A DNA stretch of 64,000 nt from Bugula neritina. Lineage: Eukaryota; Animalia; Bryozoa. The notes under the pieces are model-generated. The model was not told where the DNA came from. It made no database searches and was given only the letters and a program-made list of their open reading frames with translations. The DNA lies in contig OZ037769.1 in NCBI GenBank assembly GCA_964035545.1, forward strand, positions 16,708,633 to 16,772,632, given 5' to 3'. The position numbers were made by a program, and so were the translations under genes. Of the stretch, positions 1 through 64,000 are shown one piece after another (the first letter of the stretch is position 1; each line of letters begins with the position of its first letter).

Positions 1-798
1 TGGTCCTACTACCAGCGAGCTCCAGTAGTAGTCTGAAGCTACACTGGAAACTCGCCTGCTTTTATACACAAGAATTCACATCTAGAATGTTCCAACAGAC
101 AAAAGAAAGTTAAGCTTGACAGTAACAAAAGAAAAATAGACAAAGGAGAATGAATAATTCAATAGGCCAAGAATTTAGCTATAATAACAACCTATTGAAG
201 GCATTCATAAAAGCTACACAAATTTCCAGTATCAGTATTAATGCAAAACGATGAAATAGCAAAAAGGGAAAATAACTCTGGAAATGCGTATTTAATGAAA
301 ATTACATTATACTGAAAGCTTAATCACAATAATAAGGCATTAGAAAGCTAGCCCAACTTAGCTATAATTACAGCATTCAAAACGATACGCAACAGTAGTT
401 ATAATACTGACTCACGCAGTTAAAAACTAATAGAGGGTGAAAATCCATTACAATATTCACTCAAGGCTAATTTCTAGAAACTCAATCTGCTGTTGAAACT
501 TAATCATATTTTAACTTTGCTTCACTCTTTTTATTTTGAAGTTTAGCTTACACCAGCTTGTTTAACCTAATAATAGTTATAATCAAATGGGATCCAAGTT
601 ACATTTACTCTTAACCTAATAACTAAAATAATACAATAATAAAACACACATATATACAAAGTTTGTCCATCAAGGGTATTTGGTCTTTGTAGCTTTATTT
701 TTAATGTAGCTTTTTATTTTTATTTCCTTTAAGTGAACAAACCTATTTGATGCAATTATTTGGGTGGCTGGAAATGCAGAGTTTCGTATATTTACCAG

Positions 799-3700
799 GT
801 AAAGGTTGGTAACAAGAGAGTCAATGTTGGGTATGTCTTCTATAAGACTAACCTCTGGCTGGATAACCCTGCCTTGAGGATCTCCATGATTGTGCTGATG
901 GGCTTAGTGGGTGTGGCTCTCATAGCAGTACTAATCTACTGTTTGGTTAAGAAGTTCTACTTAAAAGAGAGGTTGGAGAAAACCTTGGAAGTTGACGCTG
1001 AAAACAATGGAGGCCATGCTAGATTCGCTAAACAGGGTGAGTAGAGGACTTCCGTGTGGAAGTGTAGCTCACAGTATTGAAGAGTAATCCTTACAGAGTA
1101 AATTGGTAAATTACTAACCAATTAAATGTTAAGTAAACTGTATTAAACAGAAACTTTGCTTTAATTGACCAATGGATGGGTTATTTTGATTTTTCCAGAC
1201 AATTCAAAGGAAATGGAGACTCTTGTTCCTCTCTTCAACAACCGAGAACTTGACGCTGAGATTCAAGCCAAAGTAAATCGCTGTAAAATACTATCTTCAA
1301 GGCTACATATAGGAAATCAGCTAGGGAAAGGTCATTTTGGACTTGTCTATAAAAGTCAATTAACTACACCAGCTGGAAATCTAAGAACTGTAGCTGTAAA
1401 AAGTATTAAAGGTTAGTATTTAAGTATTGAGTGATACACACTATTTATTATCGAATTTTTTGTATTATTAACTACTAGTTTTCAGTGAACTTTTAAATAG
1501 TATAAATAATATTATTCTCCAGTAATAATAATATTAAATAATTAGTTAATATAAGTTTCAATATTACATTTTGTAAATAATATTGTATAATTCTGTATTC
1601 ATATACTGCCCTGTAACGATTTAAACCCAGATATAGTGAATGTTAGTGAAGGGTGCATGTCTCTCATCCCATCGGTTTCTGTTCACCAGAGGATAAGGAA
1701 ATGACGTTTGCAGATTTGGAGAATTTCCTCTCGGAAGGCGTGTTGATGATTGACTTTAAACACGAGAATGTCCTTTCATTGGTCGGTGTAGTGTACGAGC
1801 CAGGTGAACGACCTTTGGTTGTCCTTCCTTACATGGAGAACGGTGACCTTTGCTCTTTTGTGAAGAAAGATGATTTGGTAAGGAAACCGTGTTCTGACTT
1901 TTGTGGAGGTCATCTGATGTCTAGTATATTGATAACAGCAGAAATCTGTAGATTTACTTACTTTTCTCAGCCTAAAAACTAGATTTACCGATGCGAAAAA
2001 GCAGAACTGTTTCATGTAAAAGTGTTTATGAACATGGATATATACGTAAATAAGAATTATTGGCAACACACTTGTTTAATTATTTTCCAAGTGAGTAAAT
2101 AGCTAGCTGTCCGATGACGCCGAAGGATTGGTAGATACCAGAAAATATTTTGGAAATATCTGGTAGTAATATGTCTACTTTAAACTAAGGGCTGCATGAT
2201 TGCTCATTATTTTAAATGCCACTTTAAGTTAGCACTGTTTTTACTTGAGGCTGGAATCGTCTTACAACACATCATATAGATCACATATACAAAGTTTGAA
2301 GGTATTTTACTATAATATGTTGAATATAATAACAAAACTTAGTTTATTGTATATATTATTGTACATGAATAATTTTGCTTTAGGAAATAGTCATGGCTGA
2401 TTTGCTTCACTTTGCCTATCAGATAGCTAATGGAATGGCTTATCTAGCCAAGGAGAGATTTGTTCATCGAGATTTGGCAGCCAGAAACTGCATGTGAGTT
2501 GTTTCCCCTGCTCTTTTTATTTACTGCTTTTCTTAATAAATGATTTGTTATAATTGTATACTGATATTAACTCCTTTGAGACTATCAGTTCCTTTACACT
2601 TAAGCGATAAGCTACCCTTCTATTTGTACAAACTAATCTTTCTTTTCAATAGATCTTTTCACCACCTCTCCTTGATTAAGACAATGCTGACTTGTTCTAA
2701 CTGAAAAAATTACTCTTTTCTTTTTAACAGGTCATAATAAGTTGTTTTATGAGTTCAATTGTTTTTCTTTTACTTAAACATAATTAAATTACAAAAACAT
2801 GTTATAAAATCTAACTAAGTCAAGTGAAATTTTATTCCACATTTAAACTATTTTCAAAGCCTATTTTATATAGTAATGTCCATTCTCTGTTGATTGGTTG
2901 TGTAGGGTTGACGGATCTTACTTTGTGAAGATAGCAGACTTCGGTATGTCTCGTGATGTCTACTCACAAGATTACTACAGAATGGGAGACATGAACAAAC
3001 CTCTGCCAATGAAATGGATGGCTGTGGAGTCACTGAAGGAAGGGAAATACACATCAAAGTCTGACGTGGTACATGTTTAATTTCTCTTTTGTCTAAGAGT
3101 AGTTTTAGCAGTGTAGCAAAGTTAGCTAACTTTTGCCACGTGCACAAGCTCTTGCCATTGTTTAGACAAATTTACACTGGTTGGTTTATGAATCTTTCAA
3201 TGTACAAAGTATTTTTATTTAGTGGTCTTTTGGAGTAACTGTATGGGAGTTACTCACTCGTGGTAGCACACCATACCCAGGAGTAAGCAACTACCATATT
3301 AAAGAATATGTCTCTGCTGGTAGACGATTGGACAAGCCTGAAATCTGTCCTCCAATCATGTAAGCTTACAGAGATTAGCTGCATGCATTATTCATGCTAA
3401 TACTTGAAATGCGGTTTTATTTTTGCTCATAACTGACTCGATATCAAATTAATGTTTTAATGCCGCTTATCATTTGACTGTGTCTTAGTGAATGACTGTG
3501 TCTTACTGATTGACTGTAACATAGTGACTGTGACTCAGTGAGCGACTGACTCAGTGATTGACTGACTCAGTGAGGGACTGACTCAATATACGACTAGCCA
3601 TTTCCTGTTGCCTCTGAGTGTAATCACATGACATCATCTACTCTAGATATGAAATGATGTGCCGATGTTGGGAGACAGATCCTGAAGATAGACCTGCTTT

Positions 3701-3914
3701 CTCTGAGATTTCCGAGTTTGTTGGTCAACTACTGAATGGTACGACAACTCCCAGTGCTGGCTCAGACAATGATGCTGGTTACTCATACGCACGCTCAACT
3801 ACAAAGGCCATCCCAGATGATTATCTGGAGTCCAATGAATATGCAGACAACTTGGAGCGTGATGACTATTACATAACACCCCTCCCCTCCCACACCACGC
3901 TCTCAGGACACTGA
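799..3914 (+). CDS. MET/RON (hepatocyte growth factor receptor)-like receptor tyrosine kinase, 3' part (5' exons lie upstream of the window)
   Basis: Phase-consistent GT-AG exons 799-1036, 1199-1411, 1690-1877, 2384-2493, 2906-3068, 3223-3359, 3647-3914. They encode an IPT-like end ([15 protein letters not shown]), a TM helix ([23 protein letters not shown]), [76 protein letters not shown] and [10 protein letters not shown], followed by a Tyr-rich tail. GHFG, LPYM..GDL and LP.KWMA are characteristic of MET/RON. Confidence 0.9.
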
Positions 3915-4189
3915 AAGAGTGTATGTCAACACAGAAAACAAGTCAATATAAAATGACATACTCAATGATTCTCACAATTGGAAGAATATTTCTGGGATTC
4001 TGCTTTCTCTCACCATGTTCTATTCATAATAACTGTTATCTTACACTCATGTTGTACTTATAACTTTGCAAGTTGAGAATGATATTCAGTTAGCATACAA
4101 TCAAAGTGATATACGCCTTAGATATTGTCATATAAAACTCACCCACACTATGTTATTATCGTGGATATGAATGTGATAACTCCTGATGG

Positions 4190-4350
4190 TTTTTTTTATA
4201 ATGGACTAAGAGCTTTGTCCCAAAGAGGAACTGGCACAGAAGCAATTATGACTGGATATACTCTTCCTACCATCACTACTGGTGTTTGGGACTCAAACCA
4301 ATGACCTTGTATTTACTAGGTCAGCATTCTAATCACTGCATGGTATCATA
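4190..4350 (-). mobile_element. Decayed tRNA-derived SINE-like repeat (duplicate at ~12430-12590; family member at ~47335-47486)
   Basis: Shares the core ggcacag(a/g)ag(c/t)aattatgactggat..ctcttcct with 47370-47410, and has degenerate A/B-box-like sequence on the minus strand. Confidence 0.45.
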
Positions 4351-5985
4351 GCAGCCTTTCACATATTTTCTACACATTATATTTGTAGATATTTACTCAG
4401 GCAAACAGTCTTAAACCCAGCAATAATAAATAAACCTCAAATTATTGATATTATAACTAATCACCTAATGGTATATTTCAATGGTTTATTTTTATGTCAA
4501 TTTAGAAAAGTTATAGATTTGTGTGAGTTTTTTAATGTTCTATACATTCTCTTATATGATAAATTAAATTTTATGCTAGCTTGAAATATTTATAGTTTTT
4601 AATGGGATAGAGAGGACAGCTGCCTGATTGATATTCTCACCTTGATCTAACTGGTTTGTAACGATGCCATGTATTAGCATTGTTCATTTTATATAATAAA
4701 GATACATTTCTTATAAATTGTCACATCTACAATGTATACGATATATGACATATTTGTTATTCAATGTTTATAATATTTGGTCTTCAGTTATTCTTAATCT
4801 GCAGGGGCTGAGGACTTTCAATGTAAATTAAAAGAACAGTGGTGGATACAGGCAGCCAGAACCCTTTCTGTACAGGGACATAATATAAATAAATTATACC
4901 ATATTATGATTACTATCTAATAGCAGCCCAGCTTTATACTGTCTTCATTATTTATAAAATGGTTTTCAAACTTTCCTACACTCAAGTCTGCTGTGTTAAG
5001 TGAGGCCAAACTGCTGTCAGTTAGACAAGGTAGATTTATAGCAGCTACCTTTTCATCAACCATTGGAATATTGTTTAGATATTTAAACATAGTGCTTAAA
5101 ATAATATTGAGACCACTATCCCTCGTGTGCAGTATACCTAAATAGTAATATAACAGAATACAATAATATTATATTGCAAAGTAATTTAATATAGTACCAT
5201 AATATAATAAAGTGTAATATGATAAAATGTAAAAGTTTTTCGTAAGCAAATAGACCTAATTGATTAAGTCTGGTTACTAGCAGAGTTAACTGTACTAAAT
5301 TATATCAAGCAAGTGTGCTTGGTGCAGCTGAAACATGCTGTTGGTTTTCTTGCTTAGGTTTCCAGATATCTATCTCTTTGAAGAGGACAACTCCTAGTTA
5401 TTTACTTTCTGCACTAATAAACTCTGAATAGAAATGGTAAAATTATTGAGCTGTGCAGGAGGTTTAACAAGCATGGCTAGTAATTAATTATACTTAAAAT
5501 AGATTGTGTAAAGACTATGTGATTTATCAGATCTGTCATATAGCATGAAATAAGATCATTAAAGGAAAAACATTTTATTAAAGAAGCCAATAGTATAAAG
5601 ACAAAAGATGGGTGACACTATATGATATATTATGGTAAATATATTATACTGATAGCAATAAATATAAGATGCATTACAATCCACGCTGTACGTGGTTTTA
5701 AATAAAAAATAGCACAGTTAAAGCTTTGATTGCTTAAAAATATAGAATAATATAATAATAATAACAGCTATCATTCCAGCTAACAAAAGCTTGTACTAAT
5801 ACATTTACTAAACTATTATATTTATAGTTAAAATAGGCTGAGATTCATTAGAATCACTAATAGTCTGAGAAATCTTTAATCATGATGTCAGTTCAGTTAC
5901 TATTTTAACGTTGGTGAATCAGCAAAATTGAAAGCTGTGGTAACACAATGTAGTCATATATGTTTACTGCGGTTGCAGCTATTGG

Positions 5986-8609
5986 TTAATTTTGAGTATG
6001 GTAACCAAGAGGGTTTGATATGGCTGTCATAGGGGTGGCGTCAGAGGGCCCCACAACTGTTACACTAGATTTGGACCACTGGTAGTGTCTGTAGGCTTTC
6101 ACACCAAACAGAAACAGGAAAACTACAAGCATGCAGCTGACTCCGATACCTATGGCAGCGTTCACTCCTACAGGGATGTCAACAGCCGCTGCTGAAGATA
6201 TCATGGTGAGCAGCATGAAAATCTAAAAATAGAAATGTTTAGGAATATAGCCTAAGAACTTAGAGAACTTGGAGATATAAGGCTTTACTTTGTAGCAAAT
6301 AACAGATAAAGGAGCTTTGATACTCTAGGTGTTTTAGGATAGTTTGACTTTAATTAAACTACTGCCTTTATGGTAATATTAGCAAAGAGACTACATTTTC
6401 AACACATGTAACTGTAATTATTATGCATAAGAAGAGGAAACTGTGCTCTGTACAGCCAGTAATTTGTCAAGTTAGTGAATATGGTGGACATTAACTGAAG
6501 CAAGAATGTGGAAGCTCGAGATATTGGTTTGAGTAACATTACTTCCTATGGGAAGCTTACTCTAGCTCTGGAAGTGCTTGCTACCCTTGATTGAGGTATG
6601 ATATACTACTGATCTGTTGTTATATAATAGTTGTTATATAACAGTTGTTGTATAATATACTGTTATACTGTTATAGTGTATTGTTCATAATCCCTCACTC
6701 TGTAAACTTTAAGAAGTTATTTATCACACGTGTGGTTATCATTGAAGTTAATATACTGCATTAATGTTGCACATCTAACCTACATTTACTGTAGAATCTA
6801 CACATAATATGACCTACATACACTGTAATGTGTAGACAGGGGAGATAATTCTGGCTATTCATAGCTTTATTTGTTTCTACTGTTGGCTTTTGTAGCTTTA
6901 TTTTCAGCTTGTTGGCTATAATACATAAAATAGCTACCACTTCATAGCTGTAGACAAGGAATAGCTAAAACTAGCTTCACATTTGTTAGCTTTACCAAGA
7001 ATAAATTTCTGTAAGAATTAAAATTTGTGAGTATTTATTACATTGATAAGATTTCTCCTTAATTACTCGTAATATGATTTGTATATACAGTTAGCCAAAC
7101 ATTATTTATGTGCTTTTAAGAGTATTTTCTGTGTATAAATATTTAAATGAGTTTCAGTTTAGTGTACTAAACACAGTCAATAAATGAACGTATTACCTGT
7201 AGTCTGCATATATATATATAGTTGTTAGAGAAAGTGCTGTGTATTTCTAGCACAATGCTTATACATAATATTGTACTAGTATCTGTGCATACTGTAGCCC
7301 ACTAGTCATACTGTATATTGTATCAATAAGTAGACCTAATAGATTATATATTTCAGTTGATATAAAACGTGCCGAATGACAGATCATGAATTATTTTATT
7401 TTTATAAGCTTAATTGAACTATTCAAGCTTTCATTCTGTATATTTGGAAATTTGTGGTTAGGTTTGGTTTTGGTTAGCTACTAGCTGGGAGCTAATCAGA
7501 ATATGTCAGTATATATGGGTGGAATATGACTATGTAATACGTATGTGTATGTGGCTGTGTGTGTACAGGCAGCTGACATTATCATATAATTTGAATATTA
7601 AGCAGGGGAAAATAAACACTTTATTGGTCTTAGTTAAACAGGAGCTTAACTAGAGTTATACCTGAGCATATTGAACATAATATACTGTATGTCTTGACAC
7701 ATTACTTATATATTATACATGCTGCATGTTGCGTATAAAACATAATATATTCAGGCATATATAAGTAGCTATAGTAAGTTATGTAGTACATAAGTAAGCA
7801 TTATAGTAAGTCATAAGTAAGTATTATAGCATTGCATGTAATGATTAAGTGCATTAAGTCATTATAGTAAGTCTAGTAAATCATGCATAAGTAGGTATAA
7901 TTTAAGTCATGAGTAAGTACATTAAGTCATGAGTAAGTACATTAAGTCATGAGTAGTATATAGTAAGGATTTGGTAAGGTATAGGTAAGAATTACATTGA
8001 GTCTTATTTTCTAGAAATAATGAAATAGTGTTGGAATAAAACATTTCATACATGTACCTGAACATATTATATCACATGTTTCAGAATTTATTACTGAAAT
8101 TGCATAATGAGTCAAGTTCATATAATATATCTTTCTTGCAATGACAGAGTATGTATATAACATATAGTTGCCCTAATTATTAATATTCAAATGTTGATCT
8201 ACTGGGAAGAACAGGTAAATAATATAAATACTAGAAAGAACTCTCTGCATATGTTGCTGAAAAATGTGAGCTTTTATTTAGAGCTAGAGTGACTCCTTTT
8301 AGACTGAGTTCCTCAACTTCTATAGCTTCAGGTCTCAGTTACAGAAATGTAGTGCTATGTAGTATCTTTGTTAAAAGTCTCTCCTCACCTCTCCCCCCCC
8401 CACCCCCTCCTCCCCCCCCCTCCACAAGTTTATTGACTTGTTCACTTTTGCAGTCATCCATTCCCATACCATGCATCATTTAGTTCTACTGTTACATTCA
8501 TGTTGCCTTCAACTATTCTCCTTCGATTGTAGCTATACTTAGCCTAAGGCTATAAAGACAATAACTCAGAGAGTATATAACTAAACATACGTACCTTTCG
8601 AGTCTGCAT
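5986..8609 (-). CDS. Small single-pass membrane protein (~83 aa, signal peptide + TM), copy A
   Basis: Micro-exon 8609-8595 (ATG CAG ACT CGA AAG|gtacgt) joins in phase 0 to exon 6222-5986 (ttttag|ATT TTC ATG). Product: MQTRKIFMLLTMISSAAAVDIPVGVNAAIGIGVSCMLVVFLFLFGVKAYRHYQW...NPLGYHTQN. Versus copy B there are 7 synonymous and 2 conservative (I/M) differences. Confidence 0.75.
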
Positions 8610-8682
8610 AACTCCGTCTTCTCTAAATACTGGTGAATGCTGCAAGAGTGAATACTACTAGATGTAGCTATACTTGTTGGTG

Positions 8683-8940
8683 CTGATTAACTGACGAAGA
8701 AACTTAAAGAAGAAATGTATTAGTTTAAGTTACTCATGCGTGGAGTCCAGGCCTCGGCACTCTCATCATGACAATGCATTTGAAAGAATTATATTGAGAT
8801 GGATTTTACGTTACGGTTGGCTACGTGCATATAATATTATATACGAAGTTTCAATACAGTTGTATAGTTTTATGTTTAGGATTACCCTCTCTTGACGTGA
8901 CAGTAAAGTTAGGGCATGCAACTCCAACTACAGAATATAT
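8683..8940. repeat. ~250-bp segment upstream of the micro-protein first exon, repeated at ~10864-11140, ~16887-17140 and ~21531-21810
   Basis: Shared text tgctgattaactga...aaagaagaaatgtattagtttaagttactcatgcgtggagtccaggcctcggcactctcatc...gagatggattttacg is present 4 times. Confidence 0.85.
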
Positions 8941-9723
8941 GGGAAATGCACAAAGGCACTTTAGTAATACCTTATGCAATACAACTAACTATTAATACAC
9001 CTATTGGTAATATTATTGTAGTAATACTGTGGCAACACTCTCAAGTGTCTACCAAAGACTGCTTGCCAACCAGTTACAATCAGCTAAAGATCTATAATAA
9101 CTGATAATTATTAATGTAGACATAATACACATACACCAATACTTATAGAGACTCTTGCATACTATATGAATGTCCTTTGTTTTCATTCAACAGATCAACA
9201 TTATAACTACATCTGTAAAGTGTTGCTAATTTCATTCAATCAATTTTAAGTATATGATCAATAAGTTAGTTGATTTTTTGATGCAATGTGTCTTTTAGTC
9301 AGCTATACCAAGCAATAGCCTAATATTTAAAATACATATTTTTGTCTTATAGAATACCATTTCTAATTGTATTTTTCTTACCATTTCTAATTGTATTTTT
9401 CTAAGTTTGCAAATTGATTAACACCTCTTGCATCTAAATTAGCCAATCAGCAATCAGTGCTAAACTGATGACCCCGTGAAACAAATGCAAAATGCTTTTT
9501 CAAAAGAAAGAAGGAATATACTAAACATGCTTGAATTGAACTGGATAAAAAAATTAATTGTTAAAAACAGGACACTTTAATAAATTTATTAGAGCACACA
9601 AAAATTTGATTGTTAGGCATTTGACTGTTTTGAAGAAAAGTTAAAAGTTATTATAATAGCAGAATTTAATGTCAATTTTATTAGGTAACATTGGAAATTG
9701 TCAAAAACTGCTAGAATTAATGT

Positions 9724-10197
9724 TTATGAAACGATGCAACTAGGTTTTGAATTATGCATTTCCTTAAGCACTGAAAGCATTTTCATTTTGGTTTTTAAAA
9801 TTGCATTTTCCATCATGATTCTTTGTTTTTCTTCTTTTTCTTCTTTCATTTTTTCTTTTAGCCCATCGAGTTGTTGTTGGTAAAGTATCTTGTTTTCACC
9901 TTTAGCATTCTTGAGTTCTTCAACTAAAAGCTCCATCTCTTTTGTTCTAGATTCCTCTCTTGCCTCTGCCTCCTTTACCTTCTTTGTATTTTCCAATAAT
10001 TCTCTTTCTAATTGTTGCATCTTCAGCCAGTTTTTTTCTGCCTCTTGCTCAAATTTATGTTGTAATTGCTCATTTGTGTTTTTCATTTCTTGAATATCCT
10101 TTTCATGTCTATAGGCTGCCAGTACTTCCTTTTCTCTAGCCGCAAACCATTCTGTAATCATGTCTTCATATTTCCTACAAGTTTTAGAATCCACCAT
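9724..10197 (-). CDS. Coiled-coil exon/ORF ending in CaaX (CIVS); paralogous terminal exon (T3) of the atlastin/GBP-like gene
   Basis: Acceptor ttgtag|GAAATATGAAGAC at 10174 matches those at 22808 and 24826. KYED..EW...EK..L...RH.K..QE is homologous to the GTPase gene's last exon. E/K-rich heptads; ends SKPSCIVS*. Also has its own in-frame ATG at 10197. Confidence 0.7.
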   Translation of the reverse strand: MVDSKTCRKYEDMITEWFAAREKEVLAAYRHEKDIQEMKNTNEQLQHKFEQEAEKNWLKMQQLERELLENTKKVKEAEAREESRTKEMELLVEELKNAKGENKILYQQQLDGLKEKMKEEKEEKQRIMMENAILKTKMKMLSVLKEMHNSKPSCIVS

Positions 10198-10372
10198 GAT
10201 GCTAATATCATTAATACCAACTGGCCATTTTTTATTTCAATGATTTTGATAGTTTTAATTGGTTTAGTAGTTTTTAGCTTTTAGATCTAGTAAAATTAAA
10301 TTTAGCCATTGATGGAAGGTTATGCAAAGTTTAGACTATAATATAGTCAATTAGTACAAACAAGCTATATTA

Positions 10373-10375
<3 letters not shown>

Positions 10376-10437
<62 letters not shown>
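10376..10437. repeat. (TA)n microsatellite (shorter counterpart at ~21108-21128)
   Basis: Direct reading. Confidence 0.95.
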
Positions 10438-10443
<6 letters not shown>

Positions 10444-11880
10444 GATTTGTGCCCACCATGATCACTCATCCTTTAGCAAATTCATTAAAATGTCAGAGTC
10501 AGAATAGAAAATCAAAACCATGCTATAGATATTTATATATAAATCTGAACATACATAACGAGATGCTATAAGAGATGTTTATAAATTTTTTAACTGTATA
10601 AGCAAAGTATCCATGTATTATATCAATAATGTAATGAGCGATCATTACGTGGTTTTAAGTTGTTCATAGTCGATAAATATAAGATGGAGTATTTTTCCCA
10701 AACTAACATTTGAATAAGTACTGTCTTGTATTTATAACATAACATCAATAATATATACTACAATGGTTTAACGATGGTCACTGTGAAATCCGATGGTCAC
10801 TGTGAAATCCGTTCTATACTTAATTCAACTCGCCACTTCGGGTTTTTTAAAAATCTGCAATTCTGCTGATTAACTGAAAAAGAAAGTTAAAGAAGAAATG
10901 TATTAGTTTAAGTTACTCATGCGTGGAGTCCAGGCCTCGGCACTCTCATCGTGACAATGCATTTGAAAGAATTATATTGAGATGGATTTTACGTCACGGA
11001 TGGCTACATGTATACCATATTATATACAAAAACTTTATTCTATTATTAGATGAATAGCATTATTAGTTTTGGTTTGATGTTTGGGACTATACCCTTTCTT
11101 GACACACTGGTGAGGTGAGAGCAGGTAACTTCTATAACTATAACAATATTTACAATTATCAATGACAACATGTGGTTTTTTTAATAAATTCCTGTAAAGA
11201 TATTATATATAGGGATTGATTTTTATTTTCCTATTTATATAGCTCTACCTACATCATTTTCTAAAACCAAATTATTCTTACAATTTTGCCAAAACATTTG
11301 TATTATAGTAAGGAAAGATAATTAATCAAATCAAACTATGATATACAACATAATTAGACCTGCCTGTATAATACATATAACATTACACCACGTCTTCCCG
11401 ATATATACACTGGTGCTTTCTAGTACCAGCTCAACACCTCATTGCAAGCTGCATTTCATACAATCAATTGTTTAAGCACAAAAATTCAATTTTATTAGTT
11501 TGCATTTTTAGGAGTTTAAACAGAAAATAAGAGATTAAAGGCTGTAAAGGCAAATTATGGCACGAAATAACAATTACATTTCCATTTTGAACAAAAAACC
11601 CATTTTCTGACATCTATAAATATAAGTGCAATAGAAATTAATGCTGTGCTGTTTTGTGAAGTGTGACTCACTGAGTGACTAGTGACTAAGATTCTTGAAT
11701 GTGATTAATTGACTGTTACTTTGTGATTGACTGTGAGTACGACTCAGTGTGAGTGAGTGGCTGACTTAGTATTGACTATATGATTTAGTGACTGCTACTT
11801 AGTGATTGATTATGACTCAGTATACGACTAGCCATTTCCTGTTACCACTGAGTACAATCAAATGACATCATCTACTCTAG

Positions 11881-12304
11881 ATATGAAATGATGTGCCGAT
11901 GTTGGGAGACAGATCCTGAAGATAGACCTGCTTTCTCTGAGATTTCTGAGTTTGTTGGTCGACTACTGAATGGTACGACAACTCCCAGTGCTGGCTCAGA
12001 TAATGATGCTGGTTACTCATACGCACGCTCAACTACAAAGGACATCCCTGATGACTTCCTAGAGTCCAATGAATACGCAGACAACTTGGAGCGTGATGAC
12101 TATTACATTACACCCCTTCCCTCTGCCACGGCACTTACAGTGGTGGATGGTACCCCTAAACCCTCCCCTAGGGTCCCCCCTCGCAAGTATAAAATGACAT
12201 ACTCAATGATTCTCACAATTGGAAGAATATTTCTGGGATTCTGCTTTCTCTCACCATGTTCTATTCATAATAACTGTTATCTTATACTCATGTTGTACTT
12301 ATAA
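11881..12304 (+). CDS. Duplicated last exon of the MET-like RTK with a divergent C-terminal tail (alternative terminal exon or gene fragment)
   Basis: Same acceptor (ctctag|atatgaaatg) and frame as 3647-3914. Matches up to YYITPLPS (3 substitutions), then reads ATALTVVDGTPKPSPRVPPRK... No upstream kinase exons are present in this unit. Confidence 0.6.
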
Positions 12305-14220
12305 CTTTGCAAGTTGAGAATGATATTCAGTTAGCATACAATCAAAGTGATATACGCCTTAGATATTGTCATATAAAACTCACCCACACTATGTTATTAT
12401 CGTGGATATGAATGTGATAACTCCTGATGGTTTTTTTTATAATGGACTAAGAGCTTTGTCCCAAAGAGGAACTGGCACAGGAGCAATTATGACTGGATAT
12501 ACTCTTCCTACCATCACTACTGGTGTTTGGGACTCAAACCTATGACCTTGTATTTACTAGGTCAGCATTCTTACCACTGGCATCATAGCAGCTTTTCACA
12601 TATTTTCTACACATTATATTTGTAGATATTTACTCAGGCAAACAGTCTTAAACCCAGCAATAATAAATAAACCTCAAATTATTGATATTATAACTAATCA
12701 CCTAATGGTATATTTCAATGGTTTATTTTTATGTCAATTTAGAAAAGTTATAGATTTGTGTGAGTTTTTTAATGTTCTATACATTCTCTTATATGATAAA
12801 TTAAATTTTATGCTAGCTTGAAATATTTATAGTTTTTAATGGGATAGAGAGGACAGCTGCCTGATTGATATTCTCACCTTGATCTAACTGGTTTGTAACG
12901 ATGCCATGTATTAGCATTGTTCATTTTATATAATAAAGATACATTTCTTATAAATTGTCACATCTACAATGTATACGATATATGACATATTTGTTATTCA
13001 ATGTTTATAATATTTGGTCTTCAGTTATTCTTAATCTGCAGGGGCTGAGGACTTTCAATGTAAACTAAAAGAACAGTGGTGGATACAGGCAGCCAGAACC
13101 CTTTCTGTACAGGGACATAATATAAATAAATTATACCATATTATGATTACTATCTAATAGCAGCCCAGCTTTATACTGTCTTCATTATTTATAAAATTGT
13201 TTTCAAACTTTCCTACACTCAAGTCTGCTGTGTTAAGTGAGGCCAAACTGCTGTCAGTTAGACAAGGTAGATTTATAGCAGCTACCTTTTCATCAACCAT
13301 TGGAATATTGTTTAGATATTTAAACATAGTGCTTAAAATAATATTGAGACCACTATCCCTCGTGTGCAGTATACCTAAATAGTAATATAACAGAATACAA
13401 TAATATTATATTGCAAAGTAATTTAATATAGTACCATAATATAATAAAGTGTAATATGATAAAATGTAAAAGTTTTTCGTAAGCAAATAGACCTAATTGA
13501 TTAAGTCTGGTTACTAGCAGAGTTAACTGTACTAAACTATATCAAGCAAGTGTGCTTGGTGCAGCTGAAGCATGCTGTTGGTTTTCTTGCTTAGGTTTCC
13601 AGATATCTATCTCTTTGAAGAGGACAACTCCTAGTTATTTACTTTCTGCACTAATAAACTCTGAACAGAAATGGTAAAATTATTGAGCTGTGAAGCAGGT
13701 TTAACAAGCATGGCTAGTAATTAATTATACTTAAAATAGATTGTATAAAGACTATGTGATTTATCAGATCTGTCATATAGCATGAAATAAGATCATTAAA
13801 GGGAAAACATGTTATTAAAGAAGCCAATAGTATAAAGACAAAAGATGGGTGACACTATATGATATATTATGGTAAATATATTATACTGATAGCAATAAAT
13901 ATAAGATGCATTACAATCCACGCTGTACGTGGTTTTAAATAAAAAATAGCACAGTTAAAGCTTTGATTGCTTAAAAATATAGAATAATATAATAATAATA
14001 ACAGCTATCATTCCAGCTAACAAAAGCTTGTACTAATACATTTACTAAACTATTATATTTATAGTTAAAATAGGCTGAGATTCATTAGAATCACTAATAG
14101 TCTGAGAAATCTTTAATCATGATGTCAGTTCAGTTACTATTTTAACGTTGGTGAATCAGCAAAATTGAAAGCTGTGGTAACACAATGTAGTCATATATGT
14201 TTACTGGTTGCAGCTATTGG

Positions 14221-16815
14221 TTAATTTTGAGTATGGTAACCAAGAGGGTTTGATATGGCTGTCATAGGGGTGGCGTCAGAGGGCCCCACAACTGTCACAC
14301 TAGATTTAGACCACTGGTAATGTCTGTAGGCTTTCACACCAAACAGAAACAGGAAAACTACAAGCATACAGCTGACTCCTATACCTATGGCAGCATTCAC
14401 TCCTACAGGGATGTCAACAGCCGCTGCCGAAGACATCATGGTGAGCAGAATGAAAATCTAAAAATAGAAATGTTTAGGAATATAGCCTAAGAACTTAGAG
14501 AACTTGGAGATATAAGGCTGCACTTTGTAGCAAATAACAGAGAAAGGAACTTTGATACTCTAGGTGTTTTAGGATAGTTTGACTTTAATTAAAGTACTGC
14601 CTTTATGGTAATATTACCAAAGAGAATACATTTTCAACACATGTAACTGTAATTATTATGCATAAGAAGAGGAAACTGTGCTCCGTACAGCCAGTAATTT
14701 GTCAAGTTGGTGAATATAGCGGACATTAACTGAAGCAAGAATGTGGAAGCTCGAGATATTGGTTTGAGTAACATTACTTCCTATGGGAAACTTACTCTAT
14801 AGCTCTGGGAGTGTTTGCTACCCTTGATTGAGGTATGATATACTACTGATCTGTTGTTATATAATAGTTGTTATATAATAGTTGTTGTATAACATACTGC
14901 TATACTGTTACAGTGTATTGTTCATAATCCCTCACTCTGTAAACCTTAAGAAGTTATTTATCACACCTGTGGTTATCATTGAAGTTAATAAACTGCATTA
15001 ATGTTGCACATCTAACCTACATTTACTGTAGAATCTACACATAATATGACCTACATACAGTGTAATGTGTAGACAGGAGAAATAATTCTGGCTATTCATA
15101 GCTTTATTTGTTTCTACTGTTAGCTTTTTTAGCTTTATTTTCAGCTAGTTGGCTATAACACATAAAATAGCTACTACTTCATAACTGTAGGCAAAGAATA
15201 GCTAAAACTAGCTTCACATTTGTTAGCTTTACCAGGAATAAATTTCTGTAAGAATTAAAATTTGTGAGTATTGATTACATTGATAAGATTTCTCCTCAAT
15301 TAATATGATTTTTATACAGTTGGCCAAACATTATTGATATGATTTTAAGAGTATTTTCTGTGTATAAATATTTAAATGGGTTTCAGTTTAGTGTACTAAA
15401 CACAGTCAATAAATGAACATATTACCCGTAGTCTGCATATATATATATAGTTGTTAGAGAAATTGCCGTGTGTTTCTAGCACAATGCTTATACATAATAT
15501 TGTACTAGTATCTGTGCATACTGTAGCCCACTGGTCATACTGTATATTGTATCAATAAGTAGACCTAATAAATTATATATTTCAGTTGATATAAAACGTG
15601 CCGAATGACAGATAATGAATTATTTTATTTTATAAGCTTAATTAAACTATTCAAGCTTTCATTCTGTGTTTGGAAATTTGTGGTTAGGTTTTAACGCTAC
15701 AGCTACTAGCTGGGAGCTTATAAGAATATGGCAGTATATATGGGTGTAATATGACTATATATGATATGTATGTGTAAGGAATATGGCTGTGTGTGTACAG
15801 GCAGCTGACATTATCATATAATTTGAATACTAAACAGGGGAACATAAACACTTTATTGATCTTAGGTAAACAGGAGATTAACTGGAGTTACCTGAGCATA
15901 TTGAACATAATATACTGTATGTCTTGACACATTACTTATATATTATACATGCTGCATGTTGCGTATAAAACATAATATATTCAGGCATATATAAGTAGCT
16001 ATATAGTAAGTTATGTAGTACATAAGTAAGCATTATAGTAAGTCATAAGTAAGTATTATAGCATGTAATGATGAAGTACATTAAGTCATTAGTAAGTCTA
16101 GTAAATCATGCATAAGTAGATATAATTTAAGTCATGATTAAGTACATTAAGTCATGATTAAGTACATTAAGTCATGAGTAGGTATATAGTAAGGATTTTT
16201 TGTATGCTGAGTCTTATTTTCTAGAATTAATGAAATAGTGTTGGAATAAAACATTTCATACATGTACCTGAACATATTATATCACATGTTTCAGAACTTA
16301 TTACTGAAATTGCATAATGAGTCAAGTTTATATCATATATCTTTCTTGCAATGACAGAGTATGTATATAACATGGTATGTCCTAATAATTAATATTTAAA
16401 TGTTGATCTACTGTGAAGATCAGGTAAATAAAATAAACACGAGAAAGAACCATCTGCATGTTTTGCTGAAAAATGTGAGCTTTTATTTAGAGCTAGAGTG
16501 ACTCCTTTTAGACTGAGTTCCTCAACTTCTATAGCTTCAGGTCTCAGTTACAGAAATGTAATGCTTTGTAGTATCTCTGTTAAAAGTCTCTCCCCACCTC
16601 CCCTCCACCCCCTCCTCTCCCCTCCTCCACAAGTTTATTGACATGTTCACTTTTGCAGTCATCCATTCCCATACCATGTATCATTTAGTTCTACTGTTTC
16701 ATTCATGTTGCCTTCAACTATTCTCCTCCAATCGTAGCTACTCAGCTTAAGGCTATAAAGATAATAACTCAGAGAGTAACATATAACTAAACATACGTAC
16801 CTTTCGAGTCTGCAT
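14221..16815 (-). CDS. Small single-pass membrane protein (~83 aa), copy B
   Basis: Micro-exon 16815-16801 (MQTRK) plus exon 14457-14221 (IFILLTMMSSAAAVDIP...HTQN); splice sites conserved with copy A. Confidence 0.75.
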
Positions 16816-17239
16816 AACTCCGTCTTCTCTAAATGCTGGCGAATGCTGCAAGAGTGAATACTACTAGATGTAGCTATACTTGTTGGTGCTGATTAATTGA
16901 CGGAGAAACTTAAAGAAGAAATGTATTAGTTTAAGTTACTCATGCGTGGAGTCTAGGCCTCGGCACTCTCATCATGACAATGCATTTGAAAGAATTATAT
17001 TGAGATGGATTTTACGTCACGGTTGGCTACTATACGTGCATATAATATTATATACGAAGGTTCAATACAGTTGTATAGTTTTATGTTTAGGATTACCCTC
17101 TCTTGACGTGACAGTAAAGTTAGGGCATGCAACTCCAACTACAGAATATATGGGAAATGCACAAAGGCACTTTAGTAATACCTTATGCAATACAACTAAC
17201 TATTAATACACCTATTGGTAATATTATTGTATAGTAATA

Positions 17240-19774
17240 CACAGTTAGTTTAAGGTCATTAGTTTCCAGATTCAAGCACTGCTTTATGTTATATATAAAC
17301 GGTTTCCAGGGGATAGCTCGAACAGTTTTTGTCTCACGTTAACAAATTTGACATGAAAAGATAGCTCTTGCATTCCTCTTTCATATACTTTTTTAATTTT
17401 TCAATAAAAAATTTTCTGAGAAAGTTGTTGCATAATAAGTAAAATTTTACACCCTCCATGTTCCACTGCTGTAGCACAGGGGATTTATTTTATAAAGTCT
17501 AAAAGTTAAACTTGACATTCCTTGATATGTTTTCTCTAATATACTTTCTTTGTTTTTTGAAATTCTGTTTATGCTCTTCACAATTTGGTAAAAACATACA
17601 CCATTTTGCAAGTTTCACTGCAATTTTCTAAATTCTTCATATGGTGGTTCTAGCTACGCTCCTGTGACTAATTATAACATTCCTAGTACGTTTGCCGCTC
17701 TGCGCTATCACAATAACATATAGTACCCTCTCGCACAAATTGGCAATCTATTGGATTTCTGCCAATATAATGTTCCCTGTTTTACATTAGCACTTAGCTG
17801 AATCATCTCACTATGTTACAATAATATATTGAAAATGCCTCAGCACAACATAATTCTTTGTTTGTTTGGCAGAGTTAATTTCAGCTAAATCACTTCACTT
17901 TGCAGTCTTGTCAGTAAAGGTCTGTCTATAGCGCAGCAGGTGTATACTTTCAGTTTCTCTAATTCACATATGATTATTTTAAGTACATTGTATTCTATAA
18001 AATCAATTTAAGGTTTAGTCTAGTGTTCAGTATCTAATTATTATGCATGTATGTTGTCTTACTGTTGAACAAAAGTTAAAAAAAAACTTTACAATTATAG
18101 CCATATTTATTATACATGCGTAGGATTTGCATAAGTTGACAAAAAAAAATTGCAACAAAACAGGGTTGAACCATGACCAACCAACTTGTCGCTGACGCCT
18201 CTAACCTCTGGACCACGCAGTCATCTTTCAAAGACGCGCACTATTTGAGTCATTATCATTACATAAATATTTCGCGCGCAAATGGGTTATAATTATTAGG
18301 CTGTCAATTCATGTTGATAGCAGTCAAAGCAAATGGTTTTGAACAAATAACCCAAAAGTTTAAAAATAAGTAGCTTGCGTATTACTAGCTACAAAAACAG
18401 GTCTGAAATAGACTGGTAAAGCAAGCTCTTATTGTAGAGTTTGCAGATGTGCTCTAAAATAAAACTTAAACTGTATGCTATTACATAAGTATTTGTATTC
18501 GAGAGATAAATGGACATTACTGAGTTTCTGGAAAACAACATACTTGAAGTTAACTTTGACAATGGTGTGTTATTTTCATCATAGCTAGCCTATAGCATAA
18601 ATCTCTAATCATATGAATCTTTATGAAGCCCACAGCTCATGTAAGGGTGGCAATGTAGTTTGAAACTAAAAATTATGTTGCTGCACTGTGTTTATTATAT
18701 ATTATGGAGCAAAATTTGGTTTTTGTAGCCTACCCAAACACATACTACAATGCAGCTTATATGCTGGCAGCTGTAATAAATACTGCCAATAGCAAGGTTA
18801 CTATCACTGCTAGCTCTGTGCAGTATGTAACCTCTTGAATAATTGCGCCAATTTTAAACTCTTGGAAGTTGGCCAAGTTATCATATCGCAGCCAGCCACC
18901 GGAGACAAAGCATCAGAGCTATTCATATAATATTATACTGATGCACTTGGTAGCAGAGTGGCTAATCTAATATAGTTCATAGTTCAACACCCTTTACTTT
19001 AGGAATACAGCCTCTTTTTTTAGGTTTACCTAACAAAGCATGAAAATATCTAAACTGATATTCTGATAATTTAGAGGTACATTTTGAAAACTAGGTTAAT
19101 TGCACTTGTTTGCGCAACAACAATAATAAAATAGATATTATGCAGTATAATAAAAACACACATAATACTATATAATATATTATAATGACAATAATATAAT
19201 ATTATAAGTACCATTACTGCATTTTATAAATCACATGGTTGCCAAAAAAATGTATCACAAATTTTGTAATTATACATCAAAAATAGAACTAGCTAGGCAG
19301 CAGGTTAGAATAGAGTAAATTTTTAAAACATGAAATCATGATTTGACTATTGTTTTATTTAGGCCAACCAACCTAGGAACACAAGATTGGGTTTTAGCTG
19401 ACAGTTTATAACATTTAGCTTTTGAGCCAGCAGCACTGGCACTTGTGAAGTATAGGAAAAGTTAGTGAAGCGAGACTAACAAGCACTCAAATACAAGGCA
19501 TATTGAGACACAATAACAAGTCAGGAGCGTATAAATTGAAAAGAATGTGGAAGGGGGACTATGTTTTTCAACAAGCTATAACTTAAACATGAATTGGCTT
19601 TTGAAAAAAATAAAAAAGTATATTGGAGAACATAAGTTTCTTTATCTTTTCATATTTTTTTTGTTCCTGTGACATTCAACCTGTTCGAGCTATCAGTGGA
19701 ACATTGTTCATATAGAACATAAAGCACCTGGCAAAGAGCCAGAAAATGAAAAGTATGACCTTAAACCAACTGTG
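17240..19774. mobile_element. Non-autonomous DNA transposon (~2.5 kb), imperfect TIRs, TA target duplication (Tc1/mariner- or CACTA/EnSpm-like)
   Basis: Absent from unit A (empty site gtaaTActgtggcaac at 9021-9036). Ends are TA|CACAGTTAGTTTAAGGTCAT ... ATGACCTTAAACCAACTGTG|TA, with further inverted blocks (gatagctcgaacag / ctgttcgagctatc). No transposase ORF. Confidence 0.9.
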
Positions 19775-20444
19775 TACTGTGGCAACACTCTCAAATGTCT
19801 ACCAAAGACTGCTTGCCAACCAGTTACAATCAGCTAAAGATCTATAATAACTGATAATTATTAATGTAGACATAATACACATACACCAATACTTATAGAC
19901 TCCTGCATATACTATATGAATGTCCTTTGTTTTCATTCAACAGATCAACATTATAACTACATCTGTAAAGTGTTGCTAATTTCATTCAATCAACTTTGAG
20001 TATGATCAATAAGTTAGTTGATTTTTTGATGCAATGTGTCTTTTAGTCAGCTATACCAAGCAATAGCCTATTATTTAAAATACATATCTTTGTCTTATAG
20101 AATACCATTTCTAATTGTATTTTTCTAAGTTTGCAAATTGATTAACACCTCTTGCATCTAAATTAGCCAATCAGAAATCAGTGCTAAACTGATGACCCTG
20201 TGAAACAAATGCAAAATGCTGTTTCAAAAGAAAGAAGGAATATACTAAACATGCTTGAATTGAACTAGATAAAAAAATTTGTTAAAAACAGGACACTTTA
20301 ATAAATTTATTAGAGCACACAAAAATTTGATTGTTAGGCATTTGACTGTTTTGAAGAAAAGTTAAAAGTTATTATAATAGCAGAATTTAATGTCAATTTT
20401 ATTAGGTAACATTGGAAATTGCCAAAAACTGCTGGAATTAATGT

Positions 20445-20924
20445 TTATGAAACGATGCAACTAGGTTTTGGACTTTTTACTTTCAGGTCCTCAAGGATTA
20501 AAAATGTTCCTATATTGGTTTTTAAAATTGCATTTTCCTTCATGATTCGTTCTTTTTCTTCTTTCTCTTCTTTCATTTTTTCTTTTAGCCCATCGAGTTG
20601 TTGTTGGTAAAATATCTTGTTTTCACTTTTAGCATTCTTGAGTTTTTCAACTGAAAGCTCCATCTCTTTTGTTCTAGATTCCTCTCTTGCCTCTGCCTCC
20701 TTTACCTTCTTTGTATTTTCCAATAATTCTCTTTCTAATTGTTGCATCTTCAGCTGGTTTTTTTCTGCCTCTTGCTCAAATTTATGTTGTAATTGCTCAT
20801 TTGTGTTTTTCATCTCTTGAATATCCTTTTCATGTCTATAGGCTGCCAGTACTTCCTTTTCTCTAGCCGCAAACCATTCTGTAATCATGTCTTTATATTT
20901 CCTACAAGTTTTAGAATCCACCAT
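20445..20924 (-). CDS. Coiled-coil exon/ORF ending in CaaX (CIVS); paralogous terminal exon (T2) of the atlastin/GBP-like gene
   Basis: Acceptor ttgtag|GAAATATAAAGAC at 20901, compatible with the phase-2 donors at 24235/25884; ends PKPSCIVS*. Duplicate of 9724-10197 with a divergent pre-CaaX segment. Confidence 0.7.
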   Translation of the reverse strand: MVDSKTCRKYKDMITEWFAAREKEVLAAYRHEKDIQEMKNTNEQLQHKFEQEAEKNQLKMQQLERELLENTKKVKEAEAREESRTKEMELSVEKLKNAKSENKIFYQQQLDGLKEKMKEEKEEKERIMKENAILKTNIGTFLILEDLKVKSPKPSCIVS

Positions 20925-22438
20925 GATGCTAATATCATTAATACCAACTGGCCATTTTTTATTTCAGTGATTTTGATAGTTTTAATTGGTTTAGTAGTTT
21001 TTAGCTTTTAGATCTAGTAAAATTAAATTTAGCCATTGATGGAAGGTTATGCAAAGTTTAGACTATAATATTATAGTCAATTAGTACAAACAAGCTATAT
21101 TATAATTATATATATATATATATATATAATTAAGATTTGTGCCACCATGATCACTCATCCTTTAGCAAATTCATTAAAATGTCAGAGTCAGAATAGAAAA
21201 TCAAAACCATGCTATAGATATTTATATATAGATCTGAACATACATAACGAGATGCTATAAGAGATATTTATAAATTTTTTAACTATATAAGCAAAGTATC
21301 CATGTATTATATCAATAATGTAATGAGCGATCATTACGTGGTTTTAAGTTGTTCATAGTTGATAAATATAAGATGGAGTATTTTTCCCAAACTAACATTT
21401 GAATAAGTACTGTCTTGTATTTATAACATAACATCAATAATATATACTACAATGGTTTAACGATGGTCACTGTGAAATCCGTTCTACTTAATTCAACTCG
21501 CCACTTCGGGTTTTTTAAAAATCTGCAATTCTGCTGATTAACTGAAAAAGAAACTTAAAGAAGAAATGTATTAGTTTAAGTTACTCATGCGTGGAGTCCA
21601 GGCCTCGGCACTCTCATCGTGACAATGCATTTGAAAGAATTATATTGAGATGGATTTTACGTCACGGATGGCTACATGTATACCATATTATATACAAAAA
21701 CTTTATTCTATTATTAGATGAATAGCATTATTAGTTTTGGTTTGATGTTTGGGACTATACCCTTTCTTGACACACTGGTAAGGTGAGAGCAGGTAACTTC
21801 TATAACTATAACAATATTTACAATTATCAATGACAACATGTGGTTTTTTTAATAAATTCCTGTAAAGATATTATATAGGGATTGATTTTTATTTTCCTAT
21901 TTATATAGCTCTACCTACATCATTTTCTAAAACCAAATTATTCTTACAATTTTGCCAAAACATTTGTATTATAGTAAGGAAAGATAATTAATCAAATCAA
22001 ACTATGATATACAACATAATTAGACCTGCCTGTATAATACATATAACATTACACCACGTCTTCCCGATATATACACTGGTGCTTTCTAGTACCAGCTCAA
22101 CACCTCATTGCAAGCTGCATTTCATACAATCAATTGTTTAAGCACAAAAATTCAATTTTATTAGTTTGCATTTTTAGGAGTTTAAACAGAAAATAAGAGA
22201 TTAAAGGCTGTAAAGGCAAATTATGGCACGAAATAACAATTACATTTCCATTTTGAACAAAAAACCCATTTTCTGACATCTATAAATATAAGTGCAATAG
22301 AAATTAATGCTGTGCTGTTTTGTGAAGTGGATGCAACGTAATATTACATGAAAAAAAACCCACTCAATATTAAATATGCTCTAATTAAATTGAATAAAAT
22401 TTTACTGAATTAGGATATTTTAAAAAGTCTGAGAACTT

Positions 22439-30993
<8,555 letters not shown>

Positions 30994-32067
30994 GTCTACA
31001 AAACAAATTTAAAACAAATTGAAAATAAATAGGAAAAATAATAGGCCTTTTCTCTCAAATCTATCGCAAAATGCAACTAGCGATATAGTTACACAGCTTT
31101 TCTCATTCACTCAAAGATTATCTTTGAACCATATGCTACATACTCTTTGGGAAATATTCAAACTGCATACTATTCACAAGATATTTTTTACATACTGCAG
31201 ATGTTACATACTGCATCATTAAGTATAGTAACACTTTTAGCGGGAGAAAAACGCTGTAGGTTTTCGTTACAATATAGTGCTATATAACAAGGATTGCACT
31301 TGCATTCCATTTTATATGACATATTAATATGTTCCAGAGATAACAGTCAAACTTCATGTAGGATTTTCAGTAAAGTTAGGATAACATAAAATTTCTTGCT
31401 CTATTATAGATTATTTGCCATACCTACTCTAATTTGCTACTTCTGTCGTTTCATGACGTGTGAAACTAGAAAATTTTCTTAGAAATCAAATGCTATGAAA
31501 TTACAAGAAACGACAACCTTCAAACACTCGGTAACAGATTTTCAGCACATGCAAGTTTAATGACTCAGATTAAAATGGATGCTTGCTAGCTGTAGCAATT
31601 AGCACAGTAAATTATAAAACTGTAACGACTAGCTGCTAGATAAAATGAGTTTGTTTCCAGTATAAGATACCAGCGTATAATGACTCTGTGTAGTTAACAA
31701 AACTTACAGAGGTTTGTAGTTATCCTACATTTACTTATTTATAACTAGCAATTATAGTAAACTGTAAAAAAAACTCACTTTTTTATGTCAAACTCTTATT
31801 CTGAAGACATTTTATTCTCAGAGAAAGTCCAACTGATAAAGAGGATGCAGTAATTGTGAGCGAGCGATTCTCAGTTATAATGAGTCTATGTCTGCGCTGA
31901 TCACGTAACATATGCCGGTGAAAGAGCCGGGATGTGTACTTTATAGAGCAGAACTCTTTGCTGTTTAGTGATACACAGTGTCCCAGCCCTATTGAACAGT
32001 ATCGGGTTAAAACCTAGATGATACAATTTACATAACAATAGATGTTAGATGTCACATGCTGTACTGC

Positions 32068-32262
32068 ATGGTAAAAATGGCACAGGTAATAATGTCACAG
32101 GTAATAAGGGTACAAACGGAAAAGTATGTAAAAATGGCACACTGATGGTAAATTTTCCCAAACTCTAAACCCAACCCCTCAACCCCTAAACCCTAACCCT
32201 AAACCCCCATTCTAAGCCCCCAAGTCCTAGTATTAAAAGTTGTGCCAATTTATCTATTTTGC
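32068..32262. mobile_element. Truncated copy of the foldback-like repeat family at 34293-35103 (opposite orientation)
   Basis: ggtaaaaatggcacag...caaacggaaaagta.gtaaaaatgg.acact plus a C-rich ccctaaccc core match the reverse complement of 34960-35103. Confidence 0.7.
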
Positions 32263-32948
32263 AATTTGTGTATGAGACCCTTCAGCTCAAATGCTCTGCT
32301 TTGAGTTGCAGTCTAACTATTGGCTTAACTAGAAATGTTAAAAAAAGTGGAGACTGAAATAAGAATACTGCCACCAGCGCTCACAGACTGATAAGGAGTG
32401 ATGTAGGTCAAACACCTAGTGAAGTTAAAGAAGTTGGATAGAAACTGTGGGAGATAAAAAATAATGAAGTCTAAAACCTGGTCTCTCTGAAGATGGTAAT
32501 GAGCAGAAGAAGAGGAGAAAGGAAGTGAAACTGCCTCAAGTTATGTCTGAAAGATTATTATGGAGGTTATAGGGTTCATATACTAATAGGTTCTGTAAGC
32601 ACTCATATTATATGTATCCACTTTCTCTAACAATACCATATTTGGTTGAAGTATGAAGTATGAAGACTGAATCCCAATTAGTACCTATCAAGTTAATGAC
32701 TATTTGAAAATTGCACATATTGACAATCAGCCATTATTGGTCTGAGCGAATTTTGAATGACCTGCTTCCATGTTGAACTTCATTTTCTAATTGTCCTGCT
32801 GCAAAATGTTTTTTGCTCTGCCTATTGGTAGTTTTTCATTTTTTTGGTGTTTGTTTTCCAAATGACATGTCCTGACACCAATGAATACCAACATAAGCTT
32901 TGTTTATAGTTCTTCTGGGTCTAACCTTGTTTCGGTAGGCCTACAGAA

Positions 32949-33447
32949 CAGAGTTGGGGTCAATCACATATGAATGTAACTAATTACATTTACAATTACA
33001 TGACAATTTGCCAATCACAATTATAATTACAGTGTAAATAAATGTAATTAATTACAATTACAATTGTTTTTGTTCTCACAAAAGAAATATAGTTTATATA
33101 ATCTCACTTCTGGGGTTCAACTACCAGGGGTAATTTTGACAACTGAAAACTTTCTTTGTTCTCAACAGTGACGATTAAGGTGATAAATAAGACATTAAAT
33201 TATTCTGAACTTTTTATTAAGCAGTAGGCAGGGCAGGAAAGAGATGAATTTTATAATATTTAAAAATTCTAAGTAATTGTTATGTAATTATGAAGTAATT
33301 GTAAAATTCAATTACATTAGCAAAGTAATTAATTACAATTACAATTTTACATTTTTATACATCAATTACAAATTACAATCAATTACTTGAAAAAATGTAA
33401 TTAATTACAACCAACTACAATTACAAATTACAATTTCCCCAACCCTG
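32949..33447. mobile_element. hAT-like MITE (~500 bp)
   Basis: TIRs cagagttgggg / ccccaaccctg, 8-bp TSD ctacagaa / gtacagaa (1 mismatch), subterminal aattac arrays. Confidence 0.75.
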
Positions 33448-34292
33448 GTACAGAATATTAATCTTATTGAGGTGTAAATGTCTTGGTTACAAATTACTAG
33501 CTCTACATGTTTAATTACCTTGAAAAGTAAAAGTTAGCCAAAGGAAGAATACAATGTAAATATAAAATACTAGTAAGTAGGGGGTGAGCTAAGTATAGAC
33601 ATCATTGAATAGTGACGGGTTGCTTTACAAACTTTTGACTTCTTGTCACCTTGTTTTGCTTGACTATTTGCTTAAGAAAAACAGAAACTACATTCAGAGC
33701 AATCGGTAATATTATCTCTGCTGGCAAGTAGCTCAAAAGCACACATCCGTTACTTAACACACCATATAAGGAGCTATATATTTATTGGCGGCAAAAAACC
33801 GCTTCGAGGCTTGTAATTGGATATGGCTCTTCTCTAATATCCTTCTTAAAATAACAATTTATCTTCGTAGTTTATCCCTCTATTAAGTCATCGATTTCTC
33901 TACTCCTTTGTTAGAATATCTGAAACTGGCTGACAACTTAAATTTGTAAGGCTTTTCAATATGGCAGAGTTTACACGATAGAATACCATAATTTCATATA
34001 AATAACATTTTAGCAAGTCAACAACCATATTGCCAGCTCATGAACATGCATAAGTTAAGCTTTTCTACAGCTACAATTATCACTAGATCCCTAGATATTG
34101 AAAAAGTTGGCGGCAACTAAAATGTAGGGCAAGACTAGTGACTTTAAGCAAAAATTTAACGTTCCACCATAACGAAAGATATGCTGTGAAATATACTTGG
34201 AATTTATGGGTTTATATCTTTACAATGCTTTAAAATTTCACGAAATTTTATACAATCATTTGCAAAAATTTTCATTTACCGAGTTGTTCTCT

Positions 34293-35103
34293 GCGGCATC
34301 CTGTAAAATTGGCATAAGTAAAATCTGCACAAGTGAAAAGACCATGGGTAAAAAGGGCATAGGTAAAAGGGCATAGGTAAAAGGGCATAGGTAAAAAGTG
34401 CATGGGTAAAACTGGCACAGGTGAAAATGGAACATCTTTAATGTTGGGGTAAAGGTTGAGGTTTGAGGTGGGGGATTTTGAGTTAGGGTGGGGATTTAGT
34501 GTCATCCCAGATAGACACTTCCCAGTTAAACGCTATTTATTTATTTTGGTGCGATATATATTTTATGTGCAATTTATATGAATATCATTGGAATATTCGT
34601 ATATTTAAATAAATTTGGATCAAACTGTTTGCTATTTAGAACATAAATAAATTTCTTTGATCTGCATTAACCTATTAAATTTGTATATATTCTATACTTC
34701 TTGTTGTTTGAAAAAAAATATATTTCTTCAAGTATCCATTAAAGATAATTTCTATTATTAATGTATTACTGTTTTTTCCCCAACACAGATGGGGGGAAAA
34801 TGGGCTATTATTCCAGATACTTTATATTAGGTATTATAGCTATAATTAGCATATTAGCTATTTAGCAATCAATACAACAGTTATATACATTACATGGTAC
34901 CAAAATAAAAATAGCGTTTAACTGGGAAGCGCCTATCTGGGATGAAAATCCGGGATTTGGGTTTGAGTGTGGATGTTTGGGGTAGGGTTTTGGGGTTCAA
35001 GGTTTGGGTTTGGGCAGATTTAACATTAGTGTTCCATTTTTACCTACTTTTCCGTTTGTGCCATTACTACCTGTTCCATTATTGCATGTGCCATTTTTAC
35101 CGC
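34293..35103. mobile_element. Foldback-like non-autonomous element with inverted ~15-bp subterminal arrays and a telomere-like core, interrupted by a nested MITE
   Basis: Left arm has (ggtaaaagggcata)n-type units, the right arm inverted tgccatttttacc units, and the centre is G-rich ggtt(t/a)g(a/g)g. It is split by the 34498-34950 MITE. Confidence 0.65.
34498..34950. mobile_element. MITE with ~40-bp TIR and 8-bp TSD (Merlin-like termini), copy 1
   Basis: gtgtcatcccagatagacacttcccagttaaacgctattt ... aaatagcgtttaactgggaagcgcctatctgggatga; TSD tgggattt / cgggattt. Confidence 0.85.
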
Positions 35104-35375
35104 TTCATTTTTAGATCTTTGAGTTTTACATAAAACCGTTATCTGCTTAACACATACCTTTCAGCAACTAGAATGTTGTGTGTAAATCAGCTATAAATAG
35201 TCAAGATATATAACCAGAAAGGCATATCTTGTAGATGACTTCTTTTAATTTTACCAACTATGCAGGTGAATTAATTTCAAATAACAATAATTAAGGTGTT
35301 ATTGCATAATTTGAGTATAGCACAAATTTCTATGTACTGCTCATTGCTTTTATTTTGTTTATACCGGTTCATAAT

Positions 35376-35840
35376 CACCGGCTTTCCATGTACCGATCTC
35401 AGATTGATCTCAGCGAGATCGATCCATGGAAAGACCTCAAAGATTGATCTCAGTTTTTCTGAGCTGGTCGGTCTGTAGAGCTCAAACTCAAATCGATCTC
35501 AAGACCATGGAAAGACGAAAGATCGATCTGAGAAGTAGAAAAATGACTGCTCGCTAAAATGTTGTCTGCTAATAAAAATGATAACTTATTGTTAATTACT
35601 AAGCAAAGTACTTAATAATTAAGATAGCCACCTTTTCAGGTGGCAAACTTTGACTTTCAGTACAATGATTAAGAAAACTTAATTATGTAAAATTATAGAC
35701 GGTAGAAGATACAAAAAGTGGGAGCATTTAAATTGAATTTAAACGACTAGTATAATGCACTGTCATCAGTTATTTGCTGCGTAATTTAAAGCCTACGTAA
35801 TAATCCCGTAAGTTTATGAATAATCTGCACAACAGCTATT
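35376..35840. mobile_element. Non-autonomous DNA transposon fragment (5' part); same family as 50850-51603
   Basis: Begins caccggctttccatg, the reverse complement of catggaaagccggtg at the end of the 50850-51603 copy; ~400 bp of shared internal sequence rich in gatctc/catggaaa. Confidence 0.7.
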
Positions 35841-36113
35841 AATCCGTAGAAAGCCCGTAAATGTTGGTAGCTTATTAGGTTTTGCACTTTAACCTACTTG
35901 CCCGGTAGAGCTTCACTACAGTTGGAGGCTAATATATTATAGCAGTAGGCTAGTGGGCTTTTAGAATAACTTGTTTGCCTGTAAGAGACTGCCTGATCAA
36001 CTCTACAATGGGAAGAGTCTTGTATAAACATAGGATGGATAGGAGGCATTCAAAATTTTAAGGAACATTTTTAAAAAGATTGCATAACTGTAAAACCAAC
36101 TGTTTAAACAATC

Positions 36114-36462
36114 GGTGTCATCCCAGTTAAATTTCTCACTAAGATGCTTCCCACATGGACGCTTGTTGTTTAGCATATAAATAAATTCCTTTGATTTGTA
36201 TTAACTTCTATACTTCTTGTTGTTTCAAAAGATATTTTGTTAATAATTATTCATTAAAGATAATGTCTATTATTATTGTATTATTGTTTTTTGTCTCGCC
36301 CAAATCTGTGAAAACTGGACTATTATTCCAAATAATTTACTTTTAGCTATTTTAGCTATTTAGCAATTCAACTGGTACAACAGTTATATAGGTAGCAAAA
36401 TATTAAATAGCCGGTAACTGGGAAGCGTCTATAAGTGGAAATTTTCCAAGTGGGATAAAACC
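36114..36462. mobile_element. MITE, Merlin-like family copy 2 (internally deleted)
   Basis: ggtgtcatcccag ... tgggataaaacc with perfect 8-bp TSD aaacaatc. Confidence 0.85.
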
Positions 36463-38189
36463 AAACAATCATTATTTTTTATAAAATAGCTTACTATTTA
36501 TATATATGATTGAAGCATAAGATGCTAATAAAATATTATTTCTTGCAAGCTATAGTGCACATTAGAATTCACACCCCCTCCCCCCTAAATACTATAGGGT
36601 CAATAATTTAATACCCTGAAAGCTAGCAGACTTTGTGACACTTTTTATTGGAACAAAAGCCACAGCTCAGTAGTTTCAAGTTACGGGATAAGTTTTCCTC
36701 AGCATTTAGTTTTGATCTAGTTGCCTAAAGTTGATATACATGGCGCCACAGTGACAAGAAACATGCATGCAAACCCATATGATTGTCATTTTTGTACATT
36801 GGCTCTGCCTATTTATTTATTATTATCCACTCACAACCACTTGGAAAATGAGCTTTTACTGTTGAGCAAGGTTTCTTAACTATTATAAAACCTAAAATTA
36901 ATACAATTCATATGTAATCATATTGCATGGTAAAAACTTATATAATTCCAAAAGCCAGCACTTACTAACGGAAGAGTAGCAGATATATGGGGTAATATTA
37001 GGAAGAAAAAGAAATTCTCACATATGAAAGCATCGTGTTAAAAATAGTAAAACAAGGCAGGAAAAAGCTGACAATATTTTTATTCTTCTAAAGAGCTTGC
37101 TATTTCTTATGTACGTAGGTCTACTGCTTAAACTGTTATGACTTTAACCTTTAACCTTGTCACTTCCGTAAAATGATATACAGCAAGTGCCTACTCTTGC
37201 CTTAAATACCAGGTCAATTATAAAAATAGAGTAACTACATCTAAAACAAGCTTCAATGAGTCGGCTAACTACAGAGACACATATGATGACAAAGGAAGAT
37301 GAATTGGTTTTTGACAAACCCTTAGAAGTTGACTTTAACAAGGGTGGTGGTCAGGCCTTGTTCTTATTTGGCAGCTGCCTGCTGCATAAGAAATTAAACT
37401 AACTAAAGAGTAGCGATAATATGATCATTATTAAGAAGCTAAAAATAAAAATTTCAACAATCTAGGTGCATGGTGTTTGTAACAGCTAAAGGCCATCTCC
37501 TCTCAACTCTTTACAGCTTATAAATCATCAACTGCAGCATTGCTCATTATAACCAAAAATGACTAAAAAAATATTAGCAAGAATTTTTTTAAAGCTTAAG
37601 CCACATGTTTATATTTTTTTATAAAAATCCATTGAAATACATATAATATTATTATGTGTGCTATCTAGGCTGTGCCCATTTGTTTTGTGTGGCAATTGTA
37701 GATTTTATGTGACAGCCAAACTCTGATATTGTTGAATTAGTTTTGATAACTAAATTAAAGGACATACGATCATGGTTAGCTGAACTTTCAACTATATAAA
37801 CAAAGTGTCCATGTGTAATATCAATATGCATTGCGAGATCATTACGTGATTTTATAATTATTTTATATTATTATTGTCGATAGTCGATATGTATAAAATG
37901 GAGTAGTCTTCCCAAATTTGCTTTGGATAAGTACTGTCATGTCTATATAACATCGCGTGTGTATATTATTATAACGGCCAAACGATGGTTGCTGAGCGGC
38001 TTTGTATAGTACTAAAAAACAGCTAATCCCTTCAAATTTATTAAACTAACTGCTTCCGGATTTTAAAATCTGCAATTGTATCACTTTGACTATTCATTTT
38101 GGACTTGACACTGACAGTTAGCAATCAATTTGATAACAATCCATACTTTTTACTATTTTTTAAAAGGCATTACTTATAATTTTAAAAAT

Positions 38190-41100
38190 ATGAATAAGGA
38201 AACAATAACGTTTCAAATTGGTCACTTATCGAACTTTGTAGGAGCTCATTGGTGGAACCTTCAGGTGTGCGATAATAAATATTAATATAAAATTAAATAA
38301 TAAATATAATTAAATTAAATTTAATATAATCTCTTTATTAGTTTATAATATCTGATAGTGGTGGCCATACTCATATTCGTAATCATAGTCATGCTGATAG
38401 TGATAAGTGATGATCAGTCTCAATTTGAACCTTATACTTATACTTATACTTAATAACTTATCCTTATAGTTATAGTTATACTGACTTATAGTTATACCAA
38501 CAATTCTAACTTCTAAGTCTACCCTTATTGCCTATTGTCTAACAACTAATTTTAGTCTTACATTTACACACTCGCATTGATAGTGACAATCACTGCTGAT
38601 TCTTAAGTTTGTTTTATATCGCATTTTGATATACCATAGTTTCAAATGGACTGTGTTTTTTAAATGAGTTTCAAACTTGTTCATGTTGTAGGAAAAGCTA
38701 TAGTTCATTTTGCTTCTGTATTCCTAATTAATTTGTATTTTATTGCTCATTCCCAAATATATTGTTTGATACTCTTATGTATTACAATCTTGTGTTATGA
38801 ATTAAAGGCAAAGCCATATGATAAACTCAAGTTACTTAAGAAGTCTTATGTATTTTATTCATTTCCAACTAAATAATTCACTCTTACTATGAAACATAGT
38901 CAGTGACAAGTCTAAGCTATTAGTATTAATAACAGTACCACTGTAGTAATTTATGTAACTACTATGCGTGGGTTCCTAGCTTGTAATTATGTCTATTTAT
39001 CTACACCAATAAAGTATTTAGGTAAAAGCTTCCAAGTTTATTTACTACTAATTATATAAAAGATACAGCACGTACACAGATTAGAGATTACATCTTCGCT
39101 TAGTTAACACGCTCTCTCTACTGCAAAACTACTACTAACTAAGGCCTATCACGTGACGCACTTGGATAGGCTGAAGGAATGCGGGGGACGCGCGTATTAC
39201 GTCCTCACTACACCGCCCCCTCCAGCAGAAAGCCCTACTTTCTGATAACACAGATTAGATAATTCGAACATAAAATGTTATAAAACTATATATATATAAA
39301 AAAACTGAGAGAGCGTGTGGCACATAAAGAAAAACATGGCTATGTACAGTAGTAAGAACATATACATATATAAAAAAATATAACAGTAAATGTACAATGG
39401 CACCGGCGGGAGGCACTATAAGGGAATAGTTTGTAGAGGTAGCTGTATACTGGTAGGTTACTATATTGTTACACTGAGTAATTGTCTGTGAGCACTGGCG
39501 TGAGAAGGGTCTGTAATGGGGCACCACCTGCTGTACCATCACGGATAGGGAAAGGAGGGACATCACCTTCAAGCACTTCCTTTCATTCGGGCTACAGAGG
39601 CAGAGAGGGCCCGGAGTTCTGATGCGGCGGCGGAGATTCTTGGTGTCAGTCTTTGCACCTCTTTCTCTAATTCTCGTATCCGCTCTTCTGCCTCGCCTAG
39701 ATTCCTGGCGGGGGCAGAGTGTCGATTGGGGGATGAAGATGGCCAACGCCGCTTACGAGACGGCCTTGGGGAAACAGGGGGGGAGGGACGCCATCGCTGT
39801 GGTATATCGATGCGTCGTAACACGACTCTTGGTATAGAGTCGGGGTGAGGCACTGTGCGTGCGGGGGGTGAGGAATGGGATATGCGTGGTTTCCTATATC
39901 CGGGTGGTTTAGGGCAGGGTCCCTGTGTGATGGTCCTGGGTGCGGGGAACTCCTGGCGCAGCCGTTCATATCGAACTGGGTCTGATATGAACGGTCGGAT
40001 GAGATTGAGGAATTGTGGAAAGGAGGATTCGTCGACTTCGAATAGGTGTCCAATATGGCATCCCATGGTTCGTTGGTGACGGAGGATGTAGTCCCTGTGG
40101 TAACTATATTCACCACAGGGACAAAAGGTGGTGAAGTAATGTTGGGGAATATGAACTCGGAGTCTTCGTGGGGTAGTGAAGTGAAGCTGGCATAAACGGC
40201 AGGTGGTGCATTGGCGGTCTCCTTTGTGCTCTCGTATCAGTGTTTCCGTATCTGTTGTAACCCAGCATGATTGTTGTAGGAGTGCCTCCGGAAGAGTAGT
40301 GGGAACGGGTTCCTCGTTCCAAGCCATTTCTAGTGACGGCATGTCACCAGATAGAGGAGAGAGAGCGGTATCTAAAAGAGCAGAATTACTGTTAGATCGG
40401 ATATGATCTTTACACCATAATTCTGATGACAACCGACTGTTACTAGTCTGGGAGTCATACATCTTTTCAGATAGCACTCGAGGGACTGAGTCGTGTCGTG
40501 TAGACTGACAGAGAGACATAGTGTCAAGCTCCAGATCTAGTAGATCGTCGGCCATCTTTATGTTCTCGTCGCCTTTCACGTAGGACTCAGTCCCCAGTAG
40601 TTGTGATTCAATCAAGGCGATTAAATCAGAACTGACTGATGGTAGACTGGTTTCCATGAGTGGAAATGTTAGCTCAGAGCAAGCTTACCTGAGAACCCGG
40701 TATTTGTAATCATACTCAGCGTTCAAGCTTGGATGTCCGTGGATTGAGTTTGAATGCGTCTTCCCTTGACAACGTCAGCGTACGAAAAGACTGGGCAGCG
40801 TGGTTGTTGCGCACGGCTGGAACTATTTGCCTCGGGCGTAGTAGTTTTGTTTACTACTCCGCCTTCGCAAAAGTTGAGATTTCCGTGGTGTTCACAACTC
40901 CCACGCTTTGTTGCCAGTCTTTCCGTACGGCGCCCAGCTAGACTTTCATAACTGCCGTTTGTAACACGGTCACATATGAAATCTTTAAGGTATGCTGGGG
41001 GTTGTCTAGTACGCTGTCCCCGTTCCAGGGGAGGTGACGCATCAGCTGGAGAGGGAGTTATAGCTGTTGGTTGGGGCGGCGTACTCACTGGTGGGCTATT

Positions 41101-44100
41101 TTGCTCCACCTGTGGTGTTTCTGGCCCGCCGTTGGTGGTGGTGTTCCCCTCTCTGCTGTTGTCTCCAGATGGAGCCCCTCCCACGGGGGGGTTTTGCACT
41201 TCCGGACGCGGATGCGGAACCGGAAGTGGTGGGGGTAGACTTGGTACTGGGGGCGGTGGGCGCACTTCCGTTGGTGGGAGTGGCGTCTCCTGCCTCACTA
41301 AGTCCTCTCCCCGCGGCACAACCACTTCAAATTCTGGTCCATGCCGTTGCCGCCCACGCGTTACTGTCTGCCTCCTGGGCTCCAACAACGGGGGGGGCTG
41401 CTCCTGCTGCTCCTGGGCTAGCCCAATACGGTTTCAAGCGGGCTTCGTTCTGGACAGAGACCTGTCCAGATCGCTCCAACTTGTACGTATGATTGGGCAT
41501 AGCCTCAACTACTACGTAGGGTCCCACAAACTTAGGCTGGAGCTTAGCCGCTTGTCCTCGACGCCTACGGTAGTTGATCATCCACACCCAGTCCCCAGTT
41601 CGATAGAGGGGTGGTTCCTGAGAGTCCTCTCGCCGTACCTGCCACTGCTTTGCCCGCAGTATTTCGTGTGCGGCCCTCAGGTCCTCTATCAATTTACTGG
41701 CATACTCGTGGATGGTATAGTCCTGCTCTGGGATGTGGTATGTGAGGTGGTCAGGCACTCGCGTCTCTCGACCGAGCATCAGGAGGTTAGGGGTTTCCCC
41801 CGTACTGGTGTGTGGTGTACTACGGTAGGCCCGCATGACTTGCGGTAGTACCGTATCCCACTCCTCCTGACCCCGGCCGAGGAGCAGGCTGCGCAGTGCA
41901 TCGCCCAACATGCGATTGTTGCGTTCTACCACCCCGTTGCCCTGAGGATGGTACGGGGTGGTCCTGCTTTGGTTTACTCCCCAGAGGCGGCAGAGGTCGC
42001 TCAACAGTTGGGACTGGAATTGAGCCCCCTGGTCCGAATGTATTTGCTCAGGTAGTCCAAGATAGCAGAATACATTTTGGTCCAGCACCCTGGCCACCGT
42101 GGGGGCGGACGCATCTGGAATAGCCAGGGCATCCGCCCACCGTGTAAAGTGGTCGGTTAATACTAGGATCCAACTGTTTCCCCTGGGGGTGACGGGCATG
42201 GGTCCGACTAGGTCGATAGCTACCACCTGCCATGGCCTTCCAGCATATAGCCGACGCCGTCCCGCTTCACCAGGGAGACGGCCATGCTTGCTGGCCTGGC
42301 AGATTTCGCATTGTCTGACTCTACGCCGCACCTCACGCTCCATGCCGGGCCAGTACCACCGGAGTTGTAACTTGGAGAGAACCCTGCTCACCCCGGCGTG
42401 GGCTTGCTTGTGGGTGTCCCATACTAACTCCCGGCGTATGGCGGCTGGGCAGATCACCCTTTTTCTGCCGTATTGGTTGTTGTGAGCAGCCACTGTGATG
42501 GTCAGCAGACCATCTGGCCCGATCCGCAGGGAATCCCAACGTTGGCAGTACAACCGTAACTCGGTGCATCCCTGCCGCAGTTGTTCTTCACTGGGTTGCC
42601 GCCCCTCCTTTTTTGGCACGATATACGTCGGCTACCACTCCAGGGAGGTCCTCCTGAAGTCTTCGTAGCTCTCTAACGTTATCAGCCAAGACAGGATTGG
42701 CACGGAGGCGTTGGATAGCCTCCGGGGGCGTAGAGGCCTTCTGTAGGAGTTGACCCTGGTCCCAGTCATACTCCGTTTCAGAGTGATTCAGTGCTCTCAA
42801 CTCGGATTTTGGAGGACCTCCGTCCCTCTTCTCGATGTTGAGGCACTGTTTACACCCCTCGTCCGGTCGCCGGCTCAGCCCATCAGCATTGCCGTGTTTC
42901 TTACCGGGTCGGTGTTCGATCCGGTAAGAGAACTCGGCCAGGACCTCGAGCCATCGGGCGACTTGGCTGGACGGTTCTGCTCTCTTACATAACCAAATCA
43001 AGGAGGCGTGGTCGGTCCGCAAGCGGAACTTCCTGCCGTATAGATAAGGTCTGAAATGCTTCACCGACTTGATTACTGCCAGCAATTCCTTTCGGGTAGT
43101 GCAGTAATTTCGTTCAGTGGGCGAGAGAGACTTACTGTAGTAGGCCACGACTACTTCGCGGCCCTCCTGCACCTGGGACAGCACAGCGCCGACATTTTGG
43201 TCACTGGCGTCAGTATCGAGGATGTACTCCAGGGCAGGGTCTGGATAGGCCAGGATAGGGGCCTCCAGCAGGCGGCCTTTGAGGCAGTCGAACGCTCTCT
43301 GTTCGACGGGAGTCCACTGCCAGGTCACCCCCTTTGCGGTGAGCCGGTTTAACGGCTGCGCTACCCCCGCAAAGTCTGGTATGTATTGCCTGTAATACCC
43401 TACCAGCCCCAGGAAAGCCCGTAGCCCGGTCAAATCCTGGGGGGTTACCCAATCTTCTATAGCTCGTACCTTTTCAGGATCCGTCGCCACGCCGTGGCGG
43501 CCGACGATGTGCCCCAGGTACTTCACCTCTGGCTGCAAGAGAGCGCACTTGGAGGGTTTGAGCTTCAGATTGGCGCCTCGGAGTCGATCGAAGACCTCCC
43601 GCAGACGGCTAACGTGCGTCTGAAAGTCTGGGGAGATCACGATGACGTCGTCGAGGTACACTAGCAGTGTCTTCCAGTGGAGTCCACTGAGGACCTGTTC
43701 CATGAGCCGCTGGAACGTGGCGGGGGCGGAAGTCAGTCCGAAGGGGAGGACTTTCCACTTCCATAAGCCGTCCCGCGTGATGAACGCCGCCTTCTCCTGG
43801 GCGTCTGGGCTGAGGGGGACCTGCCAATAGCCGCTCAACAAGTCTAGCGTACTGAAGTACTTGCTGCCGGCTAAGGCGTCCAGAGATTCGTCGATCCTGG
43901 GTAAGGGGTAGGCGTCCTGTATGGTCACGCTATTGAGCTTGCGATAATCCACACAGAACCGCCAACTGCCGTCTTTCTTTCGGACCAGAACGACCGGTGA
44001 ACTCCACGCGCTATGCGCTGGCTCGATGAGGCCGCGGTCCAAAAGATCCCGGACTTGTTGGCTTACCTCCTTTTCCTTCTCGGGTCCCAGCCTCCTGGTG

Positions 44101-47100
44101 GGCTGCCGAATAGGGGTAGTCCCTGCAGCCAGCGGTATCTCATGACGGACGGCCGTGGTCAGGCCGACGTCATGGTCCCCACTGCTGAACACGTCGCTAT
44201 AATCACGTAGCAACTGAGCCATAGTCTGGCGTTCCACGTTGCCCGTGCAGCCGTTACACGCTGCCTGGTATAGCTCTTTGACGTGTGATGGGACGGTCCC
44301 CCGCCTAACTGACGGGCTCTGTTGGGGACCTTCCGTCGCAGCTCCCAGCGACGGCCCTACATCCTCCTCCTGGATGGAGTGGAAGCGACCCAGCATGGAT
44401 CCTGACGGTAATTGTACCGCTTCGGAGAAGGGGTTGACACACTGCACCAAGATCTCTCCTCGGTCAGTCAGCCGGTTAAGACTGCTGGCGAGTTGGATTC
44501 TAGAGTGCGCACCTTCGACAACCCCTAGCCCCGAGAGTTGGCTATTGTTCACTCTGCAGTGAACGGTAGCCCGGGAGCGGCCGGGTATAGTACAGTTGCG
44601 TACTACCTGCACACCTCCCGCTAGAGGACGACCGAACTTGTCGACACAGGTGAGCTCTTTGCCGCCCATTAGCATGGCTGACTTGCTAAAGTCAATATGG
44701 CACCCGTGTCTCTTCAAGAACGGCATCCCTAGTATGGCATCTTCCTCCAGTGGGCTGATGACGAAGGTTTCCTGAATGGCTTGGTCGCGGACGCGCCCAG
44801 CCAATTCGATGATACCGTAGAAAGGAATCCGTGACCCGTCAGCTAGGGTGCCCGGTTCCCCGGTATAGGGAGCTAAGGCTCCCCTCTCCTTGAGAGGGAG
44901 GGTGTCGAAGACCCGACGGCTGAGGATATTAGTGGTACACCCGGAGTCCAACAGGAAGGTGACGGCTTTACCGGCCACCTTCCCTGGCAAGAAGTAGCTG
45001 CCTCCGTGAGGTTGTACCCGTATTCCCCCAGCGTGCTCGATCTCGGCCGAACGGGGCTGTGCCCGTTTGTTCCGCGGTTTGCGGGGCCGGTGAGAGTTTC
45101 CTTGCGGGGAGGTGTTCTGATCCTCCCCGATGCCCTGAGGGGCCTCGCTGGTCTGTTCCATTACTGGTAACGGACTGAAGCGGTTGGTGAGAGGCAGAGA
45201 GAAGGGGTCTCGTGGTCGACCTGGTTGGCTGGTGCGGCGAGGTGTTTGCCATTGACGGGGGGTGTGTCGCTGGGCCCGTACGGGCTCCTGGCGACACCCA
45301 CCCCGTTTTTCTCTCTGCTTGTGTCCGCGGAGCTCTGGGGGTCTCCGGGGAGGTTGTGGTTTCTGCTGCCGTTTGAATCGTGGGCCGCTCAGGGGGCGGT
45401 GTCCCTGATTGCCGCTTTCCCAGCGTCGCATCATGGGTCTGGGGGGTTTTGCTGCCGTCCTCTTACTCTTCCTTGAGTGGTTGTATGTTATCGTCGCCAC
45501 CAATTGTCCCAGTCTAGTCATCAAGCGGCTTATCTCCGTCTCTATGGGGGTTTTAGTGGTCGCGGCAGCTATGCGGACCGGATGGTCTGGTTCCCTAGAG
45601 GGCTGGGGCGTGGCCTCCTCCGTCTTATAGAGTTGTTCGGCTCCAGCGTAGGCCTTGTTCTCTTGGATTGCAGCCTCAATTGTGGTCACTCCCTTTGCTT
45701 GTAACTGGTGGTGGAAGTCCAAAGAATTGAGAGACTGTACAAAGGCTTCGAATGTGTAGTGCCGTCTGTGTGTTTCTGGCAGATCGCTATACGCGGTCCG
45801 TGCCAGTCTCTGCACCAGAGTGGCGTGGTCAGAAAGCGGTGTACATGTCTTGCGGAGTAATCCTCGCAGTCTGGACTTGGCGACGGCAACGGGCATGCCA
45901 AAACGGGCCCGTAGTGTAGCAATGATCCCGTTTATGCTAGGCTTCCACCCGTACGGCTTGGCTTCTCCCGTCAGTGCCATCCGCAGTTTTGTAAGGGTTA
46001 CTCTTAGCGGCCATCTTGCAATGGCGGCAGTTTCACGGAATTCTTGAACGAATTGTTCAATATCCTCGCAGCCTGTGAACACGGGAACCTCCAACATGTT
46101 CCTATATACCTCCTCTCCAGCTCCGAGAGGGCCTATAATAATGTTCTGCTCACCTCCTTCCATTGAAGTTACTCCCTCGTCCATGATGTTCTAATACTTC
46201 TCATTGTTCTCATACAGTAGCTAGAAATCCCACCGCTGCCACCACTGTAGTAATTTATGTAACTACTATGCGTGGGTTCCTAGCTTGTAATTATGTCTAT
46301 TTATCTACACCAATAAAGTATTTAGGTAAAAGCTTCCAAGTTTATTTACTACTAATTATATAAAAGATACAGCACGTACACAGATTAGAGATTACATCTT
46401 CGCTTAGTTAACACGCTCTCTCTACTGCAAAACTACTACTAACTAAGGCCTATCACGTGACGCACTTGGATAGGCTGAAGGAATGCGGGGGACGCGCGTA
46501 TTACGTCCTCACTACACCACTACCAGTAAAGTCCACTAGTACTAGTTACTGACTCTAATTTATGTATTCTATTAACTTTACCACTCATGATGTTTATAAT
46601 AATTGTTTCACTGATTGATTGTTTACTGTCAACTTATCTGGCAATATTTATATTTAATTATTAAATAAAGTAACGAGAAAATTTATATACAGGAAGCTTC
46701 ATTTGTGTATGAAGGAAGTGGCTCAGGTGGCGAAAAAGCTGAAATTAATCACGATGTTACATTTCGAGAAGGTTTAAATCTTAAGGTAACAACATTTACC
46801 CTGTTTTATTTATTTTTTATTAACTTGTCTATCATTAGTGGCTATATCTCATATATAATAAGGTCACCAAGTAGTCTACACACTTGTCAATGACTACACT
46901 TGTTTTACCAACTATTCAACCAATCAGAATTATGCTATGTTGTGCTACAAACTAGATTTTAGTAACCAGTGTTCCAAACTCCCATGTGTGTGTGTATAAA
47001 TAGTGAGTGTGTTGCTGTGTGAACCAGGGGGAAGTGACTTACACTCCACGACTCATTGCTGTTGATCTGTCGGAAGCGCTTCACTGTCTCAAACAGGAAG

Positions 47101-50100
47101 GAGTTCTGTATGACTTTGAGACTGACGGAGACTGCATTAGTTGGTGAGTGTCACTGTACTTATTCCCTGGGGTTGTTGAATGACGAAGGGGTTGCTTCTC
47201 GTCACTCAATGTCACAATTTCTAAAAGTTAGTCTAAGTTCATGTTGTTTATATTTAGGGAGAATGTATAAAACAAACAAAAATTCACACAAGTTTATAGT
47301 CACTATCCCTGTGAGATCCCCTAATGGAAAGGATTTTTATTAAATCAGGCTAAGGACTTATTTAGATGGGGCACAGGAGTAATTATGACTGGATGCTCTT
47401 CCTAACATCACCTTTACTGGGGATCAACCTCATGCTTTTGTGTGTACTAAGCCAGTGCTCTAACCCCTAGACCACGACTGCTCCCTACGCTGTGTACAAT
47501 AGTGCCCATCTTTATGTGCTTTAAGGTCACACGAAGTCACTCTTCACAAGGAAGCAGAGAAGTACAAGAAGAATGAGTTTCTTAGAGATCTAGAGAGAGA
47601 AGACAATCCAGAACAAGATGTGACAGTGAGTGTTGTCTTCCCATGCTGAGAGTTGAATAGTGTATTAATTAATATACAGAATTGCACAGCACGGTTATAT
47701 TTATAAGTTTTCTTCTTTCCACTATAGAATTAAAACAAAACTCAACTATAATAATTTAATACTTCACTAGTAGAGTTATATCCTTTGTAATCTGTACTAT
47801 TTACCTTATTATTGTATGTAACTTGTGTTTGTTTACTTCCTCTTTTTTCATTTTCATCTTTAATGCCTGCCTAAAGATAAAGAAAACTGAGAAAGGTTTT
47901 GTAGGTTGAATATATGCTAGTGCCTTTATAGTATTAAAGCAAACTACTGTCATTATATTATGTTGGTTTAAAGGATTGCTCAATCTTAGTTTATTACAAT
48001 CACATTATAATTATGAACTATAATCTAGTGTATGCAAACAATTGTGACTTTGCAAAGGGATATGTGCCTAGAAAACAGCTTTTCAAAATTCCAATTTTGA
48101 GGGAGGTAAAATTTTCAGCCATGAAAAAGAATAGCCTAATACGTGACGTGTGAACGCCAGTAACTATGCTGCACGTGCTAACTATAACGCTAGTATTCAA
48201 GGTTGCTGAGCACAACATCAACCAATAACGCTCAAGCAGTTACAGCGCGCTATATAGGTCAGCTTTGGTGTGCCCGTAATATTGCACAATCTGACCTAGT
48301 TTAGATCGATCGCAGGCATTCATCCTAAAAAATGCATGTTTTTGCAATGCTTTTTTCTAATGTTTACAAGCAAAATATGGCCTAATGTTATCACATACAT
48401 GTTATTTAAAATGTCAAAAAACTATAGATTGAGATAATTCACATTTGCACTTCTATAAATATACAAATTACGAGCTGAAAGATCACATCTCACAATCATA
48501 TTTCTATAGTTATTCATTTGTATAGTCACGTGACCAGCAGGAATGCTGGCGCTGTTACGTCACATTTCCCAGTTCATTTTAAAATCGGCGTTTTGGCTGT
48601 TACCAATCTACACCCTCAACTTCAACTAACTTTTTCTACCTTTGGTCAAATGCTTTTTGTCACTGCATGCTTAGAAAAACACAATATTATGTGTGTTTGA
48701 CCTAAATGGCCATTTATTAAACAAGATAGAGCAATCCTTTAACTCCTAAATACAGCTGAAATATGTGGATTTTGTTTAGTATTCATTTGCAAAGGGAGAC
48801 AAGGAGAGTTAAAGCCGAGGAGAGTTAAAGCCGTTTTCTCTATTTATAGGAGGTTGATGAAAGTTCGTCCAAAGAAAAAATGGAAGCAGAGCTTCTTGAC
48901 TCCACTGAGACTGAGAGTAAAGGTATGTCATTACACCATATCTCAGTGGTCTCATCCCAGATAGAGGCTAGGCTAAATTTCCCAGTTAGACGCTATTTTT
49001 TATTTTGGTACCATTACATACAGTAACATACTTATAATATATGCCCACATATATGTTGCATTGATTGCTAAATAGCTAATAGCTATAATAGCTAATAGAA
49101 ATTATCTGGGATAATATTCCAATTTTCACAGATATGTGTATGGGACAAAAAAGCAGTAATGCATTAATAATAGATATTATCTTTAATGAATACTTATTAA
49201 CGAAATATCTTTTCAAACAGCAAGAAGTATAGAATATGCGAAATAGTAAGTTAATGCAGATTAAAAGAATTTATTTATGTGCTAAATAGCAAGCAACTGA
49301 TCCAAGTTTATTTAAATATACTTATATTTCAATAATATTCAAGTAACTTGCACATAGAATATATATTGCACCAAAATTAATAAATAGCGTCTAACTGGGA
49401 AGCATTTATGTGGGATGACACCATCTCAGTATTACATCATCTCAGTATTACATCACTGTGGCTATGTATAAATAATTTTAAAAGTTTAACTGTTGGATGG
49501 CAAATAATTTTCTTTAAATTCTTTCTTTCTCAGCAGATGAACTAAAAGGTTCAGTGAAAGAAGACATCAGAGAGAAAGTGTACAGTCTAGACGATTCTGT
49601 ACACAGTTGGTGTGACTACTTGAGGGTGCACCTGCATCCCAAGTCGCTCTCTGTGGTGAAAGGTTACTATCAGACTGAGTAGGTCTTAGTGTACTCTAAG
49701 TTATACTCTTAAGTTACTAGTGTACTCTAAGTTATACTCTTAAGTTACTAGTGTACTCTAAGTTATACTCTTAAGTTACTAGTGTACTCTAAGTTGTACT
49801 CTTAAGTTACTAGTGTACTCTAAGTTATACTCTTAAGTTACTAATATACTCTAAGTTATACTCTTAAGTTACTGGTATACTCCAAGTTATACTCTTAAGT
49901 TACTGGTATACTTCAAGTTATACTCTTAAGTTACTAGTATACTCTATGTTATACTCTTAAGTTACTAGTGTACTTGATGTTATCACTCATTGCCAAAACC
50001 ATTTGCAGTAGAATTTATCCCCCCCCCCCCCACAATTTAAAAGCTGATGAAGGTTATCTACATTTAGATGTTTGATAGACTACTTAAATTACTTAGAACA

Positions 50101-53100
50101 ATATTTCTAATCTGTGTGAAGCCAATACCCTGCTCTAAGTGCATTGTTGTGGTATAAGCGAGCAACCCTACTTGAACACTTTCTCACTTCCTGTTTGTAG
50201 CAACGTACTGAATCTACATAACCTGGGATCAGATATGTACACCCAGCAGTCTTCAAAACTGAGAGAGGAACTGGAAGATAAGATCCACTTCTTCACAGAG
50301 GAAGCTGATAACCTACAGGTGTTACTATGTAATACTGTACTTAGTTATGATAACCTACAGGTGTTACTATGTAATACTGTACTTAGTCATGATAACCTAC
50401 AGGTGTTACTCTGTAATACTGTACTTATTCAAGCCATGTGTACCACTACAATGCCATTACTATTCTCTAAACCGGAACTTTTCACATGTACTAGTTTGTA
50501 GCGCTGCATTTGCTATAAGAGATTGTAATATGTAATAATACAGTTATATACCGACATTGTATTTTATTCACTTGCATCATGCCACACCCAGTATGCTGTA
50601 CTAAATATGCTGCGTATGCTACCTGTGTTACAGGGGTTTCACATGCTGGCTGATATATACGATGGATTTGGTGGCTTAGCCTCTTCTGTAGCCTCAGATA
50701 TTTCTAATGAATACTCAAAAAGAGGCTGTATCAGTTTCTGCCCCTTCTATAGCCAACGAACTTCTCAGGTACTGCGTAATGAGTACATAAAGTATGCAAG
50801 ATAATTTATATTTTGTATGTATACTTAATAAGTCTGTGTATACTCCTTGTATCGATCTCGGTAAGATTCATGGAAAGATGTCAAAAATCGATCTCCATCG
50901 ATCTGAGCTGGTCGGTCTGTAGAGATTGAACTCAGATCTCAAGGCAATAAGACCATGGAAAGACGCCAGATCGATCTGAGAAGTAGAAAAAGACTGTTCG
51001 CTAAAGTGTTGTCTGCTAATAAAAATGATGACTTAGTGTTAATTGCTAAGCAAAGTACATAATAATTACGAGAGCCACTTTTTCAGATGCCAAAACTTTG
51101 ACTTTCAGTACAATGATTAAAAAAAACTCAATTATATGAAAGTATAAATAGTAAAAGGTACAAAAAAAAGGAGCATTTAAATTGAATTTAAGTGACTAGT
51201 AAATCTTACTTTCATTAGTCATTTGCTGCGTAATTTCAAGCCTAACAATCCTGCAAGTTTATGAATAATCTGCAAGACAGCTATTTATTTTATATAAGCT
51301 GTCAAGCTAAAAAATTAAAATTAATTATCATAAATTGGCCAAACTACTTTACTCTAAAGGCTTTGCTGCTTATAGATTATAGTTGGCGTTAATTTCTAGA
51401 CTGCAACAATCTTGTTTTCTAATCGCAGTAGCTTTAATCCCTCAGGTGGGCAAACAAATTATCCGTGAAAAAATTATTTACTCAAGAGCAGGCAACTACG
51501 CAAGATTGATCTGACACTCTCATGGAAAACCGATAGATCTGAGCACAATTCTCAGATCTATCTCTATGAGGTCCATCTGAGATCTGTCCATGGAAAGCCG
51601 GTGTTCATAAGTTTGTGTATACTTAGTTGCTAAGCAACAGAAGCCATTTTCTATAGTTTATAGTTAGTGAATAAAATACTACAACCAAAATACATGATGT
51701 GTATAAGGATTGCATCATTCTGAATTCTAATCTGTTTTCTGATGTAGGACAACTCCCAAAGTCTACACGATCTGATAAACTCAGTACTGAGTGTGGTGAG
51801 GCTGATTGAGGCTGGGTTCACAGTCGTCCCTTTAAGTCTAGTTGACAATCCATGGAACTCAGTACATCATAAGCACGCACAGTTGCCCGGTCTTGTATAT
51901 AAGGTGTGTGTTCTACTCTCTCTCACCCAGTATGGTCTTATCACAGCTGCCCCATTATTCTCATGAGAGTATCAACATACTGCTTTGTTTTACTTTCTTG
52001 TTGGAAGACAGGCTAAATAGTACATCAGGATTTAATTTACTGCTAATGTCTCTGTCAATATTGCGTTCACTGGAGTTATTGTCTCAATCACACAGGTTCT
52101 ATATTGGAATACAATATACTGCTATATTCAAACTGTAGTAAACATAGCTTATTTTCGCTATTGTATTATTGTATTTATTTAAAACTGTATTATATAGAAT
52201 AATCTCCCCTACCATATTACTGTATTATATAGAGTCATCTCCCCTACCATATCGCTGTATTTTATAGAGTCATCTCCCCTACCATATCACTGTATTATAT
52301 AGAGTAATCTCCCCTACCACATCACTATTATATAGAGTCATCTCCCCTACCACATCACTTTATTATATAGAGTAATCTCCCCTACCATATCACTGTATTA
52401 TATAGAGTAATCTCCCCTACCATATCACTGTATTATATAGAGTCATCTCCCCTACCATATCACTGTATTATATAGAGTCATCTCCCTTACCATATCACTG
52501 TATTATATAGAGTCATCTCCCTTACCATATCACTGTATTATATAGAGTCATCTCCCCTACCATATCACTGTATTATATAGAGTCATCTCCCCTACCATAT
52601 CACTGTATTATGTAGAGTCATCTCCCCTACCATATCACTGTATTATATAGAGTCATCTCCCCTACCATATCACTGTATTATATAGAGTCATCTCCCCTAC
52701 CATATCACTGTATTATATAGAGTCATCTCCCCTACCATATCATTGTATTATATAGAGTCATCTCCCCTACCACACAAGTGCTGTATTCGCTGCCGCACTG
52801 GACACAGCTACGTTGAGTCACAGACTTCTAGAAAGTTCTCTTCCACTCTATCACCTGACAGATACTCTCAGCTCAGCTGGAAGAATGGTATACATGTATA
52901 CTTTACACTACATTCACTCCTGTCTTACTGACAGAAGACTCTGGCCATGTGGCCAGCATCGTGAGAGACTTAGTTCTTAGTTCTACCTGGTAACCCTTGT
53001 CCTCAGGGGTGCTCACAGGGGTGGAGCACTTTAACAGACTTTATGGGACTTATTGAACAAGAATAAGTTGTCTTCTCTTTTTTATTTAGAGGCTGGAAAC

Positions 53101-54392
53101 TTTATGCTAGTTTGAATAAAGTATTGCGTCTGTATAAGAACAATCTTGTGTTGGAAAAATTTATCTTTTCTTACTTTTTGTCTCATGTAACGCTAACTGT
53201 ACTCTAGATGCAATAGAATTTAACTGTTGGCAGACATGTCTACTAATTATAGACAGAGGAATGTATGTGATTGTATAGTCTCTACGTGTAGATGTCAAGC
53301 CTCTTATCTAGTTACGAGTTTGTTGAACGCTCTCAGGTGTCGAATCTCTCCCTGACTCTACCACTTCCTCTGGAATCACATCTCAGTTCACAGAGTCTCC
53401 TCAACAAAGCCCGGAATCCACTCGTTTCTCTCTCTCCTCTCCACGATGGCAACGTCTTGAGGTCCCCCTCTGTGCAGTCTGTAGTGTTGCGAGGGGCTAA
53501 GGCTAGCTGTGAATCACTACTTCAGGAGGCCGTCAGCACCTGGTACCCTTCCACCCCCTCGTGAGTTCCCTGTCTACACCACTTTCTGTTCACAGCTTAC
53601 TGCTATATGTTGTATACTGTTATATTCACGTCACACTCTGTTATACTCACGTCATATACTGTTATATTCTGTGTAAGTAGATGATATTTGAAATTATATG
53701 TTTCTTTTTCAGATCCATAATGGAGGTGAGGAAACCGTGTAAAGTGACCTCTCCATTTCCTCACATATTTGACAGTAAAATAGACGAGTTTGGATACAGA
53801 AGTGATAAACCCCGAGAGAAGCGTAAAGGTAATTACAGCTTTGTAATATAGCTGTGAGAGTTTTCTCTATCCCTGTAAATTATTGGTCCACTGATGTGAG
53901 TTATTGGAATTATCTGCCTGCTGTTGTAAAACATGCTGATTGTAGAACACATCTATGTTATTTCACATGACTCTAGTCGTGGAATAACTCACACATACTT
54001 ATGAATATATTAATAATAACTCGAGTGAATTATTTCACTAGTTTCTTCAATTTGAAAGTTGTAGCTGAAGTTTTAATGTGAAAGTAAAAGATATGCATTC
54101 TAGATAATATAATATTTGGATGAAGTTGGCGTGTAGTTATCATTCCCTGATAATATGTTGCTCAGGTGTGCAGAGTGTAGCAGCAATGACCTCTCTGTCT
54201 ACGACTAACCAAAGTGTTCACATGTTGTCACATCTGCTGGAGAGATCACGTAGACTTAGCAGACGACATTTACACAAACATCTAGAGGCTGGGATGGAGC
54301 TGGACGACTGGAATGACTCTCTCAATACTTTAGGAGAGCTCATTGGAAAATATGAGGACGGTGATGCAATGGAAACGAGTGACAGTGAATAA
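38190..54392 (+). CDS. MSTO1: Protein misato homolog (tubulin/FtsZ-like)
   Basis: Exons 38190-38264 (MNKETITFQIGHLSNFVGAHWWNLQ), 46693-46785, 47028-47143 (YTPRLIAVDL), 47526-47625, 48850-48922, 49534/49537-49678 (WCDYLRVHLHPKS), 50201-50318 (EELEDKIHFFTEEADNLQ), 50634-50768 (GFHMLADIYDGFGG), 51748-51903, 52756-52887 (YHTSAVFAAALDT), 53292-53560, 53713-53828 (PFPHIF), 54166-54392. All are GT-AG and phase-consistent, with misato-family motifs. Confidence 0.92.
38942..39212 (-). repeat. 3' LTR (271 bp)
   Basis: Identical to 46246-46516; adjacent polypurine tract ggagggggcgg (39223-39213, minus strand). Confidence 0.95.
39569..40657 (-). CDS. Retrotransposon extra ORF (362 aa): two C2H2-type zinc fingers, basic NLS-like patch, C-terminal coiled coil; not env
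   Basis: CRLCQLHFTTPRRLRVHIPQH and CPCGEYSYHRDYILRHQRTMGCH; PRPSRKRRWP; LGEAEERIRELEKEVQRL...ELRALSASV. No signal peptide or TM; intact ATG-to-stop between pol and the 3' LTR. Confidence 0.75.
   Translation of the reverse strand: METSLPSVSSDLIALIESQLLGTESYVKGDENIKMADDLLDLELDTMSLCQSTRHDSVPRVLSEKMYDSQTSNSRLSSELWCKDHIRSNSNSALLDTALSPLSGDMPSLEMAWNEEPVPTTLPEALLQQSCWVTTDTETLIREHKGDRQCTTCRLCQLHFTTPRRLRVHIPQHYFTTFCPCGEYSYHRDYILRHQRTMGCHIGHLFEVDESSFPQFLNLIRPFISDPVRYERLRQEFPAPRTITQGPCPKPPGYRKPRISHSSPPARTVPHPDSIPRVVLRRIDIPQRWRPSPPVSPRPSRKRRWPSSSPNRHSAPARNLGEAEERIRELEKEVQRLTPRISAAASELRALSASVARMKGSA
40723..41388 (-). CDS. pol: Pol C-terminal (post-integrase) Pro-rich tail, separated by a 1-nt frameshift
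   Basis: Contains RGQRTRQPPAYLKDF, a gypsy IN-tail-type motif. Joins the integrase frame if one G of the G8 run (41390-41397) is removed. Confidence 0.7.
   Translation of the reverse strand: MLEPRRQTVTRGRQRHGPEFEVVVPRGEDLVRQETPLPPTEVRPPPPVPSLPPPLPVPHPRPEVQNPPVGGAPSGDNSREGNTTTNGGPETPQVEQNSPPVSTPPQPTAITPSPADASPPLERGQRTRQPPAYLKDFICDRVTNGSYESLAGRRTERLATKRGSCEHHGNLNFCEGGVVNKTTTPEANSSSRAQQPRCPVFSYADVVKGRRIQTQSTDIQA
41327..42619 (-). CDS. pol: Integrase segment of Pol (frameshifted from gag-pol)
   Basis: HHCC (HKQAH...CEIC), DDE core (AIDLVG, HSDQG, VVERNN), GPY/F motif (PKFVGPY). Confidence 0.92.
   Translation of the reverse strand: MPKKEGRQPSEEQLRQGCTELRLYCQRWDSLRIGPDGLLTITVAAHNNQYGRKRVICPAAIRRELVWDTHKQAHAGVSRVLSKLQLRWYWPGMEREVRRRVRQCEICQASKHGRLPGEAGRRRLYAGRPWQVVAIDLVGPMPVTPRGNSWILVLTDHFTRWADALAIPDASAPTVARVLDQNVFCYLGLPEQIHSDQGAQFQSQLLSDLCRLWGVNQSRTTPYHPQGNGVVERNNRMLGDALRSLLLGRGQEEWDTVLPQVMRAYRSTPHTSTGETPNLLMLGRETRVPDHLTYHIPEQDYTIHEYASKLIEDLRAAHEILRAKQWQVRREDSQEPPLYRTGDWVWMINYRRRRGQAAKLQPKFVGPYVVVEAMPNHTYKLERSGQVSVQNEARLKPYWASPGAAGAAPPVVGAQEADSNAWAATAWTRI
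42588..46184 (-). CDS. gag-pol: Gag-Pol polyprotein (capsid-like Gag, aspartic protease, RT, RNase H)
   Basis: FLLDSGC (protease), WRFCVDYRKLN / LPFGL / YLDD (RT), LDTDAS...ELLA...TDH (RNase H). Confidence 0.95.
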   Translation of the reverse strand: MDEGVTSMEGGEQNIIIGPLGAGEEVYRNMLEVPVFTGCEDIEQFVQEFRETAAIARWPLRVTLTKLRMALTGEAKPYGWKPSINGIIATLRARFGMPVAVAKSRLRGLLRKTCTPLSDHATLVQRLARTAYSDLPETHRRHYTFEAFVQSLNSLDFHHQLQAKGVTTIEAAIQENKAYAGAEQLYKTEEATPQPSREPDHPVRIAAATTKTPIETEISRLMTRLGQLVATITYNHSRKSKRTAAKPPRPMMRRWESGNQGHRPLSGPRFKRQQKPQPPRRPPELRGHKQREKRGGCRQEPVRAQRHTPRQWQTPRRTSQPGRPRDPFSLPLTNRFSPLPVMEQTSEAPQGIGEDQNTSPQGNSHRPRKPRNKRAQPRSAEIEHAGGIRVQPHGGSYFLPGKVAGKAVTFLLDSGCTTNILSRRVFDTLPLKERGALAPYTGEPGTLADGSRIPFYGIIELAGRVRDQAIQETFVISPLEEDAILGMPFLKRHGCHIDFSKSAMLMGGKELTCVDKFGRPLAGGVQVVRNCTIPGRSRATVHCRVNNSQLSGLGVVEGAHSRIQLASSLNRLTDRGEILVQCVNPFSEAVQLPSGSMLGRFHSIQEEDVGPSLGAATEGPQQSPSVRRGTVPSHVKELYQAACNGCTGNVERQTMAQLLRDYSDVFSSGDHDVGLTTAVRHEIPLAAGTTPIRQPTRRLGPEKEKEVSQQVRDLLDRGLIEPAHSAWSSPVVLVRKKDGSWRFCVDYRKLNSVTIQDAYPLPRIDESLDALAGSKYFSTLDLLSGYWQVPLSPDAQEKAAFITRDGLWKWKVLPFGLTSAPATFQRLMEQVLSGLHWKTLLVYLDDVIVISPDFQTHVSRLREVFDRLRGANLKLKPSKCALLQPEVKYLGHIVGRHGVATDPEKVRAIEDWVTPQDLTGLRAFLGLVGYYRQYIPDFAGVAQPLNRLTAKGVTWQWTPVEQRAFDCLKGRLLEAPILAYPDPALEYILDTDASDQNVGAVLSQVQEGREVVVAYYSKSLSPTERNYCTTRKELLAVIKSVKHFRPYLYGRKFRLRTDHASLIWLCKRAEPSSQVARWLEVLAEFSYRIEHRPGKKHGNADGLSRRPDEGCKQCLNIEKRDGGPPKSELRALNHSETEYDWDQGQLLQKASTPPEAIQRLRANPVLADNVRELRRLQEDLPGVVADVYRAKKGGAATQ
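46227..46244 (-). other. Primer-binding site complementary to the tRNA-Leu 3' end
   Basis: Minus strand TGGTGGCAGCGGTGGGAT is the complement of ATCCCACCGCTGCCA+CCA, the 3' end of animal tRNA-Leu(AAG)-type tRNAs as recalled; it lies 1 nt from the 5' LTR. Confidence 0.85.
46246..46516 (-). repeat. 5' LTR (271 bp)
   Basis: Identical to 38942-39212. Confidence 0.95.
47335..47486 (-). mobile_element. tRNA-derived SINE-like element in a misato intron
   Basis: Minus strand gggagcagtcgtggtctaggggttagagcactggc...gaggttgatccccag shows A-box/B-box-like motifs, followed by the core shared with 4190-4350. Confidence 0.55.
47972..48738. mobile_element. MITE with TTAA target duplication (Kolobok-like termini)
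   Basis: TTAA|AGGATTGCTCAATCT ... AGATAGAGCAATCCT|TTAA. Confidence 0.75.
48948..49422. mobile_element. MITE, Merlin-like family copy 3 (inverted relative to copy 1)
   Basis: ggtctcatcccagatag ... tgggatgacacc with perfect 8-bp TSD atctcagt. Confidence 0.85.
49686..49974. repeat. 31-bp minisatellite (~9 copies) just after a misato donor site
   Basis: Unit tagtgtactctaagttatactcttaagttac. Confidence 0.9.
50307..50426 (+). repeat. 42-bp tandem repeat (x3) spanning a misato exon/intron junction
   Basis: Unit gataacctacag|gtgttactatgtaatactgtacttagt(t/c)at. Confidence 0.9.
50850..51603. mobile_element. Non-autonomous DNA transposon (same family as 35376-35840), 5'-truncated
   Basis: Shared internal sequence; ends catggaaagccggtg. 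Confidence 0.7.
52186..52772 (+). repeat. 35-bp minisatellite (~17 copies) built from a misato intron/exon junction
   Basis: Unit tatcactgtattatatag|agtcatctcccctacca; the last unit is the real acceptor at 52756. Confidence 0.93.
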
Positions 54393-55445
54393 TAGTTTAC
54401 ATCCATTTCTTGTATTTTTATAATAAATAAAATCACATAAGCTCGACCCGAGTTATTATATAACATCCTTTAAAGTTATAGCTGAAAGCCTTGTAGTTTT
54501 GGTGCTCCTTGAGTTGATATTGTGATGGGTGAAGGTGATCTAAGAAAAAGTCTCCCCAAGAGTTACTGCAACTCACCTTCAAGTAGCGTAAAGTAAGTCA
54601 AATACCTCTAACCTACCAGACTGAAATACAAGATGCATAGTATTAGGTTTGTTATTGCATTGCTCCACATTTACTTCCTTTTCAGGTAGGTCTGGTACTG
54701 CAGGACCACTTGATACCCTTAGAGTTTAGATACCCACCATTAGTAACTACATCAGATTGTGTTGCTATGCAGGTAAAGTCTTGTTCATAAACAAATAATT
54801 TATTCACGTATTTTAAGCATTGCTTTAGAGTACGGAGAAAATTACCTCATGCAAAGGTGTTTGATACAGATGATAGGGTGATTATAATGCATACAGCATC
54901 AGTGCCCAGTGAAGCTGTGCAAATGTTTGATTCTTTATGCATCAGATGCTGTGAACTATAAACAACATACAGTATCAGAACAATACATTACTTGTGCTCA
55001 ATTTCACTTAGTGCACTGAATATACCTCTACCCATACTGTATATTTATAGGGAATTGTTTTGTCTGGTTGCAAAGAAAACACTATATTTAAATAAATAGT
55101 TTATTCAGATATTGTCTTAGAAAAAAGCACCCAGAATTCAATAGTCAAAGCACTAAACTGCTTATTGTAGAATGTTTAACACATAAAACATAACATGGGG
55201 CAAGCCTGATAAAATAAATATATATTGAAGAAGAAAATTTTGTATTGTCCATATTTAAGTCAAAATGATACTTTTTGAGCAATTTAACAGAAGCGAATAT
55301 ACTTTTATATATAGTAATAATTTGAGCAGTTTTGGAAGACCAGATATGGAGGCGTTATGTACATTTCTTGTATGACTGGGTAAGAGCAAAGCACCACAGG
55401 CCACGTCTCTCTCTATAATATAGTAGTACAGTCAGAACTGTAACT

Positions 55446-56727
55446 TCAGCAACTTATAGCCGAGATCTTAGACACAGATGCCACAGGTTTATAGAGTACA
55501 GAAGGGCCTGAGATGCTTGCCCCGCCAATAGTGTAATGATTAGACACTCCAAAACCAGGAGGTAAGGCTATCCTTGAAATGAGTCCAGTGGAAGAGCCCT
55601 GCACTCTCTGCTTGTTCTGAGAAGCTGTCATCTGAGATGCTGATGACTGAGCCATGTGTCTGTATCTCTCTCTACGTCTGTGTTTATATAGGTCAATACG
55701 TCTGCTTTCCTCGTCTGAGTCATCCAACTGATTGTGCCACCTCATGGTGTCTGCTGAAGCTGAGGAACTGGGCTGGTCAGCATCAACGGAGTCACATGAC
55801 TGCAACACTGATGAGTCTGCTGAAACAAGTAGTAGATACTAGTCATGTGACTAGTAGTAGTAGTCATGTGACTGTGCTTGTAAAAGAGTTGATCGGTCAG
55901 AGTCTTCTGGTAGCAAAAAACTCTCTTTCTAGAGCAGGAAGTAGAAAGGTTGTGGCTGAATGCTGATGATGATTGTGGTAAGATTGTGACTTTAGCAATA
56001 ACTGAGGATTTTCACTCCGCCTTTTAGCCACAAAAACTCATTATAAGTGAAATTTCAAGGTCAAGGTGAGTTGGTATAAAAACATTGAAATATGATACAA
56101 GTTTATCAATTTTTTATTGTTTAGCTTATATGAAGACTCAATTAGAATATTTATAAAACTCAAGTTAAGTGAGCTGCCATTGATTAATTGTTAAATCAAA
56201 ATAAGCTTTCAGTTACATATATTACAATTATATTAATGACCATAATAAAGGCTGGCTGACTTGGAGAATTTTAAAAATACTGAGTTAAAAAATCATAAAA
56301 ATACATGATACTGAAACACAACTGCCAACACATATGGACACTTTGTCAACAATAATTTCAGATTATTTTCTCAATTTACAACTTTGCTTAGCACTACAAA
56401 GACTTGTAACTATCCCAAAAGAAACAAAGCATACATTTTAAATTCCAGGGCAAGTAAACAATTCCATACAAAAATTGACAGTTTTTGTAGTCTGATCAAT
56501 AATGCTCATTTACCAATCACTATTACCTTTAGTTACTTACTGCGTTCATCCTGGTTAAGTGTGTCAGTTACATTTACTGTACTATCAATGGTGCTTTCCT
56601 CTGTTTTATTATCAAATTGATGTTCCACCTTTTTCTCTAAAAAAGCTGAATTCTTTGACTTTTTTTTCTTTTTCACTTTACTCTTCCTTTTTGACTTTGG
56701 GTTTTCTGTTTTGCTAATTCGTTCCAT
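55446..56727 (-). CDS. LIAT1: LIAT1-like protein (ligand of Ate1), ~186 aa
   Basis: Exon 56727-56541 has a poly-Lys tract (KSKVKKKKKSK) and a phase-1 intron to exon 55819/55816-55446, which carries MRWHNQLDDSDEESRRIDLYKHRRRERY, resembling the conserved Liat1 domain (LRW.G.L.D...E..RI..YK..RR.RY). Confidence 0.7.
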
Positions 56728-57887
56728 TTACTCTTGTTTTTTGAAACTAATATTTGCAAGCAGACTGTTTGCAAGATGGCATTCACTACAACTGTATAAG
56801 TAATAAGACATAGAGTAATAGCATTAGTATTAGCATTACTATTTAAATGTTATTATTGGTGTTTTTTATCTCATAATGATAAACCTTTCAGTTTTTGTCT
56901 GCAAATAAACTGTAGAATAATAATGACAGATTTATGCAAATGGTCCACTACAAAGCACAAGCTATTTTAGTTGTGAAACTATGACTACGAGTTAAATTAG
57001 GTATTAACTTTTGAGCTTAACATTTAGTGATCTACAATTACATATTATAATTTAAAATAAAACTTGTATTTCATCTTCAGTGTAATATGTATTTTAGGTA
57101 TAAGAATTAAAATAACTAATAGTAATAATATAATTACTATTAGTGATACAATCACAACAACTGCCTATTCATATTGATTATTGATATTCATAATCATATT
57201 CATATTGAATTTTAAATATAAATATTTCAATTGGAGTTAATGCTTTTCTTGCACTGCAATATTGCTTAAACATTAAATCACTCACCAATAAAGCAGTTGC
57301 ACCACACTCAAATCTTTTAAAACAAAAACATAAGAACCAACGATTTTCTAAGGTGTGATATTTTGCTCTCTACCCTGGACATGGACTTGGAGTCCATAAC
57401 GCATTGGCGTTTGGAACTGGCACTTGCTTACTGCACTGACGATTTACTGCTGTTACCATAACTATGCGCACAGAAATCAAACATAAATATTATTAAATAT
57501 ATTTTTAATTAATAGCAAACAAAATTAAAAATATAAAAAAATAATTAGTGATTTTTTGTTGTTTATTTGTATTAATTGATTGGCAAGAAATAACAATATT
57601 ACTACGCACTCTAGCAGAAGGCGTGGCGGAAAAAGCTAACAAAGCGACACCTAGTATTTTTGCTTCTTCTGACGGAAATAGGCATAAGTGCAAGGCTAAA
57701 ATATATCAATTTCATTGCTAATGAGTAAAACTAAATGCAATATAAACATTTATTCTCTGCTTCTACATTCACATTGACATTGTGATGAAAGATAGACAAA
57801 ATTATAACTTCTAGCTTTTATCATAAAATTTAGCACTGGTATATTATATACCAGCTAATTTACTTTGTCTTTTACTTTTAATATTCA

Positions 57888-58400
57888 CTAGTAGTAGTAC
57901 ACTAGACGTAGTACTACTACTAGTACTAGACTACTAGTAGTACTAGTAGTAGTAGTGGTAATAGTAGTACTGTAATACTAGTAGTAGTACTAGTACTAGC
58001 AGTAGCTAGTACTACTAGTACTGTAGTAGTAGTAGCAGTAGTAGTACTAGCAGTAGCTAGTACTACTAGTACTAGTAGTACTAGTAGTAGTAGTACTACT
58101 ACGTAGTAGTAGTGGTAGTACTAGTAGTACTGTAATACTATTACTAGTAGTAGTAGTACTAATAGTATTAGTAGTACTACTAATAGTATCTGTATTAACA
58201 GGTTTAGCTATAAGACTAAGTAGTATTACTATTGCTATTAGGCCTACTATGTTACTATTGTATTACATTTTGATTTACTATGCTATTAGTATTACTATTG
58301 CCTATTAGTATTACTATTAGTATTAGTAATACTAATGCTAATAGTATTAGTAATACTATGACTATTACTATTAGTATTCGTATTAGTAATAATTATAATA
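57888..58400. repeat. Low-complexity (TAG/TAC/TAT)n repeat tract
   Basis: Interleaved agt/act trinucleotide runs. Confidence 0.85.
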
Positions 58401-59409
58401 ATTCTATAAGTATAAATTAGAATATAATCTAAAACTGTATAATACTAATATATCAATATTAATATTAATTGAGATAATTGTTTAATAGTCTTGGCAAATG
58501 ATAATGATAATTACTGAAAGATAATTTCAATCTGGATGCTTCATCATTGGGGGAGTTAATTCGAGAGGTTTGGCTCTATATCTTAGTGTTTTTTCCTAAA
58601 CATGATTGTAATCTATAATTATTACCACTGTGACCTTAGCTCACATTTTGAACTATTTGTGATGATTTTTAATTGTATAATTTGATGTATGAAAGTGTAA
58701 CTAAAAGTTAATATACTGTCCTTAACTAGTATTTCTGTTGAATTTCACAGAAAGCATATCAGTGCTTTAAGGGGTGACAATCAGGGAACTTGCTAGTTAG
58801 ATATCTGTTTAATGATCATATGCTATTAAATGTAAATTTTTCATAATAATCAGAGCGTTGATCTATTTGTGTAGTTTGATTTCCTCACCATGAAATGTAC
58901 ATATAGTTGAGGTATCCACTTGTCAGACATGCTAAGAAATCTGAGGTGTGTCAAAGTTGAATCATGATTGAGTTGAATTTGATAATTTTACTGTTAGAGT
59001 TAATCACATTAGACTTAGTGAGAGAAGCAACACAACATACAAGATGGAAGAACGAAGAGTAAATGTTTAAAATATATTTGATATAGATGGCATAATTCCA
59101 ATTTCGCTTTATAAACTGAGTAATAAACAAAACTAAAGACTAGAGTGTGCAGCATTCACATTATGGTGTTGATATGTTTATCAGTCATAGTAATTTATTA
59201 TAACTAGAATTAAAAAGAAGTTCTAATGCAATGCGATTGTAATGAAGTTGTTTTGCTGCATCAGTGCATAGACTATGTGCATGCAAGTCAAGATAAACAT
59301 TTTTTATTTAATGACTTGTAATTTTCTATCATGCATTGTCTGTTTTTAGTTCTCTTCTGTTTCGTAATAGTGATTTCCATACATTGAGAAAAGCAAGATT
59401 CATTGTTTA

Positions 59410-59700
59410 GAAGTAGTATTGCTAGTTGTTATAATTAAACTGAGTACCTCACTTCAGATGCAGTGAATTACTAGCCATGTAGATAATGTTTATCAAATTG
59501 ATTGTTTACATATTTATTATTCAGAAGTGATTTAACTAGTTGTTGTACTCATAACTTAACTGAAACTAGAGTACCAGTACAGTGGGTTACTAGAAGTAGT
59601 ATTGCTAGTTGTTATAATTAGACTGAGTACCTCACTTCAGATGCAGTGAATTACTAGCCATGTAAATAATGTTTATCAGATTGATTGTTTACACATTTAT
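59410..59700. repeat. ~110-bp direct repeat (59410-59520 and 59590-59700)
   Basis: tagaagtagtattgctagttg...ttgattgtttaca occurs twice. Confidence 0.85.
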
Positions 59701-59928
59701 TTGCCCATCATTTGAATAAGGTGAAAGATTCCTTCAACTTCTGTCTGCCCCTTTTGTAGGACTCAGCGTTTGACAGCTATAAGTATGGACTAGTATATCA
59801 CATGCTGACATTGACCTACATTACAGTGTGACTAGGCTGACCTATATAGCTCGTCATCAGACCACCCAGCTTGCTGCCTGTGATGCCCACCCACATAGTA
59901 TTATACTCTGTAACCAACTCACTCCGCC

Positions 59929-63588
<3,660 letters not shown>

Positions 63589-63825
63589 TAGGTTTTGGTA
63601 TATTTTATTTTTTTGATTCATTGTGTAGAGTTTGCTAATCAGTTTTCCCCAACAGTTTGAAGATTCTTCATTACGGAATAGAGTAGTATAACAATGTGTA
63701 CACCAATATGTTGATTGGGAGGAATTACTTTCAATATTTCTAATATAGGCTCCAGATTACACAAGATATTTTGGCTTCCGTTCGTTCACTTCAAATGTTG
63801 CAATCCTAAACCGTCTCCCACTTCT

Positions 63826-64000
63826 CTTTATACTCAACTAGCTGCACTCTATGTAGATATATACTAGTATACTCTACAGTCTACTAGCTGTACTCTATGT
63901 AGATATATACTACTATACTCTACAGTCTACTAGCTGTGCTCTATGTAGATATATACTACTATACTCTACAGTCTACTAGCTGTACTCTATGTAGATATAT
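63826..64000. repeat. 46-bp minisatellite running off the window end
   Basis: Unit tactctacagtctactagctgtactctatgtagatatatactacta. Confidence 0.9.

Follow-up and report, generated by a model that had tools for sequence, protein, structure and literature searches.

Can a single large GTPase gene choose between several lipid-anchored C-termini by means of its last exon? This question is raised by a locus of the bryozoan Bugula neritina, for which we analyzed a window of 64,000 nt (GCA_964035545.1, OZ037769.1:16,708,633-16,772,632, forward strand). The window contains a transmembrane-less, atlastin-like GTPase gene (30993-22439, minus strand), together with terminal exons which we call T1, T2 and T3. 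The initial annotation proposed one GTPase head with a choice of membrane-targeting tails. As laid out below, we assign a probability of roughly 50% to T1 and T2 being alternative last exons of one GTPase gene, judged from sequence.

Results

The GTPase body was assembled exon by exon, all on the minus strand. Exon 1 (30757..30993) starts with the ATG at 30993, carries the P-loop GVARSGKS and ends at the donor at 30757. It matches PF02263 (GBP) with an E value of 3.6e-5, and its top match in the PDB is an atlastin, at a non-significant E value of 0.058. Exon 2 (30115..30252) covers the switch-1 region, has both AG and GT sites, matches PF02263 weakly at profile positions 45-74 and is 41% identical to its paralog exon. 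Exon 3 (28808..28966) contains the G3 motif DTQG, matches PF02263 (E 4e-7) and finds atlastin-1 and atlastin-3 as its best PDB matches. The G4 motif (LFLIRD) lies in exon 4 (28162..28305), which has splice sites and shows 47-48% identity to paralog exons, and the FPHPG motif lies in exon 5 (27827..27971), which aligns with residues 227-257 of atlastin-3 (LPHPG region). The helical middle part begins with exon 6 (26572..26687; phase-1 acceptor, phase-0 donor; 42-45% identity to paralog exons), followed by exon A (26290..26418; 57-63% identity), exon P (25884..25990) with the first AA|gt donor at 25884, and the copy of P, exon P' (24235..24341), which supplies the second such donor at 24235. The body is intact, with G1 (GxxxxGKS), G3 (DTQG) and G4 (RD) present and every splice site canonical. 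The PF02263 matches of exon 1, exon 3 and, weakly, exon 2 identify a G domain of the GBP/atlastin clade, and the PDB matches to atlastin-1 and atlastin-3 place the head closer to atlastins than to GBPs.

Three terminal exons with CaaX boxes lie at the 3' end, again on the minus strand. The proximal last exon T1 (22439..22808) encodes a conserved KYED helix followed by a disordered tail ending in CIIS*. The distal last exon T2 (20445..20901) comprises 151 codons, encodes a long helix and ends in KPSCIVS*, as does T3 (9724..10174) with 149 codons. The CaaX ends named in the initial annotation (CIIS, CIVS and CIVS) are thus correct. The open reading frames containing T2 and T3 span 20445-20924(-) with 159 aa and 9724-10197(-) with 157 aa, respectively. 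In the sequence, the acceptors of T2 (20901) and T3 (10174) read ...ttgtag|G and that of T1 (22808) reads ...ggtag|G. This acceptor type (...gtag|G) and its phase are common to T1, T2, T3 and a further T-like exon, T0, described below, and both AA|gt donors are compatible with it. The donors ...CACCACAA|gt (24235 and 25884) contribute the first two bases (AA) of a codon that the G behind the acceptor completes to K, after which the frame continues as KY(E/K)D. This is in good agreement with the earlier claim that T2 and T3 share the acceptor and KY motif of T1 and fit the phase of both donors. Pyrimidine tracts of the T1, T2 and T3 acceptors are poor compared with the tttttttag of the paralogs, and T3 lies 14 kb beyond the donor. 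An AATAAA signal is found 42 nt past the T2 stop (20398..20403, minus strand) and the same signal is present after T3 at 9677-9682; on the 3' side of T1, AGTAAA occurs ca. 45 nt past the stop and the first AATAAA at +277.

Given that T1, T2 and T3 agree in acceptor type and phase, and that a CaaX box and a poly(A) signal close by belong to each of them, the GTPase body could be spliced to any of the three. The locus shares its basic layout with K-Ras4A/4B, namely at least two terminal exons phase-matched to a common donor, each with a CaaX box, a stop and a poly(A) signal. Both CIIS and CIVS have the form recognized by farnesyltransferase (C-aliphatic-aliphatic-X, X = S/M/A/Q), so that prenylation is predicted; the CaaX box of GBP1 is CTIS, with the same farnesyl-type X = S. 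What the sequence shows is the anatomy, the homology, the open frames and how the copies diverge, whereas splicing, prenylation and any membrane-targeting effect of the T exons are inferred. Further, the first ca. 30 residues are conserved across all T exons and presumably correspond, from about residue 392 on, to the last helix of the atlastin three-helix bundle, judged by position and by the atlastin sequence. T2 would therefore be made for attachment to a GTPase body, of which the window gene offers the only one near T2.

Two paralogs located 2.4 Mb away (C5:14.22 Mb and 14.28 Mb) follow the exon plan of the window gene and possess last exons of ca. 185 aa that encode a charged helix with a terminal CaaX box. 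In both, the exon begins ag|C AAG TAC (KY); one closes with CPVL and the other with CIVM, and P-like exons lie 2.8 and 7.7 kb upstream of them. T2 is homologous to both over ca. 120 aa. As the paralog last exons are homologous, distal and CaaX-ending, a distal long-helix CaaX exon seems to be the normal ending of this family. Each of the two paralog loci yielded a single T exon in the genome search, and T1-type, T0-type and duplicated tails were seen for the window gene only. T1 is unique genome-wide except for the 5' part of T0. Protein and contig look-ups returned no relatives of the T tail outside this genome.

Self-BLAST revealed a tandem duplication with unit 1 at 3579..11663 (ca. 8 kb) and unit 2 at 11813..22329, the latter with 2.5 kb of extra sequence at 17240-19775 and ending 110 nt past the T1 stop. 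The junction is located in a minisatellite of the last intron of a neighboring kinase gene, and the divergence between the units is 0-3.6%, with indels in addition. T3 is, by this alignment, a young copy of T2 made by the recent ca. 8-kb duplication and not an evolved third member of a cassette. Of the proposal of one head with a choice of tails, the anatomical part therefore stands for T1, T2 and T3, while the cassette membership of T3 does not. All parts needed for a third alternative end are present in T3, which is nevertheless young; its use is doubtful and may be rare or nil. The same event also copied the last exon of the neighboring, convergent receptor tyrosine-kinase gene (760..3914, plus strand, from open reading frames), whose own last exon (3654-3914) lies inside unit 1. 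The orphan copy in unit 2 (11888..12304, plus strand) has an altered C-terminal reading, and its match to the end of PF07714 is sub-threshold (15.9 bits vs the 23.1-bit cut-off).

The exon T0 (24646..24826, minus strand) is an in-frame chimeric internal exon. Its first portion derives from the 5' part of a T exon and its second from the 3' part of exon A, whose donor (GAG|gtg) it retains. If unspliced, T0 ends in AIQA* at 24601 without a CaaX box; no AATAAA or ATTAAA was found within 400 nt downstream. The segmental duplication, the family-typical nature of T2 and the fourth T-like exon T0 (24826-24646) were all absent from the initial annotation. P' and P differ with pN 0.144 and pS 0.185 and diverge about as quickly as their introns, hence part of the 3' region may be idle.

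Taken in order, three nested tandem duplications would have remodeled the 3' end of the GTPase gene. An old duplication of the last exon would have given rise to T1, proximal and with a short disordered tail, and T2, distal and retaining the charged helix of ca. 150 aa typical of the family. A later duplication from mid-exon A to mid-T1 would have produced P' and the chimeric in-frame T0, and the recent ca. 8-kb duplication would have derived T3 from T2 along with the copy of the kinase last exon. In the most likely reading, P' (or P) would splice from its AA|gt donor to the weak T1 acceptor, with cleavage at the non-canonical poly(A) signal. Alternatively, read-through would allow the same donor to reach the T2 acceptor, which is just as weak, lies another 1.9 kb away and is followed by AATAAA. 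The predicted products would share a common GTPase body and differ in their farnesylated tails, a flexible linker in case of T1 and a rigid long helix in case of T2.

AlphaFold2 models are consistent with two distinct kinds of tail. The first ca. 102-104 residues of T2 form one unbroken helix (pLDDT 95), whereas T1 shows helices at residues 3-40 and 45-64 followed by ca. 58 low-confidence residues, which fits its earlier description as a short disordered tail. T2 and T3 had also been described as coiled coils of ca. 150 aa similar to the extended C-terminal helix of GBPs. The long helix is recovered in the T2 model, but its coiled-coil nature is less clear: the tails are ca. 42% charged and heptad contrast is moderate, exceeding 0.5 in just 12-14% of sequence windows. 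A single charged helix is, from these predictions, equally possible as a coiled coil. The likeness to GBPs holds for the architecture and not for the sequence. GBP_C (Pfam) gave no match on exons A, P, T1, T2, T3 or the paralog tails in exon-by-exon searches of limited sensitivity, and a tail profile against the PDB returned chance coiled-coil matches only and no GBP C-terminal domain. No tandem transmembrane segments like those of atlastin were seen by eye in the T0, T1, T2 and T3 translations, where the longest hydrophobic run is FLIL in T2 and the tails are 34-42% charged.

T2 and T3 differ by ca. 1.6% overall, and this divergence is concentrated in ca. 16 codons before the CaaX box. In this hypervariable patch (T2 20466..20519, NIGTFLILEDLKVKSP; T3 9745-9792, KMKMLSVLKEMHNS; minus strand), which directly precedes KPSCIVS, 17 of 48 aligned bases differ and 16 of these differences change an amino acid, in addition to an in-frame 6-nt indel. 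The background is 40 differences in 2498 bases (binomial p 8e-19). The annotated difference before the CaaX box is therefore real, including the 6-nt length difference, although the two tail peptides had been interchanged: TNIGTFLILEDLKVKSPK belongs to T2 (20445) and TKMKMLSVLKEMHNSK to T3 (9724). The dN/dS comparison suggested for these tails yields a divided answer, with nearly all changes in the patch altering the protein and the remainder about neutral (9 non-synonymous and 3 synonymous changes, omega ca. 0.6). Exon divergence outside the patch (3.0%) is the same as in the 3' flank (2.8%). Purifying selection is thus not apparent for the time after the last duplication, and outside the patch T2 and T3 evolve about neutrally.

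Discussion

One argument for T1 and T2 as alternative ends of one gene is the age of their separation. In their alignment 83 of 111 nt are identical, starting in the intron 9 nt ahead of the exon and covering ca. 100 nt of exon sequence; beyond this stretch the two cannot be aligned, which indicates that the duplication is old. Shuffled versions stay open in 0 of 20,000 trials for T2 and in 7 of 20,000 for T1. That both old duplicates are still open suggests that both are in use. It is possible, if on the unlikely side, that T2 and T3 are unused relics, T2 having come from a neighboring paralog that lost its head or being the original last exon silenced after T1 arose, and T3 being a copy of this relic. 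Such a reading would account for the near-neutral evolution outside the patch and for the weak T acceptors, in a region prone to rearrangement where the duplication behind T3 also yielded an obviously useless orphan kinase exon. However, although the split from T1 is old enough that only the constrained first 111 nt align, T2 retains 151 open codons, a CaaX box and AATAAA, and is still homologous to the paralog tails. Elsewhere in the genome, a T exon that is indeed dead (C5:14247285-14247784; 69-80% identity) has 5 stops, and no remnants of head exons were found downstream of T1 (1-22438). Further, T2 and T3 both kept frame, stop and KPSCIVS despite 29 substitutions and 1 indel, for which the neutral expectation is only ca. 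0.41 x 0.53 x 1/3 = ca. 0.07.

Two other explanations were considered. The units could be divergent haplotypes placed in tandem by the assembler, T2 and T3 then being alleles with a hypervariable patch. Their difference of 0-3.6% plus indels is within the heterozygosity range of marine invertebrates, and the genome search shows neither a third copy nor a separate haplotig. We consider this improbable because the window is without N, unit 2 has additional sequence of its own and the junction is a continuous novel adjacency between the end of unit 1 and the kinase-intron minisatellite, which an assembler could only make from spanning reads. Also improbable is the suggestion that T2 and T3 are expressed alone, with translation starting at their own ATG (20924 or 10197) and yielding farnesylated helical proteins of 157-159 aa without a GTPase. 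In both copies an in-frame ATG 8 codons upstream of the acceptor does complete an open reading frame with its own AATAAA, and a lone tail could, speculatively, act as a decoy or partner of the GTPase. Beyond this ATG we found nothing in favor of the idea: T0 and T1 have neither an ATG nor any counterpart of the 8 upstream codons, these codons are also missing from the paralogs, where stops lie close upstream, the conserved start helix KY...EW...RH.K is common to exons clearly spliced onto a body, and no small protein of this kind was found in the protein database. A wider version of our preferred reading, in which one GTPase head carries T1, T2 and T3 as farnesylated tails whose ca. 16 pre-CaaX residues are under diversifying selection, or represent an old polymorphism captured by the duplication, and direct it to different membranes, is also unlikely. 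If true, it would amount to tail switching in the style of K-Ras4A/4B on a GBP-like, possibly immune, large GTPase of an invertebrate.

Alternative last exons that encode different hypervariable-region and CaaX tails are known from K-Ras4A/4B and Cdc42, where the isoforms are proven. The window gene resembles them in having one GTPase body and at least two phase-compatible terminal exons, each with its own CaaX box and with differences in the ca. 20 preceding residues. K-Ras and Cdc42 are, however, small Ras-superfamily GTPases, whereas the window gene encodes a large dynamin-superfamily GTPase with predicted tails of 120-150 aa. The human atlastin splice isoforms ATL2-1 and ATL2-2 differ in their C-terminal extension only (PMC8624677). 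They share with the window gene an atlastin-type GTPase and, as predicted for the latter, alternative C-terminal exons, which in their case tune activity (PMC8624677). Human atlastins possess a transmembrane hairpin and a variable short autoinhibitory helix, while the window gene has no hairpin and its variable part bears the presumed lipid anchor. Vertebrate GBP1/2/5 have a helical, CaaX-prenylated C-terminus (PMC9005921) and thus combine, like the window gene (CIIS/CIVS) and its paralogs (CPVL/CIVM), a GBP/atlastin-type G domain with an extended helical C-terminus that finishes in a CaaX box. In contrast, GBP tail diversity results from separate genes and not from alternative exons, and the window head is closer to atlastins. 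Transmembrane-less members of the atlastin family are described for the silkworm, namely Atlastin3/4 and the antiviral BmAtlastin-n, and they resemble the window gene as invertebrate proteins without a hairpin and with a helical or coiled-coil C-terminal part; the text consulted reports neither a CaaX box nor alternative tails for them (PMC4926086).

Should both exons be idle, the locus would be a mere record of repeated tandem duplication at the 3' end of a gene. The 48-nt hot spot of amino-acid changes between near-identical copies offers a concrete target for selection tests. If T1 and T2, and perhaps T3, are true alternative ends, no other large GTPase of the GBP/atlastin type was previously known that swaps its lipid-anchored tail by exon choice instead of gene duplication. 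The locus would join the hypervariable-region and CaaX switching of Ras and Cdc42 with the C-terminal splice regulation of human atlastins, and would provide, in an animal group with an expanded family, a simple system for how tail length and pre-CaaX residues guide such enzymes to membranes.

Results and Discussion

By reading open frames and splice sites in the window, we found an intact GTPase gene with canonical splice sites on the minus strand. It comprises exon 1 (30993-30757) with the P-loop GVARSGKS, exon 2 (30252-30115), exon 3 (28966-28808) with DTQG, exon 4 (28305-28162) with LFLIRD, exon 5 (27971-27827) with FPHPG and exon 6 (26687-26572), followed by exons A (26418-26290) and P (25990-25884). 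Database searches were run on single exons, and the frame across joints was followed by phase arithmetic alone. In Pfam, exons 1 and 3 matched the GBP/atlastin G domain and exon 2 did so weakly, while the closest solved structures in the PDB to exons 1, 3 and 5 were atlastins, the exon 1 match being non-significant. Exon by exon, Pfam gave no family match for A, P or the tails, and inspection of the translations by eye revealed no transmembrane hairpin downstream of the G-domain part. Elsewhere in the window, a block at 40001-46000 stands out by its 54-59% G+C against the 32% G+C of its surroundings and contains an open reading frame of 362 aa at 39569-40657 (minus strand).

Three candidate last exons, T1, T2 and T3, lie downstream of this gene body. 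The T2 and T3 acceptors (...ttgtag/G) are found at 20901 and 10174 on the minus strand and open the frame K-Y-(K/E)-D-M-I-T-E-W. Both reading frames are as initially annotated (20445-20924, minus strand, 159 aa; 9724-10197, minus strand, 157 aa), each ending in PSCIVS and a stop, whereas the two tail peptides had been interchanged: TNIGTFLILEDLKVKSPK is the T2 peptide and TKMKMLSVLKEMHNSK the T3 peptide. T1 has its acceptor (...ggtag/G) at 22808 and ends in CIIS and a stop at 22439. The donors at 24235 and 25884 (...CACCACAA/gt) each leave two bases, and AA plus G gives lysine with every tail in phase, which bears out the phase compatibility proposed for these donors. The tail frames are open beyond chance in this DNA of 32% G+C: 0 of 20,000 T2 shuffles and 7 of 20,000 T1 shuffles stayed open. 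AATAAA follows the stop of T2, and likewise that of T3, by 42 nt, while T1 has just AGTAAA at about +45 and AATAAA at +277; this arrangement fits a leaky proximal and a strong distal poly(A) site.

AlphaFold2 models T2 residues 1-104 as one helix (pLDDT 95) and T1 as helices at residues 3-40 and 45-64, then about 58 residues of low confidence. Charged residues make up 34-42% of the tails; with moderate heptad contrast and 42% charge, they may form a coiled coil or, equally well, a single charged helix, and a profile of the tails against the PDB yielded nothing beyond chance coiled-coil matches. In collections that may omit records of this genome, no tail relatives were found by a word search with T2 residues 1-112, by a full HMMER search (0 matches among 1.84 billion representatives) or among metagenome contigs, and an exact look-up of the T1 reading frame returned no record; the T2 query for these external searches consisted of segments 20589-20924 and 20400-20543.

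Genome and Pfam searches used whole T2 and T3 exons. Searching the whole genome with T2 returned six matches only, namely T2, T3, T1, a further exon in the gene (T0) and, on the same contig, two exons at a distance of 2.4 Mb. Both distant exons begin ag/C AAG TAC (KY), encode charged helices of 182-187 aa and end in CPVL and CIVM; P-like exons that belong to paralogous GTPase genes are found 7.7 kb and 2.8 kb upstream of them, respectively. A T1-type tail was found nowhere else in the genome. Judged by these sequences, T2 represents the normal tail of the family and T1 the odd one. Between the two paralogous genes, in opposite orientation, lies a dead T-type exon (G000:C5:14247285-14247784, plus strand) that carries 5 stops, is 69-80% identical to the last exon of the CIVM paralog and serves as an internal control for decay. 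In case of the CIVM paralog itself (G000:C5:14274500-14294499), exons were seen only from the LFLIRD exon downstream and the first three head exons were undetected within 20 kb; either truncation of this copy or a more distant head may account for this.

T0 (24826-24646), a fourth T-like exon that the initial annotation overlooked, opens identically to T1 and then copies the 3' half of exon A, whose donor it retains (GAG/gtggtt vs GAG/gtgctt in A). After it follows P' (24341-24235, minus strand), a copy of P. Since T0 is 181 nt long, with entry phase 2 and exit phase 0, and P' is a copy of P, the chain A-P-T0-P'-T is in frame throughout. A tandem duplication from mid-A to mid-T would account for both exons; the introns of the two copies diverge by 11.8%. 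Conservation is higher between the 5' portions of T0 and T1 (pN 0.036, pS 0.146) than between P and P' (pN 0.144, pS 0.185). No poly(A) hexamer occurs within 400 nt downstream of T0, which makes an internal exon more probable than a terminal one. If T0 and P' were spliced in, about 96 residues would be added, repeating part of the helical middle domain.

Self-comparison of the window revealed two adjacent duplicate units at 3579-11663 and 11813-22329. The left duplication edge lies inside a minisatellite of a receptor tyrosine-kinase gene's last intron; this gene (760-3914, plus strand) is intact and convergent, and its last exon (3654-3914, plus strand) consequently has an orphan copy in unit 2 (11888-12304, plus strand). 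The C-terminal reading of this copy is altered: it is read past the normal stop, with SATALTVVDGTPKPS... in place of SHTTLSGH and a stop. The right edge lies 110 nt past the T1 stop. Because the window is free of N and the unit junction is continuous sequence, we take this 8-kb duplication to be genuine, and an assembly artefact is unlikely. T3 is, by its sequence, best described as a young copy of T2 that arose through the segmental duplication. Thus T3 does not qualify as an evolved third member of a tail cassette; the duplication took in 8 kb of further sequence, and T3 sits 14 kb past the P' donor.

The duplicated DNA has several further features. Unit 2 holds an extra 2.5 kb (17240-19775) missing from unit 1, through insertion or deletion, in which no long open reading frame or family match was seen. 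Between kinase exon and T exon, both units carry a minus-strand open reading frame of 72-76 aa (5986-6216 and 14221-14439) with a clear single transmembrane segment and a juxtamembrane KAYRHYQWSK; neither neighboring exons nor a family match were found for this frame, and it may represent a piece of some other receptor gene. Each unit also contains two copies of a short dispersed repeat of about 165-300 bp (8634-8933, 10817-11116, 16840-17139 and 21485-21784; 60-99% identity). This repeat is probably a small mobile element.

Divergence between T2 and T3 is concentrated in a short patch. Over the shared 2.5 kb outside it, divergence is 1.6% (40 of 2498 aligned bases), and in the A part of the duplication units it is 3.6%. 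Within the 48 nt immediately preceding AAACCTAGTTGCATCGTTTCATAA (encoding K P S C I V S stop), 17 bases differ and an indel of 6 nt preserves the frame; this far exceeds both the local rate (p = 8e-19) and the A-part rate (p = 5e-13). The patch is a genuine hot spot. Its changes are 16 non-synonymous and 1 synonymous, and over the 20 residues before the CaaX end T2 carries a net charge of +1 and T3 of +4; with about 8 synonymous sites the non-synonymous excess is non-significant (p = 0.13) and we make no claim of positive selection. Neither a search of the whole genome nor a k-mer comparison covering the window and paralog loci turned up a donor for gene conversion. The patch could have arisen through selection acting on the pre-CaaX region, through a single complex mutation, or from an old polymorphism that the duplication captured. 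The remainder of the exon appears to evolve neutrally, as indicated by 9 non-synonymous and 3 synonymous changes and a divergence of 3.0% compared with 2.8% in the 3' flank. The probability under neutrality that both frames stay open and the indel stays in frame is roughly 0.07, which lends mild support to coding constraint on T2 and T3.

T1 and T2 are plausibly alternative last exons of one GTPase gene, joined by predicted splicing, with a probability of about 0.5. Alignable DNA between them is confined to a stretch that begins 9 nt within the intron and extends about 100 nt into the exon, with 83 identities in 111 positions; since the DNA beyond is unalignable, their duplication must be old. 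Under neutrality, 151 (T2) or 122 (T1) open codons would not have lasted that long. These long open frames, together with the 5 stops of the dead T exon, indicate that both exons were coding through most of their history. The same two points speak against T2 and T3 being unused relics, a reading we regard as unlikely. An origin of T2 from a deleted paralog found no positive support, as the head and body exons compared with positions 1-22438 gave no match below E 0.1.

Less probable still is that T2 and T3 are made as stand-alone proteins without the GTPase body. Judging from residue count against the atlastin sequence, the conserved first ~30 T-exon residues (about 392 onward) presumably occupy the position of the last helix of the atlastin three-helix bundle. 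If they do, T2 is built for the GTPase body, which argues against an independent protein. A full three-tail cassette tuned by selection is doubtful; a choice between T1 and T2 as last exons is the part of the first proposal we favor.

Conclusion

The anatomy of this locus is real and tidy, but the proposed exon choice would depend on predicted splicing. K-Ras and Cdc42 have alternative last exons with differing pre-CaaX regions. Atlastin relatives lacking the transmembrane part have been published from silkworm (PMC4926086), human ATL2 is regulated by alternative C-terminal exons (PMC8624677), and prenylated helical tails are a hallmark of GBP1, GBP2 and GBP5 (PMC9005921). The Bugula neritina gene would unite these features, combining an atlastin-like GTPase without transmembrane part, alternative C-terminal exons, a prenylated helical tail and a choice of pre-CaaX exons.

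Follow-up and report, generated by a model that had tools for sequence, protein, structure and literature searches.

A conserved, element-borne accessory gene of transcription-factor-like build, unrelated to env, lies behind pol and ahead of the 3' LTR in a Ty3/gypsy element, as the first-pass annotation had claimed; its conservation, an excess of silent changes and ties to pol in distant relatives all argue for this assignment. The gene, ORF3, encodes a 362-residue protein with a double zinc-finger domain and belongs to a widespread protein family not modelled in Pfam. As the best explanation, held tentatively, we infer for every functional step that the product is a nuclear double-zinc-finger protein that would bind the LTR DNA of its own element and raise transcription.

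Architecture and state of the element

The element spans 7.6 kb on the minus strand of the window, i.e., the whole 64-kb stretch of DNA analysed, and all features given below for it lie on that strand. It is assigned to Ty3/gypsy because Pfam places its domains in the order protease, RT, RNase H and integrase (PR-RT-RH-IN), and this order is accompanied by the other hallmarks, namely paired TG...CA LTRs, a target-site duplication, a primer-binding site and a polypurine tract. The 5' LTR (46246..46516) and the 3' LTR (38942..39212), each 271 bp, are identical, and are flanked by the 4-bp duplication GTGG (46517..46520, partner 38938-38941). Within the 5' LTR, an AATAAA signal is found at 46346 and a TATA-like box at 46362, with two CpG-containing 8-bp palindromes (46499 and 46460) upstream of the latter. 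The primer-binding site (46227..46244), with its TGG starting one base past the LTR, is presumably a match to tRNA-Leu, and the polypurine tract lies at 39213..39223. Gag, protease, RT and RNase H are encoded by an ORF of 1198 aa (42588..46184; RVT_1 E 3.6e-36, RT_RNaseH_2 E 5.2e-35, Asp_protease_2 E 2e-5 in Pfam) whose frame ends before the integrase. The integrase (Pfam H2C2, rve and SH3; 41327..42631) is read in a different frame, and a Pro-rich pol tail in a third frame (40723..41433) ends with a stop at 40723, 65 nt before the ORF3 ATG. In the gag region, a stretch at 45384-45425 has the spacing of a CCHC zinc knuckle and keeps the histidine, while the three cysteine positions hold other residues.

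In the window copy, pol is broken twice, by frame shifts near 42590-42630 and near 41330-41430, and these breaks coexist with identical LTRs and an intact ORF3. The window stretch is present in one sequence run, X1, the contigs of which disagree with the window near both breaks; these are therefore possibly private lesions or assembly errors. The window element may thus be a non-autonomous young copy, or its pol breaks may stem from assembly. X1 contigs matching ORF3 reach a depth of 2400-3600 vs about 85-95 on the flanks, which suggests many copies, with the reservation that depth itself is not a copy number. In a single X1 contig, of depth 120 and with 31 letters on its short side, the pol tail continues into the region of the polypurine tract without ORF3 (window 39236-40870), a weak hint of an ORF3-less derivative of the element.

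The AT-rich, CpG-poor flanks have a CpG observed/expected ratio of 0.37; the ratio is 0.79 over the element and 1.13 over its LTR. Rfam gave no match within the 64-kb window. With the exons described next, the flanks are in keeping with an animal host. About 8 kb from the 3' end of the element, at 28706-31008 (minus strand), are exons of a GTPase similar to guanylate-binding proteins and atlastins (Pfam GBP, E 4e-7 and 4e-5). Tyrosine-kinase exons lie on the plus strand at 1650-1982, 3624-3914 and 11852-12304, the last one duplicated. Recent segmental duplications with 94% identity pair 3474-9027 with 11709-17240, and 9025-11663 with 19775-22329, and within the duplicated region (3474-22329) is a coiled-coil exon with SCIVS or TCIIS at its end, possibly the C-terminus of a GBP. 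Minisatellite arrays with units of 31, 35 and 47 bp are located at 49625-50014, 52083-52885 and 61640-62597, respectively.

Composition and predicted parts of ORF3

ORF3 runs from ATG to TGA at 40657-39569, on the same strand as gag-pol, and its 362 codons contain zero internal stops. The order pol, ORF3, polypurine tract and 3' LTR agrees with the intact sense ORF in the env slot described in the first-pass annotation. ORF3 is a real ORF and more than a chance frame, because 74 relatives are found for it at E<=1e-3 by protein search and 241 by profile.

Every motif quoted in the first-pass annotation is present in the protein. Residues 1-120 (40298..40657) are acidic and Ser-rich (net charge -13, 17% Ser) and predicted to be disordered, with an acidic-hydrophobic window at residues 11-49. 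The double zinc-finger domain comprises residues 121-240 (39938..40297), with C153, C156, H169 and H173 as ligands of finger 1, and C179, C181, H194 plus C200 or H201 as those of finger 2. It is followed by a Pro/Arg-rich linker, residues 241-311 (39725..39937; 25% Pro, 18% Arg, net charge +14), which carries RKRR at 301-304 as a candidate nuclear localisation signal. The C-terminal residues 312-362 (39572..39724) are predicted to form a coiled-coil helix, and the leucine-zipper-like pattern noted there is indeed present, with 87% of the heptad a/d positions being hydrophobic. AlphaFold returned two confident parts, residues ~121-240 and a long helix at 312-360, the remainder being of low confidence, and a homodimer prediction for residues 115-362, run without an alignment, gave no interpretable pairing (score 0.03).

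A retroviral or errantiviral Env is ruled out for ORF3, since the protein has neither a membrane segment nor a hydrophobic leader by hydropathy (best 19-residue Kyte-Doolittle mean 0.93) and contains zero N-glycosylation sequons. Likewise, none of 37 distant relatives has a 19-residue hydropathy above 1.8. The first-pass annotation had stated that signal peptide, TM segment and furin site are all missing; by hydropathy this holds for the first two, but RKRR does fit the furin consensus R-x-K/R-R, albeit in a protein without a secretory signal. In bZIP factors, a helical basic region directly precedes the zipper. ORF3 does not conform to this arrangement, with three prolines between RKRR and the helix and low model confidence over residues 275-317, and a bZIP assignment was therefore rejected.

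A family defined by an atypical double zinc finger

A profile search over 1.84 billion representatives identified 241 proteins at E<=1e-3, 150 of them listed, that share a domain of ~110 residues in which a canonical C2H2 finger is combined with an atypical CxC-H-C/H finger. No Pfam family scores above cut-off for ORF3, and Pfam therefore gives no sign of the already catalogued family feature that the first-pass annotation had named as counting against its reading. Across 65 aligned members, three ligands (C156, H169 and C179) never vary, and four more (C153, H173, C181 and H194) are each retained in 62-64. For a closer comparison, the window core was combined with 35 of 54 non-redundant cores that have good domain coverage, a set selected for intact cores. 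In these 36 selected cores, with identities of 21-51%, all seven ligands are invariant (36/36), and an eighth, C or H, is present 3-14 residues past H194 in 36/36.

The earlier proposal of two tandem zinc-finger-like motifs applies fully to finger 1, which has the canonical spacing C-x2-C-x12-H-x3-H (C153, C156, H169 and H173 in 36/36 selected cores), and less well to finger 2, which is non-canonical (C-x-C-x12-H-x(3-14)-C/H) with a variable fourth ligand. Classical tandem C2H2 factors have canonical fingers joined by a TGEKP-type linker. A second finger of that type was considered for ORF3 and rejected in view of the C-x-C spacing, the C/H fourth ligand and a linker of five residues that is not TGEKP-like. 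Basic residues of the finger helices are kept among the 36 cores (R/K at position 164 in 32/36, R165 in 27/36, R188 in 29/36). Two members, P0127 and P0178, carry a tandem duplication of the zinc domain.

Searched against the PDB, the core profile matched C2H2 proteins at E 1e-9; with the single sequence, the best PDB match was at E 0.06. The model of the zinc domain has a pLDDT of 95.9, and the folds closest to it are those of tandem C2H2 pairs in complex with DNA. These matches are weak (Z 3.3-3.8 over the middle 50-57 residues, rmsd 2.3-3.8); none reaches Z >=5 or spans the whole domain, and the top row, Kaiso on methylated DNA, is tied with many others. Foldseek with ORF3 against the PDB and viral models returned nothing at E<=1e-3, and a VIA search with the whole ORF3 protein matched generic long helices only. 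In the ESM Atlas, the whole protein stays below 0.9, and the best matches of the domain are clusters without names (0.94-0.95), followed by C2H2 clusters; these serve as leads only.

Beyond the zinc domain, sequence identity is lost in the family, but the layout is kept. Among the 37 distant relatives scored, i.e., the members with tails of at least 100 residues, 33 have a coiled-coil pattern in the last 75 residues (29/33 with near-identical rows merged), where 2.1 are expected from shuffles, and a basic cluster occurs in 21/37 distant members. An acidic N-side combined with a basic C-side is found in 12/16 distant members and in all 19 close ones scored. An acidic-hydrophobic window of activation type, for which the criterion is a rule of thumb, is present in the window protein, in 34/43 close relatives and in 8/24 distant ones (4.6 and 1.2 expected, respectively).

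Evidence for purifying selection

The protein search, with 5939 candidates, yielded 74 relatives at E<=1e-3, of which 11 cover at least 97% of the query. The other 63 are partial, in line with decayed copies and short contigs. When cluster members are added, 14 full-length relatives with 52-70% identity to the window protein are available, and these keep the start and end regions. For a neutrally drifting copy at 62% identity, the analytic probability of an open frame is about 4e-4. Protein databases favour open frames, but 14 open ones at such divergence are hard to obtain thereby. Among X1 copies, 19/31 listed ORF3 differences are silent, vs 31% expected (p=5e-4, rough dN/dS 0.28), with no stops; within the zinc domain, the proportion is 7/9. 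This test draws on the 40 rows with the best support out of 83, 31 of which fall in ORF3, all from the single DNA run X1, which is possibly the source of the window itself. Because the 14 diverged full-length relatives stay open and silent changes dominate among the X1 copies, these comparisons of sequences indicate that ORF3 is under purifying selection. Poor conservation among related elements, a dN/dS near 1 and frequent stops, which the first-pass annotation had named as signs against its reading, are thus not seen among the full-length relatives and the listed X1 differences.

Linkage to pol and the bryozoan members

Genomic context is visible for 7 of the ~250 relatives, through fused or read-through proteins, and in all informative cases the zinc domain comes directly after the integrase. 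P0250 (1810 aa) contains PR-RT-RH-IN followed in one frame by the zinc domain (hhalign E 1e-22), and its end is of coiled-coil type; its Pol is 56% identical to the window Pol over 810 columns. It is a single unclustered protein, and the fusion may be due to a lost stop or to gene calling. In P0221, a gypsy-type protease lies ahead of the zinc domain. Integrase or pol-tail sequence runs into ORF3 parts in P0131, P0149, P0159 and P0198, the stretch that precedes the zinc domain in P0131 matching the Pro-rich pol tail of the window, and P0085 reads out to a polypurine tract. Searches of metagenome contigs, viral contigs and prokaryote genomes confirmed no locus of relatives.

Of 20 distant clusters looked up, three have organism names, all of them bryozoan: Watersipora subatra XP_067940964/XP_067940963, with two zinc domains, and XP_067944745, and Bugula neritina KAF6040922. 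The corresponding bryozoan records P0092/P0249, P0184 and P0251 carry the ORF3 domain, one of them in two copies. XP_067944745 and KAF6040922 have an extra N-terminal segment in common. The bryozoan proteins may be either domesticated genes or annotated element copies. In a domain tree with few columns and many unresolved forks, pol-linked members are placed in both main arms, and the bryozoan proteins occupy three separate places among unnamed members. Such a distribution would be expected of an old element gene that was domesticated repeatedly, or of element copies that were annotated as genes.

Possible routes to an ORF3 transcript

The splice-like site ttctcag/gtaag, which the first-pass annotation had suggested could serve a subgenomic RNA, is located at 40684..40695 as described, but its proposed role as acceptor is unsupported. 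A crude consensus scan ranks it as the top donor among the 405 GT sites of the element, 31 nt upstream of the ORF3 ATG, while its acceptor score is middling, equalled or beaten by 98 of 556 AG sites. Candidate routes to an ORF3 mRNA are splicing from a donor near the gag start, an internal promoter, and read-through or fusion to Pol as in P0250. An internal promoter is described for some Oikopleura Tor elements in the accessible text of PMC4402516.

Comparison with known accessory genes

The statement in the first-pass annotation that third ORFs are typically env-like, with nuclear accessory genes known mainly from complex retroviruses, is too strong, since CERV, mdg1 sORF1 and the rotifer ORF3s are all known from animal Ty3/gypsy elements. 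For the same reason, a possibly undescribed class of non-env accessory genes is not at hand; what looks new is the protein family.

CERV, encoded by the Ty3/gypsy element Cer1 of C. elegans, is a non-env nuclear accessory protein that acts in RNA export, according to the available text (PMC10309623). As described there, it shares with ORF3 a zipper or coiled coil, a basic NLS-like motif and a putative zinc finger, and is predicted to multimerise. Unlike ORF3, CERV has 517 aa, is expressed from an mRNA of 5 exons that has frames in common with gag, and features a C4-type loop and a G-protein-like domain, with no obvious homologues outside nematodes in that account. ORF3, by comparison with this description, is a single ORF located behind pol, its product has fingers of C2H2 type and an acidic N-terminus, and no G-protein-like domain is found among the fold-search matches listed for it. 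In view of its His-containing fingers and its position as a single ORF after pol, ORF3 was not assigned to the CERV type.

In the mdg1 group of Drosophila, sORF1 and sORF2 are reported as accessory ORFs in the accessible part of 10.1101/2025.03.14.642691. As for ORF3, sORF1 is a non-env accessory ORF under selection, and it shows nuclear staining and a predicted helix-turn-helix, but with about 110 aa it is much shorter, lies upstream of gag and has no zinc fingers in that report (10.1101/2025.03.14.642691). The ORF3s of bdelloid rotifer LTR elements (PMC5408684) are non-env genes in the env slot and include coiled-coil ORFs. The types given in that text, however, are GDSL esterases, DEDDy exonucleases and TM or coiled-coil proteins, and the word 'zinc' is absent from its main text (PMC5408684). 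The same applies to 'zinc finger' and 'accessory' in the main text of a survey of env-carrying metazoan gypsy elements (PMC13524379), and to 'ORF' and 'zinc' in the available text of an annelid survey (PMC8556966). The texts of PMC2774666, PMC13547354, PMC13486581 and PMC6338049, to the extent accessible, do not describe an ORF3-type gene. More generally, among the papers listed by searches of the open full-text literature, none describes in its title, the opening of its abstract or its accessible passages a C2H2 ORF placed behind pol in a gypsy element of an animal; Repbase, Dfam and GyDB, subscription journals or supplements may hold one.

Tandem C2H2 factors of the Kaiso, ZBTB, HIC2 and CTCF type resemble ORF3 in that finger 1 is canonical with F and L core residues, and in that the two-finger unit superposes, if weakly. 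ORF3 differs from these factors by the C-x-C finger 2 with its far, variable fourth ligand, by the hydrophobic nature of the 5-residue linker, and by the embedding of the fingers in a larger unit of ~110 residues, which finds no match for its flanks and falls below Pfam cut-offs. Complex retroviruses have trans-activators, namely foamy virus Tas/Bel1, HTLV Tax and HIV Tat, which are accessory genes near the 3' end that drive their own LTR. The likeness of ORF3 to them consists in the location of an accessory gene near the 3' end, its function being deduced only; no sequence or fold similarity was found, and the retroelement family differs.

Proposed function and alternative explanations

A disordered acidic-hydrophobic N-terminus, paired C2H2-type fingers with basic helices, an NLS-like motif and a coiled coil together make up the usual build of a dimeric activator. 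In the reading that we tentatively prefer, RKRR would take the protein into the nucleus, the coiled coil would bring ORF3 copies together and thereby lend specificity to two short finger pairs, the fingers would read DNA, and the N-terminus would recruit co-activators. For a gene kept by selection on the element, the plain target would be the LTR of the element itself, and action on it would establish a positive feedback loop, such as the trans-activators of complex retroviruses provide. Several observations speak against an activator, including the atypical finger 2, the 5-residue linker, the weak fold matches and the absence of an activation-type window from 16/24 distant relatives. C2H2 fingers also bind RNA and protein. 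The finger-helix residues differ little even between very divergent members, a pattern compatible with a common ligand no less than with LTR reading specific to each family. Furthermore, CERV as the one characterised animal precedent considered here is dispensable for transcription in the accessible account (PMC10309623).

The precedent of CERV suggests an RNA-level regulator, in analogy to HIV Rev, in which fingers and the Arg-rich linker would bind unspliced genomic RNA and the coiled coil would multimerise, so that export is promoted or strong donors are blocked. We consider this unlikely, but it accounts for several features. The element has consensus donors, the strongest of them just ahead of ORF3, and the full-length RNA may therefore need protection from splicing; the linker is strongly basic, the gag CCHC-like stretch of the window copy lacks its cysteines, and CERV, with leucine zipper, KRKK signal and Cys-rich finger, is needed for export and not for transcription in the text available (PMC10309623). 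The resemblance of the ORF3 fingers to DNA-binding C2H2 pairs, the lack of an obvious export role for the acidic-hydrophobic N-terminus, and the lack of a CERV-like G domain in the ORF3 model and among the fold matches listed argue against an RNA regulator. A sequence-specific anti-silencing factor like VANC, binding its own element and keeping off DNA methylation or repressive chromatin, appears improbable. The CpG richness of element and LTR relative to the flanks, including the LTR palindromes, would be consistent with such a role, but any young element, as the identical LTRs show this one to be, should be high in CpG. Kaiso as the top fold row, tied as it is with many others, points in the same direction, as does the predicted dimerisation via a coiled coil of VANC21 of the plant VANDAL DNA transposons (accessible text of PMC13547354), whereas in Pfam and the PDB no chromatin enzyme or reader proved homologous to ORF3. 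An anti-silencing factor also overlaps with the activator model, and sequence cannot separate the two.

That ORF3 could be an integration-targeting module, tethering integrase to chosen chromatin like the chromodomain of chromoviruses, is suggested by the position of the zinc domain just after the integrase in all informative cases, and by the single frame that joins them in P0250. We regard such tethering as distinctly improbable, since the window ORF3 is separate with its own ATG, the start region is kept in the 14 full-length relatives, and the N-terminus of activation type is not required for this purpose; P0250, for its part, is the single unclustered protein with a possibly artefactual fusion noted above. 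Finally, the named bryozoan proteins that carry the domain, the N-terminal segment shared by two species, and the third-position GC of 0.47 in ORF3, compared with 0.63-0.64 in pol, could indicate a captured host zinc-finger gene, either a passenger or one serving the host. This origin was already disfavoured and is very improbable, because selection acts among element copies, and because each main arm of the sparsely resolved domain tree contains pol-linked members, with the bryozoan proteins in three places.

Simple LTR retrotransposons are usually taken to depend on host transcription factors. Extending the preferred reading of ORF3 as an LTR-binding activator, it is possible, if rather doubtful, that a broad and old invertebrate Ty3/gypsy lineage encodes its own sequence-specific transcription factor, with an undescribed double zinc-finger domain and a coiled coil, that would activate or de-silence its own LTR and form a trans-activator loop in env-less retrotransposons, the gene having been domesticated more than once in bryozoans. 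If true, a conserved DNA-binding activator encoded by the element would mean self-driven regulation in a gypsy lineage, and one ORF and one 271-bp LTR would constitute a small testable unit for how transposons escape silencing in animals whose genomes are methylated. Irrespective of what ORF3 does, it defines a zinc-finger family that lacks a model and comprises at least 241 proteins; this family is a mark of these elements and seems to have been a source of host genes in bryozoans.
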